Source: an uncultured Verrucomicrobiae bacterium (lineage in GTDB: Bacteria; Verrucomicrobiota; Verrucomicrobiia; Chthoniobacterales; Terrimicrobiaceae). From it: a stretch of DNA of 64,000 nt. The notes beneath the pieces are model-generated. The model was not told the DNA's origin, did no database searches, and saw only the letters and a list, made by a program, of their open reading frames with translations. The stretch spans positions 928,001 to 992,000 of the forward strand of contig CAVPOC010000008.1 in assembly GCA_963706955.1 (NCBI GenBank), read 5' to 3'. The stretch's first letter is position 1, and each line of letters opens with the position of its first letter. The position numbers were made by a program, and so were the translations under genes. Below are positions 1-64,000 of this stretch, in pieces.

Positions 1-1506
1 GAGCGACTCGAAAAACGAGTCGCCTTACTTGAGAACAACCGACTCGAAGAGTACACGACAGAACGCGAATCCGACCGCAACATTGTCGGAGCCATTTACA
101 AGGGGAAAGTTCGCAACATCGAACAAGGGATCAAAGCGATGTTCGTGGATATCGGGTTCGAGAAGAATGCTTTTCTCCAATTCTGGGATGCGATTCCGGC
201 CGCCTTGGACAGCGGCGTGGAAGCGGTCACGCGCGACGGAGCCAAGAAAAAGGGGCAAAAAATCACCCACAAGGATGTGCCCAAGATTTACCCCGCCGGC
301 TCCGACATCCTCGTTCAGGTAAAGAAAGGGCCGATCGGCAACAAGGGGCCGCGCATCACGACAGACATCAGCCTGGCCGGGCGATACCTCGTGCTGATGC
401 CCTTCAATGATCAATTCGGCATTTCCCGGAAGATCGATGATCCCAAGGAGCGGGAAAGGCTTCGCAAGGTGCTTCGCACTCTCGAAGTGCCCGAAAGCCA
501 TGGGCGTCATCATTCGCACGGTCGGCCAAGGTCAGCGGACCAGATATTTCATCCGCGATTTAAGTATCCTGCTGCAGCAATGGGATGACATTCAGCGGGG
601 ACTTGAGGAACTGCCGGCGCCGGTGTGCTTGTTCCAGGAACCCGATCTGATCGAGCGGACCGTCCGCGATTTTCTCACCGATGAGGTGGATGCGGTCATC
701 ATCGACGACGCCAAAGCCTATGAGCGCGATCCAGGAACTTGTTGGGCAGATCTCGTCGCGAGCCCGCAAGCGCATTCAACACTACACAGGTTCACAACCT
801 GTCTTTGACTGCTTTGGTGTCCAGGCGCAAATCGACGCAGCCTTTCACCGCCAGGTTTGGCTTCCTTGCGGCGGCTACATCGTCATCGATGAAACCGAGG
901 CTCTCATCGCCGTGGACGTGAACACCGGACGCAACAAAGGGCGCCAAGGACATCGAGCGAACGATCCTGCAGACAAACCTTGAAGCCGCCGATGAAATAT
1001 GTCGCCAAATGCGCCTTCGCAACGTCGGCGGAATTATTATTGCCGACTTCATCGACATGAATAGCCGGAAAGATCAGCAGGCTGTCTATCAGCGCGTCAA
1101 GGAGCGCCTCAAGCGAGACAAGGCCCGCACTCATGTGCTGCCAATCTCCCAGCTTGGGCTCATGGAGATGACGCGCCAACGAGCCGCCGAGAGCTTGGCC
1201 AGCACGCAATTCGTGCCGTGTCCGCACTGCCACGGCCGCGGAGTCGTCAAAAGCCCGATGACGATGAGTGTCGAGCTTCAACGAGCTTTGCACTCGGTCA
1301 TGCGCAAGCACCAGGACACCGTGCACGAGGTCAAGGTGGTCGTTCATCCCGATCTGTTGAATCGGCTCCGCACCGAAGACGAGGAGCACCTCGTCGATAT
1401 TGAGCGGCGCTATTCGGGCCGACTCTCTTTTCGTTCTGATCCCACCTACCACCAGGAAAAATTCGTGATCACGAACGCGCTGTCGGGCGAAGAACTAAGG
1501 CCGTAG
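1..1506 (+). CDS. Rne/Rng family ribonuclease (RNase E/G), 5'-truncated by the window, three apparent frameshifts (~500, ~725, ~945)
   Basis: Consecutive ORF pieces give S1 domain IVGAIYKGKVRNI..AMFVDIG, KGPRITTDISLAGRYLVL, GGYIVIDETEALIAVDVNTG, RLRNVGGIIIADFIDM and the Zn-link CPHCHGRG. Confidence 0.93.
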
Positions 1507-1511
1507 CGCGC

Positions 1512-1815
1512 TTACCTCTCGGCGCCGAGTCGCTGCAAATACGAAAAGCTAGTAAATCCCGGTGCGATGGCCATCGCCCCAGCGAGGTTGCCATCCGTAA
1601 CCACCCACGATTTCCCAACCCTGCAGATCGAAACTCGTCGGCTGAAAGTGCACCTCCGGCCGCACCGCCCGGCCAAGGACATCGGGTTCGCCTCCGCATG
1701 CGGCGCACGGGCAGGCGCGCCGAAGTTTCTCCAGCGAGAGATACGTTTCCTCGCCATTCGACCAGGCAATGGCAAGTTCGGATCCAATCTTTTGAATCGC
1801 CTTCGGCCGGAGCAC
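1512..1815 (-). CDS. DUF971 / gamma-butyrobetaine hydroxylase N-terminal-like protein (frameshift near 1550; start uncertain)
   Basis: LRRACPCAAC and W.DGHRTGIY motifs; removing one base gives the C-terminus GIYSFSYLQRLGAER. Confidence 0.8.
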
Positions 1816-2005
1816 AACTAATCCTTCCGATTTTCGGCGCATAATTGCAACGGGCTTCGGAGTTTGTCGCCTGCCCGGGCTCGCCGGCGAGTTCTTGAGT
1901 CGCTTCCGTGTCATCGTAACGGCAAGGTGGTTTTGGTTCGCCAAGATGCCGGTTTCCAAGAAGAGTTGGCGGCGATGATCGTAAGTTCAGGCATCCGCAA
2001 GAAAA

Positions 2006-2944
2006 ATGGTGCTTGTTGACACTCTTGCACCGCTCGTTTTGCTGATTGCCCTCGGCGCCGCTCTGGCGAGGATCCGCTTTCTCGGCAGCGCGTTCATTGC
2101 CGACCTGAATAAACTTGCCTTTTGGATTGCCTTGCCCGCGCTCCTCTTTACCTCGGCGAGCGGTGCGGCCGCGCCGAATAGCGGGACTTTCCGCCTCTTT
2201 GCGGTGCTGGTGGTCGGCACGGCGTTAATAACCCTCCTGGCCTTCGCTGCGAGTTTCGCTCTGAGGATGCCTGCAAGCACTCGCGGGACGCTCATGCAAG
2301 CGGCCTTCCGCGGTAATCTTGCCTACATCGGAATTCCAGTCCTTGCCTACAGCTTCTCGGAAAGTCCAACCGAAAGCAGCACCCGCGCTCTGGCGATGGC
2401 GGTGATCGTGATGGTGTTCACGATGGCGCTCTACAACATTCTTGCGGTGATCGTCCTCCAATCAAGCATCCACGCACCTGGCGGCATCGATTGGCGGCGC
2501 TCGGCACTCGCCATTCTTAGCAATCCGCTGCTCCTGGCCGGTCTGCTGGGCTTGATCGTCCCGCTCTTGCAAATTACCCTGCCTTCTTTCCTGCAGCGAG
2601 CCCTCGAAGCACTCGGCGCCGCCGCAGTGCCGATCGCACTAATGTGCATCGGCGGTTCGTTAGCAACGGCAAGGTTGCAAGGGCGACGTTCGTGGATCGT
2701 TGCGGCGGCCCTCCTGAAAGTGGCGGTGCTGCCCTTTCTTGTTTTCCTCTTGACGCGGCTGGCGGGACTCGAGCCAGCCGACCAGCGCACTGCCCTCGTT
2801 TTAGCCTCCTGCCCAACTGCCGCGGCAGCATTCGTTATGGCACGTCAAATGGGCGGCGACGAAGCACTTGCCTCCGGTTCGATTGCCCTCAGCACTTTGT
2901 TTTCGTTCATCAGTCTGAGCGTGGCCCTGTGGGTAACCTCATAG
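2006..2944 (+). CDS. AEC (auxin efflux carrier) family transporter
   Basis: About 10 hydrophobic segments; motifs LNKLAFWIALPALLF, RGNLAYIGIP, PIALMCIG, CPTAAAAFVMARQMGGD. Confidence 0.88.
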   Translation: MVLVDTLAPLVLLIALGAALARIRFLGSAFIADLNKLAFWIALPALLFTSASGAAAPNSGTFRLFAVLVVGTALITLLAFAASFALRMPASTRGTLMQAAFRGNLAYIGIPVLAYSFSESPTESSTRALAMAVIVMVFTMALYNILAVIVLQSSIHAPGGIDWRRSALAILSNPLLLAGLLGLIVPLLQITLPSFLQRALEALGAAAVPIALMCIGGSLATARLQGRRSWIVAAALLKVAVLPFLVFLLTRLAGLEPADQRTALVLASCPTAAAAFVMARQMGGDEALASGSIALSTLFSFISLSVALWVTS

Positions 2945-2955
2945 CAGCGGCACGT

Positions 2956-3014
2956 TACAGCGACGGTGTCCTCACCGTCGGAGATCAGTCGGCGGCGCGG
3001 ACGCCGCCGCGACA
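2956..3014. repeat. REP doublet, family B (degenerate)
   Basis: TACAGCGACGGTGTCCTCACCGTCG-spacer-CGGCGGCGCGGACGCCGCCGCGACA between convergent genes; matches copies at 19045 and 32260. Confidence 0.7.
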
Positions 3015-3024
3015 AATAACGACG

Positions 3025-3939
3025 TCAGTATTCCCTGGCGAGCAGGTGATCGGCGAGTTGACGGAGTCGCACTCCACCGCTCCCGAATGGCTGGAGCGCT
3101 CGATTAGCCAACGCCGTCAGCCGACGGGCTTCTCGGCGCGCGCTTTCCAAACCGAGGAGCGCGGGATAGGTGGTCTTCTGCGCGGCGATGTCCTTGCCGG
3201 CGCTCTTGCCAAGCTTTTCGCTTGTTTGCGTAACATCGAGGATGTCGTCGATCACTTGAAAAGCGAGTCCGAGGTAATGTCCGAACCTGCCCACGCTGGC
3301 AACGAGCGCCGGCCCGGCGTTAACGGCCATGGCACCTAGTTTGAGGCTCGCCGCGATCATTGCTCCTGTCTTGCACTCGTGGATATAGCGCAACTCGCGT
3401 CGGGACGATTTTTTTCCCTCTGCTTCCAAATCTGCGACCTGACCGGCGATCAATCGCCTGCTGCCGGCGGCAAAGGCCAGCTCGCTCAGGAAGTCTTTGA
3501 GGCGGTATCGCCGCGTCTCCTGGATCGACGCCAGGATCTCAAAGCCGGCCGTCAGCAACGCATCACCAGCCAAAACTGCGATTGCTTCGCCAAATACTTT
3601 GTGGGAAGTCGGCCGCCCGCGGCGCAAATCGTCATCATCCATGCACGGCAGATCGTCATGGATGAGCGAATAGGTGTGGACGCACTCGACGGCGCAGGCG
3701 GGAAAAATGGCATTGTCATAGCTACCCGCACACGCCTCCGCTGCCGCCAGACAGAGAATTGGACGCATCCGCTTCCCCCCCGCAAAGAGGCTGTATCGGA
3801 TGGCGCGATGAATGGTTGCCGGCTTAACCGACGTCCTTGGAAGAAGGCGATCAAGCGCGGAGTCGACCTCGCTGGAACGTTCACGCAGATAACTCTCCAG
3901 CGGTGGATCCGACCGGAGCTGGAGTGGCTCTTTGTTCAT
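3025..3939 (-). CDS. ispA: Polyprenyl synthetase (farnesyl/geranylgeranyl diphosphate synthase)
   Basis: GGKRMRP, SLIHDDLPCMDDDDLRRGRPT, FQVIDDILD, KT motifs. Confidence 0.92.
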   Translation of the reverse strand: MNKEPLQLRSDPPLESYLRERSSEVDSALDRLLPRTSVKPATIHRAIRYSLFAGGKRMRPILCLAAAEACAGSYDNAIFPACAVECVHTYSLIHDDLPCMDDDDLRRGRPTSHKVFGEAIAVLAGDALLTAGFEILASIQETRRYRLKDFLSELAFAAGSRRLIAGQVADLEAEGKKSSRRELRYIHECKTGAMIAASLKLGAMAVNAGPALVASVGRFGHYLGLAFQVIDDILDVTQTSEKLGKSAGKDIAAQKTTYPALLGLESARREARRLTALANRALQPFGSGGVRLRQLADHLLAREY

Positions 3940-4041
3940 AGTTTTTTCGCTTGCCGGGTAGGCGCATCTTGCACGGAAAGCAAATCTTTGGAAGCACCGC
4001 TTGCGATGTTATGCGAGCAGGAAGATGATTCCCGCTCTCCA

Positions 4042-4629
4042 ATGAATCCGCTTCGACTTGGCGTTCTCGGTTCGGGAAAAGGCTCGAACTTCCGCGCCAT
4101 TCTCCAGGCGATCCAAGAGGGAGGGCTGAACGCTAGCGTGGCCCTCGTCTGCTCCGATGTGCCCGACGCGGGCATTTTGCAGCTGGCGCGCGCTGCCGGT
4201 CTGGAGACGCGAACCATAGAGGAGCAAAGGTTTAAGACGCGACTCTCCACGGAATGTGAAGAGAAGCTGGTCGCCCAATTGCGCGACGCCAAAGTCGATC
4301 TCGTCGTCCTTGCCGGCTACATGCGCATGCTCAAGGATCCGATGCTCACCGCCTTTCCCCGGCGCATTATCAACATCCATCCTTCCCTTCTGCCTCAGTT
4401 CCCGGGCCTGGAGGCTTGGCGCCAGGCGCTCGCGGCCGGCGAATCGATTACCGGCTGCAGCGTGCACTTTGTTGATGAAGGGATGGACAGTGGCGAGATC
4501 ATCGCGCAGGCCCCTGTCCCTGTGCTCCCCGATGATACTCCGGAACGCCTGCACGCACGCATCCAGCAGGCGGAGCACCGGCTCTACCCGGAAGTCATCG
4601 GCAAGTTCACGCGCGGCGAATTGCCATGA
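4042..4629 (+). CDS. purN: Phosphoribosylglycinamide formyltransferase
   Basis: LGSGKGSNF, VLAGYMRML, INIHPSLLPQFPG, HFVDEGMDSGEII. Confidence 0.95.
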   Translation: MNPLRLGVLGSGKGSNFRAILQAIQEGGLNASVALVCSDVPDAGILQLARAAGLETRTIEEQRFKTRLSTECEEKLVAQLRDAKVDLVVLAGYMRMLKDPMLTAFPRRIINIHPSLLPQFPGLEAWRQALAAGESITGCSVHFVDEGMDSGEIIAQAPVPVLPDDTPERLHARIQQAEHRLYPEVIGKFTRGELP

Positions 4630-6629
4630 GCCGGTTCCGCATCTTTGATCTGAACCCCGCGCAACTACAAGCGGTCCAGCATGAGGAAGGTCCGCTGCTG
4701 ATTCTTGCGGGCGCCGGGACGGGGAAAACGCGGACCATCACGGCGCGAATCGCCTGGTTGATCGCTCAAGGCGAGGATCCTTCGAAAATACGCGCCGTGA
4801 CCTTCACCAATAAGGCGGCGCGTGAAATGAAGGAGAGAATTGCGGAGATGGTCGAGCCCGAACAAGCCAAGCTTGTGACCGCCTCGACTTTCCATGCGCT
4901 CTGCTTGAGAATCCTTCGCACCGACGCACAGCGCCTCGGTTACAAAGCGAATTTCAGCATCTTCGACGAAAGCGACCAACTGGGTCTGATCAAGAAGATC
5001 ATCACTCGCGTTTGCGCTCGCGATGAGAAGCTTGACGTGCAGTTGGCAAAGAACCTCATTAGCAAAGCGAAGAACAATGGTTGGCCTGCGCGCGACGACG
5101 AGGAGACTCTCATCGGTGCAGTATTTCACCGCTATGAACAGGAACTTCGCGCTCTCAACGCGATGGACTTTGACGATCTGCTCGCTCAATCGGTCCGCCT
5201 CTTGTCGGAATTCCCGGAAGTCCGCACCAAATGGCAGTTGAACACACGGCAGCTGCTGGTTGATGAATTTCAGGATACCAATCGCCTGCAACTCGAACTC
5301 GTTACCTGCCTGGCCAGCGGGAAGCCGCCGAACGTCTGTGTGGTCGGCGATGATGATCAAAGCATCTATGGATGGCGGGGCGCGGAGGTATCGAACATCC
5401 TCGAGTTTGAAAATCACTTTCCGAATCCTCGGATCATTCGCCTCGAACAGAATTATCGCAGCACGAACTCGATTCTAAGCGCGGCCAACCGGCTCATCGC
5501 GCACAATCCTCGCCGGCACCCAAAGAAGCTCTGGTGTCCTCGTCAGGATGGCGAGTCGGTTCGTGTCATTGCGGTGCCAGACGACCGCACCGAAGCTGAA
5601 TTCGTGACGCATGAGGTAGCAGCGCTCTGCGCCGGTGGCGGTGCCTCCTACAAGCAAGTGGCCGTCATTTATCGGATGAACGCGCAGTCCAGACTGCTTG
5701 AGGAAAACTTTCGCCGGCTCAGAATTCCGTATCGTCTGGTCGGGGGGAGAAGCTTTTTTGAGAGACGGGAGATCAAAGACCTTACCGCCTACATAGCCGT
5801 ATTCTTAAATCCGTCCGATGATGCTTCCCTTTTGCGGATCATCAATTCTCCGGCTCGCGGGATCGGCGCGGCGACCGTTGAGCTTGCCCTCAGCTTCAGC
5901 GTGGAGAATAAACTGAGCCTGTTTCAGGCACTTCGGGACAGCCGTCATCTCGCTACCTGCACGCGGAAAACGGCTGACGCTATCCTTAAATTTGTGGACG
6001 AAATTGAAGCCGCCCGCGTCCGCATTCAAACGCCCGGAGTCGATTGCGCGCACGTCCTCTCCACCCTTTTGGAGGGATGTGGTTACCTCAGTGATTTGAA
6101 GCGCTCCTGCCGGGATTCGGAAGAATCCTTCGGCCGGGAAGAAAACGTGAAAGAGATGCTCCGAGCATTGGCGGATTACCAGAAGCGAACCGGGCAAGGG
6201 CTGCAAAGCTTCCTCGACGAGATCAGCCTCGATCGCGACCGGGAGGAAGATCCCAAGAAAGTCGCTGATGGCGCCACGTTGATCACTTTGCATGCCGCCA
6301 AAGGCCTGGAATTTGCCCACGTATTCCTCGTCGGTGTGGAAGATGGATTACTCCCGCACGAACGCTCTAAGGCGGAGGGAAACATCGACGAAGAGCGCAG
6401 ATTATTCTACGTCGGTATAACCCGCGCCATGCGTTCCCTCGTTATTACATGGTGCCGCTCCCGGAAAAAGTTCGGCAATCCAACCTTCTGTCGGCCCAGC
6501 CGGTTCTTGCAAGAAATCCGCGGAGCCCAAGTCGAGGACGAAAGTTATGAAGAGCTGATCAATCGACCGATGGAACGGGAGGATGTCGCAGCCCAATTTG
6601 CCCGACTCCGGGCGCAACTAGCGAAATAG
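4626..6629 (+). CDS. UvrD/PcrA/Rep family ATP-dependent DNA helicase
   Basis: AGAGTGKT, TFTNKAAREM, VDEFQDTN, GDDDQSIYGWRG, EQNYRS, TLHAAKGLEF, EERRLFYVGITRA. Confidence 0.95.
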   Translation: MSRFRIFDLNPAQLQAVQHEEGPLLILAGAGTGKTRTITARIAWLIAQGEDPSKIRAVTFTNKAAREMKERIAEMVEPEQAKLVTASTFHALCLRILRTDAQRLGYKANFSIFDESDQLGLIKKIITRVCARDEKLDVQLAKNLISKAKNNGWPARDDEETLIGAVFHRYEQELRALNAMDFDDLLAQSVRLLSEFPEVRTKWQLNTRQLLVDEFQDTNRLQLELVTCLASGKPPNVCVVGDDDQSIYGWRGAEVSNILEFENHFPNPRIIRLEQNYRSTNSILSAANRLIAHNPRRHPKKLWCPRQDGESVRVIAVPDDRTEAEFVTHEVAALCAGGGASYKQVAVIYRMNAQSRLLEENFRRLRIPYRLVGGRSFFERREIKDLTAYIAVFLNPSDDASLLRIINSPARGIGAATVELALSFSVENKLSLFQALRDSRHLATCTRKTADAILKFVDEIEAARVRIQTPGVDCAHVLSTLLEGCGYLSDLKRSCRDSEESFGREENVKEMLRALADYQKRTGQGLQSFLDEISLDRDREEDPKKVADGATLITLHAAKGLEFAHVFLVGVEDGLLPHERSKAEGNIDEERRLFYVGITRAMRSLVITWCRSRKKFGNPTFCRPSRFLQEIRGAQVEDESYEELINRPMEREDVAAQFARLRAQLAK

Positions 6630-6651
6630 TGAGCGAGCCGCATTATTAGAC

Positions 6652-6677
6652 AGGCGGTTGACACAACCGCCTCTACA
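6652..6677 (-). repeat. REP element, family A, downstream of RAYT
   Basis: Minus strand TGTAG-AGGCGGTTG-TGT-CAACCGCCT: GTAG tetranucleotide followed by a perfect 9-bp hairpin. Confidence 0.85.
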
Positions 6678-6682
6678 AAACA

Positions 6683-7132
6683 TCAATCGAAGCGCAAAGG
6701 TACGATCTCGCCTTGATACGGCCAGTTTTCATGCGACGCGGTGAGACCGGCTCTCACTAGATTCTGTCTCACGTATTCCCACTTTTGCGCGTAGCTATCT
6801 TCGCCGCGCAATAAATGGTCGAAAAATCCCTCCTGCCAATGCGGAGCCTGCTCGAGAATGCTTGCTGAGATGCTGCGCTTGAGATTGCGAACCCATTGCA
6901 TGAGAGAAACATTAGGGTTGAGACGGACGAAAAGATGAATGTGATCGGGCATCAACACATACCGGTCCACACCGACTCCCAGCGATAAGCCTCTTTCGCA
7001 ATAGGCCAGAAAGACTCTGTGTACTTCCGCATCGGCCAAAAGACACTTGCGCTTATACGTGTTAAGCGTCACGAAAAACAATGGCATCGCGTAACGCTGA
7101 AACACCTCAAGGCGTGGCGGTCGATTAGACAC
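6683..7132 (-). mobile_element. REP-associated tyrosine transposase (RAYT, Y1 HUH family)
   Basis: FFVTLNT, YVLMPDHIHLF (HUH), WQEGFFDHLLR, YVRQNLVRAGL (catalytic Tyr), WPY; flanked by REPs; GTG start at 7132 is inferred. Confidence 0.9.
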
Positions 7133-7156
7133 GCCGACGTTTAACCTGTCGAGAGT

Positions 7157-7184
7157 GAGCGTAGTTGACACAAGCGCCCGGACA
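7157..7184 (-). repeat. Degenerate REP, family A, upstream of RAYT
   Basis: Minus strand TGTCCGGGCGCTTGTGTCAACTACGCTC versus intact TGTAGGGGCGCTTGTGTCAAGCGCCC at 12687. Confidence 0.65.
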
Positions 7185-7201
7185 AAGGCATCTCTTCCGC
7201 G

Positions 7202-7984
7202 ATGAAGTTTGGAATTCTGGGAGCGATGCCACAGGAAGTCGCCTTGATGGCGCGTTCGATCAGTGTGCGTGACAGTGTCGAATTGGGGATGCGGACGTTT
7301 TTCGAGGGCACTTGGGAAGGTCAGGAGGTCGTGCTGGTGCTCTCCCGCGTGGGGAAAGTTTCCGCGGCAATTAGCACTCTGCTGCTGCTCGAACGTTTTG
7401 GCGCAACCCATATCGTCTTCACGGGATTGGCGGGCGCAATCGATCCCGGCTTGCGAATCGGCGATGTGGTCATCGCCGAGCGCCTCGTGCAACACGACAT
7501 GGACGCCAGCCCACTGCCGGCCTTCAAACGGTTTGAGATTCCTCTGCTTGGAAAAATCTACTTTGAGACTGGTCTCTCGCAGGAAGCAGCCGACGCGGCC
7601 ATTCACTATACCCAGGGCGACTTCTTACATGAAGTGACGCCCGAGCAGCGATCGGCTTTCGGTATGGACCGGCCAAGAGTCTTCAGCGGTTTGGTGGCGA
7701 GCGGCGATCAGTTCCTCACAGATCCGATCAAGACCGCGGAGCTTCGCGACGCATTACCCGGGTTGCTCTGCGCCGAGATGGAAGGGGCCGCCGTCGCGCA
7801 GGTCTGCCACGAAATGGGCGGGATACCTACGGCCATCATTCGCGTGATTTCCGACCAGGCAGATCATTCGGCGCCAGTTGATTTCCTCCGGTTCATTGAC
7901 GAGGTGGCTGAATATCTTACTGGCGGCATCGTCCGATCGCTATTGACCTCGTTCACGACACGGCTGCCGTTCGCGCAAGCATAG
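7202..7984 (+). CDS. mtnN: 5'-methylthioadenosine/S-adenosylhomocysteine nucleosidase
   Basis: GILGAMPQEV, SRVGKVSAA, TGLAG, SGDQF, EMEGAAVAQVC, RVISDQAD. Confidence 0.93.
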   Translation: MKFGILGAMPQEVALMARSISVRDSVELGMRTFFEGTWEGQEVVLVLSRVGKVSAAISTLLLLERFGATHIVFTGLAGAIDPGLRIGDVVIAERLVQHDMDASPLPAFKRFEIPLLGKIYFETGLSQEAADAAIHYTQGDFLHEVTPEQRSAFGMDRPRVFSGLVASGDQFLTDPIKTAELRDALPGLLCAEMEGAAVAQVCHEMGGIPTAIIRVISDQADHSAPVDFLRFIDEVAEYLTGGIVRSLLTSFTTRLPFAQA

Positions 7985-8026
7985 CAATCACTGGACAGCG
8001 CGGCTCACGTCATCGAAACTCCTCCC

Positions 8027-8227
8027 ATGAGCGCAGGACAAGGATCTACCGGAAACGTGATTGCAGCACTGGCCAGCTTCTTTATCCCAGGCCTTGGGCA
8101 ATTGATCCAGGGCCGCTTCTTGCGCGCGTTGGTTTTCTTTGTGGCGGCCGCACTTCTCTGGCTTATCTGGATGGGATGGATCATGCATCTTTGGTCGATC
8201 ATCGACGCTGCATTGTGGAAGCCTTAG
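8027..8227 (+). CDS. Small membrane protein (TM2-like)
   Basis: 66 aa hydrophobic ORF with AALASFFIPGLGQLIQGR; promoter-like sequence directly upstream. Confidence 0.75.
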   Translation: MSAGQGSTGNVIAALASFFIPGLGQLIQGRFLRALVFFVAAALLWLIWMGWIMHLWSIIDAALWKP

Positions 8228-8348
8228 TGCGGCCTTAGGCTCCACATCGATGGCGCTCCAGGGCTTGTGACTGGCTTAGGCCCTCTGATATTTCTCGCAG
8301 AATCCTCCAAGTTCTGTTTTCTAGCAGCCAGACAGGAGGATAATTGCT

Positions 8349-9101
8349 GTGACGCTTCTTGGAATCGACATTGGTGGGACTGGAATCAAAGGCGCTCCGG
8401 TTGACGTGGAAACAGGCCAACTCGTCGGCGAGCGTTTCCGAATTGATACTCCCCGCCCGGCTCTGCCCAACGCCGTCGCCGATGTGGTCGAACGAATTGC
8501 CGAACATTTCAATTATCGTGGGCCGGCTGGCGTCACTTTTCCGGCGGTTGTCAAACACGGCGTCACCTATACGGCGGCAAACGTCGACCGGTCATGGATC
8601 GGAACGAATGCGGGGGAGCTCTTTTCCCAGCACGTCGGAGGACCTGTTACGGTGGTGAACGATGCAGACGCCGCCGGAGTCGCGGAAATTCGTTTCGGCG
8701 CCGGCAAGGATCGCAAAGGCGTCATCATCTTGCTGACCTTGGGAACTGGAATCGGTTCCGCGGTTTTCCTCGATGGGAAGCTCCTGCCAAACAGCGAATT
8801 CGGCCATCTGATGATCCGCGGGAAGGAAGCCGAGAAACGCGCCTCGGAAAGGGTTCGTGAGCTGCGGCAGCTCTCCTGGAAAGAATGGGCGGAAAGGCTG
8901 AGCGAATTTCTCAACGAGCTGGAAAAACTCTTCTCACCCGATCTCTTCATCATGGGCGGTGGGATCAGCAAGAAGGCGGAAAAGTTCTTCCCATATCTCA
9001 AGACCAAGACCGAGGTGATCGTTGTGCCCGCGCAGATGCGAAACGAGGCAGGAATAATCGGCGCCGCTTACCTGGCTCACATTTCGAGCCAGCAGCCGTA
9101 A
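8349..9101 (+). CDS. ppgK: ROK family polyphosphate glucokinase
   Basis: [58 protein letters not shown]. Confidence 0.88.
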
Positions 9102-9187
9102 CTTCCGGCAGCTTTCCGAAGGGTTCATCGCGCCATCAGAGGCACCAATTGCCTTTACGCTGCGAGGCACTTCTCCATATTCCGCAT

Positions 9188-11826
9188 ATGAGCGAACCTC
9201 CAACGGGAACGGTCAGCTTTCTTTTCACAGATATTGTCGGAAGCACCCGGCTATGGGAAAAATTTCCGGGCCAGATGGGTGGGGCGCTCGCCCGTCACGA
9301 TTCGTTGATACGTTCTGCCGTGGAAGAGCACGCCGGCTTCGTCTTCAAGACGGTTGGAGACGCGGTCTGCGCAGCCTTCCAATCGCCACGCGATTCGCTC
9401 GAGGCCGCCATCGATTCCCAACGTGCCCTCAGCTCCGAGGATTGGAAGGAAATCGGCGACCTTAAGGTGCGCATGGGCATTCATGCCGGAGCTGCCGAGT
9501 TTCGAGACGGTGACTACTTTGGCAGCACGCTGAGTCGCGTATCGCGCATCGAGGGCGCCGCACATGGTGGCCAAATCCTGCTCTCTCGCATCGCGGTCGA
9601 GCTGCTCGAAGATGAATCCCTTGGAGCGGTTTCCTTCAAGTCGCTCGGTAACTATCGCTTGCGGAACCTCGACCGGCCGGAGCACCTCTACCAAGCGGTC
9701 GTCCCCGGGTCTCGCGGATTCTTTCCTGCCGCCACGCAGCATGGAGGCACTGCCGAACAACCTGCCAGTGCAAACAACCAGTTTTGTGGGGCGCGAAACC
9801 GAATTGAGAGAAGTGAAAGAACTCCTCGCCGAGGCTCGTCTGTTAACCCTGATGGGAATGGGCGGGACAGGCAAGACGCGCCTGGCCATCGAAGCAGGCG
9901 CCGAACTCATCCAAGAGTTTCGCGATGGGGTCTGGCTGGTCGAACTCGCGTTGTTATCCGAGGCCGACCGCGTTCTGGAGGCCGTTGCTGCGGCCGTAGG
10001 TGCGCGGGAAGAGCCCGATCGTCCGTTGCGCTCCACTCTGATCAATTTCCTTCGCAGCAAAACTATTTTGCTCCTGCTGGACAACTGCGAGCATCTTCTT
10101 TCGGCCGCCTCGTCATTGGCGGCGGAACTACTGCGCTCCTGTCCGCGCCTAAAAATTCTCGCCACGAGCCGACACGCCTTAGGTATCGGAGGAGAGGCCA
10201 TCTTCCGCGTGCCACCCCTTCAGGTCCTCGAGGTGGAAGCTGATGATTTTCCCGGCGACGATTTTCCCGAACGTCTTTTCCAATACGAGGCCGTCAAGCT
10301 GTTCGTGGCCCGCGCCAAGGCCGTCCGGCCGGAGTTTAACATCACCAAGGCCAATGCTCGTGCGGTTGCGGAGATCTGCCGCCGACTCGATGGCATCCCG
10401 CTCGCGATCGAGCTTGCCGCCGCACGCGTCAAATTGCTCAGCGTCGAGCAGATCGCGGCACGGCTCGACGATCGTTTCCGTCTGCTGCGCGGTGGCCGGC
10501 GAGATGGTCTTCCCCACCAACAAACACTCGAGGCTTTGATCGACTGGAGCTACGATCTACTCTCCGAAAAGGAACGGATCGCCTTCCGCCGAATGGGAGT
10601 CTTCGCCGGCGGACGCACGCTTGAAGCTCTCGAAACGGTTTGTTCAGGAGATGGAATCGAAGAACTTCGAGATGCTCGACCTCCTCGAACAACTCGTCGA
10701 CAAATCTCTCATCACCGTCGAAGCCGACGAGGCGGGTAACCCGCGCTATACCATGATCGAAACGGTCTGGCACTACTCGCGGGAAAAGCTCGACAAATCC
10801 AGTGAAGCCGCGGCGGTTCGTGACCGCCACTTGGACTACTTTCTTCGCTTTGCTGAAGAGGCCGCGCCTCACCTGGAGGGCCCGGAGCAAAGGGATTGGC
10901 TCGACCGCTGCGAGAGCGATCTCTTTAACTTTCGCTTTGCCGCAGAATGGACCATCAAATCCCGCAAAACAGAGGCGGGTCTGCGTCTGCTGACCGCATT
11001 GTATCGCCTCATCGAAATACGTGGCAATCTCGCCGAGGGCCGCGACATCGGCATGAGCCTCCTGGCGCTGCCGGACTCCGACGTCGCACCCAAGCACAAG
11101 GCAGCCAGCCGCATCGCGTTGGGCCGAATCGCCTGGGCGGCCGATCGCTATAGCGACTCGCGTCGCTTCTACGCGGAGGCACAACAGATTTACGATGCTA
11201 TGGGCGATGAAGCTGGCTCGGCTCTGGCAGACATGCTGACCGGTTTTCTCGATCGCGGCGACGGCAATTTGCAGGAAGCGGAACGGCGTTTCCAGCGGGC
11301 CGTGGACGTTGGTCGCGCGGTTGGCCAGACCTACCTGAAGGCCGGCGGGCTGAGCGGCCTTGGCAGTACCGCTCTGGACCGCGGCGACCTTGTCCGTGCA
11401 CGCGAGCTCAAGGAGAAAAGCCTTGAACTTTACGAACGCCTCGGAGATCGATGGGTTATTGGCCTTATTCTCTGGGGCATCACCACGGTGGCCATCGCCC
11501 AGAAAGACTATTCGCGTGCACGCAGTGCGCTCGATGAGTGGACGCGAATCACCCGGGAGCTCGGTAACCGCTGGATCCTTCCTTATATCTTGGAGTGCGA
11601 GGCGAACCTTGCTCTGGCCCTCGACCAACCCAAACAGGCCGCACGCCTTTTCGGTGCGACCGAAGCCCTCCATGAAAACCTTGGCAGCCAGTTGTTCGCC
11701 GCTGAAATCGTTCGCCAGGAAACATCCTTGGCTACGCTTAAGGAGAGGCTGCCTGATTCTGATTTTCGCGAGGCTTGGGAAGCTGGTCGAGCCGCGTCTC
11801 CCTGGGACCTGATTGACAATTCCTAA
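9188..11826 (+). CDS. Class III adenylate/guanylate cyclase-homology domain fused to STAND ATPase and TPRs (frameshifts ~9710, ~10662)
   Basis: FLFTDIVGSTRLWE, KTVGDA, VRMGIHAG; NNLP.QTTSFVGRE, Walker A GMGGTGKTRLA, LLLDNCEH, RLDGIPLAIELAAAR; TPR-like helical C-terminus. Confidence 0.88.
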
Positions 11827-11884
11827 GAGATGCCAAAGTTCAACTTCGGCACTATGAGAAGTTGTATGGCCGACGTAGACGCGT

Positions 11885-11948
11885 TGCAGAGGCACTTGGC
11901 ACAAGCGCCCAGCTAATCCACAGGCGGCTTGGCACAAGCGCCTCTACA
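11885..11948. repeat. REPIN (inverted REP doublet), family A
   Basis: TGCAGAGGCACTTGGCACAAGCGCCC-spacer-GGCGGCTTGGCACAAGCGCCTCTACA. Confidence 0.82.
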
Positions 11949-11973
11949 ATCCTCAAATTAATCGCGGCGAGCC

Positions 11974-12549
11974 TTACTCGACAAACTCAATCCGATTTGG
12001 GGGAGAGAGGCTCTTAATTCTTGCCAGCGAAAAGACCTCATGTCCGGCGGCGCGAGCCTTTTCGCCACCGCCCTGGAATGCCTTTTCGATGACGATGCCT
12101 ATACCAACGAAGACCGCGGCAGCTTGGCTGATGATGGAAGTTAAGGCGGAGAGAGCTTCGCCGCGTGCGAGAAAGTCATCGATTATCAGGAGTCGGTCAC
12201 TCGAGCCGATGAATTGCTTCGCGACGATCACATCGCTTTGCACCTGCTTAGTGTAAGAATATGCCGGCGCCGAATAGTGATCATCGCCAACCGTCGAGGG
12301 TCTTGCCTTGCGCGCGAAGACGACCGGCACCTGCAACTCAATTCCCGTAGTCACCGCGGCCGCAATACCGGAGGATTCGATCGTGACGATTTTTGTCGCG
12401 CGATGACTTCTAAAGTGTTCAGCAAAGGTCCTGCCGATCTGAACCAACAACTTGGTGTCTAATTGGTGATTCAAAAAGGCATTCACGTTGAGAACGTCTC
12501 CAGGCAAAACATACCCCAGCTCGAGAATCCTCTCCCGCAGCATCTGCAT
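11974..12549 (-). CDS. xpt: Xanthine phosphoribosyltransferase
   Basis: VNAFLNHQLD, KIVTIESSGI, VFARK, PRPP motif LIIDDFLARG, VIEKAFQGG. Confidence 0.9.
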   Translation of the reverse strand: MQMLRERILELGYVLPGDVLNVNAFLNHQLDTKLLVQIGRTFAEHFRSHRATKIVTIESSGIAAAVTTGIELQVPVVFARKARPSTVGDDHYSAPAYSYTKQVQSDVIVAKQFIGSSDRLLIIDDFLARGEALSALTSIISQAAAVFVGIGIVIEKAFQGGGEKARAAGHEVFSLARIKSLSPPNRIEFVE

Positions 12550-12686
12550 GCCACGATTGAACTAAGTCGGTCGCCAAAGAACAAGCTCTAGGAGGTATTT
12601 CGAAGCGTCGGTTTTTGGTTGCAGCGGCGGCGTCCCGACCTCCGACAACCGAACCAGTCTTAAATATCTCGGCGAAATCGACGAAT

Positions 12687-12750
12687 TGTAGGGGCGCTTG
12701 TGTCAAGCGCCCAGCGAAGCCCACAGGCACTTGACACAAGCGTCTCTACA
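12687..12750. repeat. REPIN (inverted REP doublet), family A
   Basis: TGTAGGGGCGCTTGTGTCAAGCGCCC-spacer-GGCACTTGACACAAGCGTCTCTACA. Confidence 0.88.
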
Positions 12751-12860
12751 AATCTTTCGAGTTAACGTTGTGGAACCGCTTATAAGAGTTGCTTTAAGTT
12801 AGCTACCTCGCGCGTGACCTAATCTCAAATGCTTTTCCGCCGATGCGACTTACTTAGCAC

Positions 12861-13937
12861 TCAGTGAATTGTATAGCCGCCATCCACGATCAGATTGGCG
12901 CCTGTGATCATATCGGCGGCATCGCTGGCGAGGAAAAGGGTGGCCGCGGCCACCTCTTCCGGCAAGGCAAAGCGGCGGAGAGGAATTTCCTGTTTCATCA
13001 CTTCCCCCGGCTCTCCAGCCCATGCCACCCGACCCATCTCCGTGAGCACGACGGTTGGAGAGACCGCGTTGACCTGCACGCCGCGAGGTCCCCACTCCAG
13101 CGCCATCACTTGGGTAAGACCGAGAAGGCCATACTTGCTGGTGCAGTAGGCGAGATGATTAGCCAGGGCGACCACGGCTGCCTGCGAGGCGATGTTGACA
13201 ATTTTGCCGTGGCCCTGGTCGAGGAAATAGCGCCCGACCGCCTTCGAGAGGAGGAAGACAGCCTTGAGATTCACCGCCATGGTAAGGTCCCACTTGTCTT
13301 CCGATGTTTCTTCCGCCGCCTCTCGGAAAGCAATCCCGGCATTGTTGACCAAAATGTCCACCGACCCGAAATGTGCGACGATCTCCTCGACAGTGGGCTG
13401 AATGCGAGCAAAGTCGGTCACGTCCAAAATGAAATGATGCGCCCGCTCGCCTAGGAGACTGTTGAAAAACTCACGTATGCCACGTTGCTGCCAATTTTCG
13501 GAAGATCGCAAGGAGCCAAGCGCAGGTCGTAGCCGCAGTGCTACGGACAAGCTTGGCGACACCGCGAGGGCCGAAAATTAGCGCAACCCGGAGGGCGCGA
13601 ACTCTTTGGGGCACCTTGGAAGGGTGAGGGGCCCCTTCCCCTCACGGGCGTCGCTCCTCAGTTACAGCCCCTTGAGGGGATGCTCCTTCGTCGCTTCACC
13701 GATATCTACCCCAAAGAGCTCGCGCGTGACAGGCGTGAGTTCTTCAACAGTCTCCTAGGGCGTGCGCGGTCTCGCGGACTGATTCGCTGCGGCCGAGGAG
13801 TGCCAGCGCGCTCCCTTTGCAGCAAAGAGCTCGGCAATTGCCTTGCCAATACCGGAACCGCCACCAGTGATGATAGCGACCTTATCATTCAACATGAAAT
13901 CCAATCGGCGGCTGGAGGAACTTTCCGTGTCAGTCAT
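12861..13937 (-). pseudogene. SDR polyol dehydrogenase (D-threitol dehydrogenase/GolD-like) interrupted by a MITE; extra frameshift ~13805
   Basis: N-part TGGGSGIG; C-part NNAG, YCTSK, NAVSPTVVLTEMG, VDGGY; removing 13455-13758 restores ...TAHALGERAHHFILDV. Confidence 0.88.
13455..13754. mobile_element. 300-bp non-autonomous MITE with IS5/IS1182-like ends and CTAG target duplication
   Basis: 30-bp TIRs GAGACTGTTGAAAAACTCACGTATGCCACG / GAGACTGTTGAAGAACTCACGCCTGTCACG (26/30); CTAG at 13451-13454 and 13755-13758; no transposase ORF. Confidence 0.92.
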
Positions 13938-14053
13938 AATCTGGAGCTTAGCTTAGGACCATCGGGAACTCGGGAATGCATGCGGAGAACCTTTCTCTCA
14001 GCAGCGAGTCGCAATCAACCTGAAGAGAAGAGCCGGCCTTCCTGAGCAGTGCG

Positions 14054-15149
14054 CTAAGGCTCCAGGGTTACCTTGACCGACGTCAAGCCACTCACTACCA
14101 TATCGATGCCTTTCTGGTAGTCGGTAAGCGGCAGGCGATGGGTCACGATTTCATCCATAGGGAGAAGTCCCTGCTCGATCATGCGAATGGCCACAGGATA
14201 GCAGTAGGGTCCCAGATGCGACCCGTGGACGTTGAGCTCCTTGCTATCGCCGATGATCGTCCAGTCCGCGGTTACCTTCTCGCGCATGACGCTGAACTCA
14301 ACGAACGTGCCGAGCTTGCGAATCATGTTCAAGCCTTGCTCGACAGCTGCCGGATGGCCGGTCGCCTCGATGTAAACGTCGCACCCGTATCCGTCCGTCA
14401 AGTCGCGGACTTTCTCGACGGCATCTTCGGTTCGCGGATTGACGCCGACGTCGGCGCCACATCGCTTGGCCACTTCGATGCGATCATCGCTCAGGTCAAG
14501 GGCGATAATGGAAGCGGCGCCCTTCATCTTCGCCGCCGCAACCATCCCGAGGCCCAACGGCCCGCATCCCGCGATGACAACGGTGTCTTGATATTGGATC
14601 TCCCCCCGCTCGACGGCGTGGATGGAACAGGCGAGCGGTTCAATAAAGACGGCGTGATGGAGCGGGATCGATTTCGGGACCTTGATAATTCAAAGCGCCG
14701 GAGGGAAAGAGCATGTATTCCGCCCATGATCCGAAGGTCCGTTGGCGAAATCCATAGATGTCGTGGACCGCGCACATCCAATATTGTCCGCGCTTGCAGT
14801 ATCGGCATTGGTTGCATGGGACAATTTGCTCACTGATCGCGTGGTCGCCGATTTGAAGCTTGTAAAGCTCGCCGGCTCCTTCGCCCAGAGCGACAACCTC
14901 GCCGACGAACTCATGGCCGGGCGTCACCGGCGGCTGGCAATATCCCGTCCTGTGCTCGTCGCCCCAAAACATCGGGGCTCCAGTGTAGCACTTGATATCA
15001 CTCGCGCAGATGCCTGCGCTCTTGACCTTGATGACAACTTCACCCGGACCGGGTTTCGGGACAGGCAATTCTTGAAGACGGTAATCCGACGGGCCGTGCG
15101 CGACGACCGCAGGCATCGACTTTGGTAATTGTGTTTCGATGGCGCTCAT
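14054..15149 (-). CDS. Zn-dependent alcohol dehydrogenase (erythritol/L-threitol dehydrogenase-like; frameshift ~14684)
   Basis: GICASD, GHEFVG, CNQCRYCKRGQYWMC, GCGPLGLG; next to an SDR polyol dehydrogenase. Confidence 0.85.
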
Positions 15150-15398
15150 ATTCCTTGGTATTCAATTATGATTTCGAGGGAACTGTCGGTCCCGGTCTCC
15201 CCCCACGGGCAGAATTGCGCCGGTGCGCCTTGCTGGCATGTGAACTTGCCGTGATAGAAAGCAACTTCATCAAGGACACGGGCGATTCTGAAGAGATTGT
15301 GACCCAGCCGCGTTCGACCTTTGGGGATTAAGAGCAGATATGGCAAGAAGGTATGACGGTCAAGTGGCAACGCAGTTGTTTTCGACCCAGCCAAGCCC

Positions 15399-16305
15399 TT
15401 AACAGGTCACGATGCGAAGCTGAAGTTCAATCAGGTCATTGACGAGGTGCCCTCCCAAATTCTGGAAGTACTTTCCGGAGCCGTAAAGCACGTTCCAAAA
15501 GGTTCGATCAATCGCCAACGAAGCTTGTGCGGCAGTCTTGCCTTCGGGGGTCATTCCTGCCGTTGCGAGAAATTCCACCGGTAGCGTGACATTCTTGAGT
15601 GTCAGCTCTCCATGCACTTTTAGGTTCGGTGCACCAGGGCTAGCTTGCGGCACTAACTCGGTCGAAGTGATGACGAACCTAGCTCTCGGGATAAACTTCG
15701 ACGTCGAAAAAATCATCACTTTGAAGGTGGGCAATGAGGACGTCGTGGAGTTGATCGCCCGAGAGGTCGTGGCAAACGATCGTGCGCATGTCCAACGTGA
15801 ACTCACCGCTTCGGAGCTCGCCTTGACTAAAATGGAGCTTTCCAGATTTGATGGCGATCTCGCCGTGATGCTTGTTGAGGAGATTGCGTCCGACCCACTC
15901 CACCCGGCTTTCCGTTAGGTCAATTTCGCGCCAGCCCTCGGGCGGCACAGGATTGTCCTGTTTGGTCGCGCCCTCACTCTTCACTTCCAAGCCGGCTGAT
16001 CTCCAGCCGTCGAGGCCCGCGCGCATTTCCAGGACCTCACCGTAGCCGGCGCGGACAAGCTTTTCTGCCGCCATCCGCGCCTCGCAGCTATCAGAGGCCG
16101 CGCCATAGACACAGACGGCAATATCCTTCCTCGGTGCAACATCAATCATGCGCTCTGAGAAGCTCACTTCATAGACGCAATTGTTCTTTGCCCCCGGGAG
16201 ATGCGCAGCCAGATAATCTTCCTCGAGTCGCACATCGATGAGCACGGGCGCCGTGGAAGTATCCATTCTTCGGGCTAGCTCGGGCGGAGAAATCTGTGAA
16301 AGCAT
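15399..16305 (-). CDS. Rhodanese-like domain fused to YceI domain (frameshift ~15686)
   Basis: IDVR..EDY.AAHLPGA and GLDGWRSAG (rhodanese); SRVEWVGR, HLQSDDFFDVE.YP, GELTLKNVT, IDRTFWNV.YGS (YceI). Confidence 0.82.
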
Positions 16306-16431
16306 GCGCAAAAAATAGGCATGGCTACCGTGAGCGTAAAGCGCAGTGAGCGCCGGCCGACTTCACCAGTAAAATAAATCCTTGCCGGCGGCTGGTTTAT
16401 TATCTACGCCTTGGGGCGTACTGTCAGCCGT

Positions 16432-16941
16432 ATGAGTGACGCGAATGTTTCCGCAAATTTCTCACCCGAAGATTGGGCGCTGGTGAGGTCAGCGCCGTTG
16501 ATGGCCGGGTTACTGGTAACTCTTTCAGATCTTCGCACGGGTCCGATTGGCATTGTGAAGGAGGGCTTCGCGCCCTCGCAAGCCATCATCGAAGCTGGTG
16601 AGGGAGCTGCCAATCCGATCGTCGCCTCCATCGTGGCAAGCATCAAAGAGTCGGCCAAGAAGGGCGAGCGTCTTAAACCGCCCTTTGAAGTGAGCGGCAA
16701 GACGCCCGAGCAACTGAAAGCGGACGTGGCCGCTACGCTCAAAAGAATCCCCACAGTTCTTGAGGGTAAAGTCCCTGCAGAACAAGCCGCCGAATTCAAG
16801 CGCTGGCTCGTCACGATTGCCGACAAAGTCGCCAATGCGGGCAAGGAGGGCGGATTTCTTGGCTTTGGAGGCGAAAGGGTCAGCGCGGCGGAGTCAACCG
16901 CCATCCAGGAACTCGCTTCCACTCTGGGTGTCCAGGCTTAG
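16432..16941 (+). CDS. Conserved hypothetical protein
   Basis: Ala-rich helical ORF with VANAGKEGGFLGFGGERVS..E motif typical of a widespread uncharacterised family. Confidence 0.75.
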   Translation: MSDANVSANFSPEDWALVRSAPLMAGLLVTLSDLRTGPIGIVKEGFAPSQAIIEAGEGAANPIVASIVASIKESAKKGERLKPPFEVSGKTPEQLKADVAATLKRIPTVLEGKVPAEQAAEFKRWLVTIADKVANAGKEGGFLGFGGERVSAAESTAIQELASTLGVQA

Positions 16942-17142
16942 GTCGCAACTTCTCACAGGAAACGGGCTGATCTGCCTGTTTGGGAAAACGGAGGCTTACG
17001 GGTGATCGAGCCGTCGGGCTGACCTAAGCGGTTGTCTTTTGTTCGAGTGCCACTACCTTCTCGCGATGATCGGCGGAAGGTGTTCCAAGAGCAGGTCGCT
17101 CGAAGGGGCGACTTCTGAAAGCGTGGTTGCGAGCTAATTCTG

Positions 17143-19020
17143 ATGAGCGAGTTCGAATATCCGAGATCTTATGACGTGATCGTGATCGGCGCAGGCCATG
17201 CCGGGATTGAAGCAGCTATGGCAGCATCCCGCCTCGGTTGTGAGACGCTGATGCTTACCCAGAACGCCGACACTATCGGGCAAATGTCGTGCAATCCGGC
17301 AGTGGGCGGACTCGCCAAAGGCCACATGGTCCGTGAGATCGATGCACTCGGCGGTGCCATGGGAATCAATACTGACGCCACCGGCATCCAATTTCGAATG
17401 CTGAATGCTCGCAAAGGGCCGAGCGTGCGAGCGCCCCGCGCGCAGTGCGACAAGAAGGCATACCAGTTTCGCATGAAGGCAACGCTCGAGAAGCAGCCGC
17501 ATCTCCATCTGAAACAAGGAAATGTCACTCGCCTGCTCGTGAAGGACGACCGAGCCGTCGGCGTGGAAACAAACCTTGGAGTTCGTTTCCGCGCGCGCTC
17601 GATCGTCGTTACCACCGGAACATTCATGCGCGGCTTGCTTCACGTTGGCCTTCGCAATCAAACCGGAGGTCGAATGGGAGATACCGTTTCCACTTTGAGC
17701 GACAGCCTCCGTCAACTCGGCTTCGAGATCGGCCGCTTCAAAACCGGAACCCCTTGCCGACTCCTGGGCAAGAGCATCGATTATTCCCAATGCGAACGGC
17801 AGGATGGAGACGATCCGCCGCCGTTGTTCAGTTTTCTTCCGGACAGCCTTGTCGCCGGAGAGGACGATATTTTCACGCTGAATTCCTGGAAGGGCACCGC
17901 GTTCGAAACACGCCAGATTCCTTGCTGGATTACCCACACGAACTCAGAGACTCACGAACTCATTCGCGCCAATCTCGACAAATCCCCCCTCTTCGCTGGT
18001 GTGATCGAAGGCATCGGCCCGCGCTACTGTCCGAGTATCGAGGATAAGGTGGTAAAATTCGCCGAAAAGTCTTCCCACCAGCTTTTCCTGGAGCCAGAGG
18101 GTCGCCACACCGAGGAGGTTTACGTTAATGGTGTTTCCACCAGTCTTCCGTTTGAGGTTCAGTATCGATTCATTCGCACCGTGCGGGGACTGGAGAACGC
18201 CGAAATCCTGCGACCCGGCTACGCCGTCGAGTACGATTTCTGCCCACCAACTCAACTCCACACGACATTGGAGACAAAGCGGATCGGTGGCCTCTATCTC
18301 GCCGGTCAAATCAATGGGACCTCAGGCTATGAGGAAGCTGCTGCCCAAGGACTCGTCGCCGGGGCGAATGCCGGATTGAAGGCGCTCGGCCGTCCTGCAT
18401 TCACCTTGGCTCGTCATGAAGCCTACATTGGAGTGCTGATCGACGACCTGGTTACCCGCGGCACCCCGGAGCCGTATCGCATGTTCACCAGCCGGGCCGA
18501 ATATCGCTTGCTTCTGCGGCAGGACAACGCTGACTTGCGCCTGACCGGACGCGGAATCGACGCTGGCCTGGTTTGCTCACATCGGCAGGCCCGATACGAA
18601 GAGAAGGTCACCCAGCTCACCCAACTTGCTGCGCTCGCAAGGGAGTTGCGCTTCGACGGCATCTCTCTGGAAAGCTGGCTCAAGCGCCCGGAAAATATTG
18701 CCAGAAATTTGCCGACAGCAATCTATGGCAGATTCTCAGCTGAAATCTGGGAGATCACCGAAACCGATCTGAAATACGCCGGCTACATCCGCCGCGAAGA
18801 GGAACGTATCGCTCGGACCGCCCGCCAGGAAAGCCGGCCAATTCCGGAATGGGTCGACTACTCGCGGATCAGCGGCCTGCGCGTCGAGGCCACCCAAAAA
18901 CTCTCCAAGACGCGGCCCGAAACACTCGGACAAGCCGCGCGCATCAGCGGCGTGACCCCCGCAGACATGGCGCTCCTTGCCGTCTGGCTTGCCCGCGGCG
19001 AACCCAAAACGGTGGGTTAA
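17143..19020 (+). CDS. mnmG: tRNA uridine-5-carboxymethylaminomethyl(34) synthesis enzyme MnmG (GidA)
   Basis: [66 protein letters not shown]. Confidence 0.97.
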
Positions 19021-19044
19021 CGGTTTTCGGGATGGAGTTGCTTC

Positions 19045-19107
19045 TGTAGCGGCGGCGTCCCCGCCGCCGGGGGAAGAACCCTCGGCGATGAGGACATCGC
19101 CGCTACA
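19045..19107. repeat. REPIN, family B (best-preserved copy)
   Basis: TGTAGCGGCGGCGTCCCCGCCGCCG-spacer-CGGCGATGAGGACATCGCCGCTACA between convergent genes. Confidence 0.88.
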
Positions 19108-19131
19108 CCAAGCGGTCGCAAACTCCGAAGG

Positions 19132-19812
19132 TCACGCTGTGAGCCGGCCATCCTCGATGCGGAGCAAGCGATCGCCTCGGCTTGCCAGATGCTGGTCGTG
19201 AGTCACGACAATCAGCGTGCGCTGATCATGGCGGGCGACCTCCAGCAGCAGCTCGATGATCGACTCGCCCGTGTGAGAATCGAGATTCCCCGTCGGTTCG
19301 TCCGCGTAGATAATTGAAGGGTCATTGATCAAAGATCGGGCGATGGCCACACGCTGCTGTTCGCCTCCACTCAGCTCGGAAGGAAGGTGATGCAGGCGAT
19401 CCTTGAGCCCGACGCGTTCGAGAAGATTCGCGGCCTCGGCGTGCCTTGGTTTGCCGCCCATCATCGAAGGCAAGGCCACATTTTCGAGAGCGGTGAGCTC
19501 GGGCAAAAGGAAGTAGGCTTGGAAGACAAAGCCCATCCGGCGATTGCGCAGGCCGGCAAGTCGATCCGAGCTCATGGCATAGATGTCGGCGCCTTCGAAG
19601 CTGACGCGTCCGAATCTGGGGCGTTCCAGACCCGCCAACGTGTAGAGGAGAGTCGTTTTTCCGGCGCCTGAGGCGCCGCACAGGAAAACAACCTCTCCGG
19701 AACGCACTTCGAGGGAGATCCGCTTGAGAACGTCAATGCGCGCTCTGCCGATCTGGAAAGATTGTTCCAGATCGACGGCAGAAAGATGCGGTTGGCCTGT
19801 TTCGTCAGACAT
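19132..19812 (-). CDS. ABC transporter ATP-binding protein (LolD/MacB-like)
   Basis: GASGAGKTT, GFVFQ, LSGGEQQRVAIAR, ADEPTGNLD, VTHD. Confidence 0.92.
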   Translation of the reverse strand: MSDETGQPHLSAVDLEQSFQIGRARIDVLKRISLEVRSGEVVFLCGASGAGKTTLLYTLAGLERPRFGRVSFEGADIYAMSSDRLAGLRNRRMGFVFQAYFLLPELTALENVALPSMMGGKPRHAEAANLLERVGLKDRLHHLPSELSGGEQQRVAIARSLINDPSIIYADEPTGNLDSHTGESIIELLLEVARHDQRTLIVVTHDQHLASRGDRLLRIEDGRLTA

Positions 19813-19925
19813 CACGCCAGATCTGATAGGGAGTTTTCACGCACTTGCCACGTCAACTTGACAACCCGCCACTTTTTTGGAAAACATCGGAGCCAGGGAA
19901 GCATGGCCACACGAGGCGTCTTGGC

Positions 19926-20819
19926 ATGAAACCAATTCTGTCAGGGCAACAAGGGATTCTCGCTTGCCTGGCGCTATGCCTGGCAAGCCTGCCGGCGGAG
20001 ATTTTGCGCGCTCAGGACAACCTGAGATTCAACATCGCGCTGCTGCAGCTTCCCCAATTGGTCAAACCTCAGATCAGCGTCGACCAGGCCCTCGAGGAAG
20101 CACGGCTGGTTCGGGAAGATCGCCGGCGAAGAATGAGCTTCTTCGAGGCCATCGTCGCCAATGACCAGCCGGCTTTATCCCAAATGCTCGAGGAGGGCAT
20201 CGATTCAAACGCCGAGCTTCCCCTGCCCGTTCCGATCGAATTTCAAAAGCGATTTTCGGATGGGGTAGTGCGCTACTACGTCTCCAGCGAGGAGGGCTTC
20301 ACAGGTCTGATGCTCGCCGCCGCACTTCGCAATCACGCCGTAGTGAAACTTCTGCTGCAGGCGGGCGCCGATCCGTGGAAGCTCACCAAAAGGCACAAAA
20401 CCTATGCGCTTTGGTTGGCGGCGAAACAGAACGATATCGAAATCATGCGCAGCCTTATGGGAATCGGGCCCACGCATGAGTCTCAGGTTTTCCGCATCAC
20501 CATAGACCTCTTAACCCAAACAGCGTTACTCTGGCGAAACGGAAAAATCGTTCTGTCGACACCGATCTCCTCTGGCAGAAGCACTCATCCAACGCCACGG
20601 GGGCGCTTTCTCGTCACCAATAAATACCGGCATTGGAAGTCAACTTTGTACCCCGCCAAAATGCCCTTCTTTTTGCGATTATCTTGCGGAGACTTCGGCC
20701 TCCACATGGGTGCGCTGCCCGGATATCCGGCCTCGCATGGATGCATTCGCCTTCCGCAAAGGTCAGCCAGGCGCCTCTACGCTTCGGTGCCGATTGGCAC
20801 TCTCGTCGAGATCCGGTAG
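19926..20819 (+). CDS. L,D-transpeptidase (YkuD) with ankyrin-like repeats, secreted
   Basis: Signal-like N-terminus; GFTGLMLAA...VVKLLLQAGAD (ankyrin); TPRGRF, MPFFLRL, HMG.LPGYPASHGCIRL (YkuD). Confidence 0.85.
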   Translation: MKPILSGQQGILACLALCLASLPAEILRAQDNLRFNIALLQLPQLVKPQISVDQALEEARLVREDRRRRMSFFEAIVANDQPALSQMLEEGIDSNAELPLPVPIEFQKRFSDGVVRYYVSSEEGFTGLMLAAALRNHAVVKLLLQAGADPWKLTKRHKTYALWLAAKQNDIEIMRSLMGIGPTHESQVFRITIDLLTQTALLWRNGKIVLSTPISSGRSTHPTPRGRFLVTNKYRHWKSTLYPAKMPFFLRLSCGDFGLHMGALPGYPASHGCIRLPQRSARRLYASVPIGTLVEIR

Positions 20820-20893
20820 ATAGCCTTCGTCTACAGCAGTCAAAGAGTGATACCCCGTCCGCTACAGTCGTTCGAAAAAGACTTATGGAGGCG

Positions 20894-21595
20894 TCACCCG
20901 ACGACGTGCTGAGTATGGCGTGTCTCCTCGGCAGTCATCGCGTAGATGGCATCTTCGCCAATATTTGTCGCCTGGTCACCGATTCGCTCGAGGAACCTCG
21001 CGATAAAGATTAAATCCATGTAGGTGGGTATGCAATCCACGTGATGGGACATCAAATCCGTGAGCTTCTCCGCAAAATCTCGGTTCATCTGATCGAGCTG
21101 CCGATCACGCTCCTTGAGGCCGCGAGCCAGCTCCAGGTCCTGACTAGCAAACGCGCGGACGGAGTCTTTCACCATCGTCTCCGCATACTGATAGATTGGC
21201 TCGAGATCGTGGAGCTGCTCCGCCGGAGGACGCATGATCAGTTTTCGACTCCGCCGGGCAATTCCCACTGCTTGATCGGCAATTCGCTCCAGGTTTACAC
21301 TCAGCTTCATCGTTGAGATCACGTTCCGCATATCGGAGGCGAGCGGGTGAAAGCGCAGCATTATGTTGACGCCTTCGCGATCGATCTGCACTTCCAGGGT
21401 GTCGACCTCTTCGTCGTCCGCGATCACCGTATTGCACCAGTCCTCGTCGCGCTCGAAGAGCCCTCTGCGGGCGTTCTCCAAATTGCGTTCGGTGAGGCTG
21501 GCCATCATTAAGGCGTCATCACGCAGAGAGCGTAACGCTCCTTCAAAGGTGCTGAGGATATGCGTATTCGACATGGCGGCGGTTTCACTGGTCAT
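20894..21595 (-). CDS. phoU: Phosphate signalling protein PhoU
   Basis: DEEVD, NLERIADQA, FLERIGDQATNIGE; downstream of pstB. Confidence 0.93.
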   Translation of the reverse strand: MTSETAAMSNTHILSTFEGALRSLRDDALMMASLTERNLENARRGLFERDEDWCNTVIADDEEVDTLEVQIDREGVNIMLRFHPLASDMRNVISTMKLSVNLERIADQAVGIARRSRKLIMRPPAEQLHDLEPIYQYAETMVKDSVRAFASQDLELARGLKERDRQLDQMNRDFAEKLTDLMSHHVDCIPTYMDLIFIARFLERIGDQATNIGEDAIYAMTAEETRHTQHVVG

Positions 21596-21609
21596 AGCTA
21601 GGCGCAGAC

Positions 21610-22434
21610 TTAGCCAAACCGACCGGTAATATAGTCCTCCGTCTGCTTTTCGCTGGGATTGGTAAAGATTTTTTGGGTGTCGTCATACTCGATAAGCTTG
21701 CCAAGATAGAAGAACGCAGTCCGATCCGAGCAGCGTGTGGCCTGCTGCATATTGTGCGTGACAATGACGATCGTAAATTGCGTCTTCAAATCATGGATCA
21801 GATCCTCGACCTTGGCCGTCGCGATTGGATCGAGCGCTGAACACGGTTCATCCATGAGCAAGATTTCCGGCCGGTTGGCGATAGCACGCGCAATGCAGAG
21901 ACGCTGCATTTGGCCCCCGGAGAGGCTGAGAGCGCTGTCGTGCAAACGGTCCTTGACCTCATCCCAAAGAGCCGCGCCTCTCAGGCTGCGCTCGACGGTT
22001 TCATCAAGCACACTCTTGGAACTTACGCCCGCGATGCGCAGCGAATAGACGACGTTTTCGTAGATCGATTTCGGGAACGGATTCGATTTTTGGAAGACCA
22101 TTCCGATACTGCGGCGCAACGCAATTACCTCCATTTTCTTGTCATAGATGCTTCTGCCGTTGAGGAGGATATTGCCTTCGTGACGAACTCCATCAATGAG
22201 CTCATTCATTCGGTTAAAATTGCGTAGAAGCGTCGACTTACCGCACCCCGAGGGACCAATGAAGGCGGTCACCTGCCGCTGGGGAATATCCATGTTGATA
22301 TCATAGAGCGCCTGCTTCTTGCCGTAGAAGAAGTTGAAATCGCACACCTGCAGGAAGTCGGGCCGGGAGTGTCCGGGGTCGATTGTCCCGCTTCTTCCCT
22401 GCGCTGGGGCGGCTTGCGGCGGGTGAGAATCCAT
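21610..22434 (-). CDS. pstB: Phosphate ABC transporter ATP-binding protein
   Basis: [47 protein letters not shown]. Confidence 0.96.
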
Positions 22435-22450
22435 AGCTTTAATCATCGCG

Positions 22451-23332
22451 TCACTTCCTGCGGAACACGACCTGCGCGGTGATATTCGCGATCGTGACAA
22501 GAATCACCAACACCAACGATGCTGTCCAGGCCATCTTGATCTGGTGTTCGAAAGGCAGCGTCGAGAAATTGAAGATCAGCACAGAGAGGGAAGCGGTCGG
22601 CTCCGACAATGACTGAATCCAGAATTGACTGAAGAGCGCCGTAAAGATGAGGGGCGCGGTCTCACCGGCCGCGCGCGCCACCGCCAGCATGATGCCCGTC
22701 ATGATGGCAGGCATGGCGTCGGGAAGCACAACTCGCCAAATTGTCTGGAAATTTGTCGCTCCGAGACCGTAGGAAGCTTCCCGATACGCCTTCGGCACGC
22801 TTAGCAGAGCCTGCTCAGCGGTAAGGAGGATCGTCGGCAAAATGAGAATGGCCAGCGCGAAACCACCCGCCCAGGCCGAAAAGCCGCCGGTAGTCAGCAC
22901 GATGACGGCATAGGCGAACACACCACAGATAATCGAGGGGATGCCCGTTAATAGCTTGGCGACAAACCTAACCGCATTCGACAGAGGAGAGAAGGGACTA
23001 TACTCGTTGATGTAAACGGCGGAGAGGAGGCCAAAAGGCGTCGCCAGCACCAGGGCAATGCCCACCATCAGGAATGTTCCTACGACCGCGTTGCCGAAGC
23101 CGCCTCCGGTCATCCCTGCCGCTGGCGGGAGCTCCGTAAAGACACTCCAGCTCAATAAGGGCAACCCGTTCTTGAGGACCAGGAAAACAATCGAAAATAA
23201 GGGGACAAGCGTCAGTAGTGCGAGACCGACGCAGATCCCACTCAAAAGCTTGCTCCAGAGAGAACGGACGCCGATACGTCCCGCGCTGGCTGAAGGGAAG
23301 AAGTCGTTAGTTTCTGCGGCGACGGTGCTCAT
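22451..23332 (-). CDS. pstA: Phosphate ABC transporter permease
   Basis: [26 protein letters not shown]; operon position. Confidence 0.93.
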
Positions 23333-23350
23333 GGTGACCTTCTTCCAATA

Positions 23351-24319
23351 CTAGCGAACTCCCGCCGTCCTCCTTTGAGTATAACGAAGGACCGCCTCTC
23401 CAGCGATGTTCACCAACAAGGTCAGGACAACGAGGAGCAACGCTGCGTACATGAGTGAACTCACCTGAAGTCCCTCTGCTTCGCCGAACTGGTTGGCGAG
23501 CAACCCGGCCAACGTTCCGGCGGGCGAGAGAAGCGACCAAGTCAGCCGCGAGCTGTTTCCGATGAGCATGGCGACGGCCATAGTCTCACCCATCGCTCGC
23601 CCCAGAGCCAGGATGGTCGCGGCGACGATTCCAGGGGCGGCGGTCGGAAGGATCACGCCGAAGATGGCTTCCCAACGGGTAGAACCCAGCGCATAAGCTC
23701 CTTCGCGCAACGTTCCCGGCACTGCAACAAGCGCGCTTCGTGATATCGCAGTGATCGTCGGCAGGATCATCAATGCGAGCACCAGGCTGGCTGTCAGCAT
23801 GCTATTCCCATAGGCCGGAGGAGCGAAGATGGTGTTCAGAACCGGAAGATTCTTGAAGGCGACCACCGCCCATGCTCCAAACGCTTGCACCAGCGGAATA
23901 ACCACAAAGATTCCCCAGAGCCCGTAAACCACGCTGGGAATCGCCGCCAGCATCTCCACGGTAAAGCGGACAAACTGGCGCACCGGGAGCGGGAGGAAAT
24001 CTTCGCTCAGGAAAATGGCAATGGCCAGGCCCAAGGGCAGGGCGAATATCAGCGCGATCAGTGAACTGACCGTCGTGCCGATCAAGAATGGAGCGACGCC
24101 GAAAACGCTGCGATTGGGCACCCATCTGGAGTTCGTCAGGAACTCGAGGCCAAATTTCTGAACGGCTGGGAGGGCCTGCCGCCCGATCTCGAAGATGATC
24201 CAAGCGAGCGTAGCAACCGTTGCCGCCGAAGCTAGCCAGCAGAGCAGCCGGAAGAGATCCGGTCGCTTTTGAAACTCCTTGATGCCTCCCTGCTCGATGA
24301 CCCGGGCGTCGGCTTGCAT
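23351..24319 (-). CDS. pstC: Phosphate ABC transporter permease
   Basis: LAAIPSVVYGLWG, EGAYALG.TRWE, GRAMGETMAV. Confidence 0.93.
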   Translation of the reverse strand: MQADARVIEQGGIKEFQKRPDLFRLLCWLASAATVATLAWIIFEIGRQALPAVQKFGLEFLTNSRWVPNRSVFGVAPFLIGTTVSSLIALIFALPLGLAIAIFLSEDFLPLPVRQFVRFTVEMLAAIPSVVYGLWGIFVVIPLVQAFGAWAVVAFKNLPVLNTIFAPPAYGNSMLTASLVLALMILPTITAISRSALVAVPGTLREGAYALGSTRWEAIFGVILPTAAPGIVAATILALGRAMGETMAVAMLIGNSSRLTWSLLSPAGTLAGLLANQFGEAEGLQVSSLMYAALLLVVLTLLVNIAGEAVLRYTQRRTAGVR

Positions 24320-24335
24320 ACGAGATCAAATACTG

Positions 24336-25343
24336 CTACTCGACGCCAGTCAGAGCGGCCTTGCTCTTCTCCACGACCGCGGCGGGCAACGGAATGTAAC
24401 CGAGCTCGCTCGCGAACTTCTGGCCGTCGGTAAGTCCGTAGGTCACAAAACCCGTCAAGGCCTTTTGCTTGGCGGAGTCGCTATATTTCTTGTAGAGGAG
24501 CAGCCAGGTGAAGGTCGCGATAGGATAATCATCAGGGCCCGAGGGATCATCTGGCCAGACCCGGAGATTTGCGGGAAACTCGACGTGCGCCAGGGTGGCC
24601 GCGCCACTCTCGTCGGTAGGCTTCACGAACTTGCCGGCTTTGTTCTGCAGGCTAGCCATCGACAATCCATTATGCACTGCATAGCCATACTCTACATACC
24701 CGATGGTCCCCGGACTTTGTTTTATCAGTGCAGTGACGCCTTCGTTGCCCTTTCCACCCGCGCCGATTGGCCACGTCACCGACTTGTCGCTTCCGACTTC
24801 ATCCGCAAAGTCAGGGCTGATGGCCGCGAGATGCTTCGTAAAAACGAATGTCGTGCCACTTCCATCGGATCGGAAAGCCACGTTGATGGCCATATCAGGC
24901 AGAGTGACGCCCGGGTTATCCTTGGCGATAGCCGGATCGTTCCATTTCATCACCTTGCCCAAAAAAATTCCGGTGTAAGCCTCCCGGGACAGATTGATCT
25001 CGGCAACTCCAGGCAGATTATAGGCAATGACAATACTGCCGGCGGTGGCGGGAATCATCATTGCTCCCTGCTTGACCTTGGCTAACTCCTCGTCGCTCAT
25101 CGCGGCGTCACTCGCGCCGAAATCCACCGTGCCTTGGATGAACTGCTTAACGCCCGCGCCGGAACCGACAGATTGGTAATTCACCTGAACCTTAGGCTCG
25201 AGCTTATTGTATTCCACGGCCCAGCGCTGATACAGCGGTGCCGGAAAAGTCGCGCCAGCGCCCGAGAGCTGCTGGGCGCTCGCGGAGCTCACCAAAATCG
25301 CCGCCGTCACAACAGCGGCGACAATAAGAGACGTAAATTTCAT
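24336..25343 (-). CDS. pstS: Phosphate ABC transporter substrate-binding protein
   Basis: Signal peptide; GAGATFPAPLY, YQSVGSGAG, DFGASD, RSDGSGTT, GKGNEGV. Confidence 0.95.
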   Translation of the reverse strand: MKFTSLIVAAVVTAAILVSSASAQQLSGAGATFPAPLYQRWAVEYNKLEPKVQVNYQSVGSGAGVKQFIQGTVDFGASDAAMSDEELAKVKQGAMMIPATAGSIVIAYNLPGVAEINLSREAYTGIFLGKVMKWNDPAIAKDNPGVTLPDMAINVAFRSDGSGTTFVFTKHLAAISPDFADEVGSDKSVTWPIGAGGKGNEGVTALIKQSPGTIGYVEYGYAVHNGLSMASLQNKAGKFVKPTDESGAATLAHVEFPANLRVWPDDPSGPDDYPIATFTWLLLYKKYSDSAKQKALTGFVTYGLTDGQKFASELGYIPLPAAVVEKSKAALTGVE

Positions 25344-25403
25344 GTGATTGGTATATCGGCGCACCAATCAATAGATTATTCGCGCCAACGCCAAAGAAAG
25401 GAT

Positions 25404-25421
25404 TGTGACAATTTTGTCACA
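25404..25421 (-). promoter_or_regulatory. Pho-box-like site upstream of pstS
   Basis: TGTGACA-AAAT-TGTCACA (minus strand): TGTCA-like units 11 bp apart, also palindromic, about 60 bp upstream of pstS. Confidence 0.65.
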
Positions 25422-25467
25422 CTTGGAACAACATCAGCTTCGGAGCGCAAAGTTCGGGCAGGCAAAT

Positions 25468-25531
25468 TGTCGCAGGTGGTTTCCCCAGCGCCGGGGCGCA
25501 CCCTCTTGAGGGTGAGGACACCGTCGCCACA
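25468..25531. repeat. REP doublet, family B (degenerate)
   Basis: TGTCGCAGGTGGTTTCCCCAGCGCCG...GAGGGTGAGGACACCGTCGCCACA. Confidence 0.55.
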
Positions 25532-25615
25532 ATCTTTCGGAAGCCTTTTTTGAGAACCTAGCACCGGCAGCACTGCTGATTTGGATTTCGGCGTTTCCTG
25601 CGCTAGAAGACTCCG

Positions 25616-26287
25616 GTGGCCTTGTTTACCCTTAGTCCCGTGGAGACCAGAATTCTGGGATGCCTCTTGGAGAAGGAGCGAATTACGCCGGAAAATTATC
25701 CGCTATCGCTCAACAGCTTGATCGCAGCGTGCAATCAATCCACGAACCGCGATCCGATTACTGCCTATGATGCGAGGACCGTCGAAACCGGTTTGGACGG
25801 ACTGCGACAAAAAAAGCTGGCCGTGATGATCATGAGCGCGGGATCGCGGGTCGCCAAGTTTCGTCACGAACTGCTCAATCACTTCGATCTGAGCCCGCGC
25901 GAAGTGGCTCTGCTCTGTGCTCTGCTGCTCCGCGGACCGCAAACTCTTGGAGAGCTCCGCAGCCGCACGGAGCGCATGCAGTTCTTCGATAGCCTGGAAC
26001 AAGTCGAGTCGTTTCTCGCAGATCTCGCCAGAGGCGAGTCGCCCCTGGTTCGCGTCTTGCCAGCCAGACCGGGTCAGAAGGAGAGACGTTACGTGCAGCT
26101 TCTCTCGGGCGAGCCGATCGTGCCGGAAACTCCGCCCACGCAAGAGAACGATTCGCCTCCCGTTGAGGCGGGATCAGCCACGGACACTTCGAGACTGCAA
26201 GCTGTCGAACAACAGGTGGCGGAACTCAAGGCGGAGCTGCGCGACCTCCGAGAGGAGCTTCTTTCCTTTCGAAAGCAATTTGAATAG
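25616..26287 (+). CDS. YceH / DUF480 family protein
   Basis: RILGCLLEKE..TPENYPLSLNSL..ACNQ.TNRDP, LLRGPQTLGELRSR. Confidence 0.9.
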   Translation: MALFTLSPVETRILGCLLEKERITPENYPLSLNSLIAACNQSTNRDPITAYDARTVETGLDGLRQKKLAVMIMSAGSRVAKFRHELLNHFDLSPREVALLCALLLRGPQTLGELRSRTERMQFFDSLEQVESFLADLARGESPLVRVLPARPGQKERRYVQLLSGEPIVPETPPTQENDSPPVEAGSATDTSRLQAVEQQVAELKAELRDLREELLSFRKQFE

Positions 26288-26302
26288 GGCAGGACCAATC
26301 CA

Positions 26303-26980
26303 TTGAAGAGCTGGTCGCCGCTTGCACTCCTCTACCAAGGCAGAGCGTTGGTTTTGCTCGTCGGCGCTTGCCTCTTTTCCTTTGGCTGCTCGGGTCCCGA
26401 ATACGGTGCCTCTGGACTGCGTGGTGTCCGCGTAGCTCTTCTGCCGCCCAATGTCCACGGTCGACTCGTCGCCCGGACGATGCGACCGCGCTACATCACG
26501 ATCCATTCGACACAAGACATGGAGGCGACAGCGGCGAAATACGAGCGCTATTTGATCATCAAAGGCAAGAGAAGTCGAAACAACCCACGCTTCGGGCGGT
26601 CCGGATGGGTGGTGTGGCACTTTAGCGTTGATGACCGGGAAGCCGTCGAACACCTGCTGCCGACCGAACAGGGCGATCACGCCGACTACGGCGGCGGGGG
26701 CGATCGCCAAAGCATTGGTATCGAGATTTGCGAATTTCGAGACCGTCGCCGGCAAGCTGCAGCCATCGATCGAGCAGCACGTCTGACCGCTGAGCTAGCG
26801 AATCAATACGGGATTCCGACGCGAAACATCGTGCCGCACATGCACTGGCCGCGCTGGGACTTCAAGTATGGGAAGCCCTGCCCGCGCATTCTTCTCGAAC
26901 GCGACCGTCGCGCCCGCGGCGGTTGGCGTTTGGGCGCGAAATGGCGGGCCTTCATCGCCCGCGTCCAGCGCTACCGCTGA
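26303..26980 (+). CDS. N-acetylmuramoyl-L-alanine amidase (Amidase_2), lipoprotein-like
   Basis: YITIHST, WHFSVDD, SIGIEIC, IVPH..W, K.CP; hydrophobic N-terminus with FGC. Confidence 0.82.
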   Translation: MKSWSPLALLYQGRALVLLVGACLFSFGCSGPEYGASGLRGVRVALLPPNVHGRLVARTMRPRYITIHSTQDMEATAAKYERYLIIKGKRSRNNPRFGRSGWVVWHFSVDDREAVEHLLPTEQGDHADYGGGGDRQSIGIEICEFRDRRRQAAAIDRAARLTAELANQYGIPTRNIVPHMHWPRWDFKYGKPCPRILLERDRRARGGWRLGAKWRAFIARVQRYR

Positions 26981-27097
26981 AATCCGGCGGGCGACTGAGG
27001 TCCCCCGAAAAAGTTTCGGATTGGCCCCAGACCTTCTCGGTGCCCGAAATCTCCAGCCCTCGATTGACGGGCAGATCGACCTTCGTAGGATCGGGCT

Positions 27098-28102
27098 ATG
27101 ACCTGGAAAAGTAGGACTCGCCAACTCGGCGCCAAGGGGCCCACGGTTTTTCCTCTCGCCTTGGGTTGTATGGGTATGTCTGGCATGTATGGAAAGTCAG
27201 AGGACGACGAAAGCGTCGCAACGATTCACGCCGCGCTCGACCAAGGTGTCACGCTGTTGGACACCGGTGACTTCTACGGAATGGGCCACAATGAAATTCT
27301 CATTGGCCGCGCACTGAAGGGCCGCCGCGAAAAGGTGCTGCTTTCCGTGAAGTTCGGTGCGCTGCGCACTCCCGACGGCCGCTGGACGGGTTTCGACGGG
27401 CGGCCTGCGGCCGTCAAGAATTTCGCAGCCTATAGTCTGACGCGCCTCGGGGTCGACCACATCGACGTCTATCGTCCGGCCAGGCTGGATCCCCAAGTCC
27501 CTATCGAGGACACCATCGGCGCCATTAGTGAGTTGGTAAAGAGCGGCCACGTCCGGTCCATCGGGCTCTCCGAGGTCGGCATGGACACGATCCGACGCGC
27601 GCACGCCGTCCACCCGATTTGCGACCTCCAGATCGAATACTCGCTAATCAGCCGCGCTCCAGAGACCGATATTTTTCCCGGTCTCGAAGAACTCGGAATA
27701 GGTGTCACTGCCTATGGGGTGCTTTCCCGTGGACTCCTCAGCGGATCAGCGCCATCGGGTCCAGGGGATTTTCGTTCGGCCCTGCCGCGCTTCCGCGGCG
27801 AAAACCTCACCCAGAACCAACGCGTTGTTGAGGAGCTCCGGAAAATCGCCTCGGAAAAGGGAATGAATCCCTCGCAGTTGGCGATCGCGTGGGTGCTCGC
27901 GAAGGGTAGCAGCATTGTCCCTGTGATCGGCGCGCGCAAGCGAACACAACTAACCGAATCGCTCGGAGCGCTGCGGTTCCAACTTTCCGAGGACGATATT
28001 GCGCGCATCGAAAAGGCGATTCCGGCAGCTGCCGTTGCAGGGACCCGTTATGACGAACGTCAGATGAAGATGCTCGATAGCGAGCGAGGAAAGGGCTCCT
28101 GA
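27098..28102 (+). CDS. Aldo/keto reductase
   Basis: LGCMGMS, LDTGDFYG.GHNE, SLTRLGVDHID, IGLSE, QIEYSL. Confidence 0.92.
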   Translation: MTWKSRTRQLGAKGPTVFPLALGCMGMSGMYGKSEDDESVATIHAALDQGVTLLDTGDFYGMGHNEILIGRALKGRREKVLLSVKFGALRTPDGRWTGFDGRPAAVKNFAAYSLTRLGVDHIDVYRPARLDPQVPIEDTIGAISELVKSGHVRSIGLSEVGMDTIRRAHAVHPICDLQIEYSLISRAPETDIFPGLEELGIGVTAYGVLSRGLLSGSAPSGPGDFRSALPRFRGENLTQNQRVVEELRKIASEKGMNPSQLAIAWVLAKGSSIVPVIGARKRTQLTESLGALRFQLSEDDIARIEKAIPAAAVAGTRYDERQMKMLDSERGKGS

Positions 28103-28197
28103 GAGCGGCCCGCGGCATACGGCCGAATGGCTCGACGACTGCGAGGGGCAATCGAAAGTCATTTGGTGATTAACTGGCTGATCCCCTTCGTCCGACC

Positions 28198-29626
28198 ATG
28201 AGGAGAAACGCCCCGCAATTCGGAAACTTCGAGCGTCTGGCCTATGGCGCAGGCGAGTTGGGTCCGGCCATGGCGGGGAGCACGATTATCTTTTTTCAGC
28301 TCGTGTTCCTCACCGATGTGGCCGGAATGGATCCCGGGCTCGCCGGCAGCGTCCTGTTGGTGGCAAGAATTTGGGATGCCGTCAACGACCCGTTGATCGG
28401 CTGGCTTTCGGACCATACCAAGACCCCTTGGGGTCGCAGGCTGCCATGGATGGTCGTCAGTGCGCTCCCGTTCTCGGCCTTTTTCATCATGTTCTGGCTG
28501 GTGCCGGAGTTTGCAGCTCCGGAGGCGCGATGGGGCGCTTTCGGTTACTATCTTGTGGTTGCTATTCTCTTCAGCACGTTTTCAACGGCCCTCGCGCTGC
28601 CGCATGCTTCGCTGACCGCTGAGCTCAGCCGCGACTATGACGAGCGGTCGCGTTTGACCGCCTATCGGATGGGATTTTCACTGGCGGGAAGCGTCGGCGG
28701 GCTGATCGCAGCGCTGCTTGTTTTTCACCTCTTGAAGAATGAGCCAAAGTCTATGCAGTACACTGTCTTTGGCGCATCGATTGGGATTATCGGGCTTGCC
28801 TCTGTCTTGTTCTGTCTTACCGGCATTTGGAGGATCGTGATCTCGAGAGACGCTCAGCGGCTTCGCCGGGAGAGCGCAGATGAGCTTGCCGCCAAAACTT
28901 TGTCCTTTCGCGAACAGATCGACTTGGTGCTGAGCAACAAGCCATTTCTGTTGGTTTGCGGAATCTACCTCTGCTCGTGGCTCTCGATGCAATTCACGGC
29001 CACTGTTCTGCCCTTTTTCACGCAAAGCTGGCTGCAGCTTTCGACCACCACTTTCCATCTCCTGGCGCTGACGGTGCAGACGACCGCTCTCTGCCTCATG
29101 CCATTCTGGGGCTGGGTAAGCGTGAAGATCGGAAAGAAGCCAGTCTATTTTATTGGAATGAGCTTCTGGCTCGTTGCGCAAGCCGGTTTGATGTTCCTGC
29201 AACCTGGCGAAGTTCGCATCTTCTTCATCATGGCATTTATCGCAGGTTTCGGCATCTCCGTCTGCTACCTCATCCCGAACGCTATGCTTCCAGATGTCGT
29301 CGAATACGACGAGCTGAAGACGGGCCGTCGCCGTGAGGGCGTCTACTATGGCACTTGCGTGTTTATTCAGAAGCTGGCGCTGGCCATCGGCACGTTTATC
29401 GTCGGCCAACTTCTGGCCTTCTCCGGCTATGTCCCCAGCGGACCCGATCAGATTTGTTGTCGAGCAGCCGGCGAAGGCTTTGCTTACCATCCGCCTGGCG
29501 ATTGGGCCGCTACCCGCTCTGGCCTTGATTATCGGTATGGTGTTAACTATTCTCTATCCGGTCACCAGGGAGTCGCACCGTCGCGTCGTTGAGGAGATTG
29601 ACGCACGGAGGCGCCCGATTCGTTAA
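28198..29626 (+). CDS. MFS glycoside-pentoside-hexuronide (MelB-like) transporter (frameshift ~29452)
   Basis: RIWDAVNDPLIGWLSD, WGRRLPW, LSRDYDERSRL, DVVEYDELKTGRRREG; C-terminus in ORF 29333-29626. Confidence 0.88.
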
Positions 29627-30215
29627 CGACTTGGAACCTTGAGGTCAACGTGTTGCCGTGCACCCGGCAGCCCAAGCGCCTGAGCCAGTTTGCCACCGCA
29701 TGGTTTGAGTTGGAAAAAAGATGATACGCCGCCCGGTCGCGTGAAACCGGTATGCCGTCCCACGTTCGCACGACGCGAGAATTCGCGTTCGACTGCCATC
29801 GGCGTTCCAGTTCGCCTCGAAGACCTTCTGCCAGCCGGCGCTCCACATAGAGCCGTGCCGAGCGATTGCTACCCGCAACGCTCGAGAATTCGGACTCGCT
29901 CAAAGTGTAGGGAAGCTTCCGACGCGATATGGCGCCCTTGCCCAAGCCAGTAATCGCTCGAAATCCGGAGAAAAACCCCTCTTTCTCCAACCCATAAAAG
30001 CTCCACTCTCCAAATCCATATTCGTAAAAGGCGGTCGTGCCATCAGGCAGTGCAAGCCGCGTATGCCACGCGTATTGGGAGAGGATTACAGGAACTCCGT
30101 CGCGAACTTCCGGAGGCACCACCCTCCATGCACAACCTGGAACGATCAGAAAGAGGGCGGCGCATGCAGCCGATCCCAATGATAAACCCCTCCGGAAAAC
30201 CAGACCCGCTCCCAC
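29562..30215 (-). CDS. DUF2459-like lipoprotein (start uncertain)
   Basis: Lipobox-like VPGC; WHTRLALP, EYGFGEW.FY, YHLFSNSNH.VA.WL..LG. Confidence 0.6.
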   Translation of the reverse strand: MGAGLVFRRGLSLGSAACAALFLIVPGCAWRVVPPEVRDGVPVILSQYAWHTRLALPDGTTAFYEYGFGEWSFYGLEKEGFFSGFRAITGLGKGAISRRKLPYTLSESEFSSVAGSNRSARLYVERRLAEGLRGELERRWQSNANSRVVRTWDGIPVSRDRAAYHLFSNSNHAVANWLRRLGCRVHGNTLTSRFQVVNESGASVRQSPQRRDGATPW

Positions 30216-30219
30216 GTGT

Positions 30220-31134
30220 TCAACCCCTCGAAAGCCGCAGCCCTCGCGGACGTCGAGCGCCAAGACAGGATTGAACAAAGGCATCCAGGAGACGCATGGG
30301 AAGCTTCCAACGCTGAACGATCAGATAGATTTCCACGCTGCGAAACTTCTCCGGCAAATCGAATAGCGACAGGTCTCGAGCTCCGGGTGCGAGCTCCAGA
30401 TAGCTTCGAGGGAGCACGGCAATACCCCCTCCTGCTCGCACACTCCCAATCACGCCTTCGAGTGTTCCCACCGCACGCATCGGCCACTTCGGCGCACCCG
30501 TCTCAAGCAAATAGTCGGTCAACCGCGCGGTAAAGGAACATCCGTTTCGCTGCACGAAGATCTTGAGCCGGACGTTGTCGGAACCTACCAGATCGTCGAG
30601 GCACCCCGCCCTTCCCCGAGCAATGACGACCAGTTCGTCTTCGAAGACTTTCTCCTCGACGAATGCAGGTTCATTAGCCCGGCGGGAGACGAACGCCACA
30701 TCAAGTTCCGACTTGAGCATCTTCTCCCACAGCAAAGCGGTCCCCCCGGTCTCAACCGAGATATCGACGGAAGGATGTGTCCGAGTAAACCCCGCAATGA
30801 CTTCTACAAGGCGAGATGCCGCAAAGGTCTCGATTGCGCCGATCCGAATTGAACCCGACCGAGGCTCGTCATCCTGCCGGAACTTCGCAAGAATTTCTCT
30901 GGAGAGTTCTTCAAGTCTCAGCGCGAAGGGCATCAACGCCTCCCCATCGGGAGTAAGGCGCATCCTGCGCGAATCTCGCACTAGCAGCGTCGCGCCAAGT
31001 TCTTCTTCGAGTCGCTGAATGCGCGCACTGATGTTCGACTGAACAGTATTCAAGGCAGCTGCCGCCCGCGTCATGCTTCCCTGCCTCGCGACCGTAAGGA
31101 AAACCGGTAGGTCCACCAGCAGAGAGCGGTTCAT
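30220..31134 (-). CDS. LysR family transcriptional regulator
   Basis: GSMTRAAAALNTVQSNISARIQRLEEELG..LL.R..R..RLT..GE. Confidence 0.93.
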   Translation of the reverse strand: MNRSLLVDLPVFLTVARQGSMTRAAAALNTVQSNISARIQRLEEELGATLLVRDSRRMRLTPDGEALMPFALRLEELSREILAKFRQDDEPRSGSIRIGAIETFAASRLVEVIAGFTRTHPSVDISVETGGTALLWEKMLKSELDVAFVSRRANEPAFVEEKVFEDELVVIARGRAGCLDDLVGSDNVRLKIFVQRNGCSFTARLTDYLLETGAPKWPMRAVGTLEGVIGSVRAGGGIAVLPRSYLELAPGARDLSLFDLPEKFRSVEIYLIVQRWKLPMRLLDAFVQSCLGARRPRGLRLSRG

Positions 31135-31138
31135 ATCA

Positions 31139-31153
31139 ATCTGTTTTTCAGAT
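31139..31153. promoter_or_regulatory. Putative LysR recognition site (T-N11-A)
   Basis: ATCTG-TTTTT-CAGAT palindrome next to the LysR start, in a divergent intergenic region. Confidence 0.6.
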
Positions 31154-31212
31154 GATTGGCATCTCTACAATTCATTTTTTATGATGAAGATTTCAGGGTA
31201 GCCTCATGACGC

Positions 31213-31614
31213 ATGTTAAAATCAAATCGACTCTTCATTCTGGTGGCGGGCCCGTACCGCTCGAACACCGGAGATGATCCCACGAGAATCGAGAAAAATC
31301 TCGAGGCGATGACGCGAGCGGCCCTCGACGTATTTCGTCTCGGTCACCTGCCCGTTCTGGGTGAATCGCTGGCTCTGCCACTGATCCGACAAGCCGGATC
31401 GCAAGAAATCGGAGATGCAGCCTTCGAGGAGATCTTCCATCCCATTTCCCGGATGCTGGCGGAACGCGTTGACGCAGTGCTGCGCGTGGGCGGCCCATCA
31501 AAAGGGGCTGACGAGATGGTCGAAATCGCACGCCGGAACGGCAAGCTCGTCTTCGAAGATCTCGCGGAGATTTCAGCGACTGGAACGGTGGCCGGGGCAA
31601 TGCTAGATGACTGA
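31213..31614 (+). CDS. Conserved protein (DUF4406 / nucleoside deoxyribosyltransferase-like), coupled to a NUDIX gene
   Basis: ILVAGPYRS, GHLPVLGE, DAVLRVGGPSKGAD; overlaps the start of the next gene. Confidence 0.65.
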   Translation: MLKSNRLFILVAGPYRSNTGDDPTRIEKNLEAMTRAALDVFRLGHLPVLGESLALPLIRQAGSQEIGDAAFEEIFHPISRMLAERVDAVLRVGGPSKGADEMVEIARRNGKLVFEDLAEISATGTVAGAMLDD

Positions 31615-32206
31615 TCGCATACGCATTCGTGACGTCAGAGTTCTCTCCGACGATTGGTATCTTCTGAAGAAGACCACGTTTGATTTCCGGCGCTCCAACG
31701 GAAGTTGGCAAACGCTAAGCCGGGAAACCTACGATCGTGGTAACGGAGCAGTCGTTCTGCTTGTCAATTCCGCAACGCGCACCCTCATCCTCACGCGTCA
31801 ATTCCGCTATCCGGCGTTCGTCAACGGCCTGAGGGATGGAATGCTCCTGGAAGCGTGTGCAGGGCTGCTCGACTCCGAAGACCCGGAAGCGACTATCCGC
31901 AGGGAAGTTGAAGAAGAGACCGGGTTTCGCATCGGTCCTCCAAGGAAGCTCTTCGAATTGTATATGAGCCCCGGTTCGGTCACGGAAAAGCTCTTCTTCT
32001 TCATTGCCGAGTATAACCACTCGGAACGCGTCTCTTCCGGCGGAGGCGATCAGAACGAGGGCGAGGACATCGAGATCGTCGAACTCGGTTTCGACCAGGC
32101 ATTCTCCATGATTGACCGAGGGGAAATCTTGGACGCCAAGACCGTGATTCTCCTGCAACAGCTGGCGAAAGACGGCAGCGCAAGCGTATGCGGCACGGAC
32201 AGCTAA
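31607..32206 (+). CDS. nudK: NUDIX hydrolase, GDP-mannose pyrophosphatase (NudK/YffH-like)
   Basis: LSDDWY.L, RETYDRGNGA, QFRYP, Nudix box AGLLD......IRREVEEETG, MSPGSVTE. Confidence 0.85.
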   Translation: MTDRIRIRDVRVLSDDWYLLKKTTFDFRRSNGSWQTLSRETYDRGNGAVVLLVNSATRTLILTRQFRYPAFVNGLRDGMLLEACAGLLDSEDPEATIRREVEEETGFRIGPPRKLFELYMSPGSVTEKLFFFIAEYNHSERVSSGGGDQNEGEDIEIVELGFDQAFSMIDRGEILDAKTVILLQQLAKDGSASVCGTDS

Positions 32207-32259
32207 ATGCTCGCTATCAAGGTGCGACGTTATTCAAGACTGGCGTGATGCCTGAAGAC

Positions 32260-32318
32260 TGTAGCGACCGTGTCCCCACGGTCGGGGTTTTCCCGGCGAT
32301 GGGGACATCGCCGCTACA
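32260..32318. repeat. REPIN, family B
   Basis: TGTAGCGACCGTGTCCCCACGGTCG-spacer-CGGCGATGGGGACATCGCCGCTACA. Confidence 0.85.
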
Positions 32319-32356
32319 ACGACCATAGTCCCCGGGCACCATGGACAGTATGCTTC

Positions 32357-32800
32357 CTAGCTCTCCCCCCGCACCAGGAACCAATATGTCCAAGCGATGA
32401 GGAGAAGTTGAACGGGAGCGCGAACGAGCAAGTAGAGGGGCCCCGCTGAGTGTCCGCCAAAAGGGATGCGTCGAGCGGCCGCGTAGACGTTTGCCGGGAA
32501 GACGGCGATAAGAAACGCGATGATCGTCATGCCCAGTGACCGCGACTTCGGCCAGGCGAGCAGCAGCATGGCGAGCAGCAACTCAAATATACCCGAGGCC
32601 AAAATCAACGCTCGCCGCCCAGGAAACGACGACGGGAGCATCTCGGCCATTGCATCGGTTCTCACGAAATGCCCAAACGCAGTGAAAGCGAAGACCAGAG
32701 CCAGTCCAAATCGGCCAGCCCAGCGCGTATCGCCGTCCAGGGCAGTCACGACAATCCAAGGCACGAGCAATAACGCACCGATGATCGCGAGCTGCTTCAT
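32357..32800 (-). CDS. DoxX-like membrane protein
   Basis: GHF......MLP, SGIFELL, AVFPANVY, R.PVQ; four to five TM segments. Confidence 0.72.
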   Translation of the reverse strand: MKQLAIIGALLLVPWIVVTALDGDTRWAGRFGLALVFAFTAFGHFVRTDAMAEMLPSSFPGRRALILASGIFELLLAMLLLAWPKSRSLGMTIIAFLIAVFPANVYAAARRIPFGGHSAGPLYLLVRAPVQLLLIAWTYWFLVRGES

Positions 32801-32829
32801 TTTTCGAGCTTATCGCTTGGCGCTCGCCC

Positions 32830-34197
32830 CTACACGCCGGCCTCCATCGGAAGCCTTCCTGCTTTGACGGCCCCTTGGAGCGCCTGGTGGTCAGCTTCCG
32901 TCTGGTCGGCATACAAGCGGGCAAATCGGGCGAAGGAGCGATCGGCAGCGTCACCTTTGCCTAGATAACCGGAGAGGGTGGCTGGATCGGCGGATCGTGC
33001 GTGACCCTTGGCGAGAAGAGTCCCACAGATGCGACCATAATCCATCAGCGCAGATCCATCCATTCCCTCGACCGTGACCGCACCCTTCATATCTCTGAAC
33101 TGGCGGACGTAGTAATCGCGCTTGTCCACGGTTGTCCAACCGAGGAGCGGATCGCTGACCGTTTGTAGCGTTTGTTGATATTCGACAACACGCTGTCCTT
33201 GATGCGCATGCCAGGCGGTGTCGCCATGGACGAATGGTGCTACGCACGAGCGTCTCGATTGCTTTAGCTGAAGAAAGAGCATGTCTTCCAAGCCGTTACC
33301 CTGCAGTAGCACGACAAAAGCGCGCAGTCCGACGCTACCCACCCCCACCACCTTGTGAGCAACATCAACAAACAGGTAGGAACCCAAAACGCGGCGCCAA
33401 TGTTGCGGAAGTGTTGTCAAATAGGTCTCGAGCCCGTCGATGATCCGGTCCTTTTCATCATCGGTAACGTGGGTGACGAGCGGCGGCTGTTCGACCATGC
33501 GCCGCACGCCATCACGCTCGCGCGTCAACTTGGGCAAGGCACGGTCGCTGGTGCGATTTCGGGCGAGGTTAGCCGAGCGTTCGATCTCCCCGCGCAACGA
33601 CCAATCCGCCATTTCCAGCCGCATGCGTTCGATGTCCATCCGGTCGAAGGACCTCGCCAGCAAGGGCTGCTCGGCGAGGCGGGCGATCTGTCGGCGATAA
33701 GCGGCTGCGCACCAGAGAACGGCATCTTCGCAAGTGCTGTCGGCCAACCCGTTCTGGCGACCGGCAACCCAGATGCTGGTGGTTAGTCTCCAGAGGTCCC
33801 ACTCCCACGGTCCCGGATGCGCTTCGTCGAAGTCATTCAAATCGAAGACGAGGTCGCGTTCCGGGGAGGCGTAAAATCCGAAATTTCCAAGGTGCGCGTC
33901 GCCGCAGATAACCGGCTCAATGCCTGTGCGCGGCATGCCATCAAAATCCTCTGCCATCAACGAAGCCGATCCTCGAAGGAACGCGTAAGGAGAAACCGCC
34001 ATCCGCCCGATACGCACGGGAATGAGACGCTCAAGACGGCCAGAGTGGGCCTCCTCTATGAGGTCGATAGGATCCGACCTATCGGACTTCGGTCGCCAGC
34101 GGCCAAGTTCGCCACGCTTGATCTTCTCCCGTAGGGCTCGGCCAGCCGTCAGCCGTTCTGCTTTGGTCGGCAAACCTGTTCGAAATCCGTTCTGCAT
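32830..34197 (-). CDS. DUF2252 family protein (kinase-like)
   Basis: R.GRM..SPYAFLRG, CGDAHLGNFG, FDLNDFDEA, KVVGVGSVG, YYVRQFRDMKG. Confidence 0.9.
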   Translation of the reverse strand: MQNGFRTGLPTKAERLTAGRALREKIKRGELGRWRPKSDRSDPIDLIEEAHSGRLERLIPVRIGRMAVSPYAFLRGSASLMAEDFDGMPRTGIEPVICGDAHLGNFGFYASPERDLVFDLNDFDEAHPGPWEWDLWRLTTSIWVAGRQNGLADSTCEDAVLWCAAAYRRQIARLAEQPLLARSFDRMDIERMRLEMADWSLRGEIERSANLARNRTSDRALPKLTRERDGVRRMVEQPPLVTHVTDDEKDRIIDGLETYLTTLPQHWRRVLGSYLFVDVAHKVVGVGSVGLRAFVVLLQGNGLEDMLFLQLKQSRRSCVAPFVHGDTAWHAHQGQRVVEYQQTLQTVSDPLLGWTTVDKRDYYVRQFRDMKGAVTVEGMDGSALMDYGRICGTLLAKGHARSADPATLSGYLGKGDAADRSFARFARLYADQTEADHQALQGAVKAGRLPMEAGV

Positions 34198-34746
34198 GGA
34201 ATCTCGTCGATTCGCCGTTTACCTCCGCACCAAGCGCAGGCTTTCGGTCAACTGAAACAATCGGGGTCCGTTCATCACGCTTCACCGGCATATACCCGAA
34301 AGCCCGTCGCGTCGAGCTTTGCCAACAACTGGAAATAACAAGATATTGCAGAAAATTTTAAGTTTTTTTAATATAACGTAATATGATGGAGAGAAGAGAT
34401 ATATGCATTACGCCTGCGCCATTCCGAGCCACCGCTCCAAAAAAACGCTTGCGGGGATCTACCGATGAATTAATCTAATCACGGGTTTAGGGGAAAACTT
34501 TCCTATGAGGGTCGGTAGGGGTATCGACAGGGGTGGAAAACAAGTGTCGCCGCGGTGTCCGAGAGGTGCCGCGGCGACAACGTTTTCAGGGCCTTCGGGT
34601 CATTTGAACTGCCGCCTTCAGCCGCGCGACGAAACCAACAAGAATTGGTAAGGCGGTGCGCACCGGGGGCGGCGCGAGTACCGGCCATCACTTCCCGTCG
34701 GACATGCCCTGAAGGCCTCCAGAGCATTCAACTTTCGACGGAGCAG

Positions 34747-35856
34747 CTAGTCCGCCTGGGAGGCCTCCACCGGCAATTCTTCAGGGATAAATGTTCGGGC
34801 AACGCCGATGCGGCTGTCAGCCATACCGTAATAGACGTCGATACGACTCGGTTCTCCCAGATCACCGCGCTGATCAACGGCCGTCGGAAAGACAACATTT
34901 GCGACCGCCCCGGTCATCTCCTCCGGTAACTCGGGTTCCAGCACCGGCGAGTTGGCCCGATACCGAATAAGGTGCGGGCTCTTCTCCGACAGCACCAGCA
35001 CTCCAGCCGAATATCGTAACCTCGGTCCATCGAGCGGAGATTGGTCTGCCTCACATTCGCAGACGCCGTGATAGAAGATAAGCCAACCATGTTTCGTGAG
35101 AAAAGGTGGTGTGCCACCGCCAATTTTCAGATGTTCCCAGTTCGCTACGGGAAAAGCCAGACGGTGGTGCGAGCGAAAGTCGCAGAGGCATCGCTGATTT
35201 TGATTGGCAGGTTCGCTCGGGGTATATGAGATCCAGATGCTCTGCTTGGCGACATCTACCGCTCGCGGCTCGACAGCGCGGGCCATTTCAGGTGCGTCTG
35301 TCCCGGGAAACAATGGGCGATGAATAATCGCGAAGTCATTTTCACCCGTCGGGCCGCAAATGGCTGCCGGGAAGAGGACCGCGTCTTTGTTGTCTATGGT
35401 TCTGAAATCATCCACGTGACATTCCATGCCGTCGCACTCGCGGAAGGTCGCAAGTCCGAGCCGTTCCCAATGGAAGAGATCATCAGAAGCCGCGAGGGCA
35501 ATTCGCGGCCCGTCGGGTCCGAAGGCGGTGTAGCTCATGACATAACGCTTGAGCTCTTCCACAAATGTGATTCGTGGGTCTTCACATCCTCCACCGTCGG
35601 AACGGAATTCATATTCGGCTTCGGGTTCAAGCGCTATGCCAAGACGCTCAACGCCGATGGGGTCGCCGTCATCGTTGAATCGGACCCGCGCAAGGCCAAT
35701 GCGCGAGAAATTTCCCTGCGCCACCAGCCGCGGGAACAGGTAAAGCTGTCCGTCAGGTCCGCGGGCGCCACCCGGATTGAGAACGCCACCTGCCTCGTGA
35801 GGATTTCGCGAATCGGGCTCCATGATGATTCCCAACCGTTTTAACTGAAAAGGCAT
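34747..35856 (-). CDS. Glycoside hydrolase family 130-like glycosidase/phosphorylase
   Basis: GVLNPG, GCEDPRIT, NKDAVLFP, IHRP, KIGGGTPP, GWLIFYHGV, NVVFPTA, YYGMAD. Confidence 0.85.
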   Translation of the reverse strand: MPFQLKRLGIIMEPDSRNPHEAGGVLNPGGARGPDGQLYLFPRLVAQGNFSRIGLARVRFNDDGDPIGVERLGIALEPEAEYEFRSDGGGCEDPRITFVEELKRYVMSYTAFGPDGPRIALAASDDLFHWERLGLATFRECDGMECHVDDFRTIDNKDAVLFPAAICGPTGENDFAIIHRPLFPGTDAPEMARAVEPRAVDVAKQSIWISYTPSEPANQNQRCLCDFRSHHRLAFPVANWEHLKIGGGTPPFLTKHGWLIFYHGVCECEADQSPLDGPRLRYSAGVLVLSEKSPHLIRYRANSPVLEPELPEEMTGAVANVVFPTAVDQRGDLGEPSRIDVYYGMADSRIGVARTFIPEELPVEASQAD

Positions 35857-36035
35857 CATCTTTCTCTCGTTCGCAAGAGGGCTTCTCTTTGCTCGTTTCT
35901 GGTGGGACCTACTGGACACTATCTTGCGATGGTTAGCCAGTTTCGTCTAACCAATCCCTAATAAATGGCCCCCCTTCGCCATGGAAAATCTGTGTCCTGA
36001 GGGTCCTCGAATGTCCGGTGTCGGCAGCCGATAGT

Positions 36036-36080
36036 AGCTCGAGAAGGGTCATCCACAGATTCCACAGATTTCCGCCGATT
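36036..36080. repeat. CACAGAT-type periodic repeat (family C), left arm
   Basis: AGCTCGAGAAGGGTCATCCACAGATTCCACAGATTTCCGCCGATT, near-identical to 46280-46324. Confidence 0.75.
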
Positions 36081-36386
36081 TAGGAAAGGCAGGGAGGCGT
36101 GGCTTCGATGGCTCTGCTGCGCGCTAGCGCCCTCGCTTCTTCGCATCGTCTGGGCGGTGGCCCGAGCTAGGTCTGTTTTCTGAAGTGAGAGAAACCGCAC
36201 CGGCAGCAAAGCCGAGCCACTCCACCCTCGGCTTGGATGGCGAGCGGATGCAAAACGGGCTCGCAAAGGCCGCATTCGCGTCTTGGAAACGAAGCGATGG
36301 CGATGGCAGATCCGCGAGGTGCTCTAAAATCAGGGGAACGGTTCTGAGCAGCGTTTGCTAAGATCACGAGCGGCTTTCCGCGAGTA

Positions 36387-37322
36387 TTAGTCGACAAAGT
36401 CACGACCGCCGCTGCTAATCGCACCGGCTTCGATGTAGATATGCTTAATTTTAGGGTAGTGGATGCGAATACTCTTTTCTAATCGATCCACGGCCTCTTC
36501 CACTTCCGTCGCGGACAGTTTTTTATGAAATTCGATATCCACCGTGAGCAAGACGGTGTCCGGACCAAAATGCATCGTGAGCGGTGCCAAGACCTTTTTT
36601 ACTCCGGGATCTGCTTCCGCCAGCTTTCGGATCCTCTCTAATGTTTGCGGGTCGGCACCTTCGCCCACGAGCAGCCCTTTACTCTCGTAGGCTAGGACTA
36701 CGGCCACGGCCGCGAGGAGTAGGCCAATGCAGACAGAGGCGACTCCATCGAGGTAAGGATTTTCAAATGCATGCGCCAGGAAAATTCCTACGAAGGCGAA
36801 GATTAGCCCCAGCAGCGCGGCGGCATCCTCGAAAAGCACGGTAAAAGTCGTCGGATCTTTGCTAGATTTGATGGCTTGCCAGAAGCTTTCGTCTTCTCCC
36901 TTGAGGGCTTGGAACGCTCGAAACGCGATGACCAGGACGAATCCTTCAAAGACCGCCGCAAGGCCCAACACGACGTAACTCCAGAACGGATCTTCCAAGC
37001 GACGCGGGTGGAGCAGGTGGTTGATTCCTTCATAAATGGAGATGCCGCCGCCAACGCCGAAGATCAGAACGGCGACAATCAGCGACCAGAAATACAGTTC
37101 TTTGCCGTAGCCAAACGGATGAGTCGCATCGGCGGGTTGTTTGCTCTTGTGAATGCCAAATAACAGGAGTCCACCGTTGCCGGTATCGACAAGCGAGTGA
37201 ATTCCTTCAGAGACCATTGCGGAACTACCCGTCAAGGCAGCAGCCACAAATTTCATGATGGCGATAGCTAAGTTCGCGCCAATCGCCGCGTATATAGCAA
37301 CCTTGGAAGCTCCTGCTGCCAT
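36387..37322 (-). CDS. Cation diffusion facilitator family transporter
   Basis: SSAMVSEGIHSLVD, HPFGYGKE.YFW, EDAAAL; C-terminal dimerisation domain. Confidence 0.92.
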   Translation of the reverse strand: MAAGASKVAIYAAIGANLAIAIMKFVAAALTGSSAMVSEGIHSLVDTGNGGLLLFGIHKSKQPADATHPFGYGKELYFWSLIVAVLIFGVGGGISIYEGINHLLHPRRLEDPFWSYVVLGLAAVFEGFVLVIAFRAFQALKGEDESFWQAIKSSKDPTTFTVLFEDAAALLGLIFAFVGIFLAHAFENPYLDGVASVCIGLLLAAVAVVLAYESKGLLVGEGADPQTLERIRKLAEADPGVKKVLAPLTMHFGPDTVLLTVDIEFHKKLSATEVEEAVDRLEKSIRIHYPKIKHIYIEAGAISSGGRDFVD

Positions 37323-37566
37323 AATTTGTCGCGCTAAAGCAAGCCGCCCTGAATACCTGGAATGCTTATGGTCTCGGCTACGTATTCGCTCGGATTTGCT
37401 TTCTAGTGGTTAGTGCTCTCCCGAGGAATGATGAATACTTCTTAGCGGTCCTTCAAGGGAATCAAAACCGGGCATACGAAACTTGAATGAGCGGAGGCGC
37501 ACGGCAGGACGACTTCGATTGCTGGGTCTACGCGTCATTCGTCTCGATTCTATCGTTGCTGAGAAT

Positions 37567-38040
37567 TCACTGTGCTTTCTTATCGGTGATCGTTCCCTCG
37601 ACTCGGCCGATCACCGCGAGCACGATCCAGGTAAGAACCACACTCAAAAATGCTAGGCCTATTTGGCCCAACCCAACCGCGACACCAACGGCCGCGGTCA
37701 TCCAGATGCCTGCGGCCGTGGTCAGTCCCTCGATCTCGCGTTGCTCGAGCAATTTGAGAATCGCCCCAGCGCCGATGAAACCAATGCCGGTCGCAATACC
37801 CTGAATCACGCGTGACAAACCTTCCATCGACATCCCAGCGTCAAAGCTACCGAGAACGAAAAGTGCGCTGCCCATCGCAACCAGCATATGGGTGCGCAAA
37901 CCCGCCGGCTTGCCAATGCGCTCCCGCTGAACGCCGATGATCGCGCCAAGCAGCATCGCCGCGAGCAACCGGATGATCGCCCGTTCCGTTTGCGTCCAGT
38001 CGGAGACTCCGCCACTAAGTTCTTCTAGAAACGTGTTCAT
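37567..38040 (-). CDS. MgtC/SapB family protein
   Basis: IG.QRE...KPAGLRTHMLV, GIGFIGAGAI, GLTTAAGIW. Confidence 0.92.
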   Translation of the reverse strand: MNTFLEELSGGVSDWTQTERAIIRLLAAMLLGAIIGVQRERIGKPAGLRTHMLVAMGSALFVLGSFDAGMSMEGLSRVIQGIATGIGFIGAGAILKLLEQREIEGLTTAAGIWMTAAVGVAVGLGQIGLAFLSVVLTWIVLAVIGRVEGTITDKKAQ

Positions 38041-38276
38041 GAGTTAGAGGTTGTTGAGGTTCGCGGGCCTTGAGCCTTCCGCACTCCTTTAAGGTCCATG
38101 GCGCTGCTTGATTGGCAAGAAAACGCTGAACTCAGCCCCCCGGCGCTCTTTCGTCTGCGCCGCGTTGCTTTTCAACGCGCGGCACTAGGTCATGGAACCA
38201 AGCGTCAGCGGCAACTTGAGATAGAACGGTCGAAATCTAAACCTCTTTTCTCTAAAGCGAGCGACGGGTTGTTTAG

Positions 38277-38513
38277 GTGGCTCTCACACTCCGCAAGCCC
38301 GAATACCCAATACTGACCGGCCAACCGGCGGATTATCTGGTTCTCCAGCTTGAGCTCTTCAAGAAAGGACATCGCGGCGGTTCGGCCTACGCGCACTTGA
38401 TGCACGCCGTTGTCCCGCGCATGACCAACGAGCAAATACGAGACGTAGCCCTCTATCTGCGATCGCTCCGACCCACCCAGCCGTCTGAAGAACAATCTCC
38501 GGCAATCGAGTGA
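38277..38513 (+). pseudogene. Cytochrome c4/c553-like C-terminal fragment
   Basis: YPILTGQPADYLVLQLELFKKG.R...LM.....MTNEQIRDVA.Y; no in-frame CxxCH upstream. Confidence 0.6.
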
Positions 38514-38724
38514 GAAACGGTTCTAAGCCCCATCGAAGCCATTTTCCAAGCAGCCACTTCAAGGAAACGGCATCCCTTTCCATGCTCGAATCCTCCGGGC
38601 TCTGGGCAGACTTCGCCCGCACTGCTAGTGGCTTCTCGAGCCTTAAGGACGCTACCCGGGAACGAGGGAGGTCCGCATTCGTCACACAACCTTTGCCGCA
38701 AATTCCTCAGCCAGCCAGATAAAC

Positions 38725-39765
38725 CTATTTTGTCCTTTGTCTTTGCTCCGTATAAAGAGCGACGAGCGCTGCGCCGATGGCCTGGGAAAGTTCCCCCATG
38801 CTTGCAGGAACAATCTTGATTACCTGCCGTTGAACGGGAAATAGCCAAGGTTCGGCCGCCGTGTAAATGGCACCAAGGTATCGGTTGCGAAACGCCTCTG
38901 TGGTGGCATCAGGGTCGATCAAACCTCCGCCGATAACGACGAACTCGGCATCAAGCGCTATGGAGAGGTTAGCGACGTGGAGTCCGAGGGCCTTGGCCTG
39001 GTAGTCGAAAATTTCAAGCGCCAGTTCGTCACCTTTTTGAGCGCGCCCACGCAGGCTGAACGCCTTCTCCTTGGCGGACTCCGTCGATTGCATGAGCTCA
39101 TGGTCGGGATACTTCGGGGCGAGGAAATCAAGAAACTGCGGCAGACCGGAAAGAGCCGTATAGGCTTCGAAACAACCCCAAGTGCGTCCGCAGCCGCAGG
39201 CAAAGGGGGGCAAGCCCAGGAGATGAAGGGGTGCCGGCATATGTCCGGCTTCCATCCCCGCGAGGGTGTCTCCGTCCAGGGGAAGACCATCGGGACTGAT
39301 ATAGGCCGCACCCAGGCCCGAGCCGGGCGCCAGCATGACGACCGAAGCCTTCTTGCCACCGCGCACCTTGGCTGCTTCAGCAACGCCGCCGTAGTTTCCG
39401 TCATTGCCAGCCACCAGCGGAATCGCGCGCCCGGCGCGTTTGGCGAGCGCCTGCGAGTAGTCGGCGTGAAAATCCCACCCCGCAAACGCGGCGGGCAAGT
39501 TCGCGGAGCGGTCCAGAACGCCATAACGTTGATACGGTCCGGGAATGGCCAGTCCAACTCCGCAAACCTGATCCCAGAGGAGGCCGTTGGCGTTGAGAAA
39601 TTTGTCGATTCCCTCGGTCCAACCTTCGATGACCGCAGTGGTCCCGAGCTGGGAATTGGTAGAGCTTTGGGCGAGTTTGAGCGAAATGGGAGTTCCGTCC
39701 GCGAAAACTCCACATGTCTTGGAAGTCGTCGCGCCGCTATCGGTGCCGAGGTAAATTTCTTTCAT
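38725..39765 (-). CDS. ROK family sugar kinase
   Basis: GLAIPGP, NDGNYGGVAE, PGSGLG, EAGH, CGCG...GCFEAY, VIGGG. Confidence 0.85.
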   Translation of the reverse strand: MKEIYLGTDSGATTSKTCGVFADGTPISLKLAQSSTNSQLGTTAVIEGWTEGIDKFLNANGLLWDQVCGVGLAIPGPYQRYGVLDRSANLPAAFAGWDFHADYSQALAKRAGRAIPLVAGNDGNYGGVAEAAKVRGGKKASVVMLAPGSGLGAAYISPDGLPLDGDTLAGMEAGHMPAPLHLLGLPPFACGCGRTWGCFEAYTALSGLPQFLDFLAPKYPDHELMQSTESAKEKAFSLRGRAQKGDELALEIFDYQAKALGLHVANLSIALDAEFVVIGGGLIDPDATTEAFRNRYLGAIYTAAEPWLFPVQRQVIKIVPASMGELSQAIGAALVALYTEQRQRTK

Positions 39766-39966
39766 AGCACAGGGATGGAAAAATCGTGGGCTAAAGCATT
39801 AGCGCGTTGCCGCGCGAAGAGCCAGACCTGAACGCAAGTGACTCAATCACTTGCCGCGCGGGTGAATCGCGCCTTCAGCGCTGGCTTATGTTTTGCGTGC
39901 ACGATTTCTTAGTATTCCCGAGGAGCGTATGCTCCCCAGACCCTCTTGCTTGTCGCGTTCAAAACG

Positions 39967-40938
39967 TCAGGGAAAGCGGAACGGTGTGCCGTGCGTTGCG
40001 GTCTTGATTCGGCAAACCAGGTCATCCGCCGTGATATACAAGGTGCCGCCGTCATCACCCCAGGCGCAATTGGAAGCAACGCCGAGATGAATGGTCCCCA
40101 GAAGTTTGCCATCGGGTGAAAGCACAGCGATTCCACCAGGCGCGCTCGCAAAGACGTTGCCCTGAGTGTCCACCTTGAGTCCGTCGCAGGTTCCCTGCAG
40201 GCCACGCTTTAGCAGCGGAAGAGCGTCAAAGAAAGGTCGGCCCTTGCCAAGGAGCCCATCAACCTGCACTTCGAAGGCCATCACCCGCGGCAATCTTGGG
40301 TCACTGACTGCGATGTAGAGCGTCTTCTCGTTCGGACTGAACGCGAGACCGTTAGGAAACGGAAGCTCCCTGATGAGCAGATCGACCTTTCCGTCGGGAG
40401 CAATGCGGTACACGCCGTTCCAAGGCATTTCCCTCAGCGGGGAAGCCTCGTGCCCTTTGAATCCATAGGATGGATCGCTGAAGTAGACCGCGCCCGAGCT
40501 GTGGCAAACGAGGTCGTTTGGATTGTTGAACCGCCGCCCTTCAAAGCGGTCGGCGAGCAGGGTCTCAGTGTGCCCGTCCGCTTCAAGACGAACGACACGG
40601 CGCGCTCCGCTTTGGCACAAAAGGAGTCGGCCGTCGGAGTCGAGGGCGAGCCCGTTCGATCCGGGTTCAACGAAATCGGGGTTAGCGAGAATTCCACCGC
40701 TCGGCTCGAGGAAGACTTCCGCCTTCGCTGATCCAGGCTTCCAACGATAAAGGATGTTCGCCGGCACATCGGAGAAGAACAGCGCGCCATCTTTCCAAAC
40801 AGGTCCCTCACTCCAGATGAATCCCGCGCAAACCTCTTCCACGCGCGCTTCGGCATCGATGAGTGCGTCCAGAGCTGGATCAAGACGCTCCACGTACCCA
40901 AGAAGAGAATTCGCTTCATCTCGCAAGGAATTGCTCAT
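39967..40938 (-). CDS. SMP-30/gluconolactonase family protein
   Basis: WSEGPVW, FSDVPAN, GSNGL, RFNNPNDL, FPNGLAFSP, DGLKVD.QGN, SNCAWG. Confidence 0.92.
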   Translation of the reverse strand: MSNSLRDEANSLLGYVERLDPALDALIDAEARVEEVCAGFIWSEGPVWKDGALFFSDVPANILYRWKPGSAKAEVFLEPSGGILANPDFVEPGSNGLALDSDGRLLLCQSGARRVVRLEADGHTETLLADRFEGRRFNNPNDLVCHSSGAVYFSDPSYGFKGHEASPLREMPWNGVYRIAPDGKVDLLIRELPFPNGLAFSPNEKTLYIAVSDPRLPRVMAFEVQVDGLLGKGRPFFDALPLLKRGLQGTCDGLKVDTQGNVFASAPGGIAVLSPDGKLLGTIHLGVASNCAWGDDGGTLYITADDLVCRIKTATHGTPFRFP

Positions 40939-41014
40939 AATTGAAAACTCTTAATCATGAAGATATCGGACGAAACCCATTTTGAGGATCCGAAATGAGG
41001 AGTAACTTGGAGCC

Positions 41015-41812
41015 ATGAAATTCCTCCCAGCGTTCGCACTGGCCGTCATTTTTTCAGTGACTGCTTCACAGGCTTCAATCAAGACCGAAGAACTGACCTA
41101 TTCGGAAGGCGGGACCAACTTTAAGGGGTTCCTGGCTTGGGATGATGCGATTTCCGGCAAACGCCCTGGGGTTCTCGTAGTCCACGAATGGTGGGGTCTC
41201 AACGACTACGCCCGCAGCAGAGCAAAACAGCTGGCCGAGCTTGGTTACACGGCACTCGCCGTCGACATGTTCGGTGAGGGCAAGGTCGCGGATCACCCGA
41301 AGGACGCCGGTGCCTTTGCGGGCTCAATCATGAAAGATCCACAGGTGGCCATGGCGCGTTTTCGAGCAGCCATGCAAGCGCTCAAATCGCAGCCGACCGT
41401 GGAGCCTGACAAGATCGCCGCAATTGGTTACTGCATGGGAGGTGCCATCGTGCTTAGCGCCGCGCGTCAGGGGCTTGATCTCGATGCGGTCGCCAGCTTT
41501 CACGGCTCGCTCGGCGGGCTTCTGCCGATCAAAGGTCCGATCAAGGCGAAGATCCTCGTCTGTCATGGTGCCGACGACTCTTTTATCCCTCCCGAGACTG
41601 TTGAAGCCTTCAAGAGGGAGATGAAGGATGCCGGCGCGGACATGAAATTCGTCTCCTATCCGGGTGCAAAACATGGGTTCAGCAACCCAGCCGCTGAAGC
41701 TACGGGCAAGAAGTTTGAAATAGATATCGCCTACAACGCTCAGGCGGATACCGAGTCCTGGAAGGAACTGAAGGCCTTGCTCGAAAGCGTGTTTCCGCCG
41801 GGCCGCAAGTAG
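41015..41812 (+). CDS. Dienelactone hydrolase family protein (secreted)
   Basis: Signal peptide; VHEWWGLN, GYCMGG, SFHG, HGADD, HGFSNP. Confidence 0.92.
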   Translation: MKFLPAFALAVIFSVTASQASIKTEELTYSEGGTNFKGFLAWDDAISGKRPGVLVVHEWWGLNDYARSRAKQLAELGYTALAVDMFGEGKVADHPKDAGAFAGSIMKDPQVAMARFRAAMQALKSQPTVEPDKIAAIGYCMGGAIVLSAARQGLDLDAVASFHGSLGGLLPIKGPIKAKILVCHGADDSFIPPETVEAFKREMKDAGADMKFVSYPGAKHGFSNPAAEATGKKFEIDIAYNAQADTESWKELKALLESVFPPGRK

Positions 41813-41864
41813 AACCGCGATCCGAGTACTTAGTCGCGGGCCTCAATCGTCGAGGGCTGTTCCC

Positions 41865-41889
41865 CGGCGGCGTGGACGCCGCCGCTACA
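41865..41889 (-). repeat. REP, family B (single intact half)
   Basis: CGGCGGCGTGGACGCCGCCGCTACA. Confidence 0.75.
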
Positions 41890-42003
41890 ACAATAAATGG
41901 CGCCTCAGCGCTGCTTCGGTTTGTATGCATAGTACATGGGTCGGCGCTTAGGCTGCTATAAAATCGCGCCGTCGGCGCTCAACCACTCCGCCCTCGGTCT
42001 GGT

Positions 42004-43710
42004 CTACAGACGAAAGAGGAGGTTGATCTCGCATTCCTCGCCTTTGGCGCTGCGTTCGATTCGATCGGCGTGCAGTCCAGAAAGATATCCGGTCAGTCCA
42101 TTGACGAAGCTTTGTTCTTCCACCATTTCCCTCTTCGGGCGTGCATCGGGCAGGTTGGGAAGATTTCCGACGTATTTGAGCGCAACCTTCACGTCGAAGC
42201 TGTCGCTGCCGACCCGGATTTCTACCGGGCCCTGCGCATTCGCCGAAACCTGCTCGATGGCTTCGTCCACAACCGAACGCACCCTCTTCACATCTTCCGG
42301 CGGAATCTTCCATTCGCTCGCCTGCTGGAGGAAGAAATCGTCAAAGGTTTTCGCGGTCACTGACGATCCACGCTCTCCCACCCGCAATTGGCCGTAGCGC
42401 CAAGTCCCCAAGAGGAAGATCGCGTTGAGAGCAACGGAGCTGATTACCGCCACGGTTATCTCTGAGCCTGTGAATTGATGCGCCCAGGCGGGCAGCGACT
42501 CATAGAATTCAGGAAAGATCATCACCGAGAGCGCACTGAGAATGGAAAAGCCGACGATCAGCGACGCGCGCAGGGTGATCGGCCGACTTGCCACAATTTG
42601 AATTCCAGCGACAAACATCAGCGACCCGTTAAAAAACAATGCCGCTGCCATAACTGGCCGGGGCATCCCGACAATCAGACTGGAAAACTTCGGGAAGCAG
42701 GCCAGCAGGACAAGCCATCCCGCGATCGACCAGGCAATCACCCGACTGGTCGCACCAGTGGTCTTTTCGATCCCGACGAGGCTTGGACTGGCACTCATTC
42801 CCGGTGCTCCCAAGGCTCCCCCCACCGCGCAGCCGATTCCATCAGCCATCACTCCGGCCTCGATGTTTTTCATGTCGGGTCGGCGCCACGCCGCATCGTT
42901 CATCTGCTGGCACGTCGTTAGCACACCGACCACCCGCAAACCTGAAGCCAGGCCGGCAATCGCAAAGGGGACCATCAACGAGGGCTCAAAACCAAAGGAG
43001 AGAAACCGCGGGTCCGGAACAGCAAAGACTGGACTCGCAGAAAGCTTTTCCGAGAAGCCCGCTGGAAACAACCCGAACACCGTGGCCATTCCGTAGCCGA
43101 CCAAGATGCCCGTGAGCGCGCACAGTAATCTCGGCAGGCCCTTGGCCCAGACTGCCAGAATTGTCATCGTCAGCAAGACAGCGAAAGCCGTTGCAAACAT
43201 CATCCCGCTGCGCGGGTCATTCGCAGTGGCATCCTCAAAAAGCACAGCCAAGCCGATCTTGCCGAGCTCGATTCCGACAGCAATGATCACGACCCCGGCA
43301 ACCACTGCGGGAAACAGCTTACGCAACTTATTGACGAGCCGCCCAATCAACGTCTCGCACGCCCCGGCGAAGATCACCATTCCGCAGGCAACCGGAAATC
43401 CAAAGTGGGTCGCCGCCGTGATGCTTGAAGGAAGATAAATCGCGGAAACGACCGGCGGACACAAGTATCCAGAACCGATCCTGCCGATGCGAAGGCTCTG
43501 GAGCACCGTGAGAAAGGCAACCGCGATCATCGCCAATGCCATCGCATTCCGCGCCTGGTCATGCGGGAGTTTGGCCGCGTCGGCGACCAGCGCCACCATC
43601 ACCAGGTACGGGCATATGACGGCCACATGCTGAAAACCCAGCGCCAGTAGCTGTAATGGCGGCGGCTTCTCATCCAGCGCATAAATGAGGTCCTTGGGTC
43701 GCTCAGGCAT
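42004..43710 (-). CDS. NCS2 xanthine/uracil permease with C-terminal soluble extension
   Basis: IY.LDEKPP....ALGFQH, LFPAVVAG, GVMADG, TGATSR, PKF; about 110 aa polar C-terminal domain. Confidence 0.85.
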   Translation of the reverse strand: MPERPKDLIYALDEKPPPLQLLALGFQHVAVICPYLVMVALVADAAKLPHDQARNAMALAMIAVAFLTVLQSLRIGRIGSGYLCPPVVSAIYLPSSITAATHFGFPVACGMVIFAGACETLIGRLVNKLRKLFPAVVAGVVIIAVGIELGKIGLAVLFEDATANDPRSGMMFATAFAVLLTMTILAVWAKGLPRLLCALTGILVGYGMATVFGLFPAGFSEKLSASPVFAVPDPRFLSFGFEPSLMVPFAIAGLASGLRVVGVLTTCQQMNDAAWRRPDMKNIEAGVMADGIGCAVGGALGAPGMSASPSLVGIEKTTGATSRVIAWSIAGWLVLLACFPKFSSLIVGMPRPVMAAALFFNGSLMFVAGIQIVASRPITLRASLIVGFSILSALSVMIFPEFYESLPAWAHQFTGSEITVAVISSVALNAIFLLGTWRYGQLRVGERGSSVTAKTFDDFFLQQASEWKIPPEDVKRVRSVVDEAIEQVSANAQGPVEIRVGSDSFDVKVALKYVGNLPNLPDARPKREMVEEQSFVNGLTGYLSGLHADRIERSAKGEECEINLLFRL

Positions 43711-43838
43711 GCCGAAAAATGCGAGGTGAGCAGGGATAATCCCAGTCAAAACAAACGACCACTCGGTCCTGTACCGGAGTTCGGCATCATACAATCCGCC
43801 GTGGTAAACGCCTTCGATTTAAATCACACTTGGTGGCG

Positions 43839-44648
43839 ATGAGAGTGCTGCCAGACAAGTTTCTTGCCGCGATGATCGCCGTGCGGCCGTTGCCGGGCAG
43901 TCCGCGCTATGCCGGAAGCAGCCGAGCCGTGATAAACGCTGCCCTCTCTGATCTTGAAGAATACATCGAGGCTGGCGCAGACGTGATCGTCCTGGAGAAC
44001 AGTCATGATATTCCCTACATTAAGCCTCCTCTGGATCCGCACGGCGTTGCACTCATGAAGCGCATCGCCCGGGAGGCTCGGAAACGCTTTGGCGGACCCA
44101 TGGGCCTTCAGATGCTCGAAGGAGCCAATGAAAGCGCCCTGGAGATTGCATGCGAGGCGGATCTCGATTTCCTGCGCGTCGAAGGTTATGTCTTTGCGCA
44201 CATCGGCGGCGCCGGCTTGATCGAAGGTTGCGCGGGACGCTTGCTCCGTAAACGAGCAAGCCTCGGCTGCAAACATGTCAAAATCTTCGCCGACGTGAAT
44301 AAAAAGCATTGCTCGCACGCACTCACCGGCGATCTCGATATCACCGATGTCGTTAAACAGGCCGAATTCTTCCTCGTCGACGCCGTCATCGTCACAGGAC
44401 CAAGAACCGCCGAGCCTCCTGAACTCAAAGAGCTCCGCCGGGTGAAGGAATCGGCCAACGTTCCCGTCTTCATCGGTTCCGGAATAAACGCGCGAAATAT
44501 TTCCAAATATATGCCGCTGGCAGATGGATTCATCGTCGGCTCGACCCTTCGGCAGGACGGCAAGTTTCTCAGCCCTCTTGACCCCAAGCGGCTACGCGCC
44601 TTTGTCAGCGCATTCCAAGAGGCACGCGATCACGAATGGCATTCGTAG
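43839..44648 (+). CDS. BtpA/SgcQ family protein
   Basis: PLPGSP, LENSHD.PY, FADVNKKH, VIVTG..T, GSGI, ADGFIVGS. Confidence 0.88.
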   Translation: MRVLPDKFLAAMIAVRPLPGSPRYAGSSRAVINAALSDLEEYIEAGADVIVLENSHDIPYIKPPLDPHGVALMKRIAREARKRFGGPMGLQMLEGANESALEIACEADLDFLRVEGYVFAHIGGAGLIEGCAGRLLRKRASLGCKHVKIFADVNKKHCSHALTGDLDITDVVKQAEFFLVDAVIVTGPRTAEPPELKELRRVKESANVPVFIGSGINARNISKYMPLADGFIVGSTLRQDGKFLSPLDPKRLRAFVSAFQEARDHEWHS

Positions 44649-44656
44649 GGGCCCCT

Positions 44657-44838
44657 GCGCGGCCAGTTGATGGTTGAGACTTGATAGGTGAGAGAGACAG
44701 GAGTGGGGAGCGGGGAGCGATCAAGACATAGGTAACACTTCTGGTTCAGGACATGGGTAACACATGAGGGCGGTTAGAGCGTGCGGCGCGATTGCCTTTC
44801 CTCTCAACCCTCAACAATCAACTATCAACTGGCCGCGC
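44657..44838. repeat. 38-bp imperfect inverted repeat built from heptamers, enclosing an IS481-like terminal repeat pair
   Basis: GCGCGGCCAGTTGATGGTTGAGACTTGATAGGTGAGAG (44657-44694) versus 44801-44838; internal GACATAGGTAACAC and GACATGGGTAACAC. Confidence 0.75.
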
Positions 44839-44851
44839 GTTGCGCGGCCGT

Positions 44852-45484
44852 TCACGGTTTTTTGTAAAAGCGGATTGCCTCGATTCCGCTGCCGAAGTGC
44901 TTCAAAGCATAGACTCCGCGTTCGCCGCCGCGCCCCGGATCGCGGATGAGATAGTCAAAGCCCTCCTTGCCGCAGATGACCACGAAATGCGTAATGCCAT
45001 TGGGATAACGCAGCCGCGCGATCACCGGATTATTGTCGAGCAGGTTGCTGTCAATCAGGAAATAGGATGGCAAATCTTCGTAGTGCGGCAAAAGACGGGA
45101 CCTAAAGCCCGCATCAAACGCTGCTGCTTTTTCCCAGTAGATCCACCCTTGCGGCGTGTAGCCGCCCGGTAAATTTGTCAGGAATTTGTTCAACCGGCCC
45201 GGATCCACATCGACGCCATAAGTCGCAAGCGTCATTGCCGCCGACGCGACGGCACAACCTTCCGCCGCGAGCTTGCCCGGAGTAGACCCGAGAGCGTCCT
45301 TGCCCCATCGAGGATCGGACTGAAAGAACTGCGGCACATTCAACTCGAGTCGCCCCGGATAATAGAGGCCGCCGGAACCGGCCACTGGCCGTTCCTTCTT
45401 CCAATCATTCACCCACCAGGCGCCCCACGCACCCAGGCAAACCAAGACAAGCAGGAGACAAAGAAAAATCCGCCTTGCGGTCAT
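44852..45484 (-). CDS. Peptidase C39-like family protein, membrane-anchored
   Basis: F.QSDPRW, GCAVASAAM, HFVVICG, IRDP catalytic pattern. Confidence 0.8.
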   Translation of the reverse strand: MTARRIFLCLLLVLVCLGAWGAWWVNDWKKERPVAGSGGLYYPGRLELNVPQFFQSDPRWGKDALGSTPGKLAAEGCAVASAAMTLATYGVDVDPGRLNKFLTNLPGGYTPQGWIYWEKAAAFDAGFRSRLLPHYEDLPSYFLIDSNLLDNNPVIARLRYPNGITHFVVICGKEGFDYLIRDPGRGGERGVYALKHFGSGIEAIRFYKKP

Positions 45485-45510
45485 GATAAACTGAATCTTG
45501 TTTACAAACC

Positions 45511-46278
45511 GTGATTCCGCGAGTCCTGATTTTTTGCCTGCTGACGGCTTCGGCCGCGCTCGCGGATTTCAACAAGACCATCCTCGACCAAGTCCGCACC
45601 ATGCCTGCCGGAGGCGGTTACGCGACCAACATCAAGGCACACGCCGCGCTCGCCGACTCGGTTCAAGTTCACGATTCGGTCCGTATTCAACCGGAGCTGG
45701 CGATGCCTGCTTATTGCTCCGGGGCGACCTACCTCGTCTTCCTTAAGACACTTCAAGCTCTTCAAGAGAACGGAACAATTTCCCTTTCACACGAAACATG
45801 GGCCGCGCTTGTCCCGCGATTGCGGCCCGACGGCAAGGACACCCTTCCCGATGGCGAAAGCGTCTGGGGACGCTGGAATGCCAATGGGCCCGGGACCGCG
45901 CGCCTCTTTCACCAACTCGGACTCGGGCGCAGTTTCACCGAGTTCTCGGCAGCTCGGTCCGGCGACTTCATGAAGGTATTTTGGACCGATGCCGTCGGAA
46001 AAAAAGAAAGCGGACACTCCGTTGTCTTCCTCGGACTTGAGAACGTCAATGGCGTCGAAACTGTCCGCTTTTGGTCGAGCAATCGTCCGGGAGGTTTCGG
46101 GGAGAGTTCCGTCCCACGAGAGAAAATCGCGCGGGCTATTTTTTCCCGTCTCGAGCACCCCGGAAGAATCTCCGATTGGTCGAAGCTCTCGGTGAGCGAT
46201 CCCTATCTCGCAAGTCTGCTCACCACCGAATCAAGCTTCCGTGAGGCGGCCAGAATGTCGGGGATCGGCGGCCGCTAG
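45511..46278 (+). CDS. Secreted hypothetical protein (possible papain-like Cys-His hydrolase)
   Basis: Signal peptide; YCSGATY, GDF, GHSVVFLG. Confidence 0.7.
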   Translation: MIPRVLIFCLLTASAALADFNKTILDQVRTMPAGGGYATNIKAHAALADSVQVHDSVRIQPELAMPAYCSGATYLVFLKTLQALQENGTISLSHETWAALVPRLRPDGKDTLPDGESVWGRWNANGPGTARLFHQLGLGRSFTEFSAARSGDFMKVFWTDAVGKKESGHSVVFLGLENVNGVETVRFWSSNRPGGFGESSVPREKIARAIFSRLEHPGRISDWSKLSVSDPYLASLLTTESSFREAARMSGIGGR

Positions 46279-46279
46279 G

Positions 46280-46420
46280 AGCTCGAGAAGGGTTATCCAC
46301 AGATTTCAGAGATTTCCGCAGATTCTTTGGAAGGCACGCGGGAGAACTTCCGCATCTTTCAAGGGGCACGACGTAGCCTCTCGCCCTCATGCGTATTTAT
46401 CTGTGCCCATCTGTGGATTA
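46280..46420. repeat. Family C periodic palindromic element
   Basis: ATCCACAGATTTCAGAGATTTCCGCAGATT ... ATCTGTGCCCATCTGTGGAT between convergent genes. Confidence 0.78.
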
Positions 46421-46451
46421 TGATCGCTCGCGCACAAAGTGACGCAGATTT

Positions 46452-48062
46452 TCAGGGAAGGGCTTCGAGAAGGATCCGCCGGATCTCCTTGGCAGTTTCA
46501 GGATTCTGCGGAGCGCTGTGGTCCGAAGGCACGATCCGCTCACTCACGGCGGTTCTGAGATGCGAACTCCAGTAGGGCACGACGCCGTCCGTGCTGTTCG
46601 GCGAGTCTCCCATGCCGCGATCGCCGATTACAGAATGATACGGAATTGTCTCGGTAAGCGGCAGTGTCTCGATGGCTTCTAAGATGGGCGAGCCGGATTT
46701 CAGGAAGCGGATGCTGTTGGCTGGGAGCGTGAACAGTCCCCTCAGATCCTCCCGAATCGCCTCGAGCAAGACTTTCCGGTCCCGACGGCTGACGGTTCGC
46801 GGCATCTGGATAAAGCGAATGGCTGTTTGAATGATGGGGTTGTGAGGAATGGGACTGCCCCTATGGGGTGTCGTCACGTAAACCACGCGAGCGATATCGG
46901 TGCGCGGAGAGAATTTCACCATATCTGTAATCATGCGCCGCGCTTCCGGGCTGAGATCGAGCTCCTCGAGTGGAGTGTCCGACAGCGTCGCCCAAAAACT
47001 CTCTCCGGGATCACGGACCATCAGGCTCGAGACAAGCCCGCCCATGCTATGGCCCACCAGAATGATCCGGTGAAGGTTCGCGTGGCGACCGTGCTTCTCG
47101 AGCTCGCGGTGGAAGCGGTCCAGGTCCGTGCGCAGCAGCATGGAGGAGTGCCAGATGGGAAGGCCGGTGGGATAGAGGAAAACCCAAAATTGATAGCGCG
47201 ATCGAATGCGCGCGTCGGCCATGAGGCCGTTGAGCACCTGTACCCAAGCCTCCGGCCGCGAGAATAAGCCATGAACAAGAATCACTGGAATCCGTTCGCG
47301 GTCGTAGAGTTGAATTTGGTAGAGTCCGGCGTGTCGCAGATGCTGTCGTGTAAACACGAGCCCGGGAACGTCGAACGGACGGTTCGGCGAGCGGGACACC
47401 GCTAGGGCAATTGAGGCGGAAAAATCGGCCACCAACGGAAGCTTTCTGCCGTCGCTGTCAACATGGTCTCTTTCGAGCCGGTTGTAAAAACTTAGCCGTG
47501 CCTCGTTGCCAGCGAAGCTAAGAAACGCCGTCACGGGCACGGAAATCCCGAACCGGGAAATCCCAGGCTGATCCCTGAGAAAGGGCGAACCTCGATCGTA
47601 GCAGAATACAAACGGCACGCCGGCACCTTCCTCCGTCGTGCGCGGTCCAAGGTCACTCGTGTGAACGTTCGCCGCCAGGGTCACTAGATTCGCTGCTGCC
47701 GGGTCGAGCCGGAGCATGCCCTCGCGCTCAATGGTGAGGGTGAACGAGCCGTCGCGCCCCGTAACCTCGCCTTCAACGAAACGCCGCTCTTGCACGACGG
47801 CGACGACCTCGGCGAGCGCCTTGTTGTAGTTCTCGCCGTCCCGTTTGTTTCCCTCGATCATCCCGGACCAAGCCGCCTTGGCCGCACTAAGGGCCGCGGA
47901 TAAACGCTCGTCGGAACGAGTAACGACAGCCTGTCGCCGAGCCAGAACTTCGGCGGTTCGGAGAACCGGGCGTTCCGCGGTGGCGGTTTCCTCGGCGCAG
48001 ACTGTGCCGCCTGTTAACGCCCAGAAGGCGGCGACGATCGAGAGACACCATCGTTTAACCAC
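46452..48062 (-). CDS. Alpha/beta hydrolase (esterase/lipase family), secreted
   Basis: VHGLFS, F.YPTG, GHSMGG nucleophile elbow, TPHRGS, DGVVPYWSSH. Confidence 0.85.
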   Translation of the reverse strand: MVKRWCLSIVAAFWALTGGTVCAEETATAERPVLRTAEVLARRQAVVTRSDERLSAALSAAKAAWSGMIEGNKRDGENYNKALAEVVAVVQERRFVEGEVTGRDGSFTLTIEREGMLRLDPAAANLVTLAANVHTSDLGPRTTEEGAGVPFVFCYDRGSPFLRDQPGISRFGISVPVTAFLSFAGNEARLSFYNRLERDHVDSDGRKLPLVADFSASIALAVSRSPNRPFDVPGLVFTRQHLRHAGLYQIQLYDRERIPVILVHGLFSRPEAWVQVLNGLMADARIRSRYQFWVFLYPTGLPIWHSSMLLRTDLDRFHRELEKHGRHANLHRIILVGHSMGGLVSSLMVRDPGESFWATLSDTPLEELDLSPEARRMITDMVKFSPRTDIARVVYVTTPHRGSPIPHNPIIQTAIRFIQMPRTVSRRDRKVLLEAIREDLRGLFTLPANSIRFLKSGSPILEAIETLPLTETIPYHSVIGDRGMGDSPNSTDGVVPYWSSHLRTAVSERIVPSDHSAPQNPETAKEIRRILLEALP

Positions 48063-48224
48063 AGATTCACACCGATTCACACCGATAGAGGAGAGCTCGG
48101 GCGCGGAGCAGGCAAGAACTCGGGCTTCACACGCTTCTTAGCCGTGGCGGCTGCAAGGCTGATCCACAGTGGTGACGTTTCGCACAGTCGTCCAAATCTG
48201 TAAAAGTCTGTGCCAATCTGTGGG
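48057..48224. repeat. Family C periodic palindromic element (long spacer)
   Basis: AACCACAGATTCACACCGATTCACACCGAT ... AATCTGTAAAAGTCTGTGCCAATCTGTGGG. Confidence 0.72.
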
Positions 48225-48234
48225 TCCTCGGGAA

Positions 48235-49134
48235 CTAGAAGCCAAGCGAGCGAATAAAGTCGCGATTGCGCTTGGCGGATTCCTTCGGCTTGCCCATGCC
48301 CGGGAGGACATCCTGCTCGACAACGCCCCATCTATCATACTCGAGTATCTCGAGCTCCTTCATGAGAGCTGAAAAGTCGACATTACCCTTGCCGAGTTCA
48401 CAAAAAATACCATGGCGGACACATTGAAAGTAATCCCAGCCCTTTTCTGCGGCTTCCCTCCCCACGCCAGGATGATAATCCTTGAAATGGAAGTGCCAGA
48501 CGCGTTTGCCGTACCGGCGCAAGCCCTCCAGCGGATCGCCTCCTCCAAAGCGATAGTGACCGCAGTCAAAGGTCAAGCCGAGCACTTCCGGGTCGGTGAG
48601 CGACATGAGTCGGGCGATCTCTGCGGGCGTCTCCACGTATCCGGCGCAGTGATGGTGGAAAGCGGTCCGTAGTCCGGTTTCTTTTTTAACCGCTTCCGCC
48701 ACTTTCGTCGCTCCTTCGGCATAAGATTGCCACTCGGCATCGCTCAGCCCCATCTCCGGAGTAACCCGCCCCGCATTTTTCGTGCGCTCGGGAACTCTCC
48801 CATTCTCATCCGCGAGAACAATGACGGGCAGGCTTCCCTCCACCGCGGCCATCAAGCGCGCGGTGCGAACGGCGATTTCCACGCCGGCGGCGTGTTCCGA
48901 CGGTTCTTTGAGAAAGACCGGCACAAATGCCCCCAGCAGCACCAGGTTTCGCGCGTGAATCTCCTGGGCGAGTTTCTTCGGTTCAGTCGGCATGAATCCC
49001 CAATCGCCCAGCTCGGTTCCGGCATAGCCCGTCTCAGCAATTTCATCCAGCACCTGCACGTATCCCGGAGCTTCCCCTTCCAGTTCGAATTCGAGTGCTC
49101 CCCAAGAACACGGCGCGTTAGCGATCTTGATCAT
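48235..49134 (-). CDS. Sugar phosphate isomerase/epimerase TIM barrel (IolE inosose dehydratase-like)
   Basis: ANAPCSWG, GTELG, FHHH.AGYVET, D.GH, HFKD, ELGKG.VDF, VVEQD. Confidence 0.85.
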   Translation of the reverse strand: MIKIANAPCSWGALEFELEGEAPGYVQVLDEIAETGYAGTELGDWGFMPTEPKKLAQEIHARNLVLLGAFVPVFLKEPSEHAAGVEIAVRTARLMAAVEGSLPVIVLADENGRVPERTKNAGRVTPEMGLSDAEWQSYAEGATKVAEAVKKETGLRTAFHHHCAGYVETPAEIARLMSLTDPEVLGLTFDCGHYRFGGGDPLEGLRRYGKRVWHFHFKDYHPGVGREAAEKGWDYFQCVRHGIFCELGKGNVDFSALMKELEILEYDRWGVVEQDVLPGMGKPKESAKRNRDFIRSLGF

Positions 49135-49361
49135 TGCATCACCTCAGTTTGAACGTAGAAACGGACCCACCAAGCAATAAGCGCAGGGGGAATCCTGCTC
49201 CATGATGAGCAAAGACCAGCAGACCGGTCAAGCCCGCCAGGATCGCGAAGATCGGGCCAGCACTTCTCCTGTAAATGGCTGAAACACATTGCAGCACCGG
49301 GCATGAAAATGTACTACCGCAGGTTGGAAGCGCCCCCAGGTTTCACGCCTCTACTTGCGAT

Positions 49362-51431
49362 ATGACCAAGCCGAATGACGAATATGTTGGATGGCTCGTC
49401 GAGCATTCGATGCTCAACAATGCCAAGAAACTTGCCCTGCGCTACGGTGGTCAGGGTCGGATGTGGCAGCAACCCTTCGCCGAGGCACGCCCGCGCGCCG
49501 CTTCTGCTCTCGCCTCTGTCTGGTTCACCGCCTACCCCGCTGCGATTGTCACACGCCCCGGCGAGTCGGTTCTCCGCACGCTCGCGGATCCCGCTCTCTG
49601 GACAGCCTTGTCAGCCATCGGAATCCAGGGGGTCCACAATGGGCCTATGAAGCGCTCGGGAGGCATCCGCGGTCAGGAGTACACGCCCACAATCGACGGA
49701 AACTTCGATCGGATCAGCTTTGAGATCGAGCCGTCATTTGGAACCGAGGAAGACTTTATTGCGATGGGCCGAACGGCTGCTGCCCACAACGCGGTCGTCG
49801 TCGACGACATCGTTCCCGCGCATACCGGCAAGGGCGCCGACTTTCGCCTCGCCGAAATGGGATACGGAGAATATCCGGGCATTTATCACATGGTCTCCAT
49901 CCCGGAGACCGACTGGGGGCTTCTTCCGTCCGTTCCGCCAGGGCGTGAAGCAGTCAATCTCTCTCCGGCCACGGTCGATCAGTTGAAGGAAAAAGGTTAC
50001 ATCGTGGGACAGTTGCGTCGCGTGATCTTTTTTGAACCAGGCGTGAAGGAAACGGATTGGAGCGCCACCGGTGTAATCGTTGGTGCGGACGGAGTCTCCC
50101 GGCGGTGGGTGTATCTCCATTACTTCAAGGAAGGGCAGCCGTCGCTCAACTGGCTCGATCCCACGTTTGCCGCGCCCCAACTGATCATCGGCGACGCGCT
50201 TCACTCGGTCGATGTCCTCGGTGCTCGAATGCTGCGGCTTGACGCCAATGGATTTCTTGGCGTCGAGCGCAGGGCCGAAGGCCCGGCGTGGTCGGAAGGC
50301 CATCCACTCTCGGTAGTCGGCAACCAGTTGATTGCAGGAATGGTGCGCAAAGCCGGCGGTTTCAGCTTTCAGGAACTCAACCTCACCGTCGATGACATCG
50401 CGGCGATGTCCCATGGTGGAGCCGACCTCTCCTACGACTTCATCACCCGCCCTGCTTACCATCATGCGCTCATGACCGGCGACACCGAGTTCCTCCGCCT
50501 GATGCTAAAAACGATGCGCGACTACAACATCGACCCCGCTTCGCTCATCCACGCGCTTCAAAACCACGACGAACTCACGCTCGAGTTGGTCCATTTCTGG
50601 ACCCTTCACGCTAAAGACACCTACACGTTTGGCGGGAAGAGCTGGACGGGCGAGACGCTCCGCGAGCACTTGCGCGCAACCATGTACGAACGACTGACCG
50701 GCAGCAACGCTCCATACAACTTGCGCTTTGTCACGAATGGCGTGGCTTGCACTACGGCCACTGTGATCGCCGCGGCGCTCAATATCCGCGACCTGCAGAA
50801 TCTGACTGAAGAACAGAAGCGGCAAATCCAACGCGTTCATCTGCTCCTCGTCATGTACAACGCCTTTCAACCCGGCGTCTTCGCGCTGTCCGGCTGGGAT
50901 CTCGTCGGTGCGCTTACGCTGCCGCATGAGACCGTCGCCGCGCTCATCGCCGAAGGCGATACCCGGTGGATCGAACGGGGCGCCTACGATCTTGTCAATG
51001 CTAACCCCGGCGCTCAGACTTCCGAGGCAGGCTTGCCGAAAGCGCAGACGCTTTACGGACCGATCAACGACCAACTCAAGCGCCCCGACTCGTTCGCCAG
51101 CCAACTGCAGAAGATGCTCGCCGTCCGCCAAACCAGCGGGCTCTACGCCAGCCACCAGATCCTGGTTCCAGAGGTTACCAGTCCTGGACTGCTCGCCATG
51201 GTCCATGAACTGCCCGAGGGGAAGGGAATCCAAGTGACGGCGCTCAACTTTGGCGCAACTCCCATCGACGAGACCATCAACCTTCCCAATCTAAAACCCG
51301 GTCCAGTTGTTGACATGATCAACGAAACCAACGAGGGCGACCTCTCCGATTCGGGCGAGCTGCGCATCCAATTGCAAGGCTACGAAGGCAAGTCGCTCCG
51401 CATCGTCGGCCCAGCGCCCGCGCGCAGCTAG
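49362..51431 (+). CDS. treS: Trehalose synthase (maltose alpha-D-glucosyltransferase), Pseudomonas stutzeri-type
   Basis: [59 protein letters not shown]. Confidence 0.92.
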
Positions 51432-51679
51432 GCGCTTGCGACCGCCCGAGGCGCCTTTTCCGCAATGAGCATACACTTAGATTGAGTTATTCAATCTGTG
51501 GACGATCTCCAGTTCAAGTGAGGCTGGAGACCCTCTTCCACTGCATCGAACTCTGGCTAGCACTAACTCTCGACCTACGAATGCGATCAGGCCGCTCTAG
51601 TGAGTCACGCTACTGTGTTAATCTGTGGATGCAACAGGAGCGGCTGACGTAGCGAGAACATCATCTTGGAGAAGCCCCG

Positions 51680-52282
51680 ATGACCTTGCGTGACCTTGAT
51701 CGCACCCAGAAGGTTGACGCGCTAGATGTCCTCTGCGCCGCCTTCCATGATTATCCGGTTCCGCGTTACGTGATCGACGTGACAGCTTCCGACTACGACG
51801 GCAAGCTCCGGGAACTTATCGACTTCTTCGTCGAGGGGCGCCTCACACGTAGTGTCCCCCTGATCGGACTGTATGATTCTAACGCTCTCCTTGGCGTCGC
51901 AGTCGTCAGTCCGCCGCAGGAAGCTCCTGTCCCGTCGGAACTCGAGGTTTGCCAGGCTCGGGCTGAGCGGCTGCTTGGACGGGAAGCGATGGCGCGATTT
52001 GAACGCTACGAGAAGGCGTGCGAAGCGACCGACCCAGGATACGTCGCACACTATCTTGGCATGATCGCCGTCCGGCCCGATGTGCAAGGCCGCGGCCTTG
52101 GCCGTCAGTTGATCGACGCAGTCAAAGCGAGAGCGCGCTCTGATCCGATTTCTACGGGTGTCACGCTCAACACGGAGTTGGCAAGCAACCTGCCTTTCTA
52201 CGAGAAGATGGCCTTTATCAGAGGCTCCGAAACCGACGTTGGCCCGCTTCATACCTGGTCGTTTTACTGGCCCCGGGACTAA
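51680..52282 (+). CDS. GNAT family N-acetyltransferase
   Basis: YLGMIAVRPDVQGRGLGR, NLPFYEK. Confidence 0.88.
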   Translation: MTLRDLDRTQKVDALDVLCAAFHDYPVPRYVIDVTASDYDGKLRELIDFFVEGRLTRSVPLIGLYDSNALLGVAVVSPPQEAPVPSELEVCQARAERLLGREAMARFERYEKACEATDPGYVAHYLGMIAVRPDVQGRGLGRQLIDAVKARARSDPISTGVTLNTELASNLPFYEKMAFIRGSETDVGPLHTWSFYWPRD

Positions 52283-52313
52283 GTGTTGGGTCGGAACGGC
52301 GGCGAGCCCTCTC

Positions 52314-52366
52314 GATTCACAATTTGCGCAGATTTTCAACGGATTCACAGAAATCAATCTGTGGAC
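52314..52366. repeat. Family C element (internally deleted)
   Basis: GATTCACAATTTGCGCAGATTTTCAACGGATTCACAGAAATCAATCTGTGGAC. Confidence 0.8.
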
Positions 52367-52481
52367 TTATTGAACCGCCGAAATGCAGCATCGCTGTTCT
52401 CCGGTGTCAGTAATCGAGCCAAACAATTTGACCGACGCCAGCTTGACGGGCCTCCCAGTTTCAATTCAACAATCCGATCTG

Positions 52482-53231
52482 ATGAAACTAACTAATAAGA
52501 TTGCACTCATCACTGGAGGAACCAGCGGGTTAGGTCTAGCCACCGCCAAGCGTTTTGTCGCTGAAGGCGCCTTCGTCTTCATTACCGGCCGCCGTCAGGC
52601 CGAGCTCGACGCAGCCGTCAAAGAAATTGGCGAAAATACTATCGGAGTTCGCGGCGATATTTCCAAATTGTCGGATCTCGATCATCTTTTCTCAGTCATC
52701 AAAGAGAAAAAAGGGCGCCTCGACATTCTCTTTGCCAACGCGGGAGGCGGAGCGTTCTTCCCTCTTGAGGAAGTCACTGAGGAACACTTCGACAAGTATT
52801 TTGGCATCAACGTTAAGGGAACGCTCTTTACCGTCCAAAAAGCACTGCCGCTCATGCCAGCAGGCGCCTCTATTGTGATCAACGGATCGATGGTGTCGAT
52901 CAAAGGCATTCCCGCGTTCGGCGTGTATGCCGCGACGAAGGCGGCATTGCGTTCATTCGCGAGGACGTGGGCGGTGGATTTGAAAGGGCGCAACATCCGC
53001 GTCAACGTCGTCGCTCCCGGCACCATCGTTACACCAGGATACAAGAGCGAACTTGGATTGAGCGACGAACAGATCGAAGGCTTCAAGGCCCAGGCCGCTG
53101 CCGCCGCCCCGCTTGGACGCACCGGCACTCCGGAAGAAGTGGCTGCGGCGGTGCTTTTCCTTGCCTCGGATGATGGCAGCTACGTCAACGGCGTTGAGCT
53201 TTTTGTCGATGGTGGAACCGCGCAAATCTGA
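52482..53231 (+). CDS. SDR family oxidoreductase
   Basis: [27 protein letters not shown]. Confidence 0.93.
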
Positions 53232-53352
53232 CAGCAACGGCGATAACCATGCGGTCAGATCATGGCATATAAAAAAGGGGGTAATTAGAACGCCGGAGTG
53301 GCCTTGGGATAGTGATCGGCCCGACCACGCTAGTCTAAGCTTTGGAAGAAGA

Positions 53353-53387
53353 TCCAGTTGTTGACATGATCAACGAAACCAACGAGG
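53353..53387 (+). repeat. Exact 35-bp direct repeat of treS 51302-51336
   Basis: TCCAGTTGTTGACATGATCAACGAAACCAACGAGG at both positions. Confidence 0.92.
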
Positions 53388-53449
53388 TGATCTCGGACTC
53401 GAATCAAGTCACTCTGCGGCGCGGGGGGGCCGCTTCCGCGAGACCTGGT

Positions 53450-53521
53450 AATCCATTAGATTGCGCAGATTTTGGTGATTCACAGAACTTCATCTGTGGG
53501 AATCTGTGTTGATCTGTGGAC
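53450..53521. repeat. Family C element (full)
   Basis: AATCCATTAGATTGCGCAGATTTTGGTGATTCACAGAACTTCATCTGTGGGAATCTGTGTTGATCTGTGGAC. Confidence 0.85.
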
Positions 53522-53631
53522 CTATAAAATCGGGAGGAGCTGTGCCAACATGCAAGCCCTCGGCCCTTTGGCAAGTCGATCCGCGAAAGGCCAAGCCGCT
53601 AGAAGAGGAATGAGAAGCCTGTCGAAATTTC

Positions 53632-55110
53632 ATGAATGCAAAATCAAGAATCTCTGTATTGATCGTAGGAGCTGGCCCGGTGGGTCTGACCATGGCTGCG
53701 GAGCTGGCCCGTTATCAGATTCCCATTCGCATCATCGACAAATCGTCCGCCCGCACTGACAAATCGAAAGCCGTCACGTTGTGGAGCCGGAGCCTTGAAC
53801 TCCTCGATCGAGCCGGCAATGCGGAAGATTTTATTTCAGCCGGCCTGCGGCTGCATGCCTCGAATTTCGTTGCCGACGGCAAGCATCTGGCGCGGGTTGA
53901 TTTCGATGGCGTTCGTTCGCCCTACGCCTTCGCACTTTCGATTCCCCAATCCGAAACCGAACGCATCCTGGAAGAGCGCCTTTTCGCGCTCGGCATCAGA
54001 GTCGACCGCAACGTCGAATTGATAAGCTTCGCCGAGGCCGCCGAGTCGGTGAGCTGCGTCCTGCAGCATCGCGACGGCTCAGAAGAGGAGACGGAGGTTG
54101 ATTGGCTGATCGGTTGTGATGGCGCGCATTCAACGATCCGTAAGGATCTTGGTCTGGAATTTCACGGAGACACCATTCCTTATGACTTCGCTTTGGCAGA
54201 CATTCATGTCGCCGGACTGGAGGTGGCTCCAGATGAACTCGTCGTCTTTTTCCACAGCGACGGAATGGTGCTTTTCATCCCGATCAAGGGTGACCGCTAT
54301 CGCATCATCGCTGACCTTGGGCCCTCTACCGGCGGGCCCCGCGTCGATCCAACTCTAGAAGAGGTCCAGGCGATCGTTGATCGCCGTGTGGGGGGAGCGG
54401 TGAGTCTTTCCCGGCCGATCTGGCTGGCTGCGTTTGGCATCAATGAACGAAAAGTGGACACTTATCGTCGAGGCCGGGTCTTCGTCGCCGGCGATGCGGC
54501 GCATATTCACAGCCCCGCTGGTGGGCAGGGCATGAACACAGGCATGCAGGATGCCTTCAATCTCGCGTGGAAACTCGCCCTGGTCGTGCAGCAGAAGGCA
54601 AAGCCGGACATTCTCGAGAGCTACACAGACGATCGCAGTCCGGTCGCCAAGCAGGTGTTGGCCGATTCCGGCAGGCTTACGTCAATTGGGATGACAAAAA
54701 ATCCCGTTCTCCAGCAGCTGCGCAACCTGTTCGCCCACCATGTTCTTGGGTTTCCCGCAGCTCGTCACGCCATGGCTGCACGTCTCTCGGAAACATTCTT
54801 TGGCTATCCCCACAGTCCGCTAAATAGCGGTTCCGCCGCGGGGCTCAACGGCCCCGCACCGGGCGACCGCATTGTAGTTGAAAAGCCCTTTGGATCTGGC
54901 AATGCACCGCGCTTCGCCTTGATGGCCAAGGACGCGTCAGCGTCCAGTGTCATTATGGAGAAATATTCGTCGCTGGTGGAAGATTCCGTCCGCACTCCGC
55001 CCGACGAGAAGGGCATCTGGCTGGTTCGTCCCGATGGCTACGTCGCGGCGGTGGCTCATGATAGGGATTGGGAAATAATCGAGGCAGCCTTGAGGAAGAT
55101 TGCCCCCTAG
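53632..55110 (+). CDS. FAD-dependent monooxygenase (FAD_binding_3, PheA/TfdB-like)
   Basis: GAGPVG, GCDGAHS, GDAAHIHSPAGGQGMNTGMQDAFNLAWKL, LVRPDGYV. Confidence 0.92.
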   Translation: MNAKSRISVLIVGAGPVGLTMAAELARYQIPIRIIDKSSARTDKSKAVTLWSRSLELLDRAGNAEDFISAGLRLHASNFVADGKHLARVDFDGVRSPYAFALSIPQSETERILEERLFALGIRVDRNVELISFAEAAESVSCVLQHRDGSEEETEVDWLIGCDGAHSTIRKDLGLEFHGDTIPYDFALADIHVAGLEVAPDELVVFFHSDGMVLFIPIKGDRYRIIADLGPSTGGPRVDPTLEEVQAIVDRRVGGAVSLSRPIWLAAFGINERKVDTYRRGRVFVAGDAAHIHSPAGGQGMNTGMQDAFNLAWKLALVVQQKAKPDILESYTDDRSPVAKQVLADSGRLTSIGMTKNPVLQQLRNLFAHHVLGFPAARHAMAARLSETFFGYPHSPLNSGSAAGLNGPAPGDRIVVEKPFGSGNAPRFALMAKDASASSVIMEKYSSLVEDSVRTPPDEKGIWLVRPDGYVAAVAHDRDWEIIEAALRKIAP

Positions 55111-55186
55111 AAGACTTAGCTGCAGGTTGGACGTGCGGCGCAACCGAGGTCCACGGCGCAACGCCCCGTTTTTCGGGAGACCAGCT

Positions 55187-55257
55187 GATCCACAGATTGC
55201 ACAGATTTTCAACGATTCACAAAGTCCATCTGCGTAAGTCTGTGTTAATCGGTGGAC
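55187..55257. repeat. Family C element (full)
   Basis: GATCCACAGATTGCACAGATTTTCAACGATTCACAAAGTCCATCTGCGTAAGTCTGTGTTAATCGGTGGAC. Confidence 0.87.
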
Positions 55258-55275
55258 CTAAAGGCTTGCGCGAGT

Positions 55276-56436
55276 TCACAGCGGTTCGCCGCCTTCGTTG
55301 AGGATCGACAGGTAGGCATCATAGACAAAGACGCGGTTGCGGCGTTGGCCGGTCAACTCGCGGGCGATGCCCGTCTTCAGGAGCGATTGCATGGCTTTTC
55401 CAGCCGTGGGAAAGGTCATCTTGTGAGCGTCGCGCAGATGTTTCAGAGTGAGCACTGGTCGCTCGCGCAGTGCAGCGAGGACACGGAGGGCATTCGGGGC
55501 CGCACGACCTGTCTGTTGGACGCGCCGGCTGTCCGTCTCGAAGAGATCAATAAGGCGGCGTGCCGTTTGCACGGCGCCGCGGGCGGTCTCCTCAACGCCT
55601 TCGAGGAAGAAATCGACCCAAGCCTCCCAATCGCCTGCGGTGCGCACACCGTCGAGAAGATCGTAATACACCTGGCGGTGTTCTTTCAAGTAAAGGGAAA
55701 GGTAGAGTAACGGTTGGGCGAGAAGCCCGCCGTGGTGGAGCACGAGGGCGATAAGCAGCCGACCAAGACGACCATTCCCATCGAGGAACGGATGGATGGT
55801 CTCGAACTGGACATGGGCCAGCGCAGCCTTGAGGAGAATCGGTAGACCGCTTTCCTGGTGCAAGAAACTCTCCAGCGCAGCCATGCAACGCTCCACCTCT
55901 TGAGGCGGCGGAGGCACGAACCGTGCATTCCCCGGACGCGTGCCACCAAGCCAGTTCTGGGTTCGGCGAAACTCGCCCGGCAGCTTGTTACTACCCCGCC
56001 CGCGAGACATGAGAACCGCGTGCATTTCTCGAAAAAGACGATTCGAGAGCGGGAAACCCTCCCGCAGGCGGGCCATGCCACGCTCGAGTGCACCGATGTA
56101 GTTGGATACTTCAACCACATCGTCAAAGGGAGTGCCGGGAACCTCCTCGAGCTCGAAAAGGAGCAGATCAGACAAGGAAGATTGCGTGCCCTCGATCTGC
56201 GATGAGAGCACCGCCTCGCGCCGGACATACGAATAGAGGACAAGTTGGGGGTCGGGAAGGAGCGTGGTGAGGCTGTCGAGCCGCCCGACTGCCAGGGTCG
56301 CCTTCTCGAGCAGGAGTTGCCGAGCACCGGTGATCTCCAGACCCGGTACCGGCGGCAATCCAAGCGGCACAAAGGCGCGGACGTGATCCCCGGCCATGGA
56401 AGTCGTATGATAAGTGCCGGCACGATCGCGATTCAT
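55276..56436 (-). CDS. Fic family protein with C-terminal HTH
   Basis: Fic motif HPFLDGNGRLGR; N-terminal autoinhibitory SSQIEG; C-terminal ELTGQRRNRVF. Confidence 0.93.
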   Translation of the reverse strand: MNRDRAGTYHTTSMAGDHVRAFVPLGLPPVPGLEITGARQLLLEKATLAVGRLDSLTTLLPDPQLVLYSYVRREAVLSSQIEGTQSSLSDLLLFELEEVPGTPFDDVVEVSNYIGALERGMARLREGFPLSNRLFREMHAVLMSRGRGSNKLPGEFRRTQNWLGGTRPGNARFVPPPPQEVERCMAALESFLHQESGLPILLKAALAHVQFETIHPFLDGNGRLGRLLIALVLHHGGLLAQPLLYLSLYLKEHRQVYYDLLDGVRTAGDWEAWVDFFLEGVEETARGAVQTARRLIDLFETDSRRVQQTGRAAPNALRVLAALRERPVLTLKHLRDAHKMTFPTAGKAMQSLLKTGIARELTGQRRNRVFVYDAYLSILNEGGEPL

Positions 56437-56441
56437 ATCCA

Positions 56442-56495
56442 GAACTTGAATAAGTTCAGAATTTATTAAAGAAACACAACTTATTATTTAATAAG
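56442..56495 (-). promoter_or_regulatory. AT-rich fic promoter region with two palindromes
   Basis: GAACTT-GAAT-AAGTTC (56442-56457) and CTTATTA-TT-TAATAAG (56480-56495). Confidence 0.55.
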
Positions 56496-56550
56496 ATAAC
56501 GGCGCGAAAGCTTGAATTGCCGCAAGTTTAATAACACGTAGGACGGAAAC

Positions 56551-56582
56551 CCATCTGTGGAAATCCGCGTTAGTCTGTGGAT
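56551..56582. repeat. Family C element, right arm
   Basis: CCATCTGTGGAAATCCGCGTTAGTCTGTGGAT. Confidence 0.7.
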
Positions 56583-57905
56583 CTATGTCTCTTCTCGCGA
56601 AGCTTCGATGCGCGATTGCCTGCGTCCCAGCCCGGCGCCGACTCCAGCCCAAAGAAGCGCGACGGCCGCGCCGATGAGCATCGCTGTGGCCGGGAAATCT
56701 GCAAATAGATCGAGGCCGCGCTTGACCCACCCGCTGATGGCGTCGCCGCCACGGTAAACCACCGTATCGATGAAGTTCTTCGCTTTATACTTTTGTTCCG
56801 GGGGCACTGAGGTGAAGAGCATCTCCCGTCCAGGTCTTACGAGAGCGTATTCGCCCGCTCGACGGACGATCATCACGACGACCAGGACCGCGAACACCGG
56901 AGCCATTGCCAGCCAAAGGAAGCCGGCCGCCAGCACGACCGGCACGGCGGCAAGAAGGACGCCGATTCCCAGCTTTCGGGCGATATGTCCGGTAAAGAAG
57001 ATCTGCGTCAGGATGGCGAGAGCCTGCACGACGCTGTCGATCAGTCCGAACACTTGGGTTTGCCGCGTTCGATCGGGGAAAGTCTCCGCGACCAGCCGGG
57101 CCTGCTCGAAGTAAAGGAATGTGGTGATGCTGGAGAGCAGCAGCACGAATACGGCGATGCCGATGAGGTAGGGAGACTTGAAGACCTCCGTGGCACCGGC
57201 AAAAGGGTTGCCGCCAAGCGGACGATGCCGCTCGTCATCGCCAGCACTTTCCACTTCCCTCCGCACGTCGGCCACCGGATGGAGGTCGCGCCAGCGGTGC
57301 AGCCAGATCGCTGCACCGGCGCTGCCCGTCAGCAGCAATGCCGAAAAGACCAAGAGACCAGCGTGTCCGATCGGCGCGACCAACAGCGTCCCTAAAATCG
57401 GCCCAGTCAGCCCGCCGAAGCTGGCTCCGCCGGCGATCAGGGCGAAGAGGCGTTTCGCCTGTGTGGTCACGAAGATGTCGGCGGAGACGCTCCAGGCCAG
57501 CGACACTGCCAAGAGATTGAAGACAGAGATCCAGACGTAAAAGGCGCGGGCGGTCCAGAGGTTGTCCGGCTGAGCGGCGAGGACTGTGGCAAACCCAATC
57601 AGGTTCGTGACGAAAAACCCATAGGTCCATGGCAAGATCGATCGGCGAGAAACCTTCGAAGCCACCCAGCCAAAGAGCGGAAGGACAGCCACCGTCGCGA
57701 CGAAGGTGCCAGTGAACAGCCATTGCAACGTTTCGGGGCCGCTGGCCACACCCATGGTCTCGCGCACCGGACGCAGCATAAAGTAGCCGGTGAAGAGCAG
57801 GAAAAACATCAGCAGACTAGCGGCCACAGCCGGAACCTCCCCGGGTTCCACGTTGAGGAAACGGGCGAGGAGTCCCGGCGAACGACCTTTATCTTGCTGC
57901 GCCAT
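56583..57905 (-). CDS. MFS transporter, NTP/NDP exchange (TLC-like) family
   Basis: YFMLRPVRE, AKRLF..IA.G, RPGREMLFT......KYKAKNFIDTVVYRGGD. Confidence 0.85.
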   Translation of the reverse strand: MAQQDKGRSPGLLARFLNVEPGEVPAVAASLLMFFLLFTGYFMLRPVRETMGVASGPETLQWLFTGTFVATVAVLPLFGWVASKVSRRSILPWTYGFFVTNLIGFATVLAAQPDNLWTARAFYVWISVFNLLAVSLAWSVSADIFVTTQAKRLFALIAGGASFGGLTGPILGTLLVAPIGHAGLLVFSALLLTGSAGAAIWLHRWRDLHPVADVRREVESAGDDERHRPLGGNPFAGATEVFKSPYLIGIAVFVLLLSSITTFLYFEQARLVAETFPDRTRQTQVFGLIDSVVQALAILTQIFFTGHIARKLGIGVLLAAVPVVLAAGFLWLAMAPVFAVLVVVMIVRRAGEYALVRPGREMLFTSVPPEQKYKAKNFIDTVVYRGGDAISGWVKRGLDLFADFPATAMLIGAAVALLWAGVGAGLGRRQSRIEASREET

Positions 57906-58079
57906 CGTCGGTCACCTTAGCACCGGCCGCCGGTTGGGAGTTGAGAGTTTGTCTCTAAGTCGCCCAGCGACGAGTCACCATCCGCTAGTGTTCAGCAAGA
58001 GGGGATCCAAGGGCATCCGGAGTGACCCTGACAAAATGCGGGTGCGGTGGTAGAATACAATGTCGATCTCTCCCTAGAC

Positions 58080-59597
58080 ATGGCGCAGCTCGAGATATTT
58101 AAGGTGCATCCGCTTTTCGAGGACGTGCAGCTCGGCGGTATTTTTCCAGACCAAAAGACGTTTGTTGATTGCCTGCCTAAACGCCCTCTTGAAGAAATTG
58201 CGAAGGAATACCGCCTCGCCAAGACTTCGGCCGATTTTAGCCTCAGGGACTTTGTTGACGCGCACTTCGAACGACCGCCGGAATACGGGACAGACTACGT
58301 CAGCGATCGGACCAAAGAGGTTGAAGAAGATGCGGAGTCGCTTTGGACCATCCTAACCAGGCAACCTGACACCACCGCGGGATCGCTCCTCCCGCTGCCC
58401 TTTCCCTACATTGTTCCGGGCGGGCGCTTTCGCGAGATCTATTACTGGGACAGTTACTTCACCTCTCTTGGCCTGCGTGCCTCGGGCAAAGTCGATATGA
58501 TCGAAAACATGGTGAAAAACTTTTCTCACCTGATCGACACGGTCGGCAATATCCCCAACGGCAATCGCACTTACTATCTTGGCCGATCGCAACCGCCCTT
58601 CTACGCGATGATGGTGAAGCTCCTGGTGGAAGAGCGCGGCGAGGGGATTCTTCTAAAATACCTCCCTCAACTCGAACGCGAGTATCAGTTCTGGATGAAA
58701 GGCGCTGCGGACCTGACTGAGAACCGTTTGACCGCACATCATTCGGCCAGAATGCGCGATGGTGAGGTGCTCAACCGTTATTGGGACGAGAACGACACTC
58801 CCAGACCGGAGTCGTTCCAGGAGGATCTCGAGCTGTCACACCTATCAGATCAGCTCCCCGCCAACCTATTTCGCCACCTCCGCGCGGGCGCGGAATCTGG
58901 TTGGGATTTCAGCAGTCGGTGGTTCAAGGACGGGCGTTCCCTTGGCTCCATCCACACCACCGACATCGTGGCGGTCGATCTAAATTGCTTGTTGCTGAAT
59001 CTGGAGAGAACCATCGCGGAGGCCTTGCAGGTGGCCAGAAACGTTCAAGAGATCGAGCGCTTCGAAGAGCTTGCCGCGTGCAGAGAAACAGCCATCCAAA
59101 AATACTTCTGGAACGAGGAGAGGGGCTTTTACTTCGATTACGACATCGCGCGGGGACAGCAAAACAAAGCAATGACCCTCGCGGGGGTGTTTCCCTTGTT
59201 CTTCAAGGTGGCGACGGAGGAGCAGGCCAAGGCGGTCGCCGGCACCATTGAGAAAAACTTCCTCATGTCTGGCGGCGTCGTCACTACCCTGGAGACAACC
59301 GGCCAACAGTGGGATGCTCCGAATGGCTGGGCGCCGCTGCAGTGGATCACGATCGTTGGTCTAGAGAACTACGGTCACCACGAGCTCGCCGCCGAAGTTG
59401 CCAGCCGCTGGGTCAACCTGAACTCAGATGTATTCAAGCGCACTGGCAAGCTGATGGAAAAATACAACGTCGTTGACACCCACCTGGAAGCGGGTGGCGG
59501 CGAATACCCAGGCCAGGATGGATTTGGTTGGACCAACGGCGTCCTGCTCGCGTTGAAAGCTCACGGTCAAGTCGAAGCCGCTGCCTCCCGGCAGTAA
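58080..59597 (+). CDS. Alpha,alpha-trehalase (GH37, TreA/TreF-like)
   Basis: DQKTFVD, PGGRFREIYYWDSYF, PNGNRTYY..RSQPP, AESGWDFSSRW, QQWDAPNGWAPLQW, GFGWTNGV. Confidence 0.95.
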   Translation: MAQLEIFKVHPLFEDVQLGGIFPDQKTFVDCLPKRPLEEIAKEYRLAKTSADFSLRDFVDAHFERPPEYGTDYVSDRTKEVEEDAESLWTILTRQPDTTAGSLLPLPFPYIVPGGRFREIYYWDSYFTSLGLRASGKVDMIENMVKNFSHLIDTVGNIPNGNRTYYLGRSQPPFYAMMVKLLVEERGEGILLKYLPQLEREYQFWMKGAADLTENRLTAHHSARMRDGEVLNRYWDENDTPRPESFQEDLELSHLSDQLPANLFRHLRAGAESGWDFSSRWFKDGRSLGSIHTTDIVAVDLNCLLLNLERTIAEALQVARNVQEIERFEELAACRETAIQKYFWNEERGFYFDYDIARGQQNKAMTLAGVFPLFFKVATEEQAKAVAGTIEKNFLMSGGVVTTLETTGQQWDAPNGWAPLQWITIVGLENYGHHELAAEVASRWVNLNSDVFKRTGKLMEKYNVVDTHLEAGGGEYPGQDGFGWTNGVLLALKAHGQVEAAASRQ

Positions 59598-59740
59598 TCG
59601 CGAGAACGTTGAGATTCTCCGCTTGCCATCGCGCGCAGCTCGTTGCGTCTTCCTTTTCCCGGCAGAATCGCAGGTTGCCGCGCCGCTCCAGTGGGTGGCC
59701 GGCGGAATCGGCAGCGACAAGGCGATTGTCACGCAGCGCG

Positions 59741-60493
59741 TCACCGAGGCTTTGCTACCTTTGTCGATCTCGCCGAAGAATCATTTTTTGAGTTCGGCAA
59801 TGGAAGCCATGTCTCGTCTGATGTGACGTCAGAATCTTTCCTCCGCCAGTTGATGCCCGGCATACAACAAGGCCGTCGCTTTCCCGAAGCAAGCATGTCG
59901 CACGCATTCTGGATCCGGCGGCGGCGCGTTTCCTCTTGCTTGGCAGAGACTATCCAGAGAATCCAGTCCCGGCGGGCCATGGGTGTGATCCCTCGCCACA
60001 TGACCCACAAAGCTTGCGCCCGCCCGGGTTCCGGGAGTCGGGTCCGAGCAGACTTAAGGGCCTCCCGTAGATCCATGGGCACCCTGCACTCCGGTTCTTC
60101 ACCGACCCGTGTAATCTCCACCGTGACCGCGTCTCCAACGCCCTCGCGCCCGGAAATCCCTGCCGCATCTTCCAGGGCTTTGCTCAGCCTGAGCCAGTAG
60201 CTTCCAGTGCCATTAATATCCAGAGCGGCTCGAAAGGGGAAGCCATTGATCGTTCCCTCAACCATCGTCACATCTCGAGAGGGGGCCGAGGGGAACGGGA
60301 GTCTCGCACTGACGTTCTTGGGCAGAGTGAGAAGGGTCCACGAGTCAACCCCCTCAATATTTTCAGTTGGCTTTTCGGGTGCCTTGGGGCCGGACCGAAA
60401 CAACTTGGCACTGAATCGAATTGCTGGCCTGCTTTCCTGCAGCTCAGCCAGATTCAGCGGTCTCGCTGCCTTGGATTTGGACTTGCTGACCAT
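59741..60493 (-). CDS. YdeI/OmpD-associated family protein with DUF1905 domain
   Basis: VEGTINGFPF, GDAVTVEI, VPMDLREAL, ITP.ARRDWI.WI.SAKQ.ETR.RRI. Confidence 0.82.
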   Translation of the reverse strand: MVSKSKSKAARPLNLAELQESRPAIRFSAKLFRSGPKAPEKPTENIEGVDSWTLLTLPKNVSARLPFPSAPSRDVTMVEGTINGFPFRAALDINGTGSYWLRLSKALEDAAGISGREGVGDAVTVEITRVGEEPECRVPMDLREALKSARTRLPEPGRAQALWVMWRGITPMARRDWILWIVSAKQEETRRRRIQNACDMLASGKRRPCCMPGINWRRKDSDVTSDETWLPLPNSKNDSSARSTKVAKPR

Positions 60494-60508
60494 TGTGTTC
60501 ACGCCGCG

Positions 60509-61795
60509 CTACGGAAAAAGTCCACGCGCCTGACGCGCTGCGAGAACGCGCTCGACCCCAATGGAGAGGGCGGACATCCGATGCGGAATCTTGCGTTCTT
60601 TGGACCTCTTGATCACGGCGGCGAAAGCGGTCTCGAGAATCCGATACAGTCGGTCGGTGATCTCAATGTCCGACCAGAAGAAATTTTGCAAATCCTGCAC
60701 CCATTCGAAATAGGAGACAATAACTCCGCCCGCATTGCACAAGATATCTGGAATCACAAAAATCTCGGCCCAGCGCTGGTTGAGGACCTCATCGGCCTCG
60801 GGCGTTGTCGGTCCATTGGCGGCCTCCGCGAGCACCCGGCAGCGCAGCTTGCCGGCGTTTTCTCCGTTAATCACACTCTCAACCGCGGCTGGCACCAGCA
60901 CGTCGCACGGCAAGGTGAGAAACTCATCGGCCTCGACACGCTCGCCCAGATGGAAATCGGACAGCGTGCCGTGCTGCGCCGCGTGGCGGTCAGCGGCGGC
61001 AATATCGATGCCCCGAGGATCGTAGAGGCAAGCAGTGTGATCGCTGATCCCAACGACCTTCATTCCCGACTTCAAGGCCAGGCCACCGGCGACCACCGAG
61101 CCGACGTTTCCGAAACCCTGAACGATCGCGCTACACCGTCCGGGCGCAATCTTGAGATGGTCGAGCGCTCGTTCGACGAGAAAGACAACTCCTCGACCGG
61201 TCGCCTCCCGCCGCCCCGCGACTCCGCCGAGCGAGACCGGCTTTCCCGTGACAATTTCCCCAAGCGCGTAACCGACGTGCACCGAATAGGAATCCATAAA
61301 CCAGGCCATGATTTGCTCGTTCGTGCCCATATCTGGTCCGAGCACGTCCATTTGTGGCCCAATGAAAGGGATTAACTCCTGAAGGTAGCGGCGCGAGACG
61401 AGTTCGAGCTCGCGTCTCGAAAGCTTGTTAGGGTCAACGCGCACCCCTCCTTTCGCACCGCCGTACGGCAGTCCCGTCAGCGCGCATTTCCAACTCATCC
61501 AAACAGCGAGGGCAGCGGACTCGCCAATGGTCAGATGAGGCGAAAACCGCGTGCCGCCCTTGGTAGGACCGACGGAGAGATGGTGCTGGACGCGATAACC
61601 GTGAAAGACCTCCACTGTGCCATCGTCTCGGGGGATCGGCACCGCCACGGAGACGGCACGTTTCGGATAAATGATCCGCTCACGATACCCCTCGGCAATT
61701 TCAAGGTAATCAGCGATCACCTCGAATTGACGCTTAGCCATCCCAAAAAGCGGATCTGAATAGATCGGATCTGAAGAATAAGTGCCCTCAGCCAT
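60509..61795 (-). CDS. Glu/Leu/Phe/Val dehydrogenase (glutamate dehydrogenase-like)
   Basis: GYRVQH, GPTKGG, GGAKGG, PDMGT, TGKP, QGFGNVG, EAANGP, NAGGVIVSYFEW. Confidence 0.94.
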   Translation of the reverse strand: MAEGTYSSDPIYSDPLFGMAKRQFEVIADYLEIAEGYRERIIYPKRAVSVAVPIPRDDGTVEVFHGYRVQHHLSVGPTKGGTRFSPHLTIGESAALAVWMSWKCALTGLPYGGAKGGVRVDPNKLSRRELELVSRRYLQELIPFIGPQMDVLGPDMGTNEQIMAWFMDSYSVHVGYALGEIVTGKPVSLGGVAGRREATGRGVVFLVERALDHLKIAPGRCSAIVQGFGNVGSVVAGGLALKSGMKVVGISDHTACLYDPRGIDIAAADRHAAQHGTLSDFHLGERVEADEFLTLPCDVLVPAAVESVINGENAGKLRCRVLAEAANGPTTPEADEVLNQRWAEIFVIPDILCNAGGVIVSYFEWVQDLQNFFWSDIEITDRLYRILETAFAAVIKRSKERKIPHRMSALSIGVERVLAARQARGLFP

Positions 61796-61885
61796 AGGCG
61801 GGCAACTTTACTTCGATTCCCCAACCGCGCGAAACAAAAGTCCTCTCAGATCGACGCCGAAACTATCCCGCTGAGCGATGAAATC

Positions 61886-61947
61886 TGGAGTGACGGTGTC
61901 CGCACCGTCGAGGGAGGCCTTCCAGCGGTGGAGACACCGCCGCTGCA
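61886..61947. repeat. REP doublet, family B (degenerate)
   Basis: TGGAGTGACGGTGTCCGCACCGTCG-spacer-GCGGTGGAGACACCGCCGCTGCA. Confidence 0.7.
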
Positions 61948-61979
61948 GGGCTACAGGGAGAGCCATTTAGGAAGAGACT

Positions 61980-62873
61980 CTACGACTTCTTGCCTCGTCC
62001 GCGGAAAGTCAGTTCTGCGATGCCGGATTTGTCGAGTTCTCCAAGGCCCGCCGCGACCATACGATCGTATTGCGCTTTCGTTGCCTCGGCGAGTGGGAGG
62101 TCAAGACCCTCGGTGCGGGCGAGGGCCAGAGCAATGCCGGAGTCTTTGGCGGCATGCGCTGCGGAAAAGAAACACGAGTGCTCACGGTTTTGCATATCTT
62201 CACCATCGGTCTCCAGCACGCGCGAGTTCGCTCCCGTCTGGGAGAAAATTTCGCGCAGCGTAGTCAAGTCGAGACCGAGCGCATCTGCCAGGCCAAGCCC
62301 TTCAGCGAGACCGGCGGTATTGATGTTCATGACCATGTTGACGAGCGCCTTCACCTTGGCAGCCTCGCCGGTGCGCCCAACATGACGAAGTGCCGTGCTC
62401 ATATCGCGGAGGATGGGTTCGACTTTTTTGAAGACGGCTTCCTCACCGCCAACCATCAAGTAGAGCGTGCCTTCCCGAGCTTGGGTGATGCTCGAAGCCA
62501 TGCAGGCTTCCAGCGATTGCGCGCCAGCGGCACGTGCACTTTTCTCCACCTCGACATGGACCTCCGGTGAAATGGTGGCGCAGTTGACGAAAATCTTGCC
62601 GGCAGCATTCACCAGGAGATGGTCGGCCTGACCCCCAAGTCCAAAGATCGAGCGCATTGCCGCATCATCGGTAACGACCGTAATCACGACGTCTGAAAGC
62701 GCCGAAACCTCCGCGAGACGTTCGCGCGCTGGCACTCCGAGCTCCGCTCCCAAGGCCGCCGCGCTTTCCGTGCGCACGTCATAGACCGCCCCGATCTTAT
62801 ATCCTTTCTCCTTCAGGTGACGGGCCATGTTCGAGCCCATGCGTCCAACGCCAACAAATCCGATTGTGTTCAT
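61980..62873 (-). CDS. NAD(P)-dependent oxidoreductase, 3-hydroxyisobutyrate dehydrogenase family
   Basis: GFVGVGRMG.NMA, TL.LMVGG, KVKALVN, KD..IAL. Confidence 0.88.
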   Translation of the reverse strand: MNTIGFVGVGRMGSNMARHLKEKGYKIGAVYDVRTESAAALGAELGVPARERLAEVSALSDVVITVVTDDAAMRSIFGLGGQADHLLVNAAGKIFVNCATISPEVHVEVEKSARAAGAQSLEACMASSITQAREGTLYLMVGGEEAVFKKVEPILRDMSTALRHVGRTGEAAKVKALVNMVMNINTAGLAEGLGLADALGLDLTTLREIFSQTGANSRVLETDGEDMQNREHSCFFSAAHAAKDSGIALALARTEGLDLPLAEATKAQYDRMVAAGLGELDKSGIAELTFRGRGKKS

Positions 62874-62899
62874 AGGGGGGTGAAGTTCGGTTTGGCGAC

Positions 62900-63727
62900 T
62901 TAACCTTTGCCAAACTCAGGAAAGAAGGGGTTAACTTTCTTTTGTTCTCCAACAGTGGTCAGAGGCCCATGGCCGGGGCAGAGAATAGCTTCGTCGGGCA
63001 GGGAGAGAATGCTCTCACGATTCGTCTTGAGTGCGTCCTTGTAGGAGATGCCGCCGCCGCCCATTGAACCGGCGAAAATTGCATCGCCGACGATGGCTAG
63101 CGTGCGGGCAAGGCCCCGCACGATATAAGTCACACCCCCCGGCGAATGTCCCCACGTCGATCGCGTCTCGATCGTAAGAGAGCCGACCTGAAAGGTTTTC
63201 CCGATCGCGAAGCTCCGCGCTCCGGGAATGGATTCGCGCTCACCAATCCAGGCCTGCGCGCCGGTTCTCTCGAGGAGACGATCCAACTCGAGGACGTGAT
63301 CACCATGCGCATGAGTGAGCAAGATGAGTTCGAGTCTTAATCCATGGGCATCGATTGCCTCAAGCATGGGATCGCCGTCCGCACCGGTATCGAAGGCAAC
63401 GGCTTTCTTCGAGTCTGGGTCCCAGACGAGGTAGGCGTTCACCATCATGTCCTCGAAGGGAGTATTGAACTGCGATAGCCCTTCCATGAGGGGGATCTCC
63501 GCCGGCCGGTAATCCGTTCTTCCAATGGCGGCAAGCCGGTCGGGATGGAGATCGAGCGCGCCCGCTAGAGCGCGTACCCCCGGCTCATCGAAGGAGCCGC
63601 CGAGAATTTGATTGGTCAGCGCTGCCGACAGCCCCGCCCTGGCGGAGAGCGCTCCGATGTCGAGCCCTAGTCCCCGTTGCGCCTTGGAAAGGATGTCCGC
63701 GTAGTTATCTTCGAGAGGAATTTTCAT
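62900..63727 (-). CDS. MBL-fold metallo-hydrolase with N-terminal HTH-like extension
   Basis: THAHGDH, GHSPG, GDAIFAGS.G, PGHGP.TTVG..K..NPF. Confidence 0.88.
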   Translation of the reverse strand: MKIPLEDNYADILSKAQRGLGLDIGALSARAGLSAALTNQILGGSFDEPGVRALAGALDLHPDRLAAIGRTDYRPAEIPLMEGLSQFNTPFEDMMVNAYLVWDPDSKKAVAFDTGADGDPMLEAIDAHGLRLELILLTHAHGDHVLELDRLLERTGAQAWIGERESIPGARSFAIGKTFQVGSLTIETRSTWGHSPGGVTYIVRGLARTLAIVGDAIFAGSMGGGGISYKDALKTNRESILSLPDEAILCPGHGPLTTVGEQKKVNPFFPEFGKG

Positions 63728-63770
63728 GTCGTCGGTCGCCGCGGGTAAAGTTGCGTCCTTTCCATGGCCG

Positions 63771-64000
63771 TCATGCCGGTCGGTTTCGCACCTGATAATT
63801 GAGGAGCAGCCAGAGGAAAAAGAACATGCCTAGAGTGGAGAAGACCAGAAGTCCCGTATTGAACCAGAGCAGCCCGATCTTGAAGCCAAGATACTCCTTC
63901 ACGGGTCCGAAAAAGACATTGAGACCACCTCGCTCCATCGAATCGTTGCGGTAGTCGCTCTGCTCCATTTCCGCCTTGGAGATCAGGTCGGTGACTTTTT
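63771..64000 (-). CDS. C-terminus of a membrane protein truncated by the window end (possibly an ABC transporter)
   Basis: Open frame from the window edge ending in a TM helix (LLWFNTGLLVFSTLGMFFFLWLLL). Confidence 0.5.
   Translation of the reverse strand, partial: KVTDLISKAEMEQSDYRNDSMERGGLNVFFGPVKEYLGFKIGLLWFNTGLLVFSTLGMFFFLWLLLNYQVRNRPA

Follow-up and report, generated by a model that had tools for sequence, protein, structure and literature searches.

Single genes between palindromic repeats downstream of treS: the repeats are probably gene-less copies of a dispersed GxxExxY element

Introduction

Clusters of integron cassettes of the CALIN kind can exist without an integrase, and the families to which the cargo genes considered here belong are common in integron cassettes. 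Within the excerpts of the source on which we draw, integron cassette arrays and CALINs place single genes between imperfect palindromes that follow one another in the same orientation (bioRxiv 10.1101/2022.02.06.479319), and this is also the arrangement seen downstream of treS in the 64,000-nt stretch of DNA analysed here (the window). Two further classes of repeat come close, again going by excerpts. The gene for RAYT (TnpA-REP) is small and is flanked by palindromic arms in inverted orientation, the REP/BIME, of which many gene-less intergenic copies exist; the arm sequence varies with the protein, tandem amplification is local, and capture of flanking sequence has been proposed (PMC2817692, PMC3333891). 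Bacterial MITEs are short, non-coding and dispersed, with inverted ends, and are internal-deletion derivatives of a gene-bearing element (PMC3184786). The protein family with which we are concerned, GxxExxY or PDDEXK_3 (TIGR04256, PF13366), is given as of unknown function in the part of PMC3424549 consulted.

A first-pass annotation of the window proposed that its palindromes may be sites of an unrecognised cassette system, or else that a repeat of MITE or REP type is concentrated in a hotspot of gene acquisition. It is the latter proposal that fits the evidence. We think it probable that the window repeats come from a dispersed GxxExxY element as decayed copies without its gene, and that they accumulated in the gene gaps of an island by local spread and not by gene-by-gene capture.

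The repeat in the window and across the genome

The coordinates and common strand reported for the three main copies, at 52314, 53450 and 55187, are correct (Table 1). The copy at 52314 had been taken for a palindrome of about 70 bp; it is real but decayed, its left arm consisting of four CACAGAT-type units and its right arm of one, with two units missing. Proposed right-arm halves at 51613 and 56551 hold up as well, whereas that at 51493 is a weak remnant, because it amounts to a single 11-mer occurring nine times in the genome against two for the reversed control. The CTA or TTA said to follow the copies does follow all three in the window, but as a target site it was rejected: it is not general, being absent from four of the five copies (aligned or printed) in the relative G017. 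Domain matches agree with the gene labels GNAT, SDR, FAD monooxygenase and Fic; the last two genes converge on the 55187 copy. No sequence common to the flanks was found when focal copies were compared, promoter and terminator scans stayed at chance level, and Rfam gave no match in 45000-60000. Copies at 36054, 46298-46415 and 48060-48222 are additional to those first reported, as is a 35-nt duplicate of part of treS, at which population contigs begin or end.

Table 1. Positions of genes, repeat copies and remnants in the window
Feature	Position	Strand	Evidence or remark
Left arm (copy at 36054) and ~55 bp flank	35998..36080	+	82% like 46242-46324
Long-spacer element with both arms, following gene 45511-46278	46298..46415	+	Arm search
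Alpha/beta hydrolase gene between two elements	46452..48080	-	Domain match and relatives
Long-spacer element, spacer flipped in G008 and G010	48060..48222	+	Comparison with relatives
treS	49275..51431	+	TIGR02455; 3' end borders variable island
Possible single-unit right-arm remnant, weak	51493..51503	+	11-mer, see text
Right-arm remnant upstream of GNAT	51613..51630	+	16-mer three times in genome, other two within element copies
GNAT acetyltransferase gene	51680..52282	+	Arms within 400 bp at 0/5 orthologues
Short-spacer element, decayed	52314..52366	+	51 bits; 53 bp; TTA after right end
SDR oxidoreductase gene	52482..53231	+	Arms at 1/4 orthologues over 90% identical
~215-bp piece, absent in G016	53236..53449	+	Ends at left edge of 53450 copy
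Exact 35-nt duplicate of treS 51302-51336	53353..53387	+	2 copies in genome
Short-spacer element, full length, imperfect hairpin	53450..53521	+	60 bits; hairpin z -2.1; CTA after right end
FAD-dependent monooxygenase gene (FAD_binding_3)	53632..55110	+	Upstream arms in G016; no arms in G004
Short-spacer element, full length	55187..55257	+	62 bits; z -2.1; CTA after right end
Fic_N and Fic gene	55276..56436	-	Domain match
Right arm, three units, between Fic start and MFS stop	56551..56582	+	31 bits

Arms of this family are tandem seven-base words with a period of 9-10 bp. At a threshold of at least 19 bits the 4.16-Mb genome holds 50 arms with CACAGAT words, at 39 loci, while 1.5 Mb of simulated DNA holds none. 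Arms also adjoin metK, ahcY, alaS, trpC and mnmA. The copies are dispersed and stand beside core genes, though in tens and not in the hundreds that the first-pass annotation had named as telling against cassettes, and some gain or loss breakpoints do fall at copies. Three of seven short-spacer copies lie within 3 kb (P about 3.5e-5, computed after the cluster had been noticed). A strict pattern, run in two scans of the collection, matched 17 loci, six of them repeats of known ones; the 11 examined include no comparable multi-gene array, ten being single-site copies and the remaining one (L175) several copies around a GxxExxY gene.

The gene-bearing copy

At C3:723823-724255, between metK and ahcY, a GxxExxY gene (PF13366/TIGR04256) has CACAGAT arms on both sides, and the profile of the short window copies matches both of these arms. 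Gene-bearing copies score over the curated family cut-off (TIGR04256, PF13366), while in gene-less copies terminal inverted repeats flank a non-coding core, as in MITEs. The inverted-repeat score exceeds the 95th percentile of local controls at 20 of 30 GxxExxY loci, among which the arm word tracks protein clade (as judged by eye, without a statistical test); the nearest relatives of the C3 protein carry C(A/G)CAGAT arms. D67, E77 and K79 are conserved in the protein, the predicted fold of which finds its best match in Cas4 SSO0001 (E 9e-4), fold matches being PD-(D/E)XK nucleases; a sequence search of the PDB with the family profile returned nothing better than E 0.8. A nuclease co-occurring with the repeat had been thought worth seeking, and GxxExxY, present in 31 of 41 related genomes, is a predicted one. 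The window cluster has no GxxExxY gene nearby. G017 contains young copies (82-97% alike), yet its assembly, 74% complete, gives no GxxExxY match.

Comparison with relatives

What lies downstream of treS differs among relatives, with trehalase directly following in five and other cargo in five more. The hydrolase gene between two elements is present in G000, G004 and G008 and absent in G001, G010 and G017. Cargo orthologues lack the element in 11 of 13 cases, and the two that have it are both in G016, which retains the order element-SDR-element-FAD, with a copy ahead of its SDR gene at the place equivalent to 52314 and a counterpart of the 53450 copy. A broken gene interrupting a G016 copy has no Pfam match. 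Orthologues keep native leaders of 45-70 bp, and one sits inside an operon. In G004 the FAD, SDR and GNAT genes lie within 9 kb on one strand in reverse order, for which no single inversion accounts; in G008 a Fic gene occupies the equivalent site between copies of another repeat.

Orthologous sites with and without the element can be compared: sites filled in G007, G016, G017 or G004 are without arms in the source genome. The fullest case is G004 (C7:1214-1230 kb, one assembly), where element arrays occupy all six gaps measured in a conserved gene block beside a GxxExxY gene. This block is held largely without the element in three or four other relatives, and the source genome has the same genes and no arms. 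The SBP-permease gap measures 796 bp in G004 and 0 in 4/4 relatives; for DHO-HATPase the figures are 1158 bp and 0 in 2/2, the genes overlapping in the relatives. Because these gaps have filled around unmoved genes, the look of one gene per repeat arises there without capture. Gene-less units beside the G004 GxxExxY gene contain fragments of both its 5' and its 3' end.

Tandem amplification is likewise seen in relatives, as are in-place inversion of the spacer (for G001/G010, score 124 flipped and 25 unflipped, shuffles at most 27) and co-copying of about 55 bp of flank. This flank is found at two places in G004 and at one in 4/4 relatives. Four gain or loss breakpoints fall at copies: those of the hydrolase gene, of the 215-bp piece, of a 2.8-kb insert that starts with the arm and flank at 35998..36080 and is absent in G016 and G017, and of 1.65 kb in G017 that lies between two 160-bp direct repeats (flank plus element) and is absent in the source genome. 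Because relatives show amplification, flips, flank copying and breakpoints at copies, the element is a mobile, recombination-prone repeat in the island behind treS. No target-site duplication or fixed crossover was seen at filled versus empty gaps, relatives being 15-25% diverged. A joint from 55219 to 53504 in run X9, with 18 letters between, was considered as an excision circle of the FAD gene and set aside; the letters resemble the spacer of a copy at C3:447760, and point to another locus. Joints were read from the four soil data sets and not from RNA runs, in which just 5-8% of the sequence words were present.

A proposed route and its alternatives

On our reading, the GxxExxY protein likely recognises the arms and cuts at or beside them. 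Host repair would then copy the element into a nearby gap, in some cases together with some 55 bp from its left side, and the copies would thereafter serve as recombination points at which intervening DNA is deleted, duplicated or inverted. The cargo genes likely arrived in the island independently, the element afterwards shaping some of the joints. Local spread is not demonstrated for the window cluster itself, because its copies are no closer to one another (81-85% alike, roughly as much as distant copies) than to those of G016 and G017 (85-90%).

The four breakpoints could also be read as capture. In an integrase-less cassette system, gene-plus-element units would be cut out and joined to one end of an existing copy, so that an array grows; co-orientation, one gene per gap and the strong clustering would follow, and the gene order kept in G016, the hydrolase gene present in three relatives and absent in three, the repeat-bounded G017 segment and the 215-bp piece ending at an element edge all suit such a scheme. 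It is nevertheless decidedly improbable. Orthologues mostly lack the element, Fic is reversed, copies adjoin core genes, the scanned loci offer no like array, G004 presents the same pattern around unmoved genes and a fixed crossover was not found; joints that skip a gene at a copy, whether by excision or reordering, were absent from all four soil data sets. The cassette-site proposal of the first-pass annotation is not upheld on these grounds. Still less can be said for a decayed integron cassette cluster whose attC sites the element has overwritten, which we hold to be highly improbable despite the familiar cargo. The lack of attC ends, noted at the outset, is borne out by a RYYYAAC-GTTRRRY search of 51431-56600, which gave four pairs that start inside coding sequence or frame no element; the lack of an integrase extends to the whole genome (92.5% complete), where none of nine TIGR02249 matches passed the cut-off (best 79 of 265 bits), a point of little weight for CALINs. 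The native leaders of the orthologues also speak against it.

Of the readings that do without capture, one would have the island arise from deletions and from integration events at the 3' end of treS, the repeats persisting as terminators or RNA-stabilising hairpins that GxxExxY does not move. Pieces of the treS 3' end do turn up again in G000, G004 and G008, either downstream or farther away and in two cases with no CACAGAT arms close by, different repeat families fill equivalent gaps in other relatives, and many arms begin directly 3' of stop codons. Yet the window copies form weak hairpins at most (z about -2 or none), terminator-like matches number 6 against 4.9 expected with only one, partial, overlapping a copy, young arrays adjoin the GxxExxY gene and contain scraps of its ends, and arm word tracks protein clade, so that passive persistence seems distinctly unlikely. 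A bolder reading, in which GxxExxY is itself the engine of an undescribed mobile-DNA system, a tiny Cas4-like nuclease cutting at word-array palindromes and thereby letting them spread nearby, invert, multiply and take along flanking DNA up to whole genes, would make the treS run an array built by capture with neither integrase nor transposase; this we regard as rather unlikely. Our preferred reading remains that of gene-less GxxExxY copies in the gaps of an island whose genes came separately.

Comparison with known systems

We found no description of GxxExxY-flanking repeats or their gene-less derivatives in the literature searched, most subscription papers and bioRxiv supplements lying outside its scope. 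For GxxExxY, a widespread family listed without an assigned function, the loci described here supply concrete substrates and outcomes for testing: gaps with and without the element, a spacer that has been inverted, 55 bp of flank copied along with the element, and tandem arrays next to a GxxExxY gene. A caution also follows: cassette capture is not needed to produce a run of single genes separated by palindromes in one orientation. By comparison with integron arrays and CALINs as outlined in the excerpts cited (bioRxiv 10.1101/2022.02.06.479319), the window repeat has no framing attC cores, IntI was not found, copies are dispersed beside core genes, and cargo orthologues are mostly repeat-free.

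The GxxExxY element shares with MITEs the features given in the Introduction, and filled and empty orthologous sites exist for it; it differs, on the portion of PMC3184786 consulted, in having no DDE transposase partner and in ends that are word arrays. Among relatives 15-25% diverged, no target-site duplication was seen at filled versus empty sites. Its likeness to REP/BIME and RAYT extends to the small gene between inverted arms, the many gene-less intergenic copies, arms that vary with the protein, local tandem amplification and a proposed capture of flanking sequence. So far as the excerpts of PMC2817692 and PMC3333891 go, the differences are that RAYT is a Y1 HUH enzyme whereas GxxExxY is a PD-(D/E)XK member with a predicted Cas4-like fold, that the GxxExxY arms are tandem seven-base words, with no GTAG-tagged short hairpin in our alignment consensus, and that in-place spacer inversion is seen in the GxxExxY element. 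If GxxExxY does mobilise these palindromes, it would constitute a REP/RAYT-like system with a different class of enzyme.

Copies of the element in the window

Each arm of the dispersed palindromic element consists of CACAGAT-type words in series with a 9–10 bp period. The window holds three longer copies in one orientation, as the first-pass annotation had described, together with two of the three isolated arms that it listed; the third is a weak remnant only. Its gene assignments also stand, Pfam confirming GNAT, SDR, FAD monooxygenase, and Fic (minus strand), and the run of genes and elements is bounded by treS (TIGR02455) on one side and an MFS and trehalase pair on the other. At position 53348, one base is absent in 4/4 sequencing runs, possibly a window error or a private variant.

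Element copies and arms in the window
Feature	Position	Orientation	Fold
Weak remnant	51493		
Right arm	51613		
Element copy	52314–52366	Same as other two longer copies	No hairpin
Element copy	53450–53521	Same	Imperfect hairpin, z about −2
Element copy	55187–55257	Same	Imperfect hairpin, z about −2
Right arm	56551		

In the 4.16-Mb genome (G000), a word-array scan detects 50 arms, distributed over 39 loci, whereas 1.5 Mb of simulated DNA gave no arm. For a few arms at the bottom of the score range, chance or membership of a sister word family may be the explanation. Among the 46 of 57 flanking ORFs scanned, arms adjoin metK, ahcY, alaS, trpC, mnmA, xth, rmlD, and purL. The short-spacer subfamily has seven copies in the genome, three of them in the window. 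These three share 81–85% identity with one another, 77–83% with the other short copies of G000, and 85–90% with copies in the related genomes G016 and G017, and are therefore old copies, each of which has decayed separately.

Other repeats are present as well. Intergenic palindromes of at least two families with GTAG/CTAC-type ends, which we take to be REP-like, lie at 2959–3015, 6650–6687, 11871–11950, 12673–12754, 19045–19111, 32263–32322, 41846–41897, and 61889–61947, and one adjoins an ORF (6683–7606) that reads like a Y1 transposase. A further word-array palindrome, with ATCAACT-type units, occupies 44657–44838 (also loci L151, L152, and L153); where G000 has a CACAGAT element in one gap, G003, G013, and G015 have members of this ATCAACT family instead. 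The genome has at least two copies of an element of ~310 bp whose 35-bp terminal inverted repeats end in CCTAGG (window 13450–13759 and contig C3, 457.4–457.7 kb).

The proposed gene capture and the island behind treS

The proposal that the palindromes are capture sites of an unrecognised cassette system, with one gene per gap, is not supported. Flanks could be read for 13 orthologues (5 GNAT, 4 SDR at >90% identity, 2 FAD, 2 Fic); only two of these, the SDR and FAD genes of G016, have the element beside them, in the window's order. In that genome (L018:1310–2714), a broken gene, presumably IS110-like from its motif and without a Pfam match, cuts the left end of the element before SDR. G008 has Fic at the same site behind treS, flanked by copies of another repeat, and G004 carries FAD, SDR, and GNAT within 9 kb, in reverse order and without arms. 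The first-pass annotation had remarked that the element lacks attC ends and the window an integrase; in the genome as a whole no integron integrase scores above cut-off, and no attC-like core pair frames an element copy.

The same pattern arises without capture in G004. On its contig C7 (1214–1230 kb), element arrays with units matching at 86–97% occupy 6/6 measured gaps of a conserved block, at the end of which lies a gene for GxxExxY, a family of small proteins (PF13366/TIGR04256). The block genes stand in identical order in G001, G010, G011, and G013; the SBP–permease gap measures 796 bp in G004 vs nil in all four, and the DHO–HATPase gap 1158 bp vs nil in both relatives where the two genes adjoin. 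G001, G010, and G011 have single element copies in some other block gaps, and G000 carries the block genes without arms. In this block, the element moved to the genes, not the genes to the element.

Contigs from four runs of four studies, with 30/30 bins covered in each, were also compared. The contigs listed bridge the sites at 51613, 52314, 55187, and 56551 in the window's order, none listed bridging 53450, and 0/3 tabulated joints fall at an element copy. Rare variants are lost in contigs, and the window may itself derive from one of the runs, so that the comparison argues against common rearrangement and leaves room for rare events. Two collection scans gave 17 loci, and none of the 11 new ones examined contains another multi-gene array.

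The other suggestion, a repeat in a gene-acquisition hotspot, is supported. The differing content behind treS marks a variable island: trehalase directly follows in G003, G012, G013, G014, and G015, other cargo in G001, G004, G008, G010, and G017. Pieces of the treS 3' end recur in G000, G004, and G008, and the island itself appears to be linked to this end. Such pieces, downstream or far off (window 51302–51336 and 53353–53387; L029:6175–6460; L207 near 10170), are as expected of an island integration site within a protein-coding gene. Behind treS in G010, L026:3848–8300 encodes an IrrE-like peptidase, a patatin-like frame (by eye), and a SMODS nucleotidyltransferase, likely a CBASS-type defence cluster. 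The stretch behind treS in G008 (L029:3850–6050) holds a LexA-like gene (by eye) and a DUF5131 gene with a partner ORF; beyond these, Fic is flanked by two copies of a 370-bp repeat that has GGGGTCAG ends.

The gene-bearing form and a proposed mechanism

At C3:723823–724255, a left and right arm pair encloses a GxxExxY gene, with metK and ahcY on either side. A second such gene in G000, on contig C13, has CACAGAG arms; an internally deleted tandem copy of this element precedes it (L001:1290–1890), and purL adjoins. The family is found in 31/41 related genomes, and at 20 of the 30 loci with an unbroken gene the inverted-repeat score exceeds the local 95th percentile. Judged by eye, the arm word tracks the protein tree, the clade of the C3 protein having C(A/G)CAGAT arms and other clades CACAGAG, CAGGAT, CACGGAT, or CGCGAAG. 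Residues D67, E77, and K79 are conserved, and the AlphaFold model (pLDDT 93) best matches Cas4 SSO0001 (E 9e-4), followed by other PD-(D/E)XK nucleases; we infer that GxxExxY is a nuclease. In G004, a GxxExxY element with CACGGAG-type arms lies directly behind treS (L025:14740–16640) as ~3 repeats of 555-bp period, each including a duplicated treS 3' end, and with frameshifts in later copies.

Copies in relatives are amplified in tandem (the G004 arrays; a 174-bp doublet of flank and element in G017) and copied with their flanks: in G004 a 55-bp leader native to one gap, single in 4/4 relatives, reappears in the following gap on the left side of the element, and window 35998–36080 repeats 46242–46324 at 82%. 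The spacer of the 48060–48222 copy is inverted in G008 and G010 relative to G000, G001, and G004; 3/6 cross pairs exceed all shuffles only if flipped (best 124 flipped vs 25 unflipped). Breakpoints also lie at copies: three genomes have a hydrolase gene between the copies at 46298 and 48060 and three lack it, two 160-bp flank-plus-element repeats enclose 1.65 kb in G017, 215 bp ahead of 53450 are absent in G016, and a 2.8-kb insert begins near the 36054 arm. We favor a recombination-prone element, which fits this amplification, flank copying, flipping, and placement of breakpoints; gene capture, which the same events also allow, is improbable.

Quite probably, the GxxExxY protein would cut at or beside its own arms, and host repair would then copy, flip, or multiply the unit close by. 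Internal deletion of gene-bearing units would yield the gene-less copies, as GxxExxY gene scraps persist in G004 units; later, copy pairs may delete or duplicate the intervening DNA. Islands are rich in fresh gaps, and copies would therefore crowd there. Against this mechanism, the window cluster has no GxxExxY gene nearby and no shared flanks among its copies, and G017 has young copies but no GxxExxY gene found at 74% completeness.

Relation to known systems

The main texts searched yielded no published description of these repeats. A table in PMC3424549 lists PF13366 as unknown, and a passage of bioRxiv 10.1101/2021.01.26.428298 names GxxExxY solely as the neighbour of a reverse transcriptase. 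MITE features were compared from passages of PMC3184786, and the definition of CALIN is that in an excerpt of bioRxiv 10.1101/2022.02.06.479319. For REPs, PMC2817692 describes genes flanked by inverted copies that co-evolve with them, and PMC3333891 describes spread followed by local amplification, with possible capture of flanking genes. The element and GxxExxY would work like REP/BIME and RAYT, but the element is not a member of that system, because the enzyme class and the repeat ends differ.
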